This document shows positions 1 through 64,000 of a stretch of DNA of 64,000 nucleotides, in pieces. The notes beneath the pieces are model-generated. The model saw only the letters and a program-made list of their open reading frames with translations, was not told where the DNA came from and made no database searches. Position 1 is the stretch's first letter. Each line of letters starts with the position of its first letter. A program made the translations under genes and the position numbers. Origin of the DNA: Paragordius varius (taxonomy: Eukaryota; Animalia; Nematomorpha); assembly GCA_964247055.1 (NCBI GenBank), contig OZ176052.1, positions 11,966,001 to 12,030,000 on the forward strand, given 5' to 3'.

Positions 1-2161
1 TACTAAAATACTCTGAATTCCCAACAGGAGTAAGAACACAACTGATTGAGTTAGTGTAGATTAACATAATTAACTTAATGGTATATTCATCTACGTTGTT
101 GTAGCGCAGTGATTCTATTATTAGTGCTCTAGGTACTGAGTCGTAAGCCTTTTCTAAATCGACAAAAAGGTGGAATAGTTTACGACCTTTTGCTCGGTAT
201 TTATCTTGTAATTGTCTGAGTAGGAAAATTGGATCGATTGTGCTTTTGCCCGCTGAAAAGGCGAATTGCATTGGATTAATTGATATGAGCTGGACGATAC
301 GATTTTTGAGGCACATTTCAAAAATTTTTAACCCATGTTCAAGAAGTTTTAAGGGCCTGTATGAGGAACAGGTTAGGATATCTCCTTTATTTTTGAAAAT
401 GGGAAATATAATGCTTTTTTCCCAGTCTTTGGGTATTTTCATTTCAACTATTATTTTGTTAAATAAATTTGTTAGAAGCATGGTTATATTGGGTATTAAT
501 TTAATGATATCAAAACATAGTTCACTAGGGCCCGAAGCCTTGTTTGATTTCATTTGGTCTAAAGCAATCTCAATTTCTTGTATTGTGAATGTATTTAATG
601 GGCCACAACAGGGATCTCGGTCAGAATTTATTATGGGTGTTAAAGGGTTGTTTAGATTTTGCTCCATATATTTTTGCCATATGGATTTAATTAATTCTGG
701 TTGTATTTGTAAATTATTATTATTATCTTTTATACATTTAATCGTTGGTATATCTTTTTTGTTATTATTGTAAAGTTTCATATGTTTAAAAATTTTATTA
801 TTTTGGATTTCCTTTTCCAATTTATCGGCAGTATCTTTAGCCTTTTCATTCATTAATTTATTTATTTCCTTTTGAACCTTTTTGTTGTATTTATAATACT
901 CAGTTTTGTCGTTTTCTGTTTTCGATTTCTTCCATTTTTTATACAAACGCGCCTTTTCTTTAAGTAATGGCTTAATTGCATCGTCCCACCACCATTTCTT
1001 TTGGGCTTTGCTCTTTCTTCTACCACACCATTTTTCTACATTTTCAATCGTATTGCTTCTTAGACTTTGCCAGGAGTCTTCAACGTCAAGATTATCAATA
1101 TTTAAGTTAAGCGACTTTTTGAAATTATTCATTATATCAGGTTTTTTAAACTTGTGTATATTAAGTTTAGGTTTGGTTCTATGATTGAAAGGCCTTGAGT
1201 TAAATTTGAAAATTGATGTTAAAACTTTATGCTGTGTTTCAGAGTTATAAGTGGTTGTATTTACCAGATATTTTCGAATGTGTTGGCTAGTTAGGATGTA
1301 GTCTATTGTTGTATTATTATTGCCAGAAGTGTATGTAATCAGTTTATTTTTGCTTGTGGTGAATAAAGTGTTTGCTAACTGTAGTCGCTGAGCTGCACAG
1401 AATTCTAAGACATTTTCTCCTTCTTTGTCCCGATTATCAAAGTTGTATCCTCCATGTATACCAGAAAAACCTTCGCTGCTTCCAACATGTGCATTTAAAT
1501 CTCCTCCAATCATTATACAGTCTGTTTCGGGTATATTGGAACATATTTGATAGAGCTGATCCCAAAAATCCAGCTTGCATTTATCGGGCAAGCCTTTTTG
1601 GGGTGCATATACGGAAATAACATTGAGGATCAATTTGTTGTATATCATTCTAGCTTGAATAATTCTATCACTGTGCCGGGTCACGGTAATTAGGTTTTGT
1701 CGGTGTGTTTCTTTCATCATTATAGCGACGCCAGATTGTCCTTTGTTCCCACCTTGGTATAGTAATGAATAACCATCAAAGTGTTTTATACCTGCATTTT
1801 TATATCGAGTTTCTTGTAAACAGCATATGTTTAAATCTAAGTTTCGCACCGTATCTATTACCAGCCATTGCTTATTAACCATTGTTCCAACATTCCAAGA
1901 GCCAATTTTAAATGGTTCCGATATAGATTTGAAGTTTTTATTTAGATTATTGTATCTTATTTTTATTTTTGGTTGTTCATTTGTACCTGGTTTATTTATT
2001 ATTGTTTTAGAATTATTTTTATTTCTATTATTTATGTAATTTGTATTTATAGGTATACTAGCATTATCATAATATATATTATCATTTATATTAAAATTAA
2101 AATTTCGTTTTGAAATAGAGGTTTTATTATCATCAATCATTTTTGTAAGTCGTTTCTTCAT
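1..2161 (-). CDS. Endonuclease/reverse transcriptase ORF of the RTE element (partial, 720 codons without a stop)
   Basis: Hand translation from ATG at 2161: MKKRLTKMID...IGSWNVGTM...CCLQETR...SVYAPQ...IGGDLNAHVG...TIDYIL...WWWDD...KASGPS...IFPIFKNKGD...YRPLKLL...QFAFSAGKSTID...FVDLEKAYDSVPR. Open through position 1. Missing from the ORF track, probably because it has no stop in the window. Confidence 0.93.
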   Translation of the reverse strand, partial: MKKRLTKMIDDNKTSISKRNFNFNINDNIYYDNASIPINTNYINNRNKNNSKTIINKPGTNEQPKIKIRYNNLNKNFKSISEPFKIGSWNVGTMVNKQWLVIDTVRNLDLNICCLQETRYKNAGIKHFDGYSLLYQGGNKGQSGVAIMMKETHRQNLITVTRHSDRIIQARMIYNKLILNVISVYAPQKGLPDKCKLDFWDQLYQICSNIPETDCIMIGGDLNAHVGSSEGFSGIHGGYNFDNRDKEGENVLEFCAAQRLQLANTLFTTSKNKLITYTSGNNNTTIDYILTSQHIRKYLVNTTTYNSETQHKVLTSIFKFNSRPFNHRTKPKLNIHKFKKPDIMNNFKKSLNLNIDNLDVEDSWQSLRSNTIENVEKWCGRRKSKAQKKWWWDDAIKPLLKEKARLYKKWKKSKTENDKTEYYKYNKKVQKEINKLMNEKAKDTADKLEKEIQNNKIFKHMKLYNNNKKDIPTIKCIKDNNNNLQIQPELIKSIWQKYMEQNLNNPLTPIINSDRDPCCGPLNTFTIQEIEIALDQMKSNKASGPSELCFDIIKLIPNITMLLTNLFNKIIVEMKIPKDWEKSIIFPIFKNKGDILTCSSYRPLKLLEHGLKIFEMCLKNRIVQLISINPMQFAFSAGKSTIDPIFLLRQLQDKYRAKGRKLFHLFVDLEKAYDSVPRALIIESLRYNNVDEYTIKLIMLIYTNSISCVLTPVGNSEYFS

Positions 2162-2298
2162 GGTTTTGTAATTTGAGGCAAGGTTTTACGGATTATATGC
2201 CCTTATAAACCAACCCCTTTAACTCAGAGGTGAGGGTACCTTATTCGCTGCACCAGGCTAGAGAATGTCTAAAAAGACTACGATTTTCTCAAAATCGA

Positions 2299-2375
2299 CC
2301 TCCTCCGTTGGCCTTACACATCGTGTAAGTTTCCGGACATCACCACGTGGAGGTGGAGGTAGGATTTTGATGTCC
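2299..2375 (-). ncRNA. HDV-like (nested double-pseudoknot) self-cleaving ribozyme
   Basis: Minus strand reads GGACAUC AAAAU CCUACCUCC ACC UCCACGU GGU GAUGUCC GG AAA CUUACAC GAU GUGUAAG GCCAAC GGAGGAGG. P1 GGACAUC/GAUGUCC (7 bp); P3 ACC/GGU; L3 UCCACGU; P1.1 CC/GG; P4 CUUACAC/GUGUAAG; J4/2 GCCAAC; P2 CCU(A)CCUCC/GGAGGAGG. Order and lengths match the HDV fold. Confidence 0.88.
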
Positions 2376-2380
2376 AACCC

Positions 2381-2772
2381 TAATAATTATATTAAAATAA
2401 TTTATATGATTTTCAAATTAATTTGGTAAAAATTATTGACTTACTTAAGGATTGAAAATTTAGACCATTTAAATCCAAATAACTTTTACATCCGATTGAT
2501 TTAAATGACTTACTACTATTTAAAAGATGCAGTTTTTTGCGCTCTTTCGAATGATATAAAATACATGGTTTCATATCTAAAACTTCTAATTTTCGAAATT
2601 TCGAGTTTAATGTTAAATTGGGGCAAAAAATTATCGATAAACTCTAATATAAAAAAATTCTTCAATGCTAAACCAATTTTCTTTTCAGATATACTAATTA
2701 TGTACTTTAATGAAATAAATTTTAAATTTACAAAAATGGCAGTTAAAAAAAGTTAAAATTTGTTGTCTAGTG
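2381..2772. mobile_element. Chapaev3-like DNA transposon end fragment (left boundary approximate, abuts the RTE 5' end)
   Basis: Ends AAAATTTGTTGTCTAGTG|TTA. This is the reverse complement of the terminus CACTAGACAACAAATTTT of the transposase-bearing element at 57362, which is also flanked by TTA. Confidence 0.6.
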
Positions 2773-2963
2773 TTATGAGGGCGCCAAAATATCAAGTTTG
2801 TGTGAAGGTGTCTAAACTTTTAACCATTATATCTTAAACAGTGCGACCTTATTTAAAATTCATAAAAGTGCTCGATGATCAAAATGCGCTATTAATTTAT
2901 ACGTGCTGTTTATTTAAAAAAACTTTTCATACTTCATATCGTTAATTCCTGATATGTTTGAAG

Positions 2964-3109
2964 GAAGAGGACGTAGGATATGAAAGTATTGATCCATCAT
3001 TATTGCGGTTACCTGCACCTGACCCTCCATCCGAACAACTTTTAGCGGCCGTTGACGCTTTTTACAGTCAGGCTAGTCATGAGGCCCCGAGAAATAGGTT
3101 AACTTTATA

Positions 3110-3142
<33 letters not shown>

Positions 3143-4840
3143 TTCATTAAAGATGGAATTACATATAATTGTTTTTAAAATTTAATATATGTCCTATTTT
3201 TTTATACTTGTAGCGAAGGGTGGGAACATTTAGGTTTATTCGAATTTTACAAAGTTAAAAATAAATACAAAAAGAATGTAAATGGTCATCAAAACTCTCA
3301 ACTAAACAAATCCTCCTCTGATGAAACATCCCAATCAGAATCTGAGGACCAAACGGATAAATTTGAAAAAGATGATAAAAACCCCCCAAAAGACGTTAAA
3401 CTTGAACCATGCGCGGAATCAAAAAAATTAAAAAACGCTGATGATGATATATCTAAACACTCTGAAATAAAGTCTTCTGTTAAGAAAGGTGACCCCAATA
3501 CTAACGCTAAAACAGATCATCCCAAAGTTAGAGTTTTTCGTGAGGAAAGCGAATCCGATTCTGATTCAAATGACAATTGCAATGAGAGACACCGTAGAAG
3601 ACGATCAACCCCAGATAGAAAGTAATATTTATCTATCTAACTCTAACCCATGTATAGATTTTCAAGTTTATTTTTACATATTTTTTTTAATTTTAATTCA
3701 ATTTTTAGATAATTATCCAAGAGATATAAATCATCTCAAAGAATGATACATTTAATTTGATCATACATACATGTAAAAAATTATTTTAACAAACATATAA
3801 TGCATTAAGTATAATATTTTTGTTTCTTTTTTGAAAGTGTTAAGCCTCTATGTACTATATGCAACTTATTAATAAAATTTCATTTTGATATTTGCGATAT
3901 TGCTATGATTAAAGAATAACACGTTGCAGTAAATTTTTATATTTGGTTGTCAATTATATAAATTTAACAATAATTAAATTTATTATGCATCTTCACAATA
4001 AGTAGTTCAAAAGTATTGATTATCTCTCAGTGTACAAAATTTTTATATCTGTATTTAAAAACATGTAAACTCTAAAACCAATATATATATATATATATAT
4101 ATATATAATAATTTTATATTATATTTATATTTCATAATTTTACAGAAAACGGAGCCGATCAAAAAGTCCCCCTCGCCGACGGAGATCAAGAAGTGGAGAT
4201 CGAATCAGGGATTTTCCAGACGATCGTCGGGATTTTGACACTATTCATTTTGCGTAAATAATTTTATATTTTTGAATAACTCAACTCTATATATATGGAA
4301 CCAAACTTTAATGCTAATTTTACCTTAATTGTAATTGTCAGATTGCATAAATAAATTTTTTAGACACCTACTCTAATAATATTATTCTTTATTGATGTGG
4401 CAATATTAAGGAAATAGTTAACAATGTATATTTATTCACACCATATATTTACCAATGAGAATAATTTTTTGAACTTTTTCAATTTTAAACATATTATATT
4501 TTTTATATATTATTTAGGGATGAAAGACCCAAGGATGTTGCAGAACAACAAAGGCTGGATGAAGAAAATAAGGGCCACCAATTGTTAAAGAAAATGGGTT
4601 TTTACATTTTGTTATTTTATTTTTCCAAATTATAATAGTTTTGATTTTATTTTTTTATACGTAGGATGGAAAGGAGATGGACTAGGTCTCAATGAACAAG
4701 GGATGAAAGACCCAATTTCGGGAGGGGAAGTTCGAGATAAATCCAATCTTTACCGAGGTATAGGGAACGAAAAACAAAAAGAAATGGAAGCTTTTGAAGA
4801 TTACCGTAAAATGCGTTGTAAACTCATGTACAATCGATAA
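2964..4840 (+). CDS. CHERP: Calcium homeostasis ER protein / U2-associated splicing factor, 3' exons only: 2964-3097, 3214-3621, 4146-4253, 4518-4597, 4665-4840
   Basis: Spliced translation EEDVGYESIDPSLLRLPAPDPPSEQLLAAVDAFYSQASHEAPRNSEGWEHLGLFEFYK...KRSRSKSPPRRRRSRS...RLDEENKGHQLLKKMGWKGDGLGLNEQGMKDPISGGEVRDK matches recalled CHERP motifs (PPSERLLAAVEAFYSPPSHDRPRNSEGWE and the C-terminal G-patch). All introns are GT-AG and in phase. Upstream exons were not found in the window. Confidence 0.9.
3115..3142. repeat. (AT)n microsatellite in CHERP intron; similar tracts at 4081-4106, ~25680-25700, 38881-38910, ~44512-44533
   Basis: Perfect AT dinucleotide runs read directly. Confidence 0.95.
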
Positions 4841-5116
4841 ATTTGCTATAGTTTAATATGTTCATTGCCTATAAATAAGAAATAAATATATGTTTTATGG
4901 ATGTATATATTTATACAAACAATTATAAAAATATATACGTCTTTGAATGATATATATAATACTTAGCATTCCAAATAAATGGAAAGTTTAAAATTATTGT
5001 ATGAATTTTTTTATGTGAAAACTATTCTGAATGTTCTGCTAAATTAGGTCACAAAATGACCGACATAAAATAATTTATGGCGAAAACGAAATTAGGCCAA
5101 ATTGTTTTTTACAAGG

Positions 5117-5123
5117 TATAAAA
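5117..5123 (+). promoter_or_regulatory. Candidate TATA box of the collagen gene
   Basis: TATAAAA 35 nt upstream of the ATG at 5152, with an Inr-like TTAGT just before the ATG. AT-rich context lowers specificity. Confidence 0.45.
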
Positions 5124-5151
5124 GTAGAGCATTGTGTTACAACATTTAGTT

Positions 5152-8100
5152 ATGGATTCAAACGAAAAATTGACTAAATTTTTTGCAACATGTTGTCTAG
5201 CTGTTGTATTTATGAGTTGTTTTGTGGCTTTACCCCTCATGTATATCCAATTGTATCGAGTTAAAACAGAACAAAAGGAAGTAATTGGACAAATGTTAAA
5301 CACCTTGATAGAAGGCAAAGAGACAGTTAAAATTTTGGAGATGGAGTACGATCGTTTAAAGGTATAATGTTTTTATGTATTCTAAAGAAAAAGGCAGACT
5401 TGAGGAAGGCTAAACGATTAGCCCAATTAAAGCATAAAAATGGGAATGAGATGCCATCCAACAATAAAAAGAAACGGTCAATTGGTACACAAGATTATAT
5501 GATGAATCAACCTGTTATGCCTCCTTCATTAGATATTTCAATCATGGGAGATGAACCTATAATGCCTACAGCTCCGGAATATCATAAATCTGACATGATG
5601 TCACCAGATGATCATAGTCAACTAGTTGCTCATTACAAATCACCAATCAAAAATTCACCAAAATCTACTGGCGAAATTAGACCAAAAAGAACTTATTATC
5701 AAACATCAGGAGATGAACATGGTACTTCTGAAATTGAAGCTGGTAGAGATGACCATCGGTTCAGCCAACTTCTTGAGGAATTGGCCAAAACTGGGGGAGT
5801 GGTTGAAATCGGTATATATAAAATGACAGCTTGTGTTCTCTTTAATTTTTTATAAAAATAATTAATGTACATTTTTTTTTATTTTAAGATAATTTTTCAT
5901 ATAAATAGTATTTAAAGCTCTCTATTATTTTCATTAAATTAAAATTTGTTAAACATTATAGCAATTATGAATTTTTATTTTTATTAAAAAATCATTAATT
6001 TAAGTAGATTATATTTAAACAAAAATATGCATATACTATAGATTGTGGGTGTCCTAATGGTAACCCTGGCAAGCCAGGTCCACCTGGTCCATCTGGAAAG
6101 CCAGGCATACCAGGAATTCAGGGTGTAGATGGTACAGTAGGGAGACCAGGCTCTGATGGACAGCCAGGACCACCTGGGTCTGATGGAAAAATAGTGAGAA
6201 ATATAAATTAATGTTTAAATAATACCAAATAGTATATCATTATAATGAAACCTTTTGCAAAAAAATAATAGGGCTCACCAGGTCTCCCAGGCCGCAATGG
6301 AAATGACGGACGCGATGGACAACCTGGCCAACCCGGTAGGCCTGGGGTAGATGGAATTCCCGGACGCGACGGGCATCCTGGTCGAGATGGCCAAAATGTT
6401 ACCATTTTTTTTAATTATGAAAGGGTTTACCAGGCAAAGATGGAGAACCAGGAAGAGATGGTGATCCCGGTGTTTCTGGTGAACCTGGCAAAGATGGTTT
6501 AGATGGGAAACCGGGTAAAACAGGTAAAGATGGTGCATTGGGGCCCAAAGGTCCCAAGGGATCTAAAGGTATAGATGGAAGACCCGGACCTCAGGGAAGA
6601 GATGGCCTTCCCGGAAAAGATGGTGTAAACGGTAAAAAAGGGAGAGATGGAAAAAATGGTGTGGATAATCAATCTCCGGGTCCTGAAGGTGATGGTGGAA
6701 CACCAGGTCGTGATGGAAGTCCTGGAATAAACGGGATTGATGGTAAACCTGGAACTGATGGTATTCCTGGACGAGATGGAATTCCGGGCCGCAATGGAAA
6801 GGATGGGTTACCAGGAAATCCTGGTAATGATGCAGATCCAGGTAAGGATGGAAATCCAGGATCACCCGGAAAAGACGGGCGTCCTGGCAATCCAGGCAAT
6901 GACGGTAAACCTGGGAGATTTGGAAACAGAGTAATTTTTCAAATATTATATAAAGGGTCATATTGGAGAACCCGGAATACCAGGAAAAGATGGCAACCCC
7001 GGCATACCTGGAAGGGATGGACTGCCTGGAGCTGATGGAAAAACTGGCAACGATGGTAGAGCAGGGGAGGATGGATTACCAGTAATTTTTATTTAATAGA
7101 TAGGGACATGATGGAGATCCTGGAAGAGATGGAAGGGACGGAAAACCCGGAGATCGAGGCAGAAACGGTTTACCTGGAATCGATGGAAAACCAGGACCAG
7201 ATGGACGACCTGGTGCTCCGGGTCCCTCCGGTCCTAAGGGTCTAAAAGGTTCTCCGGGTCTTTCTGGGTCAGAAGGTATCTCTGGTCAGCCCGGAATAGA
7301 TGGACCGCCAGGACCTGCTGGGCAAATAGGACCGCCCGGATCATTACCTGGGAATCCTGGTAGACCTGGAAGTGATGGAAGACCAGGCAGTCCTGGAATC
7401 CCAGGATCCCCTGGTATCAGAGGCAATGGAGGAAAACCTGGAATTACAGGAAAAACTGGAGAAAAGGGAGATAATGGTTCCCCAGGTAGAGATGGGGAGT
7501 CTGGTCTGCCAGGCCTTCCCGGCAAAGATGGGGTTCCGGGCCCAAACGGTCCTCCAGGAAAGTGTTTGAATGAATGTCAAAATGATAATAGAAAAATAAG
7601 TTAGCAAAGACATAATTTTAGGTGTTTGTGGTGGTTCATTATTTGTGCATTGGGGTAAAAAGACTTGTAGTGAAGACGTTGTTGGTGTTAAAACCAATGA
7701 ATTAATTTATACTGGATATGTTGCTGGAGGGCACTATGCAGATTCATATCCAGGCGGTGGCCATAATTATTTGTGTTTACCGGAAAATCCAACCTTTGAT
7801 AAGTATATAATTCTTAAAAATATTCAGTTTTGTTGATGGTTTTTCCACTGGGACAAATGGTGAAGGGGCATCTAAACTATACGGTTCAGAATACAGGGTG
7901 TACGATGATGCCAGTCCATTTCTGGTTTATCAAGGATCTTTAAAACAAAAGCAAGCAGTATGTTCAGTTTGTTATTCGCCTAATGTTTGTCACTATATAA
8001 CACTACCCGGATTTACGGAATGTCCCTCAGGTTCACGCATTATATATAATGTTAGGATTTGTTAAAGAGTATCAGGGTTATCTTATGGCATTGAATAATA

Positions 8101-8276
8101 AATATTGTCGGTCTCAGTATATTTGCGTGGACCAATCACCAGATTACCATACTGAAGGTGACAGCACTGGAGATGGAAGCGCTCTTTATGTCGTTGAAGC
8201 CAAATGTGGAGCATTACCTTGCAACAGTTATGCCGATGGTTCAGAAATATCTTGCGTTGTTTGTGCAAAAATATAG
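5152..8276 (+). CDS. Collagen, 881 aa, 10 exons (5152-5361, 5388-5811, 6042-6193, 6272-6397, 6424-6930, 6956-7081, 7104-7599, 7622-7802, 7828-8030, 8056-8276): TM/cuticle-collagen-like N-terminus, ~150 Gly-X-Y triplets, short-chain collagen C4-type C-domain
   Basis: Exons sum to 2646 nt and the Gly-X-Y register is kept across every junction. N-terminal hydrophobic segment [22 protein letters not shown]; dibasic sites KKKR and RPKR; DCGC before the helix. C-domain [13 protein letters not shown]...[10 protein letters not shown]...[13 protein letters not shown]...LYGSEY...CSVC...[15 protein letters not shown]...YICVD...[13 protein letters not shown]...ISCVVCAK. Confidence 0.92.
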
Positions 8277-8782
8277 ACAATCATGAATTTTTGCGATTTT
8301 ATTTTTTATTATAATTTTTAACTAATTTAATTTTGAATAAAAATTATTTTATATAATGTATTTTTATGTTTTGAATTTTTTCTAGTTGTCCCTTTTAAAA
8401 TATTTAAATGTATAAACATTAACGAATTATATAAATGTCAACAAATTTATTAATTTAATTTAGTCTAGTAAATAAATTTTTTCATTATGCTAAAAAATGA
8501 TATTTGGTTTTCTATATTAATTTGATTTGACACACATAATTGGAATATCGCTCATGTCTCCGCATATTATAATAAAATTCAATTTTTCTATATCTGAGTT
8601 TTGCATTTTTTGAATGGCTGGGTGGATAAAAATATGTTGATATTAATAATTTTGAAACAACGTTTAAGCATTATTTTAATGTTTTTTTCCATTAATTGAT
8701 TGTATATTGAACAGTACTTGAAAATTATGTCAAGAAGTCTCTATGTTATAAATTTGTAGGCATATTTTTTCCCCTTATATAC

Positions 8783-9370
8783 TTAACACTTCGATTCAAT
8801 TTGGGGTATCTAAACACCCCAGACCAAATTAAAAATTAAAATTAAAAAAACTACTGAAGGAAACGGTCCTAATTTAAATTTATGCTTCTATCCCAATAAA
8901 AAATATATAAATAAGCTAAAATATCTTAATAAAATTTCGTTTTGAAAAAAAAGCTCCATGTCAAACTACTTCGACGCCATTTTGATTTTACAAAATTTTT
9001 GCAAAATTCGTCTTCATTTAATTTTAAGTGTAAAAATAAAGCTAATTTTTTATTTAAATTACATTTAACATTGATAGAAATAGAAAATGCGGTTTATTTA
9101 GTTTTATTTTTCAATTTAACCATTGCACACATGTCACGTTGACTAAATTTTTACCTTTCGGTTTCAGCAGAAAATAAGTAATATTGAGTATTTTTGAATA
9201 AATTTTTTTATATATTTCGGTTTATTAATGTTATATAAGTGCAAAATTTTGCCATGGTTTTAATTCCTTCCATATTTTTTAAAAAATTTAATTTTAAACA
9301 GGCCTGGGGTATTTAACTACCCCAATTTGAATCGAAGGACTAAAATGAATGTGTTGTATCCAAGTGTTAA
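8783..9370 (+). mobile_element. piggyBac-type MITE (family copy 1)
   Basis: TTAA-CACTTCGATTCAATTTGGGG ... CCCCAATTTGAATCGAAG-spacer-AAGTG-TTAA: TTAA target duplication and asymmetric subterminal inverted repeats; no coding capacity. Confidence 0.85.
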
Positions 9371-9789
9371 AGGTAAGAGTGGAAATACACGTTAGGTTTA
9401 AAGTGTAGAAAAAGCTTATATATTTTAATATCATCGTGCGGCCTGTATATATTTTTATACGGTCTCCCAATTTTTTAGCTGAGATTCCTGGGCATGTCCT
9501 ATAAAAAATACATTTATATGCATATTTAACTCAAATTAATAATTATAAAGGCGAAATACCGATATTAGGCTAGATCTTATCACTTCATGGCTTTTTCAAT
9601 TATCCCGATGACGTTTGTAGTTTTCTACATCAGAACCTCAAGTAATAGGCAATCTATTGTTTTGATTGGTGTTAATATAAATAAACTTTTTAGCATATTA
9701 TATCATATATTTAATATAATGTAATATTTCTACCTCTTTAACTTCAAATTTGTATTTTTTTTTCTAAAATACAAATTAATTATCTTATA

Positions 9790-10316
9790 TTAACACTTGG
9801 ATACAACACACTCATTTTAGTCCTTCGATTCAAATTAGGGTAGTTGGATAGCCCAGGCCTGTTTAAAATCAAATATTTTAAAAAGTATGGAAGGAATCGA
9901 AACCATGGCAAAATATTGCACTTATATAACATTAATAAACCGAAATATATAAAAAATTTTATTCAAAAATATTTGATATTACATATTTTAAGCTAAAACC
10001 GAGATGTAAAAATTTCGTCAACGTGACATGTGTCAAATGGTAAAATTAAAAAATAATACAAAATAAACCGCTTTTTCTATTTCTATCTATATTAAATGTA
10101 ATTTATATTAAAATTAGCCCAAGTTTTACCCTTAAAATTAAATGAAGACAATATTTTGCGAAAAGTTTGTAAAATAAAAATGGCGTCGAAGTAGTTTGAG
10201 ATGGAACTTTTTTTTCAAAACAAAAATTGGGATTGTTTCCTTCAGTAGTTTTTAAAAATCCTAATTTAAATTTAGTCTGGGGTATTAAAATACCCCAATT
10301 TGAATTGAAGTGTTAA
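9790..10316 (-). mobile_element. piggyBac-type MITE copy 2 (inverted); a further 5'-half copy starts at ~10416
   Basis: TTAACACTTGGATACAACAC... to ...TGAAGTGTTAA; internal sequence is the reverse complement of copy 1. Confidence 0.85.
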
Positions 10317-11112
10317 TAATGTAATATTTCTACCTCTGTTTAACTTCAAATTTGTATTTTTTTTAAAATACATATCAATTATCTTATATTAAAGGCAAAG
10401 GAATTTTTCCATCATTAACACTTTAATTCAAATTGGGCTATATAAATACCCCAAATATTCATTTTGACGTTTTAAAAAAATTACTGAAAAAAAACGGTCT
10501 TAATTTAAATTTATGCTTATATCCTAAAAATTAGATAAATAACCTGAAATTCAATAAAGGTTAGTTTTGAAAAAAAGTTCCATATCAAACTATTTAGGTT
10601 TTTATTTGGCAAAATATCCTGTCTATTTAATTTTAAATCTAAAATTTATTCTTATTTTTTATTTATATCTCAAACATTAATAAAAACAGAAAAAGTGGTT
10701 TATTTTTGTTAATCTGATATGTTTACCATCATAAATTTACACTGCGTCCAAAATCGGTAGGTATAAAAAAACTGACAAAATATTCTGGTAGGAAAATTTA
10801 TGAGGATTATGGTGCTTTGGGTTAAAAGTGATTTAAAAAAGATTTTTTATTATAATTTAATATCATTGAATTATTCATGCAGACTTGCAATTTAAGATGA
10901 ATTTTTGCGTACAAAAAAATATATAATTTTAAAAGCAAGCAATTTATTTGACAATTATCAATATAAATTATAATCGGTATTTTAGTGTTTAGAAAAAAAC
11001 TAGCCAATTGATTGTCCAAAAATTTAAGACTTTCGGAGGCCACATCAATTATTGTTAGCTCTTTCTCTAAAGCTTTATTTGATGTTTTTAGGATGGATCA
11101 TTTGGTTTATAA

Positions 11113-13151
11113 TAAAGTGACCAGATAGTTCGCAGTACAGTACTGGGTTTTCGAAAAAAACCGCGCCTGTACTGCGCTGACTTTTGTACTGCTTTTTGAA
11201 AGAATTTTTTTATAAATATGTTTTAATTACCATTTATTTATACAAGTTTTGTTTGTAAAATTCGATAGAGTACCCTTAGTTAAAATAAATAAATGGTTTT
11301 TTTGCTGTAAAAAACTATGGCCATTAATTTTAAAATTTTATTTTATGCTCTAATTATACATGAAGTTGAGTTTTCGACCGGTCATATCGCTTATGAATAC
11401 CGCCATTCGCGCAATCGCGGAACTAAAAATATCAGACTCCAAATTTAGGACAACCTTTCACTCAGGGTTTCCGCAAAAGCGACCTCAAAAATATACAAAA
11501 AATAAATTAATATTTTAGTAATTCTTTTGAAAATTCATTTTGTTTCATATAAGTTTCAGCTAAATTAAATTTATTTGAGTTTACTTTAATTATAATTATC
11601 AAACGGAAAATTTTTATATTTCCGCAACATATTATTTTTATTCTAGGAATAAAACAAATTTTTTAATGTTTTGGGTGGGAGGTAGGTATGTTCCTTAATT
11701 TTTTGCTTCCCTAAACTTAAATTTTAGCCAGTTTTCTTTTTATTCTTTTGTACATAAACAAATTTATAGACCTATTTTAATTTTGGCACACACATACACA
11801 CACACATAATAATTTTTTATTAATTCTTTTTTTAATTTTCTTTTCCGTGCCTTTTCCTATAAACAAAATATGGACTACGGAAAAAACACAACTCACAATA
11901 GATACCTTGAAAGCAATTGTAATAGTCAAAAATACAGAAGAAAATTGTGAAGCTTTTTTAGATAAAATTTCGCAAAACCATAAATTATTGGGACAAATAC
12001 ATAAATCTGAAAAATTTATATAATTTATTATTTTTAAATATTTTAATAATTATGTCACGTCATATATCATTGATTGGGTAGACTCCTATTTAAATTATTT
12101 CTAAATTTTACACTGTAGCAAAGTCAGCATTTGAATAATTTTCTATCCATTCACCTATCTTTTTTTCATCAACGCATAGTTTTACCTGCTGTCAAAAAGT
12201 AATTTTTTCTTAAATAGAACAGAACTTTCATAAGATCGTGTGTGAATGATTTTATATGCATGGCAACATCTTATAAAAACCAGATATATTGTTTCCCTCT
12301 ATTTTTATTATCATATATTGGTAATTATATTGTTTTTGACAGCATATTTTAAAACAATCATGCCATTATAATCTATATATTTATAAAAATGGAAAGTAGG
12401 GGCTTGGTGATCTGTTTCCGGGAAACCGGTAGATCCATTCAAATCCAAATGTCGAAAAAATATAATCATTAATGAATGCCCGACAATAGCTTCGCCCTTT
12501 TTTTGAATTAGGCCCCCAGTTCGGGCCTACCCCGTGTAAAAAACGGTTTTTTTCGAAAACAGAAGTCCAAAATCGGTCTTTGAGAAAATTTTCTGGAAAA
12601 CGTGTTGGACCATTCGATTTCAAATATAATATTTGTTTACTTATTTTCGATTGAGTCAACATAGTAGGCTCGCTTTTTTAATTTAGGCCCTCTTTTTACC
12701 CGCTCCTCCCGTAAAATGCCATTTTTCCAAAAATTCAAAAGTAATTGTTTGAATCTATTTTTCGCCCAAGTAAACAATATATTAGTATGAATGCACCGTT
12801 TTGAAATTCCTATGATATCATAGCTAATAAATAATGTTTCGAAATAATCCACATATGTGGATCATTTTATTGTCCCTTTTTTCAAATAGCCCCCCCAGTC
12901 CGAAGGACTTCCTCGGGCTGCGTAGCAGCACGAGATTTACGCTAGTATTATTATATATCCATATATATAACATATGATATAATTATATGTGCATACATTT
13001 ATAAATTTATTGTTGGATATTTTAATTGTAATGAGCTTATAAATAGTAAACAATATCATTTAATATAAAACACCGAAAATCCGGTTAAAAAATAGGCAAA
13101 GTATGTTTTAATTTTGTACTGCGCCAGGGTTTTAAATATCTGGTCACATTA
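11113..13151. mobile_element. Non-autonomous hAT element with a nested Helitron
   Basis: TIR TAA(A/T)GTGACCAGATA / TATCTGGTCACATTA; perfect 8-bp TSD GTTTATAA at 11105-11112 and 13152-13159. Same family at 46157 and 63283. Confidence 0.85.
12372..12945 (+). mobile_element. Non-autonomous Helitron
   Basis: Begins A|TCTATATATTTATAAAA and ends with a GC-rich hairpin region (AGTCC-GAA-GGACT; GCGTA...TACGC) then CTAG|T; no TSD. First ~350 bp homologous to the 52672 end of the second Helitron. Confidence 0.7.
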
Positions 13152-14050
13152 GTTTATAATATATTTATATTTAGCAAAATAGACACAAATTTCACCATTT
13201 TACAATTACACTGTGCAACAAAATATGGGGTCAATTTTCTGGACTCGATTTCTAAATATTTTCTGATTCCTTATAGTATTGCGATCAGATTTGCGCAAAA
13301 TATTTTTTTACTTACCCAGCTCGTTTTCGAGATATGGGACTTTTTCCATATTTGGACATATCCAAAATTTTCTTGTTTGTAAATATTTTTCGCTATGTAA
13401 ACAAATAATATGTGGCTTACATAAGTATTTTTACAAGAAATTACCAATTTATCTTCAAAATAAAAAAAAATTTACTCAAAATATCCAATACTTTTTGTTT
13501 TAGGGGGCAAAAACCCTCAAAAATTGGGTAATTTAACATTTTTTCACACAAATATTTTTTATCAATTTATTAAATAAAAACAAACTTTATTATATGTTCT
13601 TGGATGTTAATAATGTTTGTTTAGGTATAAATATCACTTTGTGATAGCTTTGTGGACTTTAATTTTTAAAAATAAATTTAATTTTTACAGCTTTTTTGCT
13701 GTTTTTTTTATGTAAAAAATGATTTATTTTACTCAGCTGTAAATACTAATTTCATTTTTTCATCTGAAATTTTTAAATATTTACCATATACAGTGACGGT
13801 AAGGAGCAAGCCTTACACCCTTTTCTGGATACCTGGATGATGTGTTCAAGAATACTAAATTTTATGCCTTAAAATATAATCCTAAGCAAGTAGGATGATA
13901 GTCGGGTTGTTATGTTTAATAATTTACCTTATATTAGTTAGCTTATGAAAATATAATATTATCCTTCTCTCTTACCTTAGTGCATAATACACCTTTGTCC
14001 TTGTTACGCTAAAAATGTATATTATCTTGGTTGTGAATGCTTTTATCTAA

Positions 14051-15151
14051 GGGCCATGTGAACTTTTAATAATCCGAGTGAATGAGCCTTCCTCATCTTG
14101 TTGAGATGGAAGAATTTTTAATCCTGGTTCAGGGTTAAGGTTATTACAAAAGCCGATATCTCGAGAACTAGGGAAAATTTTTGGAATCTGAAAACTCTAT
14201 TAGCCTAAATAAAGTAAATTCAATATATGTATATGGTAGGTTATGGAAATTTTGGACATGTATCAAAAAATATTTTTCGGGCAGATGCTTACTAAAGGTT
14301 ATAATGATTTAGTGCTTTATTTTTATATATTTAGGCAAGAAATGGTAGTTAGTTGAAGTTTATACAAGTTTAACAGAATATTTAGAAAATCATTGTATAA
14401 CTACTGATATGTTTTTTCAAGAATTTAGAATATGTCATCATATAATTTTTTCCTCACTTGAAACCATTCTAAATGGTAAAATCATCAGGAATACTATCGA
14501 GTATTTTTAAATTTGGTTTATTTTAGACATGAAACTCTGCTACTTTTTAATTATAATCGGAGTATTCGGTAATACATATTTCTATAAAAGCGATAGGTAA
14601 CATTGATGAAAATGAGTTAGCAAACTTTATATCAGAAGATCAGACAACACTTATATTGAATAGCCATCAGACAGGAGTAGATCAGAGAAACGATTTAATT
14701 TGACATAATTTTATTAATAATTTATTTTTACACATTAAATGAATATATTTTATAAATATTTAAATATTGATCATTTCTTCGGCTAAAGCCTCCCAGACCT
14801 TAAGCTCTTCGTTATTGGTAAATTTACGGATCCATAAAGAGGCACAGATATCTAGAAATTATTTAAACAAATTTTAAAAAGACCCGCATATAAATCGCGT
14901 GTAACTGTTTTCATCATATTGATAAAAATACAAAACAAGCCTTCGCCATTGCTAAAATTATTTACGGTATTCGTAAAGATGGATGCTATAAATTATTTGA
15001 ACAAAATGACCTAAATCGCGTGTAGACCTGTTATTCATCATACTGATAAAAAATTTCAAAACTCCCACCTCAAAAACTCAATCACCTCCCTCAATATGCT
15101 TCCTCATAATCCAGGTGAATGAGGTTGAAAATTGGCTCATTTACATGGCCC
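14051..15151. mobile_element. PIF/Harbinger-like element nested in the long-TIR element
   Basis: TIR GGGCCATGT(G/A)AA with TAA TSD on both sides. Remnants resemble a transposase C-end (+; ...HQTGVDQRNDLI) and a MADF-like fragment (-; SLWIRKFTNNEELKVWEALAEEM) in convergent orientation. Confidence 0.7.
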
Positions 15152-15378
15152 TAAATATTAATGCAACATTGCTTTAAAACTATATATAATGCAATATATT
15201 TTATACACGATATATATAATTTTTTATGCTATAATAAATTCTTTTTTTCGCTTATTACACGGGTAAAAATATTGTATCTCACAGCAAAAATCTATGTAAA
15301 CTATTTAGAGGGGGGGCGTTTTTGGGCCGTTCGACTAGGAAGCACTCATAGAGACGGTGAATATGCAAAAAATGCTTT

Positions 15379-15640
15379 TCGTATCGTATCGTCTTTGTGT
15401 AATGGCTAGCCATTGTATCCGTATGGAAGCTGTCTGTAATATTTGCGATCCTGCCAGGCGTTATCATCAATGTTGGCAACATTTATATCATTATTTATTG
15501 TTTTTTTCCAGTTAGATGTTGGTCTACCCCTGTTATTGTTACCTTCGAGATGTAGTGTAACTTATTGGGGTGGAATAAATTTTGCATCCGCTTTTTTATG
15601 TTCATTAGTTTTTTCTCAATTAAATCTGTCATCGGCCAAA
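15379..15640 (-). mobile_element. 3' fragment of an RTE-type retrotransposon
   Basis: Minus translation EGNNNRGRPTSNWKKTINNDINVANIDDNAWQDRKYYRQL* resembles the RTE C-terminal RGRP...W...WQDR motif, followed by a short (TACGA)n tail. Confidence 0.6.
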
Positions 15641-16557
15641 GGTAAGAGAGAAGGATATTATATTTTTATAAGCTAACTAATATAAGGTCAATTTAAACAT
15701 AACAACCCGTCAGTCATCCTAAATTTTAAAATAAACAAATACTTGGTTAGGATTATATTTTAAGGCATAATAGTATTGTTGAACACATCATATATGGTAA
15801 ATATTTAAAAATTTCAGATGAAAAAATGAAATTAGTATTTACAGCTGAGTAAATTAAATCATTTTTTACATAAAAAAACAGCAAAAAAGCTGTAAAAATT
15901 AAATTTAATTTTAAAATTTAAAGTCCACAAAGCTATTACAAAGTGATATTTATACTTAAACAAACATTATTAACATCCAAGAACATATAATAAAGTTTGT
16001 TTTGATTTAATAAATTGATAAAAAAATATTTGTGTGAAAAAATGTTAAGTCACCCAATTTTTGGGGGTTTTTGCCCCTAAAACAAAATGTATTGGATATT
16101 TTGAGTAATTTTTTTTTTATTTTGAAGATAAATTGGTAATTTCTTGTAAAAATACTTATGTAAGCCACATATTATTTGTTTACATAGCGAAAAATATTTA
16201 CAAACAAGAAAATTTTGGATATGTTTAAATATGGAAAAAGTCCCATATCTCGAAAACGAGCTGGGTAAGTAAAAATTTTTTTTACGCGAATCTGATCACA
16301 ATACTATAAGAAATCAGAAAATATTTAGAAAATCGAGTCCAGAAAAAGTTGTGTCACAGTGTTATCTAACAGAATATTAACATTCCGATTTTTTCAGATT
16401 TTTGGAAAAAATACATAGTGTGATCATCAAAGAACTGTCTGCTAAAACGAACTTTGATATAACTATTGGTTTAGTCATATATAAAACCTATATTCTAACC
16501 ATAATACGATTTTTTATTTTCACAACATATGTTCTTATAATATATTCATGTTATAGT

Positions 16558-19500
16558 ATGGTTGACTCGTTTTTAAAATATTCAGTTGTTGATTATTTGG
16601 TTCCACTTTTACTGTGCTTTGTTTTTACGTATCTCATTATACCAGTAACCTTTAAATTTTATGGACCATTTTCAAGAAAATTAATATTTTTAAATTTAAG
16701 TAAAATAAACCTAAATTTTAGTAAAATGGCCTCTATTTGTTGATTTTACGCATCCTGAAAGATTAGGCTTGATTGGTGCAAGCAACTTTTATTTGCATCC
16801 AAGCACCACTGTCAAACTTGGAGTTTGGTAAGTTTTACTATTATTCGTAGGCATATTTTGCCAGAAGATTTAATTTCACGAATAAATACGGCAGAAGATT
16901 CTACACAATACTTAAACTCTGGACACCCCATTATCCTGTATTTACATGGTAATGCAGGGACTCGGTTATAATATATTTAATTATATGTATAGGGCTGGTT
17001 GGCATCGTATAATGCTCTACAAAATATTTTCAAAGTTGAATTATCACGTTATTTGCTTTGATTTTCGAGGTTAGCGAAACCTTTTTTATATGATAGGTTT
17101 TGGAGATTCGATAGGAATACCTTCTGAAACCGGAGTCGTAAAAGATTCTCAATTTGTTTATGATTGGATAAAATCTTTATCGGGGAATAATTCTGTAATA
17201 TTGTGGGGGCATTCACTCGGAAGTGGGTAATTTTTTTTTATAGTTTTTGTCTTACTCCAAAACTCTATGCAACTAATCAGTTACAAAGTAATATCAGTGT
17301 TAAGAAATCGAATCTTAAAAATTCAAAATAATTTACCATAAAATTTTCAGGCACTCGGTTTTATATCGTGGGACATAAACCGACAGAATCTGATTTTTGG
17401 ACTGGTTAATTTATAAAATCATTGATGTTTCGGATAAATTTGAATAAGAACCTATTACATACATTTTCAACTGTAAAACGGACAAAACAGATTATGTACA
17501 ATGATATTGGAGCCAGAGTTCTTCCAGTAAATTTTATTTACACAGTGAATTTTGCTGTTTTTGGAATGAAAAAAAGTTGCTATCTTCTGGCTGAATCTCT
17601 AATGATACGAGTAAACTTTGCTTTATCAAACCGCCAACAAATAACTGTGATAAATACTTAATTTATTTTATTAAATGTTCTGACGTGGTATATAACATTA
17701 CTCATTAGAAGATGTTAACATAAGAAATAGGAGCTTTTTGCAATCCAAGATTAAAACATAAAGTGAAAGAGAGGCTTCCATTTTTTAATATTGGTTTTTT
17801 GTTTAACATAGAATTTATAAACCAAATTAAAAAAATTAGTTGTAAAAGTCGTCTTTCCTTAACTGTATTTATTTTATTATACAGTGATATAAAGTTCTTT
17901 ATGTTTTTAATCATGTATGGACAGTTAAGGATTGGGATTTTTTAATTCATAGTATTGTAAAAATGAAAATGGAATCTCAAGTCTACGAATATTATTCTGA
18001 ATTTCAAAGAGATTGTAAATTTTGCTAATATTGTTGATAAACTACATGTTTTTTATTTAGACTAATTCATTAGTTAATAATTAATTATTTATAGAATCTA
18101 GGAAATAATCATTATAAGTGAGCTTAATTAAATATGCTTGTTTTTTACGAAAAACTAGTGGAAGCAAATAGTATTGTATTAAAGTAAAACTGCTTGGATA
18201 TTTCAACAATATTATTACTAAATGGTCCCAATCAAAATTGATGTTGATAAAGTAGCGACCAAATTAATTTTATCCTTTTGTATTTCTCATAAATGTTTTC
18301 GATTAAAAAATCGTTAAAATTGTGTTCAGCTCTTTCAAAACATTTTTTATGATCATAATTTTAATTAACACAATTTCCTATAAATACCTATAAATATTTT
18401 AAAGATTATAAACATTTTTTTACGTAAATTATTTGTTTAGCGTCACAACTCGCTTAGCCCGACACTTGATAGAAGATGGGCACGTTTTGCCTGGTGTCGT
18501 TTTAGAGGCGCCTTTTACTAATATTGCTGACGCGGCTATTTCACATCCCATAAGTCGAGTAATATGCTTTATTTTTTTAAAAAAATTACCTTATAGTAAA
18601 AATTAAATTGTAAAGAAAAAACGAAGAAACACATACTTTTTGAACCTTGATTTTTAGTAAAACCTATCGTTTTAGGTTGCAAAATAAGGGATACAGATGT
18701 AAATTGGTAAATTCTATGAAATATTTAACAGTATTTTAAAGGTTATATCAAAATCAAGATTTAAAAAATTATGGATATCTTATCCAAAAAATAAGTAGTC
18801 TTTTTTACACTTTGTCTGTTTGCAAAAAAACTTACCTCCTATTTTTTCACCCATAATATATTTTAGCTTTACCGCAAATTTCCCTGGTTTGATCAATACT
18901 TTCTTGAACCCTTAAAACGGAATGAACTTTTATTCCAAAGTGATATCAAGTAATAATATGTCGATATCCTTTAACTTTTTTGTTTTATATTAAATTATGA
19001 TATGTAATTAGATTGTTATTATTTATTTAAAACAGGGGTTTTCAACACAGCTCACAGATTAATTGCAGATTGCAAAAAAATTTCAAAATACAATTTATTT
19101 TCTATTATTATTTCCTTTAACATTGATTATGATCATTTAAACCTGCTTTTGTTTATTATTTTTCACTGCAAATTTGTTTCAATATTCATAAAAAAATAAT
19201 AAACCCTATTAAAAATACCACAAATGACAATTTTTTGCAATTTTAATGTGTTATAAAATAAATTAAATATGAAAGTTAAAACTAACAGATCCCAATTGAG
19301 ATGGGAAAGGATAATTTTTTAATCTTTATGTTAATTAATTGATATATAAAACATTATATATTCCAAGCATATATTTTTGTTTAATTAAGAATTTTAATAA
19401 ATATAAACTAGTAAAAAGGTATAAATTGACGGTTTATCGATACTTTAAATCTTATTTTTTTTGATGTACGGCCCATAAAGCCATTCTTGTTTGACGCCTT

Positions 19501-20877
19501 TGTTTAAATGTAATTTTGGCACTTGATTAACTTAAAAAAAATGATAGATATATTCAATTGATTTAAAATATATGAAATTGTTTTTTAAAAGAATTATATA
19601 TGCTAAAATATTTTATAGCACACAAGAAATGCACCTCAATCATTTATACAAAAATGATGATTTGTCAACTTAATGCACTTAAATTTTTATTACTTATAAA
19701 ATTACTTATATAATTTTTTGTTAAGAAGTATAATTATACTGAAAAATCGATTTAATCGATAAAATCGAACGGTTAATCCATGTATATTAAATAACACAAA
19801 TAATGAGTTTATCATGTGTTATAGCAGGCTTTCTAAGTTTTATGGATTTTTTTGTTAATTTTATATTAAAAATTCTTTAAGGTACATAAAATAGTGAACA
19901 GAAAAAACTTTATATAATAATACATTCCAGTGTATATCCTATTATATAATTAAATATTAGAAAATATTAATTTATGGTGATTTACTTCATAATGTATTAG
20001 TTGTGTAAGGGTGTATTACAATTAAGTTAATTTATGACAATGAGTTGTTAAACTTTTTATCTAATTTTTCGGTTTTATATTGTTAAATATTTTTAAATTA
20101 ATATCAAAGTAAATTTTTAAATAAATATATTTTTTTATATTTCCTATATACTATTGCAATGATTTTATTTGAAGCATCAAATACCTAAATTGTCCATTAC
20201 TAATTTTACATGCCAAAGATGACCATGTTGTGCCTTATAGTCTAGGCTACAAAGTATATACATTTTTGTACCATTAAAACCTAAAATTTACATAATAAAA
20301 AAAGATTAAAAAATTACGCTTAGTTTACCATATTTCACACGATGCAAATTTTAATCTTTTAAATTTTAAAATGTTAAAAAGTAGAAAATTATTGATTTTT
20401 CAAGTGCCTTGTTTTTATGAAATTTATATTAAAATAGGACTTTATTTTTAAAAATCCCTTAGATCAAAATTATATATGACAATTTTAAATAAATGGTAAA
20501 CAAGGCTAAAAACAATCAGTTAATCCAATTTCATCATAAAGCACATTTTTTTCTAATTTGATTTTTGGGATTAATTGAAATGTCAAAAACGAATTTAAAA
20601 GTTTTAATCTTTTTTTTCTATCTTCATTACATTTACTTATTTTTTATGATGATGATATTTTAGTTGTATGAGATTGCCAAGGAAAGTGCCCCTCTGCATC
20701 ATAAAAGTTTGATTCAATTTGAGAGTTTTGAAGCTCATTATCGATTGGGACATAAACACATTCATTCACATCCAAATTTACCCAATATTGTCAAGTTGCT
20801 TTATTATTTTAACTTCCTTTTTTAGGTTATTTGTCAAACAGTGTTGTGGTCACAAGAAGTCTACTAATGAAATCTAA
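16558..20877 (+). CDS. ABHD12: Alpha/beta hydrolase, lysophosphatidylserine/monoacylglycerol lipase ABHD12-like, 343 aa, 10 exons (16558-16699, 16722-16827, 16851-16964, 16993-17069, 17097-17226, 18441-18558, 18867-18949, 20175-20253, 20664-20794, 20826-20877)
   Basis: Exons sum to 1032 nt. N-terminal TM; [35 protein letters not shown] (Ser), [19 protein letters not shown] (Asp), LGHKHI (His). Confidence 0.93.
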
Positions 20878-21718
20878 TAGTTTTATTTTTTTTATAGTTG
20901 TATTGAAAACACATGTAGAAAATACTCAAATATTTATTTAATATATACTATTTATTGTATATTAAAAAACAATTAAATAAATTATGTTTTTATCATTACA
21001 TTTTTCAACGGAATATATACCGGAAAATGGCTACGATGTGCGAAAAATTCCTTTTTTTCTTAGGTTAGCACGATTGTTAACAATTAACATTTTTAAACAG
21101 GTTTTGAATTACTTAAAACGTTAAATAGTTTTAAAAATACGTAAAAAATAATTTAAAACAGTGGGTTTTTTATTGAATAGAGCATAGAAATCTATATGTA
21201 TTTGCATAATGGTAAAAATAAAATTTATCTATTTATTTGATATCGTTTTAGCCCGGCTGTCTTTATTATTTGATTAGATGTTACCGTTCAAAAAGTATAA
21301 GCAGTATAGGATAACCAAAAACCATTTATGACGGAAATCAAACAAATATTAATAAATTGAATATCTCCTATGGAAGTTATCACAAAACATTCATTTATTA
21401 CGTTATATAAGAATTATAAAATGAGAAAAATGGCTGTCACAAACAAAAACCACAATATTTTGTCATAAGGATCAAATATATGTTTAATAATAAAATTAAA
21501 TTTAGAAAAATGATATAGATATTAATCGAATGAATTTATATGTATCGATTACATGTATTATTGGTGAAAACATTGGTAATGTTACGATACATTGGCTAAT
21601 ACATGAGAATCAGACTAGTTATGATGGAAAAAATTGAGCTTGCTATGTGCACAATTAAAAACGGCAAAACTAGTGTGAGAAAAATAAGCATCCCGAAAAT
21701 TGAAAAATATTGCTTTTT

Positions 21719-24700
21719 TTATAAGTTAGAGTTCAAAAAACTGATGGGTGTAAGGGCCTCCTTCAAAGTTTCCAAATTGTCGGTCCAGCTCTTTTGTCGC
21801 GAAAGCAGGAAAGATTGTTTCGTATTGGTGGCAGTGTCAAACAGGGTGTTGAGAAACGTTTCAGAGTGTGAGCGCCGATGTCCAAGGAAACTCGTTTCAT
21901 CTTTGGAGTTTAGGTCAAGGCTTTCACACAAACTCTCAAACAGGGAAGTTGGTGTACCAGCCCTAAGACATGCATCCAGGTCGAAAGAAACCCCAAACGA
22001 TAAAAGTTTATCCAAAAGTGAATGGGTGATGGGATCCTGATCGGCACTTGATTTAGTTACAATTTCTAATCCATCCGTTTCACTCTTTTCCAATTTTTCT
22101 TTGCTATCCATTATTTCGATGGGGATTAGAGGGTCTTTTGGTAATGGTGATATCTCAGTACACCTTTTATCATTTTGTTGTTCGAATGCAGTTATGACAT
22201 TATCATTATTATTGCTAAGGTCAAGACTGTCTACTAACGTTTTCCGTTGTCTGACTGATTGTTGGGAATGATAATCTTCCTCCATCGTTTCAGCTATCTT
22301 TTCCATGTTATTCAAGATGGGTTTTTTGCTTTTGTCCAGCTTGAATGGGAAAAACATGTTTGGTGTTCCATCACCCGTCCGTTGTTTTCGACTGTTTACG
22401 GCTTTAAGGGAAACCTTTTTCAAATCATAAGCCCAACCAATACATGCCATGGCATTGATAAAAAGTGTCGTAAAATTGAGCGTAACCCCAAACTCCGATG
22501 TGGAGTAATCGTGAGGAAATGTATGATGATAATTGTGAAAACCTTCACCGATTGCAAATATGGACACGGGGAAAGATTCTATACGTACAAATAACATGAG
22601 ATGATGGAGTAAAAATTTAAAAATTATATATAAGATAAAAAGTAAAAGATTAATAATTGATTATACAAGAACCCATATTTTTAACTTCTATTTTTACAAT
22701 ATTCTATCAGTTTGATTTGTTAAATTAAAAGATGTAAATTTGTAAGACCTTAATTTTATCTATCACAATTTTAAACATATAGGTTATATAGATATAATCA
22801 CGTATTAATAAATATGTAAAATATAAATTTTTTTTATTAAACTGCTGCGCTCTAAACAACGCTTGATAATTTGTTGAATTAAAATGCCAAGGCATAACAG
22901 TGTTGCATAAAAATATCATAGAAAACATAAAAATAAAAATATTTTTGTAAATTTCAGAAGCTAAATCGCATAAATATATTACCTATTATAAATAATTGAT
23001 ATGGACTAAACATAAATATTTAAATTTTTATGCATACTTTATCCATTTTTTCAAGACTACAGACCTCGTCATTTGTCATATTAAAACATCATGAAAAACA
23101 TTAGATGTTAACTAGTTTAGTAACTATATTTTACACATTTTTGAGAATCTACATAATTCAAACAATTTATAATGTGTTTATGTGTGTGACCCACATTATA
23201 ATAAAAATGTTTCATCATATGTGAGGACAATATAACAATTCGAATTTCGGATTATGATTAATTTACCGTACATTGTTTGTCAGGTTTAGGATAAAAACTC
23301 AAATTTATTTTCATAATTATAATTTAAAAAAGAAAGGATTCAATTTCGACCTTAAATCTGCCAGTTTTATCAAACTGGCATTGAAAGATAGTTAAATTGT
23401 ATGGGGCAAAATGTAAGAATCATTTATTAAATAAGATAAATGTAAAAAATATTTCATTTAAGGCATCAGAAAATATGCGCATAAAGTGATATCTGATATT
23501 TTGATTAATTACACACTTCTTATTATATCACTATAACGATACTGCATAAATTACATTTATAACAGTCAAAGAGTAAAAAAACAAAAAAACAATTTATTTT
23601 GTCTGAAGAATAGATCTATTAAGAAGCATTTTAAAATTTGTTCTTTATTTAACATACTTCAAATTATGCATTAAATCTATGCACATTAGGTAGATATTTA
23701 AAAAGTGCACGCATTAAGCTATTATAAAGCAAAAACAGTTAATTCTAATTAATAGATTGTCAAAAAGAAATGCAAAAAAAGGTATATATTGGCATTTAGC
23801 CTTAACAAGAAGTTGGGATGGATAATGTTGTCTTTTTTACATGTGACGTTATTAAAATAATGATACGCATATAATGTCAAGAAAATAACTACTATAACTA
23901 AAACGGATTTCCTTAATCCTGTTTTTAAATATAAAGTTACCTGCAGGGTTTATGCGATAATCATAAGGTTTGTTTCCAAATAAGTGAGCAAGTGAATTGA
24001 CTAGCCAAGTTGCATGTAGTACAAGCACATACCTCAAAATGACCGGGACAAAAAAGGCTTTTGAAAGTGACTCTCCCCAAAACAACATTGGAATGATCAT
24101 TGGTAATATTAGGCCAATAAGTAAAACAAGGGGTAAGTAAAACCTTATATAGTTAGAAATAATAAAGTTACTTTTTCTGAAATTTTAAAACTGGATTATT
24201 TTCTAAATCCTTTATAGATATATTTTTGCCTTTGCTTTTCACTTCATTGTGTTTCCTAACAAGTAACCAGCCCATATGTGCAAAGAAAAAGCCACGTTTA
24301 GCGTTATGTGGATCTGCATGAGTTTCAGAATATTTATGATGCACGCGGTGATCTCGACACCATTCTATTGCACTATTCTAAAAAATATATGACAAAAATA
24401 CCTGTCCAGCGGCAGTATTAAATATCATGAGAAGAATTTGTAAAGGTGTTTTAGCTTGATACGATCGATGACTCCATAAGCGATGCGCTCCAGCAGTTAT
24501 ACCCAACCCGGTTATAGCATACATAAATAAAACTTAAAAATTATAAATAAAAATTTACAGAACAATAAGGTGGCCCATCCTGTGTGAAACAAGAGATATA
24601 ATCCGTACAAAGCCATGCAATGTAATACAATGTACCAATAAACATTAAACCAAACGATATAAAATTTGTTTGGAGCGCTTGCGGAATCAACGTAGCTTTC

Positions 24701-24748
24701 ATCGAAAGCGCAAATATCCTTTTCGTATTGATCAGTTTCGACGCTCAT
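21719..24748 (-). CDS. SCD: Delta-9 acyl-CoA (stearoyl-CoA) desaturase, 529 aa, 5 exons (24748-24559, 24532-24402, 24377-24172, 24143-23941, 22578-21719)
   Basis: Exons sum to 1590 nt. Three His boxes HRLWSH, HRVHH, HNYHH; also [37 protein letters not shown]; then a 214-aa extension. Confidence 0.93.
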
Positions 24749-25517
24749 AATAATAAAACGTGAGATTATCACGTGATTCAAATAAATGCGTGGGTACACA
24801 TGATGAAATTAAAATAAACCTAAAAAAATTTAATTTCCATTTTACAAATTTCTAAAACCCTACAGAAATACAAGACAAAGTCGATTAAATACATACAAAA
24901 ATATATGTTAGGTATTATAACCACAGAAAGCTTTCAGTCACCAAAATATAAAAAAACTTTCCACCAAAAGATGTTACATAGTTTAGATATACTGAAGTGA
25001 AAATGCCCTTTAAATCTTTATTTAATATAATTTATATTAAAATTTATGCAGTTATTGCACCAAAACAAAAGATTAATTAAAATAACCTATATAAGAAATA
25101 GCACAAAAAATATATTTATTAAGTATATACTTTTCAGTCCAAAAAATCAATGAATAGAAACAAATTGCAAATGAGGTGAAATATTTTCTAAATACACCAT
25201 AATCAATAAAATTATTTTCACAATCCATAAAAGTGGTTTTATTCTTGATGATAATTATCAAACAAATAATAAAAATAATTTTTAACCATTATAAACATAT
25301 CAATAGGCTATTATTTTTATTAAAAACATAATTATTGAATAATTTTTTCTAAATTCAAAAGTAAATATCTTGATAAAATTTATATAAATATATATATATA
25401 TTTATTATATATATTTATGTATTCAGAAAGGATAATTCAGGATTAAGGGTACTTTTGATTTCGGCCCTAACAAGTGATTTAAAAAATTATTTATACTTTG
25501 GTTTTAAGTGCTACTCA

Positions 25518-25913
25518 CAGTGGCGTACCGAGCATTTGCGGCGCCCGGGCATAAAACTTTAATGGCGCCCCTCCCTCCTTTTTTTAAAAGCCAATAAAAC
25601 AATTTAGTAAAAAAAATACAAACGTTGTAACCTAAACACTATAGATAAGACAGCACAGTCATATAAATTTTAAATCTATTATATATATATATATATATAT
25701 TTATATGATACATTTATTCAATGGTACTAATTAGGTGAATAATAGAATATATATTATAGGGATTATTACCTAAATTGCTGAAAAATCTCATTTGAAAGTT
25801 CTTATTATTTTTGCATAATTAAAATTTAATTACAAAAAATCATTTAGGCGCCCCTAAATAACGGCGCCCGGGGCATGATGCACCCCCTTGCCCCCCCCCT
25901 CGGTACGCCCCTG
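25518..25913. mobile_element. hAT-type MITE
   Basis: TIR CAG(T/G)GGCGTACCGAG, GC-rich subterminal GGCGCCC motifs, degenerate 8-bp TSD GCTACTCA/GCTCCACA. Confidence 0.75.
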
Positions 25914-26040
25914 GCTCCACATCGAAAAATGGTTATATTTGGGATTTTTTGAATTTTCTTTTTCAAAGCTAAATGATTCATTCCAAAAAATATATTAATT
26001 ATAAACTACCTATGGCTCCTTCTAAAATGGGCTAGTTTTT

Positions 26041-27629
26041 TTAATACTTGGATACAACAAATTCATTTCAGTCCTTCGATTTATATTGGGGTAGTTGAAT
26101 ACGCCAATCCTGTTCAAAAATAAATATTCCAAAAAATATGTTAAGAATTAAAACCATGCCAAAAGTTTGCACTATACTTGAATATAAAAAAAATTCATAA
26201 ATACTTGATACTTATTTTAACACTGATTCAAATTAGGGTAGCAAAATATCTTTGATTAAATTTAAATTTATATTTTTGAAAAACTATTATAGGAAATGAC
26301 CCCAAATATCTTAATAAAATTTGGTTTGAAAAAAATTCCAGTTAAACTACTTCGACGCCATTTACATTTTCAAATTTTCGCAAAATATCGTTTTCATTTA
26401 ATTTTAAAGGTAAAATTAAAGCTAAAATTTATTTAGATTATATTTAACGTTGATAGAAATGGAAAAAGTGGTTTATTTTGTATTATTTTTCAGTTTAGCC
26501 AATGCGCACATGTTAAGTTGACTAAATTTTTACCTATGGGTTTTACATTAAAATAAGTAATACCAAATATTTTTGAATAATTTTTTTATATATTTCCATT
26601 TATTAATGTTATATAAGTGCAAAATCTTGCCATGGTTTTGATTCCTTCCATATTTTTTAAAAAATTTAATTAATAGGCCTGGGGTATTTAACTACCCCAA
26701 TTCGAATCGAAGGACCAAAATGAATGAGTTGTATCCATGTGTTAATATTTCGGTTTATTGATGTTATATAAGTGTAAAAATTTGCCAGGTTTCGATTCCA
26801 TTTTTTAGAGTATTTTATTTTAAACAAACCTGGGGTTTACACCAGCCCCAATTTGAATCAAACTGAAATGATTGTGTTGTATCCATAAGGCAAAACCCAA
26901 ATGTAGAAATTTAGTCAACCTGACATGTGTGCATTAGCTACATATAAATATAATACAACATAACCACTTTTTATCTTTCTATCAATGTTAGAAATAATTA
27001 GTTTTAACTTTAGCTTTAAAATTAAATAAACGCGACATTTTGCAAAAATGTTGTAAAATAAAATGACGCCTAAGTAATTTGATATGGAACTTTTGCTTCA
27101 AAACTAAATTTACTGAAATGTTTCGGCCTATTTATATAATTTTTATGAGGATAGAAGCATAAATTTAAATTGGGATAGTTTCTTTCAGTAGTTTTTTTAA
27201 TATCAAATTGAATATTGCCGGGGATATTTAATACGGCAATATCGAAGTGTTATGGTAATACTCTAAGGTACTAATTTAGTAAATTTGACATGTTTGCATT
27301 AGCTAAATGTAAAAGTAATACAAAAACCACTTTTTCTGTTTATATCAACGTTAGATATGATTTAAATAAAAGATTAGCTTTAATTTTAGCTTTAAAATTT
27401 AAGTAAACACGATATTTTGCAAAAATATGGAAAAATAAATATGGCGTCGAAGTAGTTTGATATGGAACATTTTTTCAAAACTAAATTTTATTCAATAATT
27501 TCGGCCTATTTATATAATTTTTAAAAGCTAAAATATAAATTTAGACCGTTTATTTCAGTAGTTTTTAAAATTATTAACTTAAATATAGTCTGTGGTATTT
27601 AAATATCCCTATTTAAACTGAAGTGTTAA
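26041..27629. mobile_element. Cluster of piggyBac-type MITE copies (partial inverted from 26041, full 26217-26745, degenerate pieces, inverted copy ending 27629)
   Basis: Same diagnostic termini (TTAACACT.., ..GTATCCA(A/T)GTGTTAA) and internal motifs (ACTACTTCGACGCCATTT) as copy 1. Confidence 0.75.
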
Positions 27630-27649
27630 AATAAACGCATTAATGTGGG

Positions 27650-28910
27650 GATTGCTCGATAATTTTATATATTAGCCAAATTTTGATATCAACTAAAATA
27701 AATTTTTAATAAATGCATAATTCTTCCAAAAATTTGTGACTTTCGGAACTTACATCTAAGAATTGATTTTTTTAAAATATATGCATTTTACAGGTAGTTT
27801 ATGATATATTTTAGTGATGTTCTTCGAATGACGCATTTAGCATCCACCAAAAAACATGCAGAAATTTTGCCATTTTCTGAGATGGCACCCTACCAAAAAT
27901 AAATATATAACTTTCTTCAATCACTTCTAAGGACGAAAACCAAAAGCAACATGATCTTGAAACATTCCTCTCAGCATTTATAATTTCATCAGGTTATTTT
28001 TTATACCCCCTTTAGACGTATATGTGGACTCCGAAAGTTCCAAATTACGCTCTTCTCAAATGGGCTAATTTTCTTAAAATTAACACAAAAATGCCGAATT
28101 GCGCGATAAAGTTTAATATAGACTAAATTTTGATATAAACTAAAATAATTTTTAAGAAAATACAAAATTTATCCAACTTTTGTTAGAGTCTACCTCACAC
28201 TATTTTGAGGCATGACTCAAACGTTATAAAAACGTTTTAAGTCATTATGGGTGAAAACATTCTACATGATTCGATGATACAAACATTTCCATCACCTCAG
28301 AATTTTGATTAAAATATGTGTTCTTCAAATGTATGTTATGATTTGTACTTTTTTACAAAAATCATCAAAATTTGAAAGCAGAAGAATATTTAATAAAATT
28401 TTGAAGCGATAGAAATCAGCATTATCAATTTATATAGAATAGGTGTTTAATATTTTAAAGCAAAAAGTCCATGATTCAAAATAGTATGAAGTACGCTTCA
28501 ACCAAATTTTGCAAAACATATTTTTGAAAAGTGTATGCATTTTTAAAACATATTTTTAGTTGATACCATGATTTAGCTTATATTAAACCTTTTTATCGCA
28601 AATAAAACTAGCTTCTTTTAGAAGAGCGAAAAAAATTGCGACCAAGTCACAACTAAAACCAATTTATTAAAATATTATTTTTTATATGTAATTTATGATA
28701 TATTTTAGTGATCTTTTTTGTAATGAAACATCTAGCGTTCACCAAAAATTTTTTATAAAAAATGTGCCCGAATTTCATTTTTTAATATGGAGCATTTACC
28801 ACAAAAGTAAGAGTCAAAGCCAAAAGCACCTGATAATTCATCCATTTTCCTATCAGAATCTATATATTTCATCAAGAAATTTTATACCCCCATCCCCCCG
28901 ATTTTGTAAT
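27650..28910. repeat. Two tandem copies of an unclassified dispersed repeat; relatives at ~10900-11050, ~32700-33250, ~46900-47450
   Basis: Shared motifs TTATGATATATTTTAGTGAT, AAGTACGCTTCAA, CCAAAAGCA, TTTTCCTATCAGAAT recur in the same order. Boundaries approximate. Confidence 0.55.
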
Positions 28911-28913
28911 TAA

Positions 28914-29497
28914 CTTATTCTTAGGTTATATTAAATAAACTTGATGAGTATTTTATATCTGAGATATTTTGATAAGAAATATTTTTAATATTTCTTCTAT
29001 TTTGACAATTGAGATCGAAGGTATTAATATTCGGAGCTAATATAAATATATATCTAGTTTCGGATGAAATAATATATATTATTTTCAACTCAAGATCGTC
29101 ATTTAACACTTAAAATCTTAAACTAAAACTTACGTACCATAATTTATATGTAATTATCATATAGAATATTTTATTTAATAATTTTTTGAAAAAAAAATTT
29201 CATCTAAAAAATATTTTTTGTTTTGAATTTTTTCCGACAGTATTTATCGATAAACTTGAAATGTTTAATAACCCATTTGAAGTGTTAAATGGCGAACTTG
29301 AAATAAAATGATTTTTTTAAATTTTATTATTTCATCCGAGACTGGAAATAGTTTTAGGTTTGCCCCGAATATTAATGCGAATCATCGATCTCGATTGTTA
29401 ACATAAAAAAATTATGAATTTCTTAAATTTTTTTTTATGATAATATCTCAAACATAAATACTTATCCAGTTTATAAAATATAATCTTGAAGAATAAG
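28914..29497. mobile_element. Foldback-like MITE with ~190-200 bp imperfect inverted arms
   Basis: 28914-29112 and ~29276-29497 are degenerate reverse complements (e.g. CATTTAACACTTAAA / TTTGAAGTGTTAAATG; TTCGGATGAAATAAT / ATTATTTCATCCGAG). Confidence 0.6.
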
Positions 29498-29756
29498 TCT
29501 ATAATGATTGTGTATTATTGGCATATATTAATTTGTATTTCATATAGAAAGTAATATACTATTCATATGCTGATAATGGTTATAAGTTATTTTTTTATCT
29601 TGTTTTAATATTTATCAAACCGTTTTTATTGATTAAGAAAATGTGAATGACTGAGAATCGTTTTGATTGACTGGGTAAAAGTGACAAAAATCTTTGATGA
29701 AATAAATAAAATAGGAAATTCATTATAATTATTATCGGGCTTTTGGTTTTGGGCCT

Positions 29757-32372
29757 TGTTAAGTTAGATCTTACTGTCGTAGACACAAACGCACCTATAT
29801 AATTGTAAACAATTATAACTCTTTGTGATACACCTAGTTAATGTTAATTGTAGCTTCAAGCAAATTAGCTAGTATATAATTGCTGTATTATAATATCACA
29901 CATACATGTTTTGATTTCTGATATTTAAAAAATTTCTGTTTAATATATCTTTACTTCTATTATTCTGGGTTATATAACTTTACTTCCATTATTGGCGTAG
30001 TAATGAACCTGGCAAAAATTTCTCTGGAAAGTTTTGATGAAAAGGAAAATTTTGACCGATACGTTTCGTACATTCAGCGAATGTTAGCTGCAAAAAACAT
30101 GACGGCAAACGATAACAATTGCAAGACGTTATTCCTCGCCTAAGCAGGAATGTCGGTCACAAAGAAATTCGAACAATTCCTGTTCCCAAATTCACTGGAT
30201 AATACCTCCTGGCCGGACATCATTGAAGCCGGCAGGAAAATCTACGAATCGAATAGGACAAACATATTCCAGGCCAGATTCAATTTCGTAAAACTCCGTC
30301 GGAAAGAAAATGAAACATTTACGGAATTTCTGTTACGAGTCAAAACCGAAGCCGCAAAATGCAATTTCAAGCTCGACATCGATGAAAAAATGCGCGACGT
30401 GTTCATTGCAGGCCTGGGAGTGGAAAAATTATAACTAGATTTATTCACTAGATTCCCCGATGCATGTGGGGAAACGAAGCTGTAACGCTCAAACAAGTGG
30501 TAAACATTGCTCTTAACTATGAAAAAGCACATCAACTAACAACAATAGATGGCCAGATATTGCAGACTACAGTTGGGAAATACCAAAACATGTGTCGATT
30601 CTGCGGGTTAAGTCATGCACCCGGCAGATGCCCAGCTTGGGGCAAACAATGTTATAAGTGCCAAGGCTGGAATCACTTCCAACCGTGCTGTAAGAAGAAA
30701 AGGATTAGCAACGTTCAGCATGTCGAATCTGGAGCCACCCCCAAGATAGCAATAATAATAAATGGCAAACCAATACACATGATTATAGACACAGGTTCAA
30801 GCGTATCTATAATCGATTGTCAAGCGTGGGAAAAAATTGGGAAGCCCGAGTTGCAACAAACAGGCCCAGATTTGTATAGCTATGGTGGACAAAGAATCAA
30901 TTCCAAGGGTAGTTGTATGGTCACGGTACAATGCGATGGTGAAACAAAATCTCTGGCGTGTATGGTTGTAAGCGGCAAGAAGGCCCCAGCAATTCTTGGT
31001 TGGGATTGGCTACAAGAATTCCCGAATCTCAAAAAACAAATATCTTACAATTATTACACGTCGGACACCCCGGATTCAAAGCAATGTACGAACAACCAAA
31101 AAAAATAGTCTTTTGGCACAATATGGAAAGCGACATAAAAAAGTGGGTAGATACGTGTAAAAAGTGTCAAGAAAACCGTCCGAGGCGAAAACTTAATCCC
31201 ACATACAATTGGAACACGAATACAGCAATATGGGAGAGATTACATCTAGATATAGCAGGCCCGATAGACAATTATTATTGGATATCTTATTGACAGTTAT
31301 TCTCGATGGGTCGAAGTTAAACTATCGAAAATGATATCGACCAAAAATATATTAAATTTCCTAGACGAATGTTTCAGTCGATATGGATCTCCAATAATGA
31401 TAGTAACCGACAACGCGTCTTACTTTACATCTGAGGATTTTAAAAAAGTCACGGAAACGGGAAACATTAAACATGTAACATCAGTTCCCTATCATCCAAA
31501 AACTAACGGAATGGTGGAACGAGTAATATATACCCTAAAAACACATTATCGGTCAGCAGAAGACGATGACCCACATTCCAAAATAAATAACACGCTTTGG
31601 GGATACCGCACTAACATACACAGTGCTACAAATACATGTCCCGCTCAACTTTTCCAAAAACGTACCTACCCTATCCAATCACATGGCTACAATATAAACA
31701 AACAGACTTCTTAGACGATGTACAACCTAATCATGAATACCATGAAAACGAAAAAGTATACATAAAAAATGAACTATCGAATGGTTGGCGAGAAGGAATT
31801 GTAAATAAACGACTCGGATTACTCTCATATGAAATACAAGATGATAACAAAATCATCCGAAAACACGCAGACCAACTGAGACCAAGGGAAGGAGGCGAAA
31901 GAATAATGGGTAAGACAATTTCATCCGAAGAAACTCCACCATCGCATGACCTATATGTTAGGTCCCCTACTGCCACGTCCGAAGACCCGACCTTACCTCC
32001 GCCACCCTCGGAACCCATCATTGAGTTGCCATCCCAACAAACACCCACTATAGCACCTACCACTGACGCTCATACAGAACGGCGATACCCTACACGAATC
32101 CGACAACCACCACATAGATATCAAGGACAGGGAAAGAGTGTTAAGTTAGATCCTACTGTCGCAGACACAGACGCACCTATATAATTGTAAAAATTATAAC
32201 TCTTTATGATACACCTAGTCAATGTTAATTGTAGCTTCAAGCAAAATAGCTAGTATATAATTGCTGTATTATAATATCACACACACATGTTTTGATTTCT
32301 GATATTTAATAAATTTCTGTTTAATATATCTTTATTTCTATTATTCTGGGTTATAAAGCTTTACTTCCATTA
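29757..32372 (+). mobile_element. Gypsy-type LTR retrotransposon, internally deleted (gag, protease, integrase; no RT/RNase H), pseudogenised
   Basis: LTRs 29757-29991 and 32139-32372 (about 12 differences in 235 bp); 5-bp TSD GGCCT; PBS TGGCGTAGT (29993-30001, tRNA-Ser-like); PPT GGGAAAGAG. Gag Cys cluster CRFCGLSH...CYKC...HF..CC; protease IDTGS; integrase HVGHPG..C..C, DIAGP, TDNAS, YHPKTNGMVER. Confidence 0.92.
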
Positions 32373-33732
32373 GGCCTTATTTCCACTTTTATGGTAGTTG
32401 GTCCGAAAATGGCATTTGCGCACATTTTCTCTAATAAATTTTTATGGTGAAAGCAAAGAGTTTCATCTCAAGCATGAAAAATATAAACTACATTAAAAAA
32501 CAATGGTATGCTCCGTAACTCAACTTTTTGGACAATGGGAAATCTCTTTTAAAACTTCCATTATTGGGGTAACTAATGACGTTAAACCATAAATTAATTG
32601 ACATTATTGAAAAAATTACCGAAAGTGGCGGTTTCATTTTAAATTTATGCAGCAATCCTAAAAAATTATGTAAAAAAGCCAAAAACTCTATATAAATTTT
32701 CCTAAAAGGTTCTATATTAAACTACTTGGCGTTATTTTTAGCAACATCTTTGCAAAATATCGTGTTATTTTATTCTAACGTTGTAAAGTTTAAATTAAAA
32801 TCAATTACGTTTAGATAATTTATATGGAAAAGGTGTTTTTACAATATCTTAAAGCGTTTTTATGATGTTTCCGCCTCAAAGTATTATAAAGTACGCTTCA
32901 AAATTTCGCTATAAATACGATTTTAAAATAATGGAATTTTTAAACATTTTATTCAAAATTAAGCATTAAAATTTATATCGCATTTTTAAAAGAACTAGCC
33001 CCTTTTATACGAGTGAAAAAATTCGGACTTTTGCAATTTTTAAAAATTGAACCTTTTATAAATATTATTTTTCTTTTTTGTACATAAGATATTTTTAGTG
33101 ATTTTTCAGAATAAAGCCTGTAGCTTTCACCAGATAAATTTATTTATGAAAATGTCAACAAATTAAAATTTCTAATGTTATCACTAAACTGGCCAAAATG
33201 ACTATAATAATCCTGATACATTTTCTTATCAGGTTATTATTTAATACCTCCCGATTTCGGACTCAATGTAAAAATGAAAAACTGTTTAAATAGAAATGTT
33301 GATGTCAGCTAACTTAGGAGGATCTATTTTTACGACTTTATGGAGACTAATATACTTAATTTTTGGTAATACAATAATATTAATACTTGATATGTAAAAC
33401 ATTTATTAATATTTAATAATATTTTTATTTTCGAATAGACAAAAAACGCTACGAGCATCTTTTAAGGTTTGAGAAATGGATGGTTGAATTGAGCAAATAG
33501 CAATCTCATCATATTTGACCAGAATATTATGTACAATAAAAAGCCCCTTACATATAAATATTTATCATTAATTCTATTTATCCAAATGACGTTTAATTGA
33601 TATGCCTATTGCATCATGTCTACGTTTAGTATTAACAATCAATGACATACTAATAATTATTCAGTAATGTATATTTTTGCAATTAATATTTTCAAATTAC
33701 AATAAATAGTAGAAGGATCTAATTGATCATTA

Positions 33733-36465
33733 ATGAGTTTTATAATTTGCAAAACCTGCCAAAAACCCTATGATCAATGCAGTACTTGCTTAGTACCATT
33801 TATGTTGGATGAAAAAAATTCAAATTTCCAAACTTTCAATTTATCTCCAGAAAATGTTTCATCCCCTTTTCAACAGAATACAATGAGTTCATTTAATCCA
33901 CCTTACTCCACCTCCACCAATTCATCTCCAACTACCAACTATCAAGATACAAGTAATACAATTAACAATGGATCACCTAAAACGATTCCAGACACCAAAG
34001 CTCACATGGTGAATTATTTAGATTCTAAAACTGGCCTATTTACAAACGTCACTCCGGTATGTAAATTCTTTTCGTTGCAAAAATAATTGGGGACCTGTAT
34101 TTCAAACGAGTAATTAAATAATATGTTGATGGGTTATATAGAAAAATTATCGTCGGCTTTTGATGGTAAAGTTTTATTAAAAGCAATTTTGTAGTAGTAT
34201 TGTTTGTCGATTAAAAGAGACCACGCTAACAATATTGGCTCACTAACTTCAATGATAATTTTTTAATTTATTGATCCATAATTTTAAATTTAAATAAAAT
34301 ATTGGTGCATTTATTTGCATATTTATTGGTAAGCTTAATATTCTCAGTTGACATTTATAAAAGAGATAATCTGCAAACACTGTAAAATAAATGAAAAGAT
34401 TTTATTTCGGGCTTCAACTCCTTTAAAAATTGCAGTAGTTTCTATAAGCATTTATCAAATATTAAAAATCCGGGAGTCGGTGAATCTTACACAGCTTAAA
34501 TTACAGAATGCAAACCGTCATAAATGTTTTTTTATTCAATAATATTTATATAAAAGTTTTGTAGAAACTTGGGCTTATGTCTACATTTACGTATGAGTCA
34601 TGGAAGTTGATAGCCAAATTATTTTTACACAGTTGAGGTGATATCATATCCTTTAAAAAACAAAATTAAAATATCCGTAAAACTACCCTAATGCTAATAA
34701 GAATAATAATTGTTAGAGAGAATCCATATACTTATAATACCGCTTTAATAAAGGTAACGAGAAGCAAAAATGATTTGTAAGCCGAAACGATTTAGTTATC
34801 GATTCCGCAACCCTATAAATCATATAATGTATCTGCTAACATAAGCCCAAATTTTTTAATTTTAACGATCCACATATTCGCATTACGCTAATCATACTAA
34901 AAATATTACTTCCCAGATACAATCGCCAATTACTTCAAATATTGCCTCTAACGAAATAAGAAATGAAAGCAATTTAGAAACAAGGTTATTGTCGAATACT
35001 CCGGAAATCAGTAAGTTGCAACAAACATTCCCCTTTCTTTCTATACAGACATTACTCGGTATGTGGCTTGATAATTATGTGCAAGATGGCAATAATGAAT
35101 CAACAAATAATTCACCCAATAAATATCCGTACGAAAACGGAAATGGAGATGAAGAATACATAGAGGGACAAAAGGAGGAAAAACCGCCAATTAAGTATAA
35201 ACCGAATGACAGTTGGACAATCTACAGACCTAGTCCATTTGAGCCTTGGCAACAGACAAAACCTGGCCCATGTATATTACAAGGAACCGCCATATCTACA
35301 CAAAATAGAAAAAGTAAATTGACTTCGCTTAATTTTGAGGAGGTTTTACGCCAAGAAGCCCAAATTTGTCAACAGCTAGCAGAATATTCTCAACAAGTGT
35401 CGCAAAACTTGCAATCCATATATGAGACATTTAATTATGAACGGTGTAGAGAACGCAATATTGAAAAACAAATCGCCAAGCGGTTACTGAAAAAATATAC
35501 CGGACTAAATGTGGATTCCCTCTCTGATCTCACTTCAAAACCCAAAAATAAAAGTTACATAATATATACAAATATATTATTTTGTAGAAAGAGTTTTCAC
35601 TTTGAAAACAACTTGATGAATGATAGATAATTCTTAGTGTAACTTAAACTATTTTAGAAATTAGAAATGATAATTTAATTTTGAAACTTTCTTAAAATTT
35701 TTAAGGTGAAATTTATTCCTTTTATTATTTTGAAAAACTATGATATGAATGGATAAAAGTAATAATTTATAATGATGGATTATTATTGATGATAATCATT
35801 TAAAAATAATTTTTGTTTCCTTTAAAGAACGAAGGCCATCTAAGACCGCTGATGTCGTTAAACCCAAGAATGGAAGTAAAAAGCAAAGGGAGAAAAACAT
35901 TTCCTCAAAAGAAGAAAAACCTAAAGTCTTTTCAACTAGTAGTGAATATTCTTCCACCCCCTATCAAAATTGTAAGAAGGGAATGACTAAGCTTCTAACC
36001 GTTAATGAAAGCGAGAGTGATTTTACAGATTCATCTACATTAACACATACCCCACCGCCACCACTTCCCCCTCGTCAAGGTTCATTACTGAGTAAACCGT
36101 CTACTTCCGCCACACCAATTAATACAACACCGCCTTTCCTTCCACCCCGTCAAGGTTTAATGTTTAGACCGCCGTTGTCTCAGCCGAGATTTAGAGCTCC
36201 CGCTTTTTCCCCATCTACTGGTCTTCAAAAACCACCACCGCCCCCAAGACCCCTTAAACCGCCAATGCCGTTACCGCCAAACTTTGCACCACCGCCCTCA
36301 AACATCAATAACCCAAGATTTGCTCAAGTCTTTCCGCGTAACCGTTCACCCACCCCGAATGCAGCAAGTCAAATAAATAACGAGACAAATTGTTGGAATT
36401 GTTGCAGTGCAGAACCAACCTCAGTACCGAAAAATAGAAACAATGGCTTTGCCCCTGCCAAATGA
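33733..36465 (+). CDS. Orphan protein, ~532 aa, 3 exons (33733-34056, 34917-35553, 35828-36465)
   Basis: Exons sum to 1599 nt with phase-compatible GT-AG junctions also present in the paralogue. N-terminal CKTCQKPYDQCSTC; S/T/N-rich linker; helical core NFEEVLRQEAQICQQLAEYSQQ...; Lys-rich segment; Pro-rich tail with PPPPLPPR and CWNCC. No family recognised; extra exons inside intron 1 cannot be excluded. Confidence 0.7.
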
Positions 36466-36997
36466 ACAGGCATGGGCATGGGAAATATTAAAAAAATAAT
36501 TATCGCAAAACCCATTACCTATTAATCATAAAAAAATATATATAAACTAATATAATGATTATATTGCTATGCGCAAATTAATAAATGCAAAATAAAAATA
36601 ACCAATTAATAAAATTAATATGAATGAGTGTTTATAATATATTGACCAAATTAATTATATTACAAAACAATTTTAACTTTGAAGATGTGTTAAGCTATTG
36701 AATTACGCAATATGGCAAAAAATTTGACTTAACATTAATTTTAATTTCCATTTTAAACGACAAATATATTTCAGATTAAACATCAAAATTCACCCAGAGA
36801 CAATTCTAAACATTACTTAAAAAGGTATTGTTTTAAACTTCATAGAAATAATTGCTGATAAAGTTGAGATGTATAAATATTAAATACCAGATGGTATTGT
36901 AATGGTAAATGACGGATTGATTATGTTTTGTCGAACTTTCAATCAATTTGCTATTTAAATTTCGATTATCATTATATTACGGATTTTACAACTGTTA

Positions 36998-37570
36998 TTA
37001 TCACTTCGATTTAAATTGGGGTATCTAAATACCTCAGACTAAATTTGAGTTATGATTTTAAAATACTAAAGGAAACGGTCCCAATTTATATGCTTCTATT
37101 CTAATAAAAATCATATAAATATGCCAACATATCTAAATAAAATTTTGTTTTGAAAAAAAGTTCCATGTCAAACTATTTCGACGCCATTTTTATTTTACAA
37201 AAATTTTGCAAAATATCGTCTTCATTTGTTTTAAGGGTAAAATTAAAGCTAATTTTATATTTAAACTACATTCAACATTGTTAGAAATAGAAAGAGCGGT
37301 TTACTTTGTATTATTTTCCAATTTTACATACACGTCACGTTAACTAAATTTTTAACTTTCATTTTTAGCTTAAAATAAGTAATATCAAGTATTTTTTAAT
37401 AAAATTTTTTATATATTTCAGTTTATTAATGTGGTATAAGTGCAAAATTTTGCCATGGCTTTGATTCCTTCCATATATTTAAAGAATTTAATTTTGAACA
37501 GGCCTGGGGTATTTAACTACCCCAATTTGAATCGAAGGACTAAAATGAATGTGTTGTATCCAAGTGTTAA
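36998..37570 (+). mobile_element. piggyBac-type MITE (uninterrupted orthologue of the 61567 copy)
   Basis: TTA(T)CACTTCGATTTAAATTGGGG...GTATCCAAGTGTTAA. Confidence 0.85.
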
Positions 37571-38872
37571 ATAAAGTCGATGTATAAAAAACTTTTACAT
37601 TATGATCAAATTAAATTAATATATTAAAATAATACAAAGGAATGTTTTCACCCAACACCTTTTATTTTAAAATATTCAATAAAATTTTCTTTTAAAAAAT
37701 CGCATAGTGCCATTTACATTATAGCGCTTTGGGAGATTATAGGTCAACAAAACCCAACTAATTTGAGTTTTATTATTAGGAAAATTTTGATTTACACGCA
37801 TCATAAATCAATTAATTTAATATCTAATATTACTTTTTGTATTTATAAGACTGTGCGACAGAAATGAGGATTAAAAATGCTATATTTATGAATAATGATA
37901 ATTTAAAAGCCATATGCTTCAGAATTATGAATATCAAAAATAAATGCAGTACACAATCTAGATAAATAGCTACTTAATTTTTCTGCTATTCAAAATTAAA
38001 AAATCGCATTCTACATATTAAATAAAACCGAGAAAACGTGTCAACTAAATTTTATTTATTATGTATAGGGTTGTGCTTTACAAGTCAGGACCCGGTCAGC
38101 ACCGGGTCAAGACGAGGTCAGTGACCAATTATTTTTTGACCATAGTCATTTAAAAAAGCAGCTGAGAAAAAGTGCTAGTAAATCTTTTTTGGAAGTATAG
38201 TATTATTATTTCGAATATTTTTTTTTCAAAATATAAATTAAATATTTAAATATACAGAATAATCGATATTTAAATATTATTTAACAATATAATTGTTAAA
38301 CATGCATCCTTATAACATTAGCATTAAGCCTATCCTAGTGATATAGAAAAACAAAACGATCAAGCAGTTTGCAAAATAAGCAACTCCATATATGGGAACC
38401 AATAATACGTAAAAACATATAAGATTCATTAAAACTTCTAGAGTCGAAATAAAATTGATAAGAATTCGAAACACTTAGAGCAAAAATATTATGTAATATC
38501 TGACTTTATCTTATATGACCGCGAATTTGAATCAAAGTTTTTATGGAAATTTGTCATGTTTTATTTTGAAACATCAGCGGTCGAATTGATAATTTAAACA
38601 TATTTAAAATATTAAATGGCTCATAATGTGTAAATCAGTACACTCATTTATTTTTTGGAAAATTCTGGCAAGATATTTTAAAAATCTTTCAAATAAGTCA
38701 TTATTAATACAATAAAGATGATATCATTAATTTTAGAAAAATGATGTCGAAGACTTTATTTCATAGAAATAACTAACCATCGATCAAAAAATATTATGCA
38801 AAGTTTAAATTCATTTAAAAACCACAAAAGCTACCATTTATTGCATAACAAACATAGAATCACAGAGTCTGA

Positions 38873-38914
<42 letters not shown>

Positions 38915-40042
38915 ATAGTACATATTTTCTTTTTCTTCGTGCTTTCGGAGATTTCGCAGGCTGGCTTTGAAAGGCATGAAATTGAATTGTCTCAATTTGC
39001 GCTGATATCAGTGCTACCGTTGATCCATCGGAGAATAAACCTTGTTTTTCAAATATGATATAACAATAGCAATTAATCTTTAATATTTTGAGTTGCATGA
39101 TTTAACAAGAAGGAAGTCGTTTATAAGCACAATTTACTGTTACCATCTTCTGCACATTGGTCATGAAATTCTAAATATTTATAGAAAAGCACATAGGATG
39201 TAACGCATTTCTTTACTTGTTTTATTTTTGACCTTTTTATCGTCAAAAAGAAACCATTTATCACGTAAACAATACGCGACATAATGACCTATATTTGACG
39301 ATCTTCCTTCGTGTGACAACATTCCAATTTAATCGGCAGAAATTTTAGACCCCAGGGCTGGTATATTAGGTTCCAAATTATTTTTAACGGATTTATTGAC
39401 TTTCTTTCCCTTGATGTCAAACCTTTGCAAATGAATAATGAGTATCGTCGGCATTTCAAGCATTTCCGTTTATCTGGTGACAGTTCCCTCATTGTAGCAG
39501 CCCTTTTTAGATAAAATTGTTATTTTGAGCAGCTAAAATCTTCCAATAGTTCTGGTTCAAAATAGGAAGTTAAGCAAAGGGAAACTGATATTTTGTTGCC
39601 AATCGGTAGACTTAACCCAATACTTTCCTCCAATATGTATGACACGTTGTCGCAATAAAAGTTAAAAAATATCTTTTATTATTTCATTTTGACCATAAAA
39701 GCTATTTGATATGCGCAATTGTAGGTTTTTCCTTATATTTGCAAACTAAGTAATTTTCAACCCGACTATTTCATTTATAATTCAAAATCATTTTTTGGTT
39801 ACGCAGATAAAAATTTGCAATTTTTTTCCTAAACAAGAGAAGGATTTAAAAATAATGGTAAGCAGAATAGAACCTAATGGATTTAAAACTCATTCAAAAA
39901 CATCTTAATTATTATTACCATTCGATTTTGCTGTAACTGGGGTAACTGAAAAAAGTGTCTTTAATTTTAGGCGCTTTAAACACATCCATCAATATTATCT
40001 GTCGAAACCAAAACCTTTCTTAACGTATATTGATTGGGGATC

Positions 40043-43000
40043 TGTTAGGTAACTGACAGGCTAATTTGAATGGATCTTTTATTACACGATTAGATTAACC
40101 GCACAAACAACATTCGTTATATATTAGTACATTAACCTATTAACTTATCTGTGTAATATTATTATATTATTATAACCTCACCACCACTTGTGAATATTAT
40201 TGTTATACCTTGAGATAATTGTATATAAGCAAACATATCACCTTGATATATGTGAAAACATTAGACCTAATTATCTTAGATATATATATATAGATCATTA
40301 TATAAACAACCATTCATACAACATTTAATAAATTTACCATTACCTTAACTTTGTCGTCTCCAGTTATCAGTGGTGGCCAAGACGAGTATGGCAGACGAAC
40401 CAATGAATACCACAGCTTCTCATGCTAGTATTGCGAATTTTGCCATAGAAAAATACAATGATAATAATAAATTTGAAGAGCACCTCGAGGATATTAGCAA
40501 TTTTACTTGAGGCAAAGGATATTCCGGTAACCGAAAAAACGCTTAAATTATCTATACTAGCATATGGCGGATTCATGATAGTAAGAAAGATTAACCAACG
40601 CCTATACCCCAAGAAAATAAAAGACGCCACATGGGCGGAGATTACGGAAACAGGCAAAAAAATATTCAATCCGACAAAATCTAAATTCTAAAGTCGTTTT
40701 GAATTTTATGGGCTGGTACGCAACGAGGGTGAAAGTTTTACCCAATTCCTTGAGCGTGTCAAGATAGGAGCTGAAGAAGCTCAATTCACTGAAGCCATAG
40801 AAAACGTATTCGTGATGCATTCGTAATAATACTGCGACAACCTCAGCTAGAGATGGATATCCATTCCAGGTATCCAGATGCTTTGATAAACGGTATTCCT
40901 GTCCCATTAGAAACAATCGTAGATCTCGCACTAGCACATGAGGCTGCTAGGGCTGGATTACAGAATAACAATAATAGTAATAACAATAGCAATCGATACA
41001 GTAACAGCAAAAATAATATCAATCGGTTACAACGTAATAAATCCAATCGACAAACAATAATAAAATCTTATACCACATGTAAATATTGCGGCACCACACA
41101 CCCACTCAACAAGTGTCCAGCCTGGAGACGATCCTGCAACAAATGCGGAAAGCTGAATCATTTTGCGAGAATGTGTGTGGCCAAAAGACAAAGATTCAAC
41201 TTCAATAGGCAATTATTGAAGGAAGTCAACGTAGGTCGTAATGCGCTAACTCCCTTACTGATAAAACTAGTAATAAACGGGTTAAAAGAAGACTTTATCT
41301 ACGATACCGGTTCGGACATTAGTGTAATAAACTTTGCCACATGGGAGCAAATCGGTAAACCCAAGCTGAGTCCGACACCCCCAGTAAAATCGTACAATAT
41401 AATACTACAGTGCCATTGATGGGGACATCAAGTGTCAAGGTCCAGGTAAATGGTAAACAAACGGTCGGGGACATATGTGTCCTAAGCAAAACGATGGGGA
41501 TGGCTCCGCTGATCTGTGGACTGGCCTGGATGGCGAAATTCCAGATTGAGATGCCACAGGTTAAAGTTAATTATCTTAAATTGAATGAGATTTGTGAAAA
41601 TTTTAAAAATTTATTAGAAAATAAGTTAGGGTGTTATAAGGACCCTGTAAAAATTCGCATTGCAGCGAATGCGATCCCGAAAGTATCATGTTGCAGGGTG
41701 CCTTTTTCATTAAGAGAAAAGGTGGAGAAAGAGCTGACGAGGCTAGAAAAGTTAGGCATTTTAGAACCGGTTGATCCTAACACCACACCTGTGACATGGG
41801 CCACGCCTACGGTTAATGTACTTAAACCGAATGGCGAATTAAGAATATGTAGTGATTTTCGGGAAACGATTAATAAGTGGTTGCAAAAAGACTCCCATAT
41901 AATCCCACGTTTGATGAGTTGGTGTCGAAAATAGGTGAAGGTATCACATTCACGAAAATTGATTTAAAAAATGCTTACCTCCAGATGCCAGTGGCAGAGA
42001 AGTGTCAAGAATTGTTAACTATCTCAAAACATAAAGGTTTGATTAGATACAAACGCATGCCGTTTGGACTGGCCACGGCACCTATCATCTTCTCCAAAGA
42101 GTGATGGAACAAGTGCTAGCTGAAAGTCCGGGAACTTGCGTATATTTAGATGACGTCCTAGAGACTGGTAGGACGGAAAATGAGCACATTAACTATAATA
42201 ACGTATTAAAGCGTCTCGATAAGGCCGGATTTAAATTAAGACAAGATAAAATAATGATAGGCGCAGAATCAGTAAACTATTTAGGGTTTGAAATATCGAA
42301 AAAGGGTATAAGCCCATATGAAAGCAAAATCAAAGCAATTAAGGAACTAAAAAGGCCGGTAGATAAAAAGTCATTACGTAGTTTTTTAGGTTTTTTGACA
42401 TTTCAGGAACGCTTTATACCAAAATTACAAATGATAGTCGGTCCCTTACATGAATTAACTAGTAAAAATACGAGATGGTGTTAGACCGAGAAACATGAGA
42501 AAAACTGGTTAGCAGCTAAGAATTTGTTAAGCGAAAAAGTGTTTTTACATATAATCCGAATAGGAAATTGATAATAGAAACTGATGCGTCAGATTTAGGA
42601 TTCGGATGTATTTTAAATCATGAAGTTAATAGTGAAAGGATACATATAGCGTATGCCTCACATAAGTGTAGCAACGCTGAAAGTAATTATTCCACTATAG
42701 AGAAGGAATTAAAAGCAATATTATTTGCGTTACGAAAATTTTATAGTTTCATATATGGTAGAAAATTTATAATATTAACTGACCATTTACCTTTAGTAAA
42801 GTTAATAAATAGAGATCGAAATTTAAAAGAGATACATAATGCTAAAATACTAAGGTGGATTAATATGATAAATGAATACGACTTTGAAATAAGTCATCAA
42901 AAAGGGGCTTAAAATAGAGCTGATTATTTATCGAGATGGCCGATTGACGAGATCGTTGCCTATGATGAAGATTATGCGGTTACCAGATATTTGAGATTTT

Positions 43001-44615
43001 TGAATTGTCATAACGTGCGGTTAAGCAGAGATGAAATTCGAAAAGAAACCGCATTAAATTCAGTATCACAAAAAGTAATTAAAGCGTTAAACAACCATGA
43101 CTGGAGTTCTCCAGAATTAGAAAAGTTTGTAAACCGTAAAGACGAGTTGGCATATCAATATGGCTTATTTAAATGATCGGATTATAATTCCGAAGTCCCT
43201 CCAAAAAGAGGTGGTAAGATACCTACACAGCGGTCATAACAACGTAGAGACCATGAAAGCGATGGCCAGATTTACGTGTTATTGGCCAGAATTAGAAAAT
43301 GACCTGGTAAAAGCCAGTAGTCAATGCGAATCGCGCCAACGTAGTAGGCCGAATGTTACTCAGAATTCCACGTAGTGGGATCATAATGTTGCTGTGTGGG
43401 AGCGTTTGCATATTGATTTGGCCGGACCGGGAGACGGTTTTTATTGGTTGTTGATAATTGATAGTGCCTCGAAATGGGGAGAAGGATTTATTTTGAAAAA
43501 GGTAACCGCAGCGAATATAATCCACAAAGTAGAAGAAACGTTTGCAAGGTTTGGCTTTGCAAGAGAGATCGTTAGCGATAACGCTTCGTATTTCAGTAAT
43601 GAGTACTTTACGTCAACCTTAAGTACGGTAGGGGTAAAACATATTAAGGTTACCCCCTACCACCCTAAGAGTAATGGGATGGTAGAAAGGTTAGTAGGTA
43701 CAATAAAAAATAAATACAAAAGAATCAAAAATAATGTGATATCCACCCACGAAGCGTTTAATACTAGCCTATGGGCGTATAGAAATTCTATACACTAAAC
43801 AACGAAAGAAACCCCCCAGTTAATGTTTAAGCGTACTCCCCATACCCCCTTAACCTGGTTAAGTAGTAGGGTGAGATTGTTAGATGCACCGGCCCCCGAC
43901 GGCAGTTTGCCATTAATTACCAGGTAATGATTACCGTACAGGGTTATTTTCACACAAGGTATGGGACAAGGACCGAGACAAAGTTGTGAGGAAACACGCT
44001 GGCCAAATACTACAACAACCATAACCACAGCCGACCACTGCCAGCAACACAAATGAGGAGGAGGTAACCACTGCCACGGATGATGAAACAATCGCTGAAA
44101 CGCAACCAAACACGATCAATTCAAGGGACGAAATCGAACCAATTACTCCGACAGCCGAAAGTCCAAATAATACCCAAAAATCTGAGACAATCTACTACGC
44201 TAAAACACAAAAACGACGGTACCCGGCAAGAAGTCGTCAGGAACCTGCCCGCTTTCGTTAGGAGGGGGTAGTGATGTTAGAGTGGTAACTGACAGGCTAA
44301 TTTGAATGGATTTTTTATTACACGATTAGATTAACCGCACAAACAACATTCGTTATATATTAGTACATTAACCTATTAACTTATCTGTGTACTATTTATA
44401 TATTATTATAACCTAACCACCACTTGTGAATATTATTATTATTGAGATAATTGTATATAAGCAAACATCTCACTTTGATATATGTGAATACATTAGACCT
44501 AATTATCGTAGATATATATATATATATATATATAGATAAATCATTATATAAACAGCCATTCATACAACATATAATAAATTTACCATTACCTTTACTTTGT
44601 CGTCCCCAGTTATCA
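40043..44615 (+). mobile_element. Full-length Gypsy-type LTR retrotransposon (gag-PR-RT-RH-IN) with many stops and frameshifts
   Basis: LTRs 40043-40369 and 44275-44615 (TG...CA); 5-bp TSD GGATC; PBS TGGTGGCC (tRNA-Ile-like); PPT AGGAGGGGGTAG. Motifs CKYCGTTH..C..C..H, YDTGS, KIDLKNAYLQ, RMPFGL, YLDDVL, ETDAS, YSTIEKE, HSGH, DLAGP, SDNAS, YHPKSNGMVER. Confidence 0.95.
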
Positions 44616-45939
44616 GGATCGTATCTTAAAAGATGTTCAAAATAACCTGTATTTTAATAATTTTATCCCAGTATAAAATGATTTGAAAGAATAATATTGT
44701 GTAGATCCCAGTGAGAGGCTTTGAATCGATTTTCTGGAAAACGTGGAGGCCCATTTAAATATAAAAGCGGAATTTTTCTCATTATTGCGCCGATATCCAA
44801 GCTTTTTAAATTAGCCCCTGAATTTAGGCCCAAAGGTGTCATAAATAAATATTCCCAATATATCGCGTCTTTAGACGATTTTTAAAAATCGTGCAAGCTT
44901 TTTCATCTTAAAAACCTAGTAGGCTCTTTCTTTTTGCTCGCGTATTTAGCCATTCTTCCGTAAGTCATTATTAATAAGTCCCAATATTTTACATTAAAAG
45001 CCAACAGCATGTAAGGTCGAAATATATTTGCCAAGGAAGACGACTTTGGAGGAATGCGATTATTGTTCAATATTAAATATGATCTGATCTATTGTGTTAC
45101 AAACGCTTCTATTGATTACTTCTTGTATAAATTTAGCTTTTTTTGTCCAGAAAATTTTACGTGGTTACATTGGTATACCCAACTGTATGCTCAAGGTATT
45201 AAAAGCTCCCAAAAAATTAAAATTATTTAATATTTTGCATTTACAACAAATTCGTCTATACATTTCACTCATCTATGATATAAATTAAAATCAACACACT
45301 TACACTTTAAAACAGAAGTGTCCAACACGCGACCATCAGTAACTTTATGGTTGCTGAAAAAAATCATTTTTTTAAAAAAAACAATTGTATAATTTGAGAA
45401 AAGGCGTGATCGTAATGAATTTAATCTTTGACGCCAAAAACATTTTCTAAAACGAATTGTTTATAAAACCATAACCGTGAAGCAGGTCCAAAAATAGGTA
45501 ATATACCATTAAAAAACATTTTTTCATAATCGAAAAGTTTTCACAGTAAATAAAAGCGATTTGCAAATCAAAAAAAGGTTTGGTTTTTGAATGATAAATA
45601 TCAAAACAAGATATCAAAATAACTTTTAATCATCATTAGCATGCTAAAATGGATATTATTTTTTGATAGTATTATTGCAGTTTCTATTGATTCTAACCAC
45701 ACTTGAGATATCATTAAATGATTTTTATATTATGTGTATAATCCATTTACACCTCTAAACCTCAAACATTTCATATTTGATATTAAATATGTCAAATTTC
45801 ACTTTAAACATTTCATAATTTAGGTGTTTCTAAGCTATATTAACTCATACCTATATTTTTGGCATAGTTTATTTTTTTGCTTCATTCACTATTTAACATT
45901 TTTAAAAAAATTTATAAGTAAAGATCCCTTATATCAAAT

Positions 45940-46850
45940 GGCTTGTATTGAGATTTAATAAAAAATTATCACACTTGCCTAAAAGAAACAGATAAATATT
46001 AATTATGCCAAATAATATTAATCAATCTGAGAATTTAGTTTATATCCACCCAAATTATTTTTAGAGTGAAATTAAAAAAATTAAAGGGGAATTTGACATA
46101 GTTAAGATCGAATATAATATGTTTGAGGTTAAATTTGAGGTGTATATGGATTACATTAATGTAACCAGATAGGTTTTTCGCAGTACAGTACTGAGTTTTC
46201 AAAAAAAACTGCGCCAGTAGTGCGCCCACTTTTGTACTGCTTTTGAAATTAAAAAATTCAATTTTTTGTAAATATATATTAATTTATTTATTAAAAAAAT
46301 TATTTTAGAATTTAATATAGTACTCTCAGTAAAATTAACCCCATAATTTGTAAAGAATGGTTCATATTACGGTAAAAAACTAAGATTGGCCTATTTTTAA
46401 TTGGTTAATATTTAATTTTCTTTGATAAAAATAAAACTTAGGATTGTTGCCTTTCGCGCAGTGGCGAAACTATAATCGGACTCCACACCGTAAGATTCAG
46501 GCTAATGTCTCTTTCACTCAGGGCTGCCACAAAAAGAGGTGCCTTAATTTATGATATTTTAATAAATGTTTGATCAAGTTTAGATTCATTTTTTGAAATT
46601 ATCCAGCGGAAAATTATACATTAAATTGTTATTCTCGTAACATATTATTTAAAATCTATTATATATGGCATATTTTTAACCTTTCGCATTAAGATATCAA
46701 GAGTTTTTACGTTTTCATTACTCATTAGGTGAGAGGTATGATATTACTAAATATTTTTCCTAAACTTTAATTTTTATTAATTTTTATTTTTTAGCATAAA
46801 AAAAATTGAGGCATTTTGATGAAGCGTAATTCTAACGATTTTGAGACATG
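45940..46850 (+). repeat. Second duplicated block (paralogue 63075-64000), includes flank plus the left part of a hAT element
   Basis: Near-identical from GTATTGAGATTTAATAAAAAATTAT onward, including the pre-insertion flank. Confidence 0.9.
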
Positions 46851-47538
46851 ATGGAAACGGTATAATGCTTTTAGATATAATAAATCCCTTTTTCTAAATA
46901 ATTCGATGATGTTAAACATTACTATATGTTCAGAATTTTAATTTAAAGGTTTGTTTGCATGCGAATCTTAATGAATTTTTGTAAAAAAACATTTATAAAC
47001 ATAAATTTAAAAACGAACGATTATTTAATTAAAAATATAATTGAGAATTAGCTTGATCGAATTATATAAAAAATGTTACAACATTTCAACCGTTTATAAA
47101 GTTTCCATCATGCTCTATGAAGTACGCTTCAACAAAATTTTGCGAAAAATTCGGAATTTTTGCGTTTATTTTAACAGTCCATTTTAAAAGAACCAAAAAA
47201 ATTGGGACTTTCAGAGCCAACATTTAAGAATTTAAAAATTTTAAAATAAATGCTTTTTATATGTAGTTTATGTTATATTTTAGTGATGTTTTTTGAAACA
47301 TGCGCACCTTTGACAATTTTATACGGAGTACTTAACACAAAAGTGTTATTAAGTTCCTTTAATAAATCGTAAAGGTTAAAACCAAAAGCACCATGATTTA
47401 TCCTGATATTTTCCTATCAGAATATATATATTTCATCAGGATATTTTGTGGAAGCTGTGTAATATAAATGGTGTATAAACAGGCAAAGTATGTTTTAATT
47501 TTGTACTGCGTCCAAGTTCAAAATATTTGGTACTAATC
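46157..47538. mobile_element. Non-autonomous hAT element (family of 11113)
   Basis: Left TIR TAATGTAACCAGATA, degenerate right TIR, TSD GATTACAT/GATAACAT, shared GCAGTACAGTACTG subterminal motif. Confidence 0.75.
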
Positions 47539-47800
47539 GATAACATTAAAAAACATAAATACGAGACTTAATCATTTTAGGATTGCGCAAGATTGGAGTT
47601 TAAATAAAAAAACCGCAATAAAAAATTGTGCTCTCAAAATATAACATCCTATTCAGTTTGCTTATAAAGATTAAAAGTTATGTTTAACACTTCGATTCAA
47701 ATTGGGGTATCTAAATACACCAAACTATATTTGAGTTTATATTTTTAGACTACAGAAAGAAAAAACGGCACCAATTTAAATTTATGCTTATATCCTAAAC

Positions 47801-50457
47801 CAGGGGTGTCCAACAGGGTTCTCGCGAGACACTAGTGGCTCATTGAAAATTTTGAGTGGCTCTTTGAAAATTTTGAAAAAAATTTTTTTTTTAAAAAAAT
47901 AATTTCTATTTTTTTGAAATTTTTTATATGTAAATTATGCATTTTTATTTTGATAATTAAATTATTTTAGAAACTTTTTATAAATATCTTTATTATGAAT
48001 CTAGCATCGCATTCATTTAATCATTTATAAAACACATTTTTTCCTGCATGATATTTCCAACTTCAAGATGATACTTTCACATTAAACTAAAACACTAAAT
48101 TACTTTCAAAAAATAGGTATTTAAAAATTAGCTTTCATACCAATACTGAGAATTATAATTTGGGTTTATTGAAACATTGAAATACTTGCAAAAAATAGGT
48201 ATTTAAAATAATTTATTTAGCTTTCATACCAATACAGGGAATTATAATTAAGGTCCATTGAAAAATAAATTATTCGCAAAAAATAGGGGAATCATAATTT
48301 GGGTCCATTGAAACATTAAATTACTTGCAAAAAAATAGGTATTTAAAATAATTTATTTAGCTTACAATATGCATAAATCTAAAAAAGTAATTAGAAAATA
48401 CAATCCCGAATGGGAATTAAAATATGGGTTTACTCAAATTTTCAACAAAGCGGAGTGCTTATTTGCAAATTTACGACAAACGGGTTTCGCGAATATAATT
48501 TAAAAAAACATTCCAATACCATGCATTTGGATTTTATTAATATGACTACAGAAATAAAAATAATAAAATTAGAATCTTAAAAAAATATTAATTAATCTCC
48601 AACCAACAATTTCATTCACGCAACCTTGTCCGATAGTAAAAGCAAATTATATTGTTGCCAATTTACTCGCCAAAAAAATGAAGCCTTATTCTGATGGTTT
48701 TGTAAAGGAATGCGTACTGGAAATTTTAAAATGTGTTTTGCCTATTAAAGTTGATTTATATCCAGTATAAGTTTTTCGCGCAATATTATGTGGCGACGAA
48801 TTACAGACATCGCAGAAAAAATTCAACTTTCCCTAATAGAAAGAATTCAAAATTTTGTGGCGTTTTCCTTGTCATTTGATGAAAGCACAGATATAAGCAA
48901 CATATCACAATTGGTAGTCTTTATTCGAGGGATAAATGAATTTTTTATTATAACAAAAGATATGTTAGGCTTACTTCCGATGAAAAATACAACATGCATA
49001 AATGTATTGAGGACAATAAATTAATTATGAGGGAGCTATCTTGTTTGACAACAGATGGTGCCCCAGCTATGATGGGAAAAAAACAAGGGAACCGTGAAAT
49101 TATTGTTAAATAAGATGGAATCCGATGGTATTTATATTGACCATATATATAATGTATTGCATGATTCACTGTAAAAATCTCTGCGTACATTCTCAGACAA
49201 TTAATGTTATGACCGTTGTTATTAAAGTTAATTTTATAAAATCTCATGCTTTAAAGCATAGGCAGTTTAAGGATTTATTAAAAGAAATTCATTTAGAATA
49301 TGGAGATCTTATATTTTTTTAAATGTAAGGTGGCTTAGTCGAGAGAAATGTCTAAAAAGGTTTTATTATTGATTAAAAGAAATAAATATTTTTCTATTGC
49401 AGAATAATTATTTGGTAGAGGAATTAACCAATGAAGATTGGTTGTCAGATTTATGCTTTTCCGTAGATATTACCGAAAAACTAAATCAATTAAATGAATC
49501 CTTGCAAAAGCAAGATATTTAATTGTTGATGCGAATAACCATATTAAAGCGTTTTGTAAAAAATTGACGTTATTTGAATGCCATTTGAAAAAAAAATGCT
49601 GAACATTTTCCAGAATCGAATAGATTTAAAGCTGGTAAAACTAACGATTTATCAAAATATGCAGATCAAATGAACTATTATTAAAAGCTTTTAATAATCG
49701 ATACAAGGATATGACAAAATATGAAAAAATGTTTGATAATTTTGTTGTCCATTCTACGTTGAGGCTATCAACGGTCCTATTAATTTACAAATGGAATTAC
49801 TGGATTTGCAATCCAATAATGAATTAAAATTATTATTTGGGGAAACAAATTAAATTGAATTTTATAAAAAATATATAACGTTTGATAAATTCCCTAATTT
49901 AAGAATTTTGCACAAAGATTAATTTGTGCTTTTGGGTACACTTATCTTTAAGAAAGTTTTTTTTCTAAAATATATAACACAAAATCTCTTTCACGTTCTT
50001 TATCAACTAAGGAAAACTTGGAGAATGAATTGAGATGTGTTGTATCAAATATTGATATAGATCTGAATAAATTAAGCAAAAAAAATTACAAAACAAATAT
50101 CCCATTAAAAATTTAATTATGCAATGAAAAATATTTATTTCTTTTATTTTTATTTGAATAAAAAAGGTTACATTTTGGCGATTAAGCCACAGTCTACTCT
50201 AGTCATACTATCGAATTGCAATAAGTTTACCATATCCATGTATTTTTATCTTTTTTTACACATTGATATAATTTAATTAGCAAAGCATTATTATATTTAT
50301 ACTGTTTATTTTTTTATATGAAAATTAGCACATCCATATGTTAATATAATAAGTTTATTTGTTACCAATGTCTTGATATATATAAATAAAAAGTGGCTCT
50401 TTGGAATTTTGAGGTCGAAAAGGTGGCTCTTCAAGCCATTTGTGTTGGACCCTCCTG
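47801..50457 (+). mobile_element. hAT (Buster/SPIN-like) DNA transposon
   Basis: TIR CAGGGGTGTCCAAC / GTTGGACCCTCCTG; perfect 8-bp TSD TCCTAAAC (47793-47800, 50458-50465). Confidence 0.93.
48369..50108 (+). pseudogene. SPIN/Buster (GTF2IRD2-like) transposase pseudogene
   Basis: Frameshifted segments KPYSDG..KEC, FSLSFDESTDISNISQLVVFIRG, CLTTDGAPAMMG, HALKHRQFKDLL, ending ..QISH*. Confidence 0.85.
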
Positions 50458-51248
50458 TCCTAAACAAATTATATTAGGTGGAACAATCTAAAAATTTAGT
50501 TTCAAAAAGGCCCATATCAAACTACTTCGACGCCATTTTTATTTCATAACATTTTGGCAAAATATCGTGTTTATTTAATTTTAAATTTTATATCACTTAT
50601 AATATTGATAGAGGCAGAAAAAGTGGTTTATCTTTTATTATTTTTAAGTTTGGCTAAACAGTCATGTTGACTAAATATTTATTTTTGGGTTTTATTCTAA
50701 AATATGTGATATCAAATACTGAATCATTTTTTTAATATTTCGGTTCATTAATGTTACATAAGGGCAACTTTTTGCCATAGTTTCAATTCCTTCCATAGTG
50801 TTTCAAGATTTTAATCAAGCCAGAGGTATCCAAATACCACGATTTGAATCTAAGGACTGAAATGAATGTGTTGTATCCAAATGTTAAAACTTGTTTTAAC
50901 ATTTATTGAAAACAAAACCGTATTGATTGCAAAAATGTTTTTAAAAAGTGAGAAAATGTTTCAATAGACGGATAATCGTATAGATTGTGACTGGGGAAAT
51001 CGATTAGGAAAACATTTTGATTCATTGTTTTTTAGACTGGGCTGTGGTATATTTTTTAAATTTCTTATTGTTAAATTTTGCAATTATGTATATTTAAATA
51101 GCATACATTAAATGTTATATATTATGTGGAATTTTTGTTAAACCCGTTTTAAAAATGTCTAGGTCTCAGAAGTCTCTCTCTAACATCTTTAATAAAGTTG
51201 GTAAATTTAAAATTATTTTAGAGAGTTAAATAAATAAATTCTCTAGAT

Positions 51249-52864
51249 CAGGGAGGGCTGGTGAAACTTTTGTAGTTCCCCACCCCATTTATGATTGCGA
51301 GTCTTCAACGACCCCAACATATATAAAAGAATTTCGGTTTTGACAGATTGACAAAAATAAATCTACATTTTTCATAAATTTCTATAACATTTTCCGATTC
51401 ATAGTTAATTTAAACAAGATACTAGCTGGCCATGTCACGCTTCGGTGTGGCATAGTCTCACCGATAATTATTCTAAATAATTTGCAATAACTAGAGTTAA
51501 TGGAGATAAAAAATAATAATAAACATATTTAATAAAAAGGATGTCTTTAAATATTCTTTTACGGGTTTTGCATAGGCTGAAATATTGTGTCAAAATTGAC
51601 CATATTTAATCCGTCCCTTATTTAAGTTAATATTCAACTATCATCGGATTTATTTTAAGATTTTCGTTTAACGAAATCATGGTTAAAAGAATTTGAAAGT
51701 GTGTTCATACATCTGGATCAAGGGATATAATAAATTATTTGTGGTCCCTTTTTAAAGGAAAGAATATTGTACAAATTCTCCAGAAATGTGTTTAACTGAA
51801 CTCGTATGGCTTCTTAAGCTTTGTGAAAATTAGCTCCAAAACCACGCCTATTTTGTATGGCAGCTCACTTTTAAACCGATAAACCCCTACCCATAGACCT
51901 ATATGGAAAAAGCTCTGAGTTAAATATTTGCCTTTATAGGGGAAATATTTGGAATCATCTTTGATACCATCGTCTCGGGTGATTCGAAAAAAACCTCAAC
52001 ACTAAATAATCGTTATATGATGGCGTTTTAGGGTATCAAAGCCCCAAATTAACGGTAATAAAAAACTCGACCTTATTTTTACCTAGTTCAGAATACTTCA
52101 AGCTTTTAATGAGCTCATATGCTTCATGAACTTTCTGTAAATAAGCTCCAAAAAAAACTCAATTTCTATATAGTGGCGGAGTTTTAGCGGCTATCCGTTT
52201 ACCCAGCAGACAATATTAAAAAAACGCAAGACTATAATTTTTGCTTTTAACAGAGACTAACTCGAATCCTCAGTAAATTTTAACGGTCTCATATCCTGGG
52301 CAAAAAATTTAGTTTTTTTAAAAAAAATGGCATTTTACGTGAGAAACGGGTAAAAAGAGAGCCTAAATTAAAAAAGTAAGCCGACTAGGTTCGGTGCAAT
52401 CGAAAAAAAGTAATAATTATCATATTTGAAATCGAATGGTCCACCACGTTTTCCGTATATATGTCTCAAAAAGACGATTGTTCTGTTCTGTTTGCAAAAA
52501 ACCCCGTTTTTCACACGGTGTGGGCCCGAACTCGGAGTCTAAATCAAAAAAGGGGAAAGCTATTGTCTGGGCATTCATTAATATTTTTTTGACATTTGGA
52601 TTCAAATGGGTATACCGGTTTTCTGGAGGCAGATCACAAAGCCATTATTTTCCATTTTTAAAAATATATAGATTATAATGATTGGAATAGAAATGCTGGT
52701 ATAAACAGTCTTTCAGAACCAGAAAATTTTATGATATATTTATCTACGATGATTGTTGTTTTTCTTTATAAAAATTTTACCAGTTAAAAACATTTTTTGT
52801 TAAACTCTATTCTTATCACTCGCGACTCCAAATAGGGTCGCGATCCATAGTTTAAGAAGCCCTG
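51249..52864. mobile_element. hAT-type non-autonomous element carrying a Helitron
   Basis: Perfect 8-bp TSD CTCTAGAT (51241-51248, 52865-52872); CAGGG-starting imperfect TIRs. Confidence 0.75.
51422..52672 (-). mobile_element. Non-autonomous Helitron
   Basis: Minus strand starts A|TCTATATATTTTTAAAA at 52672 and ends GCCACACCGAAGCGTGAC..CCAGCTAG|T at 51422; 5' ~350 bp homologous to 12372-12730. Confidence 0.7.
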
Positions 52865-52899
52865 CTCTAGATTATTTTCCTTAGCACAAGCGTTGATTA

Positions 52900-53970
52900 C
52901 CAGGTGTAGTCTAAGGTAATTACGGGTTTTTGCTAAAAAACGTTATTAAGGTAATCAATTATTTATTTTATTCGCGATTCTCCTTTCTAAAAATTCCTTC
53001 ACCTCTTAAGTTGTGAATGCCATGATTGGAAACTAAATGTTTTTTGGTAAACCATCTGTCAAGCCATAACGTTTTCCAAATTAAACTGCTCTCTGCAAGC
53101 ATATGCCATGTTGATGCGAGCAGGGAATAGTGATCGTCAGGTCAGGAGAGTTCAGCGGATGCAAAAGTATTTTCCCGAAGCGACTAAAAGGTGTCTTTTG
53201 CTGGTTTTGCCGTGTGGGACGCATTGTTATGTGGCAAAATTTATCGTCCTGTCTAGGGCCCATTTTGGTCGTTTCCTTAATGCATTAATTTAATTAATCA
53301 TTTTCTGCAGATAGAGTTTTGTATTAACGGTTTCGGGGCTCATAATGCACAACAGCGCTTTGGTCCACCAGACACATTCATGGTTTACTGAAGTAATTAA
53401 CTTTGATGTTGATTGACCGGTTGGCAACTTAGCATTTCTCTCTGTCAATTTACAAAAACCATTTCTCACCATCCTCCGGAAGCAGCATATTTCAAGTCCA
53501 TTGGTTATTTTATAATTTCCATGCGAATTGTCTGGTCAGTATTTACTGAGTTTATTGATCCTTCTCATTTTGTATATATCGAATGGTTGTGATCCAATAA
53601 TGAAACGAGTTTGAGTTGAGTCATCATCCAATTAGTCTTGCACTTCGTCTTCGCGGCTGTGTGGTCTGCCATGCCAACTTTCTTTCATATTAAACATTTA
53701 AATATATAAACTATGTTACACAATTTAATCGATGGAACAATGTCTTTCAACATCCTTTTTCTTCTGATGTATAAAAGCAATGCATCCTATAATCGTTTTT
53801 TAGGCACACAGTTCGATTTTACTGAATGATAAACATGAGAGCTCGCTTTTGACAGTTTAAACTTCTTTGTCTGTGTCGTCTGATGGGCCAAATGGCGTCT
53901 GGGTTAAATTAATCGGTTGCGTACTTTTTTGACTTCTTATATTAGTTAAACTGGTATTATATACATCTGG
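52900..53970 (-). mobile_element. Degenerate mariner transposon (far boundary uncertain)
   Basis: TA|CCAGGTGTAGTCTAAGGTAATTACGGGTTTTTGC TIR-like end; minus-strand remnants GRP, CVWW, ETVNTKLY, HPLNSPDL (cf. HPPYSPDL). Confidence 0.7.
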
Positions 53971-54419
53971 TGCAGTAGTTAAAATAATAAAGATATTGCA
54001 CGAAATGTCTATATTTTTTTATAAAAACGTAATATTTTTTAAACCTTCATTTTTCATTATGTCGTCTCGGGTTAATTGGGTTTACCTGTAGATATATAAT
54101 GATACGTTAAAAATATAAGGTATGTATAAATTGTTATTGCAATTTTGTGGTAAAGAGTAAATTATTGGGTTACATAATTTATTTTTCTATTCTAGCTTGA
54201 TATCCTACACCACATTAAGTATATAGAATTAGTCCTATTATATATTTTATACCCTAAACTTTAGGCCAATACCTCTTAATGGCGACAAATAGTTGTTTAT
54301 TCTACAATTAGTATATCAATGTATCATTTATCCAATGTTATAATCAAATCTGATAAGACATGTCAATAGTTGTGATCGTCTGCATTAGATCGATACTCGT
54401 GGTATAGGGGCTGACCTGA

Positions 54420-55170
54420 TTCCTGGCTAGCCCTCCTTCTTCTGGTCTAGCGTCCTTTCGTCTCCTGTCTTTATATATTTTGATCTTTTTTTCAACAAGT
54501 GCATTCATGATTTTACCGCTCAGTTATTTCTAGTATCCACCGACTGAGTTAACTGTCATTGCTCACTCCCACGCGCTACATAAACAATACAATTCTCCCA
54601 CATCAGAACCGTTTCTTTCGAGTGCATGACCCAATTTTTATTTTAATCCCTACGCAGTGGGCTCCTAGAATTAGGCCGGAGTTGGTGTGCCATTTGCTTT
54701 AGGCCAGATAGAAGAATGGCTAGTCTTATGCAAAAAATTAAAATTTTTTGGATGAGGAGGTAAGCAGTTGTGAGCTCCTCAAAGGTATGTGTATATAGCA
54801 AGTGATGCGTCGTAGCCACCTTTTATTGAAAACTTGTATGTTTCTGGCATGTATGTGCGTACGCCACGAGCATCAGTATCCCAAGGATAATCATACATTT
54901 CAAGATTTTTAATTTCAGTTTAAGCCCAACTTTATTGGATAGCCATAGGCCTCTGACCCCAGCGACCAATTGTTAGCAAGTTCCTTTTTATGATTCATAA
55001 TGGTAATCATATTGGTATTATAGATGATGATTGACATCCCTTAGTTTGATTACACTGGGGCAGGTGAGATAGCCTAGACCATACCGACCAAGCTCTGCAA
55101 GTTGATGGATCGAATGTGCGTTATTTGATCTTATCTAAATATCGCAATTTAGGCATTCCATGTTTTATAT
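54420..55170 (-). mobile_element. Old, degenerate RTE-type RT C-terminal fragment
   Basis: Broken-frame remnants LAELGRYGL, GLWLSNKVGLKLKLKIL, IQVFNKRWLRRI resemble post-RT motifs of RTE elements. Confidence 0.5.
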
Positions 55171-57361
55171 ACAAACATTTGATCCATATTTAATCACACT
55201 TATAACCTTAAAGTAAAATAAAAAACTGTTTTTATGGCATATAACTTAAAGAGGTATTATTATGATTCCCACAACTTTTATGGGAATACCGGAATCAATA
55301 TACATTCCTGGTAATAATTATATCTAAATCCTCAATGTATTATATTTATTAATATTTTATAATATTTTATATTTCCAGACGAAAAACGCGACAATTTTGA
55401 ATGTTTGGGAAATGGATGGCTAAGTAGAGCAAACTATCTCATCATATTTTATTAGAATATTATGTACCATAAAAAATGCTTTACATATAGATTATAATTA
55501 ATTCTATTATCCAATTGAAATTTAATTGATATGCCAATTGCATCATGTCTACATTTAGTATTAACAATCAATGACATAATAAAATTATTCAGTAATGTGT
55601 ATTTTTGAAAAATATTTTTAAAATACGTTAAATAGTACAAGGATCTAATTGATCAATAATGTTTATAATTTGCAAAACTTGTCAAAAACCCTATGATCAA
55701 TGTAGTACTTGCTTAGTGCCATTTATGAATGAAGAAAATTCAAATTTCCAAACTTTCAATTTATCCTCAGAAAATGTTTCATCCCCTTTTCAACAGAACA
55801 CAATGAGTACATTTCATCTACCTTTCACAACCGCCACCAATTCCTCTCCAACTACCAATTATCAAGATGTTATTAATACAATTAACAATGAATCACCTAA
55901 AACGTATCCAGACACCAAAGCTCACATGATGAACTATTTAGATTCCAAAACTGGCCTATTTACAAACGTCACTCCGGTATGTAAAACCTTTTCGTTGCAA
56001 AAATATTGGACTTAAATTTCAAACGAGTAATTAAATAATATGTTGATGGGTAATATAGAAAACGTTTCTCTGTCTTAAAAATTATCGTCGGTTTTTATGG
56101 TAATTTTTTTTTAAAAGCAATTTTGTAGTAGTATTGTTTGTCAATATTTAAGAGACCACACTAAATATTGGCTCACTAACCTCAATGATAAATTTTTAAT
56201 TTATTGATCCATATTTTTAGATTTTAAATAAAATATTGGTGCATTTATTCACATATTTATTGGTAAGCTTAATATTCTCAGTTGACATTTATAAAAGAGA
56301 TAATCTACAAACACTGTAAAATAAATGAAAAGATATTATTTCGGGCTTCAACTCCTTTAAAAATTGCAGTAGTTTCTATAAGCATTTATCAAATATTAAC
56401 CGGGAGTCGGTGAATCTTACACAGCTTAAATTACAGAATGCAAACCGTCATAAATGTTTTTTTATTCAATAATATTTATATAAAAGTTTTGTAGAAACTT
56501 GGGCTTATGTTTACATTTACGTATGAGTCATGGAAGTTGATAGCCAAATTATTTCCACACAGTTGAGGTGATATCATATCCTTTAAAAAATTAAAATATC
56601 CGTAAAACTACCCTAATGCTAATAAGAATAATAATTGTTAGAGAGAATCCATATACTTATAATACCGCTTTAATAAAGGTAACGAGAAGCAAATATGATT
56701 TGTAAGCCGGAACGATTTAGTTATCGATTCCGCAACCCTATAAATCATATAATGTATCTGCTAACATAAGCCCAAATTATTTAATTTTAACGATCCACAT
56801 ATTCGCATTACGCTAATCATACTAAAAATATTACTTGCCAGATACAATCGCCAATTACTTCAAATACTGCCTTTAAAGAAACAAGAAGTCAAAACGTTTT
56901 AGATACAAGTTTATTGTCGAATACTCCAGAAATCAGTAAGTTGCAACAAACATTCCCCTTTCTTTCTATACAGACATTACTCGGTATGTGGCTTGATAAT
57001 TATGTGCAAGATGGCAGTAATGAATCAACAATTAATTCATTCAATAAAGATCAGTACGAATGCAGAAATGAAGATGAAGAATACATAGAGGGACAAAAGG
57101 AGGAGAAACCGCCAATTAAGTATAAACCGAATGACAGTTGGACAATCTACAGACCTAGTCCATTTGAGCCTTGGCAAAAGACAAAACCTGGCCCATGTAT
57201 ATTACAAGGGACCGCCATATCCACACAAAATAGAAAAAGTAAATTGACGTCGCTAATTTTGAGGAGGTTTTACGCCAAGAAGCCCAAATTTGCCAACAGC
57301 TAGCGGAATATTCTCAACAAGTTTCGCAAAACTTGCAATCCATATATGAGACATTTAATTA

Positions 57362-59880
57362 CACTAGACAACAAATTTTGACTTTTTTTAACAGCCATTT
57401 GTAAAAATCAGAAATTTAATCAAGTATACAATTCAGAATCCGAATCCGAAAAAAATTTTGACCTGGCTTGCATATGAGAAAATTAATATTTTGTAAATTT
57501 TAAAATAATCAATAAATCGGACGCTTTATAAAATATTTTATTAGAGAGAAAAATATTAAAAATATGATACTTATATCATTAAATAAAGCATAAAAAACTC
57601 TATCTTTTACATATAAATATATTATGAAAGCCTTTATAAAAAATCTTGAATTAAGAGAATAATAGTTAAATTTTTTGCTTTTTTACAAGCTCATCGCAAA
57701 CGTTTGTAAATATGTCTCAGTGTAATGATAACGTATTTAATTTATAGATTAAAGCATCAGCTTTTAGAATATATATATTTTTTTGTTCAATTTTAATTTT
57801 AACTTAAAGTTATGAACCAATTTAAGTACATCAGTAACGGAGAACCCAATCCAATTTTATGCAAAATCTATTTTCCTTGTGTATATTTATATTTTTTTAA
57901 ATTTGAACGAGATGGATAAGGTAAAATTAACATTTATATATAGGCCGAGTAATTATCATAGAAAATGGATTAATCACATATATTACGTAAACTTATTGAT
58001 TATGGTATCCTATTTATGTGAAGAAATTTTTAATTTACACAAATCTGAAAGCTCAAACCTATTTATTGTTCAAATAAATTGATGGATATCTATAGATTAT
58101 ATTCAATAAACTTAACCACAAACAGAGAAACATATTAATGCTAAGATATTTATCACATATTGTACAGAGCAATTTATTTACGCTAAATAAATCGATTTCA
58201 AAATAAATACAATTTCAATACATTTATTTATTGTAAATACATATAGGTGGCATATAAATATATAAAAATTATGTATGATTCCAAATAAAATCAGATATCA
58301 TATTAATAGTATTTTTATTATTATATCTTTTTTCAAATATCTTCAGGTCCTGATGCATTCTTTCCCCGATTTGGTGAGATATATTGTTAAAGGGAAAATT
58401 CTTGAGGTGCTCATCCACCATGTGCATTTTCATGGACATTTGACAACCTATATTTAATTTAATGAGGTACCCATATCCTGAAAACTTCTTATTAAATTTT
58501 CTGCCAACTCTAGATATCGTGGCGATTTGTAAGATCCTATACATATTATAATATACAAACCTAAGAACCCAGAATCAAATTTTTGCATAGCATCAAATGC
58601 TAGCCTCTTTTTCTCATTAAGTAGTTCAAAAAAATATGTATCTGTAAATATTTTTTTCATCACCGGCCCCGTCACCACTCCGGCCTCTGCCTTAGCCTTG
58701 GTAAGTTTATGTTTAGATTGAAAATAAATAAACGATTTGGATGTTTTATCCAAGTTTTTAATAAATATTGAAAAGAGTCCCAGTGCTATATGTAGGCAGG
58801 GGATGTACACTTTCTTTATATCAATGAGGGGTTCCCTCACACAATTATGCAATCCAATTGTGAAGACTCTGGAACCCCAGTCTTTCGTTCGATAGTGTAA
58901 GTCACGCTCCCTGCTGTTCCACAGACAAAATATACAGTGGTACTTAGGTAACCCACCCTGCAAGCCGGCAATCATCAATAAAACCTAAATGTTAATTTTT
59001 AGCTACTTTAAAGTCACCAATAACGTTCCAATTATCCCTTGTATAATTTAAATTTTTTTTTGAAAATTTCATATGATTCTTTGGCAGCCCTGGCATACCC
59101 AATTATTAAAAGATACTTGTTATCCTGTATATTCAACAATATGAATTTCAAGCTTACCTAAAATTATGAATATTTTTTAACCATGTTGGAATCTTATAAT
59201 AATGCCCAGTCCTCGGGATTATAATTTATGTTAATTTCTTCCATTAAACCATTAATATTGTTCTTCCGCAGCACATACAAAAATTGTTCGGATCATCTTT
59301 GCAATTGCGTTCTATATTATAAGGATAAATACCTGCTTGCGGGATCTCGCTCGTATCAACGATTTGATTTAAAAACTTATACATTAATGCACTAGGAAAG
59401 TATTTTTGTATATATTTTGATAAAATTTAACACACCACTGCAAATGAAAATCACCTCATAAAAGCGACAAAAACTTTTTATACAGAAAAAATATTTCTTT
59501 ATTCTGAAAGAGCAATGTTTATTAGTTAAAAATTGTTATTTACCGTAATTTTTTAGCAAACTTTACAGTTTAAGATTTTCGCTCACAAAAAAACGTTAAT
59601 TTTTGCTATTTTAAATTGAAAATTTATAAGCATATTAATTAAAATTATTTATCTTTATATTTTTTATATATAATCGATTACTCTCTATCGATTGATATAT
59701 AATTTGTCTACATATAAAGCAGTTTTGTAGTTTATATCTTTGATTAACTTGTTAAATTACCGTTTTTTCAAAAAACAGAAAATTTTATTTTTTGAAAAAT
59801 GCTTTCAAGTAGCCCATTTTTTTTTTAAATTTTTGGTATAAGTATACTATTAGCTAACTAAAACGAAAATAATCTCATTT
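57362..59880 (-). mobile_element. Chapaev3-like transposon, internally deleted, one end lost
   Basis: TTA|CACTAGACAACAAATTTT terminus. The other end lacks a TIR, and about 4 bp of host exon are missing relative to copy A. Confidence 0.82.
58269..59384 (-). pseudogene. Chapaev3 transposase remnant containing four 22-24 nt introns
   Basis: After splicing: RNCKDDPNNFCMCCG..(deletion)..YNPEDWALL*DSNM|VSLKFILL...KESYE...WNVIGDFK|VLLMIAGLQGGLPKYHCIFCLWNSR...PCLHIALGL...GFLG|SYKSPRY...MG|CQMSMKMH...GERMHQD. One stop and one homopolymer frameshift remain. Confidence 0.85.
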
Positions 59881-61566
59881 GCGGTGTAGAGAACGCAATA
59901 TTGAAAAACAAATCGCCAAGCGGTTACTAAAAAAATATACCGGACTAAATGTGGATTCCCTCTCTGATCTCACTTCAAAACCCAAAAATAAAAGTTACAT
60001 AATATATACAAATATATCATTTTGTAGAAATTGTTTTCCTTTAGGAAACAACTTAATGAATGATAGATAATTCTTGTGATACTTAAACTATTTGAAAATG
60101 ATAATTTAATTTTGAAACTTTCTTAATTTAAGGTAGTTGTTATATGGGGTTAAGGTGAAATATATTATGCCTCTTATACTTTGAATATAATGATATGAAT
60201 GAAAAGTAATAATTATATTCAGGGACATTCGGTGATAATAATCGTTTAAAAATAATTTTTGTTTCCTTTAAAGAACGAAGGCCATCTAAGACTGCTGATG
60301 CCGTTAAACCCAAGAATGGAAGTAAAAAGCAAAGGGAGAAAAACATTTCCTCAAAAGAAGATAAACCTAAATTCTTTGCAACTAGTAGTGAATCTTCTTC
60401 CACCCCCTATCAAAATTGTAAGAAGGGAATGAACAAGCTTCTAACGGTTGAAAGTGAGAGTGATTTTACAGATTCATCTACATTAACACATACCCCACCG
60501 CCACCACTTCCCCCTCGTCAAGGTTCATTAATGAGTAAACCACCCACTTCCGCCACCCCAATTAATACAACACCGCCTTTCCTTCCACCCCGTCAAGGTT
60601 TAATGTTTAGACCGCCGTTGTCTCAGCCGAGATTTAGAGCTCCCGCTTTTTCCCCATCTACTGGTCTTCAAAATCCGCCACCGCCTCCAAGACCGTTGAA
60701 ACCACCAATGCCGCTACCACCAAATTTTGCACAAGGACCGTCCGCATACATTAATAACCCATTTGGGGTTCCCGCTTTTTCTCCATCTACTGGTCTTCAA
60801 AAACCGTCACCGTCCTCAAGACCGTTGAAACCACCAATGCCGCTACCGCCAAACTTTGCACCAAGACCGCCCCCAAACATCAATAACACAAGGTTTGCTC
60901 AAGTCTTACCGCGTAACTCACCCACCCCGAATGCAACTCAAATAAATAACGAGACAAATTGTTGGAATTGTTGCAGTGCAGAACCAACCTCAGTACCGAA
61001 AAATAGAAATAATGGCTTTGTCCCTGCCAAATAAATAGGCATGAGCATGGGAAATATTAAAATAATAATTATCGAAAAACCCATTACCTATTAATCATAA
61101 AAAATATATGTAAACTAATATAATGATTATATTGCTGTGCGCAAATTAATAAATGCAAAATAAAAATAACCAATTAATAAAATTAATATGAATGAGTGTA
61201 ATATATTGACAAAATTAATTATATTACAACACAATTTTAACTTTGAAGATGTGTTAAGCTATTGAATTGCGCTATATGGCAAATAAATTTGACTTAATAT
61301 TAGTTTTAATTTCCTTAAACGACAAATAGTATTATTTCAGATTAAAAATCAAATTTCACCCAGAGATAATTCTAAACATTACTTAAAAAGGTATTGTTTT
61401 AAACTTCATAGAAATAATTGCTGATACAAAAGTTGAGATGTATAAATATTAAATACCAGATGATATTGTAATGGTAAATGACGGATTGATTATGTTTTGT
61501 CGAACTTTCAATCAATTTGCTATTTAAATTTCGATTATCATTATAATACGGATTTTACAACTGTTA

Positions 61567-62822
61567 TTAACACTTCGATTTAAATTGGGGTATCTTAACA
61601 CCCCAGACTAAATTTGAGTTATGATTTTAAAATACTAAAGGAAACGGTCCCAATTTATATGCTTCTATTCTAATAAAAATCATATAAATATGCCAACATA
61701 TCTAAATAAAATTTTGTTTTGAAAAAAAGTTCCATGTCTAACTTTTTCGACGCCATTTTTATTTTACAAAAATTTTGCAAAATATCATCTTCATTTATTT
61801 TAAGGGTAAAATTAAAGCTAATTTTATATTTAAACTACATTCAACATTGTTAGAAATAGAAAGAGCGGTTTACTTTGTATTATTTTTCAATTTTACATAC
61901 ACGTCATGTTAATTAAATTTTTACCTTTCAGTTTTAGCTTAAAATAAGTACAGTATTTTTGAACAAATTTTTTTATATATACCATTTGCACTTCAAGAGT
62001 ATCCTTGAACACTTCAAGTTGGTCCTTGAACATTTCAAGTTGGTCCTTGAACAGTTCAAGTTGCTTGAACAATTTAAGTTGGTTCTTGAACATTTAAAAT
62101 TGGTCCTTGAACACTTCAAGTTGGTTCTTAAAATTTATAAATTTTGATTTAACCATAATATTTGCATTTATTCTTTTATTTTATTATATATTAACCTAAT
62201 TTTCTTTATTTATTATATATTTATTCATTTAAAAATTAAATTCTAACCACTTTTTTGTTTCAAACTATTTTTTTTCAATTGAATATTGCCTTTTAAATGT
62301 TTTTAATGAAAATTTTAATTAATAATCCAGAAAACTTATATATTTTAAATTTCGTGTTAAAATCTTATAAATATTCAAAATTATTTTAAGAAATTAAAAA
62401 GATATACCGTTTTTTAAAGATTAAGAGTTTATATCGATTTAAAATTTATCTTAAATAATATTAAATAAGTTAAAATTAATAAAATAGATAAATTATTTAC
62501 GATTTGATTGATAATAAAAACAAAACAAAGAAGTCAAAGGACCAACTTGAAGTGTTCGACCAACTTGAAATGTTCAAAGACCAACTTGAACTGTTCAAGG
62601 ACCAACTTGAAATGTTCAAGGACCAACTTGAAATGTTCAAGGACACTCTTGAAGTGCAAATGGTATATTTCGGTTTATTAATGTGGTATAAGTGCAAAAT
62701 TTTGCCATGGCTTTGATTTCTTCCATATTTTTACGGAATATAATTTCTAATAGGGCTGGGGTATTTAACTACCCCAAATTGAAAAGAAGGACTAAAATGA
62801 ATGTTTTGTATCCAAGTGTTAA
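61567..62822 (+). mobile_element. piggyBac-type MITE split by a foldback element
   Basis: TTAA termini at 61567 and 62819-62822; colinear with 36998-37570 apart from the insert. Confidence 0.85.
61981..62664. mobile_element. Foldback element with inverted arms built from 21-bp tandem units
   Basis: ACCATTTGCACTTCAAGAG...CTCTTGAAGTGCAAATGGT termini; ~6 and ~5 units of CTTGAACANTTCAAGTTGGTC; absent from the paralogous MITE at ~37410. Confidence 0.85.
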
Positions 62823-63282
62823 ATAGAATCGATGTATAAAAAACTTTTACATTATGATAAAATTAAATTAATATATTAAAATAATACAAAGGAATGTTTT
62901 CATCCAACACCTTTTATTTAAAATTTTAATAAATTTTTTTTTAAAAAATCGCATAGTGCCATTTACATTATAGCGCTTTGGGAGATTATAGGTGAACAAA
63001 ACCCAACTAATTTGAGTTTTATTATTAGGAAAATTTGATTCACACGCATCATACAATCAATAAAAATTTACCATGTATTGAGATTTAATAAAAAATTATG
63101 ACACTCGCCTAAAAGAAACAGATAAATATTAATTATGCCAAATAATATTAATCAATCTGAGAATTTAGTATCCACCCAAATAATTTTTAGAGTGAATTTC
63201 AAAAATTTAAAGGGGAATTTGACATGTTTAAGATTGAATATGATATGTTTGAGGTTAAATTTGAGGTGTATATGGATTACAT

Positions 63283-64000
63283 TAATGTAACCAAATAGGT
63301 TTTTCGCAGTACAGTACTGGGTTTTCAAAAAAAATTGCGTCAGTAGTGCGCCCACTTTTGTACTGCTTTTGAAATTAAAAAATTCAATTTTTTGTAAATA
63401 TATATTAATTTATTTATTAAAAAAATTATTTTAGAATTTAATAAAGTACTCTCAGTAAAATTAACCCCATAATTTGTAAAGAAAAGGTTTATATTGCGGT
63501 AAAAAACTAAGATTCGCCTATTTTTAATTGGTTAATATTTAATTTTCTGCTTGAATTAAAAATAAAACTTAGGATTGTAGCCTTTCGCGCAATGGCGAAA
63601 CTATAATCGGACTCCACACCGTAAGATTCAGGCTAATGTCTCTTTCACTCAGGGCTGCCGCAAAAAGAGGTGCCTCAAAATTTAAAATTTAAATTAATTT
63701 ATGATATTTTAATAAATGTTTGATCAAGTTTAGAAAGTTCATTTTTTGACATAATTATCAAGCGGAAAATTATATATTAAATTGCTATTCCCGTAACATA
63801 TTATATAAAATCTATTATATATGGCATATTTCTAACCTTTTTTTCCGCATTAAAATATCAAGAGTTTTTACGTTTTCTATATTCATTAGGTGAGAGGTAT
63901 GATATACTTAATATTTTTCCTAAACTTTATTTTTTATTAATTTTAATTTTTTAGCATAAAAAAAATTGAGACATTTTGATGAAGCGTAATTCTAACGATT
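63283..64000. mobile_element. Left part of a hAT element (duplicate of 46157), runs off the window
   Basis: GATTACAT|TAATGTAACCAAATAG, same insertion site and sequence as 46157. Confidence 0.85.

Follow-up and report, generated by a model that had tools for sequence, protein, structure and literature searches.

Probable spliceosomal introns of 22–31 nt in three genes of the horsehair worm Paragordius varius

The window analysed here, a stretch of 64,000 nt from contig OZ176052.1 of Paragordius varius, contains three ordinary animal genes, for a collagen, an ABHD12-like hydrolase and a stearoyl-CoA desaturase (SCD), that carry among them 15 very short segments, hereafter micro-introns.

5152–8276, forward strand: collagen gene; 10 exons, 881 aa, with an N-terminal membrane anchor, a Gly-X-Y region and a Cys-rich C-terminal domain
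16558–20877, forward strand: ABHD12-like alpha/beta-hydrolase gene; 10 exons, 343 aa, with HGNAG, GHSLG, DD and H motifs in order
21722–24748, reverse strand: SCD gene; 5 exons, 528 aa, with four introns of 26, 24, 28 and 1362 nt

Near the genes lie retroelement ORFs and a ribozyme-capped element, in a repeat-rich, gene-poor setting, and positions 8647–9100 are occupied by an element of extremely high copy number. In the related Gordionus genome, repeats make up 63.8% and the G+C content is 26.9%. An earlier note on this DNA had claimed that tiny introns coexist here with a genome bloated by transposable elements, and the window agrees with it, as the same genes also hold introns of 1.2–1.4 kb, beside the retroelement ORFs and the high-copy element.

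All 15 segments match the coordinates and lengths that the note had assigned to them, and every one starts with GT and finishes with AG (15/15). They measure 22–31 nt (mean 25.3, median 25, n = 15) and, together with seven longer introns of 78–1362 nt, bring the number of introns reconstructed in the three genes to 22; of the previous count of 15 tiny introns among 28, all 15 tiny ones and 22 of the total are covered here. They form a discrete length class, the next size above 31 nt being 78 nt, with the gap between empty (n = 22, three genes). Excision of the 22 introns yields open ORFs of the lengths given above, and the reading frames are open only after excision, any single micro-intron that is retained introducing a premature stop (15/15), as expected if each segment has to be removed to keep frame or motif spacing, which the note had also proposed. 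Only two of the 15 lengths are divisible by three (24378–24401 and 17070–17096), both with an in-frame stop, and this shortage of multiples of three is not significant (P = 0.08, n = 15).

In the case of the collagen gene, an open frame requires the removal of seven micro-introns and of two further introns.

5362–5387, forward strand: micro-intron, 26 nt, phase 0; placed by ORF continuity alone; if kept, stop at aa 72; alternatives of 32, 44 and 59 nt
5812–6041, forward strand: ordinary intron, 230 nt, phase 1; spliced ORF
6194–6271, forward strand: short intron, 78 nt, phase 0; spliced ORF; a 1-nt indel and two SNPs between individuals inside
6398–6423, forward strand: micro-intron, 26 nt, phase 0; Gly-X-Y continuous across the junction; alternatives of 53 and 59 nt
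6931–6955, forward strand: micro-intron, 25 nt, phase 0; Gly-X-Y continuous; no alternative pair; SNP at 6940
7082–7103, forward strand: micro-intron, 22 nt, phase 0; Gly-X-Y continuous; no alternative pair
7600–7621, forward strand: micro-intron, 22 nt, phase 1; where the C-terminal domain begins; no alternative pair; SNP at 7606
7803–7827, forward strand: micro-intron, 25 nt, phase 2; domain alignment crosses the junction; no alternative pair; two SNPs and a 1-nt deletion in other individuals
8031–8055, forward strand: micro-intron, 25 nt, phase 1; domain alignment crosses the junction; one alternative acceptor, giving 37 nt

Gly-X-Y periodicity is intact across the micro-introns of the helical region (6398, 6931 and 7082), and homologues of the C-terminal domain align through the junctions at aa 740 and 808. 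The match at 7600–7621 is approximate, distant homologues having a phase-1 intron 2–3 residues away. The first micro-intron, 5362–5387, lies in an unconserved region and contains an ATG that opens the downstream frame (ORF 5367–5855), and a collagen model without exon 1 is conceivable on the sequence.

The ABHD12-like gene is interrupted by nine introns, the first four of them micro-introns.

16700–16721, forward strand: micro-intron, 22 nt, phase 1; GT..AG, spliced ORF; no alternative pair
16828–16850, forward strand: micro-intron, 23 nt, phase 2; GT..AG, spliced ORF; no alternative pair
16965–16992, forward strand: micro-intron, 28 nt, phase 2; GT..AG, spliced ORF; no alternative pair
17070–17096, forward strand: micro-intron, 27 nt, phase 1; multiple of three, in-frame TAG directly after the donor; alternative acceptors giving 36 or 45 nt, with loss of the start of the FGDS stretch
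17227–18440, forward strand: long intron, 1214 nt; spliced ORF
18559–18866, forward strand: intron, 308 nt; spliced ORF
18950–20174, forward strand: long intron, 1225 nt; spliced ORF
20254–20663, forward strand: intron, 410 nt; spliced ORF
20795–20825, forward strand: micro-intron, 31 nt, phase 2; one alternative pair, giving 52 nt

The junctions of this gene are defined solely by ORF continuity and motif order. One exon weakly matches Hydrolase_4/Abhydrolase_1 (E about 0.02, under Pfam's cut-off), the atlas neighbours of the protein are S33 hydrolases at scores that amount to leads only, and the name ABHD12 for the 343-aa hydrolase is a tentative assignment.

The SCD gene allows comparison with orthologous introns of Gordionus montsenyensis (locus L001), the tick Ixodes, the frog Xenopus and the nemertean Tubulanus.

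24533–24558, reverse strand: micro-intron, 26 nt, phase 1; same column and phase as introns of Gordionus (44 nt), Ixodes (3785), Xenopus (2518) and Tubulanus (777)
24378–24401, reverse strand: micro-intron, 24 nt, phase 0; same column and phase as introns of Gordionus (54 nt), Ixodes (1534), Xenopus (511) and Tubulanus (837); multiple of three, its own terminal TAG in frame; alternative of 21 nt
24144–24171, reverse strand: micro-intron, 28 nt, phase 2; same column and phase as introns of Gordionus (111 nt), Ixodes (1559), Xenopus (3229) and Tubulanus (340)
22579–23940, reverse strand: long intron, 1362 nt, phase 1; same column and phase as a 3357-nt Gordionus intron

The closest protein is that of Gordionus, whose annotated sequence aligns without gaps across all three micro-intron junctions and shares a C-terminal extension of ~200 aa; in each of the five species, exon 2 has 131 nt and exon 3 has 206 nt. 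Since column and phase match those of ordinary introns in Gordionus, tick, frog and nemertean, at least the three SCD micro-introns are very probably ancient bilaterian introns that shrank, and not new insertions. Positions, phases and exon lengths are the same in Gordionus, which also has a long fourth intron, whereas its three short introns are of 44, 54 and 111 nt versus 26, 24 and 28 nt in Paragordius, and the extreme shortening at these sites would thus be specific to the Paragordius lineage.

The certainty of the intron ends was assessed by looking for other frame-keeping GT..AG pairs within 18 nt of the ends of each micro-intron. In nine of the 15 there is none. The other six (5362, 6398, 8031, 17070, 20795 and 24378) have at least one, always giving an intron of at most 59 nt and with loss of conserved residues. 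These six leave some room for the idea that the introns are real and some of them mis-delimited, with a neighbouring GT or AG being used instead (32–59 nt) or with the first collagen exon lying outside the gene, as the ORF that begins inside 5362–5387 might also suggest. However, the alternatives remove Gly-X-Y triplets or conserved residues, the ends of 24378–24401 are fixed by the orthologue alignment and by the conserved lengths of the flanking exons, and most micro-introns have no alternative at all, so that we regard mis-delimitation as improbable.

The segments are also present in independently assembled contigs from four DNA runs (at most three samples, two studies), with one contig spanning 6676–8580 of the collagen region and another 6296–8809; assembly artefacts, which the note had named as a possible refutation, are thus contradicted. 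The variants listed between individuals include 20 SNPs in collagen exons, of which 17 occupy the third codon position when the spliced frame is read; 16 of the 20 are synonymous in that frame versus two in either other frame; the frame that the SNPs support shifts over each collagen micro-intron as the spliced model predicts. A pattern of this kind, concentrated at synonymous sites, shows that the spliced collagen frame is under purifying selection. The three indels listed inside the gene are all in introns, two of them in micro-introns, and the listed variants number seven per 171 nt of micro-intron versus 20 per 2646 nt of exon; in 6398–6423, the DNA of other individuals differs by a SNP at 6402 and lacks one nucleotide at 6405, which leaves an intron of 25 nt. 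In the RNA runs listed under the same species label, no collagen sequence words were found.

Tiny A/T-rich insertions do resemble possible long-read errors, and the segments might be taken for sequencing or assembly insertions, or for the frameshift debris of decaying pseudogenes. This is scarcely credible for segments that carry SNPs of their own in contigs from four DNA runs, end uniformly in GT..AG, interrupt a frame under purifying selection and, in three cases, stand exactly at ancient intron positions. A somatic removal from DNA instead of RNA, comparable to the internal eliminated sequences of ciliates or to programmed DNA elimination in nematodes, finds some support in the sizes, which are similar to those of Paramecium eliminated sequences. 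We nevertheless give it almost no weight, because a joined, segment-deleted form was not seen in the four DNA runs, the ends are GT..AG rather than TA..TA, and the orthologous positions are occupied by ordinary introns in other animals.

The micro-introns are as A/T-rich as the note had described, with a G+C content of 19% versus 36–46% in exons. Their 5' consensus is reduced, position 3 being A in nine and T in six and position 4 being A in 10 of 15 (a small sample), and so is the 3' consensus, with T in nine, A in five and C in one at position −3 (n = 15, likewise small). A polypyrimidine tract before AG was not found as a feature of the class, in line with the previous description: the longest pyrimidine run averages 4 nt versus 3.1 nt in random GT..AG segments, and the sole clear tract among the 15 is that of 20795–20825, where alone a TTAAC-like site is followed by a pyrimidine run. 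The candidate branch site TAA cannot be upheld, as its presence in 80% of micro-introns versus 38% of random GT..AG segments is no higher than the very low G+C (19% vs 35%) predicts, and the excess is due to the A/T content of the segments. Their 3' halves are A-rich, and no branch site is identifiable above base composition. Excision or bypass by a non-spliceosomal route, be it cleavage of the IRE1/XBP1 or tRNA-endonuclease type or translational bypassing, has a counterpart of comparable size in the unconventional intron of XBP1 (23–26 nt), but uniform GT..AG ends in 15 cases from three unrelated genes, together with positions and phases homologous to canonical introns, make it exceedingly unlikely.

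All together, the 15 segments are very probably genuine GT-AG spliceosomal introns of a nematomorph, shrunk to 22–31 nt. We propose that their recognition would proceed through intron definition and rely on a minimal 5' signal (GT, then A or T, then usually A) and an A/T-AG at the 3' end, with the sharp fall in G+C as a further cue and a branch adenosine somewhere in the A/T-rich 3' half, without a pyrimidine tract. Unspliced messages might be cleared by nonsense-mediated decay, because every retained micro-intron sets an in-frame premature stop. A single spliceosome would also excise the 0.2–1.4 kb introns of these genes, and the size class may for this reason reflect intron evolution in the lineage, with deletions approaching a minimum length, and not a general compaction of the genome. 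A spliceosome adapted to tiny introns, as the note had suggested, is a hypothesis only.

A number of known systems resemble the one described here. Ciliates have tiny introns in the same size range (about 25 nt in Paramecium, 15–16 nt in Stentor), whose retention always breaks the frame or adds a stop. In Paramecium, these stops and frame breaks reflect selection via nonsense-mediated decay. Ciliates, however, have almost only tiny introns in gene-dense genomes, whereas the Paragordius window has long introns and repeat-rich spacers. In one ciliate study, the G+C contrast is likewise given as a likely recognition cue (10.1101/2021.08.05.455221). The microintrons of flatworms (Opisthorchis felineus, Schistosoma, Echinococcus) also form a discrete short class, clustered in the gene and 5'-biased, as are the first four introns of the ABHD12-like gene, without a pyrimidine tract; they differ in peaking at 37 and 90 bp, against the mean of 25 nt and maximum of 31 nt in Paragordius (PMC6530080). 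As they already sit beside introns of ~3 kb in large genomes, the contrast that the earlier note drew with compact genomes is weaker than it claimed (PMC6530080).

The claim that these sizes are far below the usual animal minimum agrees with a 2026 survey, in which animal introns of <30 bp are described only for myxobolid Myxozoa and Dicyema, besides ciliates and microsporidia (PMC13644364). In Dicyema japonicum and the myxobolids (Henneguya, Thelohanellus, Myxobolus), GT-AG introns with medians of 22–27 bp show a 5' end close to 'GTa', little beyond AG at the 3' end, A residues before AG, no pyrimidine tract, and conserved positions between conserved exons (PMC13644364); all three kinds of host, Paragordius included, are parasitic. 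Paragordius differs from them as a large-bodied ecdysozoan of the phylum Nematomorpha, with full tissues, and in that, in the window, micro-introns share genes with introns of 0.2–1.4 kb. The survey, of 51 genomes, does not report on Nematomorpha, a phylum unmentioned in its text, and the study, which ties ultra-short introns to parasitism and tiny bodies, predicted further cases (PMC13644364). Our literature search found no paper connecting nematomorphs with intron size, and it is the nematomorph host that makes the finding new.

Tentatively, and with the odds against the proposal as a whole, Nematomorpha may represent a third, independent animal lineage with introns of <30 nt, here in an ecdysozoan of large body whose repeat-rich genome measures a few hundred Mb. 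The shortening would be recent and lineage-specific (44–111 nt in Gordionus versus 24–28 nt at the same sites), and the low BUSCO scores and the reported loss of universal animal genes among horsehair worms would in part be artefacts of annotation. A third origin would again involve a parasite, yet one that has a long body, full tissues and a genome rich in repeats, so that body size and genome compaction would be separable from intron minimisation. The graded series seen at identical SCD sites, from thousands of nt to hundreds, then 44–111 and finally 24–28, offers, inside a single phylum, a way to test how short spliceosomal introns can become. Such an artefact would stem from aligners and gene finders that, at default settings, pass over introns of this size, as flatworm microintrons escape default annotation settings (PMC6530080). 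In annotation and completeness pipelines, the default minimum intron sizes will break genes of this kind, which bears on the published gene-loss claims for the phylum.

Fifteen of the 22 introns in the three genes reconstructed here are micro-introns, and no intron is longer than 31 and shorter than 78 nt; the total of 28 host introns given in the earlier note takes in further genes, 22 being the figure for the collagen, ABHD12-like and stearoyl-CoA desaturase (SCD) genes. All 15 segments lie in the window sequence where that note had placed them, starting with GT, ending with AG and spanning 22-31 nt, and on the evidence of sequence they are almost certainly real introns. The gene models on which this view is based are listed here.

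5152-8276, plus strand: collagen gene; removal of nine introns gives a single 881-aa ORF
5812-6041, plus strand: longer collagen intron (230 nt), beside the seven micro-introns
6194-6271, plus strand: longer collagen intron (78 nt), beside the seven micro-introns
16558-20877, plus strand: ABHD12-like hydrolase gene; 343-aa ORF after splicing, nine introns of 22, 23, 28, 27, 1214, 308, 1225, 410 and 31 nt
24748-21722, minus strand: desaturase (SCD) gene; 528-aa protein after splicing, four introns of 26, 24, 28 and 1362 nt

In the spliced collagen model the Gly-X-Y pattern is unbroken over the junctions of the helical region, and retention of any single intron brings in a stop codon within a few codons. 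The spliced ABHD12-like protein carries the HGNAG, GHSLG, DD and H motifs in the correct order; the gene itself is presumably ABHD12. When single exons were searched against Pfam, Hydrolase_4/Abhydrolase_1 matched one ABHD12-like exon weakly and FA_desaturase matched one SCD exon, the matches on the remaining exons being too weak.

The intron homology found in SCD provides, as judged from sequence comparison, the strongest evidence for the micro-introns. The last exon of this gene is a 312-aa open frame, whose best match by far is an annotated acyl-CoA desaturase of another nematomorph, Gordionus sp. m RMFG-2023; the same protein search returned no protein from P. varius itself. The spliced SCD product is 58% identical to the Gordionus protein overall and visibly more so across the catalytic domain, with an alignment that is free of gaps at all three micro-intron junctions. 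The SCD product also has a C-terminal extension of some 200 aa (window 21722-22400, minus strand; 10600-11165 in L001, the Gordionus montsenyensis SCD locus), which shows about 30-40% identity to Gordionus and is missing from the other animal desaturases among the matches. The comparison was extended to Ixodes scapularis, Xenopus tropicalis and Tubulanus polymorphus, with annotated proteins mapped exactly onto DNA. In all five species, introns 1-3 occupy identical alignment columns in phases 1, 0 and 2, and the exons between them measure 131 and 206 nt, while the introns have the following lengths.

Lengths of SCD introns 1, 2 and 3
Ixodes (tick): 3785, 1534 and 1559 nt
Xenopus (frog): 2518, 511 and 3229 nt
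Tubulanus (nemertean): 777, 837 and 340 nt
Gordionus (L001 6209-6252, 6384-6437 and 6644-6754): 44, 54 and 111 nt
Window (P. varius): 26, 24 and 28 nt

The common columns, phases and exon lengths mean that the three SCD micro-introns are ancient bilaterian spliceosomal introns that have since shrunk. The Gordionus introns are short, yet clearly longer than their orthologues in the window, which dates the final shrinking step at these three sites, as read from the sequences, to a time later than the divergence from the Gordionus lineage. No ABHD12-like or collagen match that would indicate synteny lies within 6 kb on either side of the Gordionus SCD gene. The two inner micro-introns of the collagen C-terminal domain have no counterpart in the three distant homologues compared (one from scorpion, one from sea spider and one other), where at most the intron at the domain start is shared. 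No Pfam match was obtained for this Cys-rich domain (window 7622-8273, plus strand), and the protein library contains more than 1000 related sequences; the ones examined, from scorpion, sea spider and bivalve, often occur as tandem copies, without the collagen part.

The earlier note had named assembly artefacts as one way in which its claim could fail, and public sequencing runs bear directly on this point. Five runs with this stretch were found, of which four were compared with the window. These four are DNA, covering spacers and introns and showing no splice joints; RNA-labelled runs contained no sequence words from the collagen stretch, and a protein fragment search for transcript-derived fragments across the junctions of exon 7829-8029 gave no candidates. 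The micro-introns are present in contigs independently assembled from all four DNA runs (at most three samples, from two studies), with single contigs covering 6676-8580 and 6296-8809, micro-introns included. Such independent contigs settle the question: the micro-introns are not assembly artefacts. The contigs come from other individuals, because they differ from the window by 1-5%; those of two runs also carry a 16-nt deletion polymorphism at window 8429, just past the collagen stop codon.

The polymorphism follows the spliced reading frame. In the collagen exons, 17 of the 20 SNPs listed fall at codon position 3 of that frame and 16 of the 20 are synonymous, as against 2 when the same SNPs are read in either other frame; all these counts are of the best-supported variants, so that the totals are at least the figures given. 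Each of the seven collagen micro-introns has a length not divisible by three and so shifts the genomic frame; the third-position periodicity therefore holds only with the segments removed. All three intragenic collagen indels listed are intronic, one (6259) in the 78-nt intron and two (6405 and 7808) in micro-introns, which are 25 and 24 nt long, respectively, in other individuals. The micro-introns have 7 listed variants in 171 nt and the exons 20 in 2646 nt, so that the density in the micro-introns is several-fold higher. The micro-introns do not code for protein, change more quickly than the exons and tolerate a difference of 1 nt in length.

Retention of any of the 15 would truncate the protein: only two have lengths divisible by three, and each of these carries an in-frame stop, the depletion of multiples of three being not significant at n = 15 (P = 0.08). 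Nine of the 15 lack any alternative GT..AG pair within 18 nt that would preserve the frame, and for the other six the alternative pairs still yield introns of at most 59 nt, with loss of conserved residues. The micro-introns have a mean length of 25.3 nt and a G+C content of 19%, compared with 22% in the longer introns and 36-46% in exons. After the initial GT comes A in nine and T in six, the next base being A in 10 of 15, and the 3' end is TAG in nine, AAG in five and CAG in one. The near-absence of a polypyrimidine tract was noted correctly before, the longest pyrimidine run averaging 4 nt, barely more than in random GT..AG segments of the window. The TAA motif proposed as a candidate branch site was dropped as a finding, since a base composition of 81% A/T accounts for it alone; classical-looking candidates occur only in 20795-20825 (TTAAC, then a pyrimidine run) and 24144-24171 (CTAAC).

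Outside exons the window is A/T-rich, with about 25-30% G+C, and it holds several other elements.

2299-2375, minus strand: full-length Rfam match to the HDV-like self-cleaving ribozyme drz-agam-1 (41.2 bits, above the gathering score)
8647-9100, just downstream of the collagen gene: extremely high-copy element
30464-31105 and 40853-41416, plus strand: retroelement ORFs that match aspartyl protease and zinc knuckle, belonging to two LTR-type elements in patches of higher G+C (30-32 kb and 40-44 kb)
58272-59426, minus strand: series of ORFs spread over several minus-strand frames

At 8647-9100 each of the four DNA runs shows a jump in summed contig depth, from a few hundred to 10^5-10^6, and numerous rearranged joints. 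The composition of the Gordionus genome (26.9% G+C, 63.8% repeats; genome preprint) fits the look of the window. The long introns may be micro-introns inflated by transposons; a search of the window for further copies of the seven longer introns found none, and they show no convincing terminal inverted repeats.

We propose that the ordinary U2-type spliceosome would remove the micro-introns by way of intron definition. The recognition cues would be the sharp contrast in G+C together with the 3' AG and a 5' signal reduced to a minimum, with the branch adenosine probably lying somewhere in the 3' half and nonsense-mediated decay presumably clearing unspliced messages. The same machinery would handle both size classes, because the same genes contain introns of 0.2-1.4 kb. 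A spliceosome specially adapted to tiny introns, as the earlier note suggested, is possible.

Among 51 animal genomes, introns below 30 bp have been described only in myxobolid Myxozoa, with medians of 22-27 bp, and Dicyema japonicum (Molecular Biology and Evolution, September 2026; PMC13644364). As in the window, the splice signals of these introns are reduced to 'GTa...AG' and a pyrimidine tract is lacking; the survey predicts further ultra-short-intron cases, and Nematomorpha are absent from its text (PMC13644364). Flatworms have clustered, 5'-biased micro-introns beside introns of about 3 kb, a two-class architecture comparable to that of the window genes, although with a peak at 37 bp (PMC6530080). 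The word 'intron' is absent from the Gordionus genome preprint, a preprint comparing four nematomorph species and a Hox study, and a literature search on nematomorphs and intron size found no report; the earliest paper on a nematomorph genome, by Cunha et al. (Current Biology, 2023), fell outside that search. The window thus presents a known kind of element, the ultra-short spliceosomal intron, in a phylum for which the literature searched held no such report, and Nematomorpha would become the third animal lineage with ultra-short introns.
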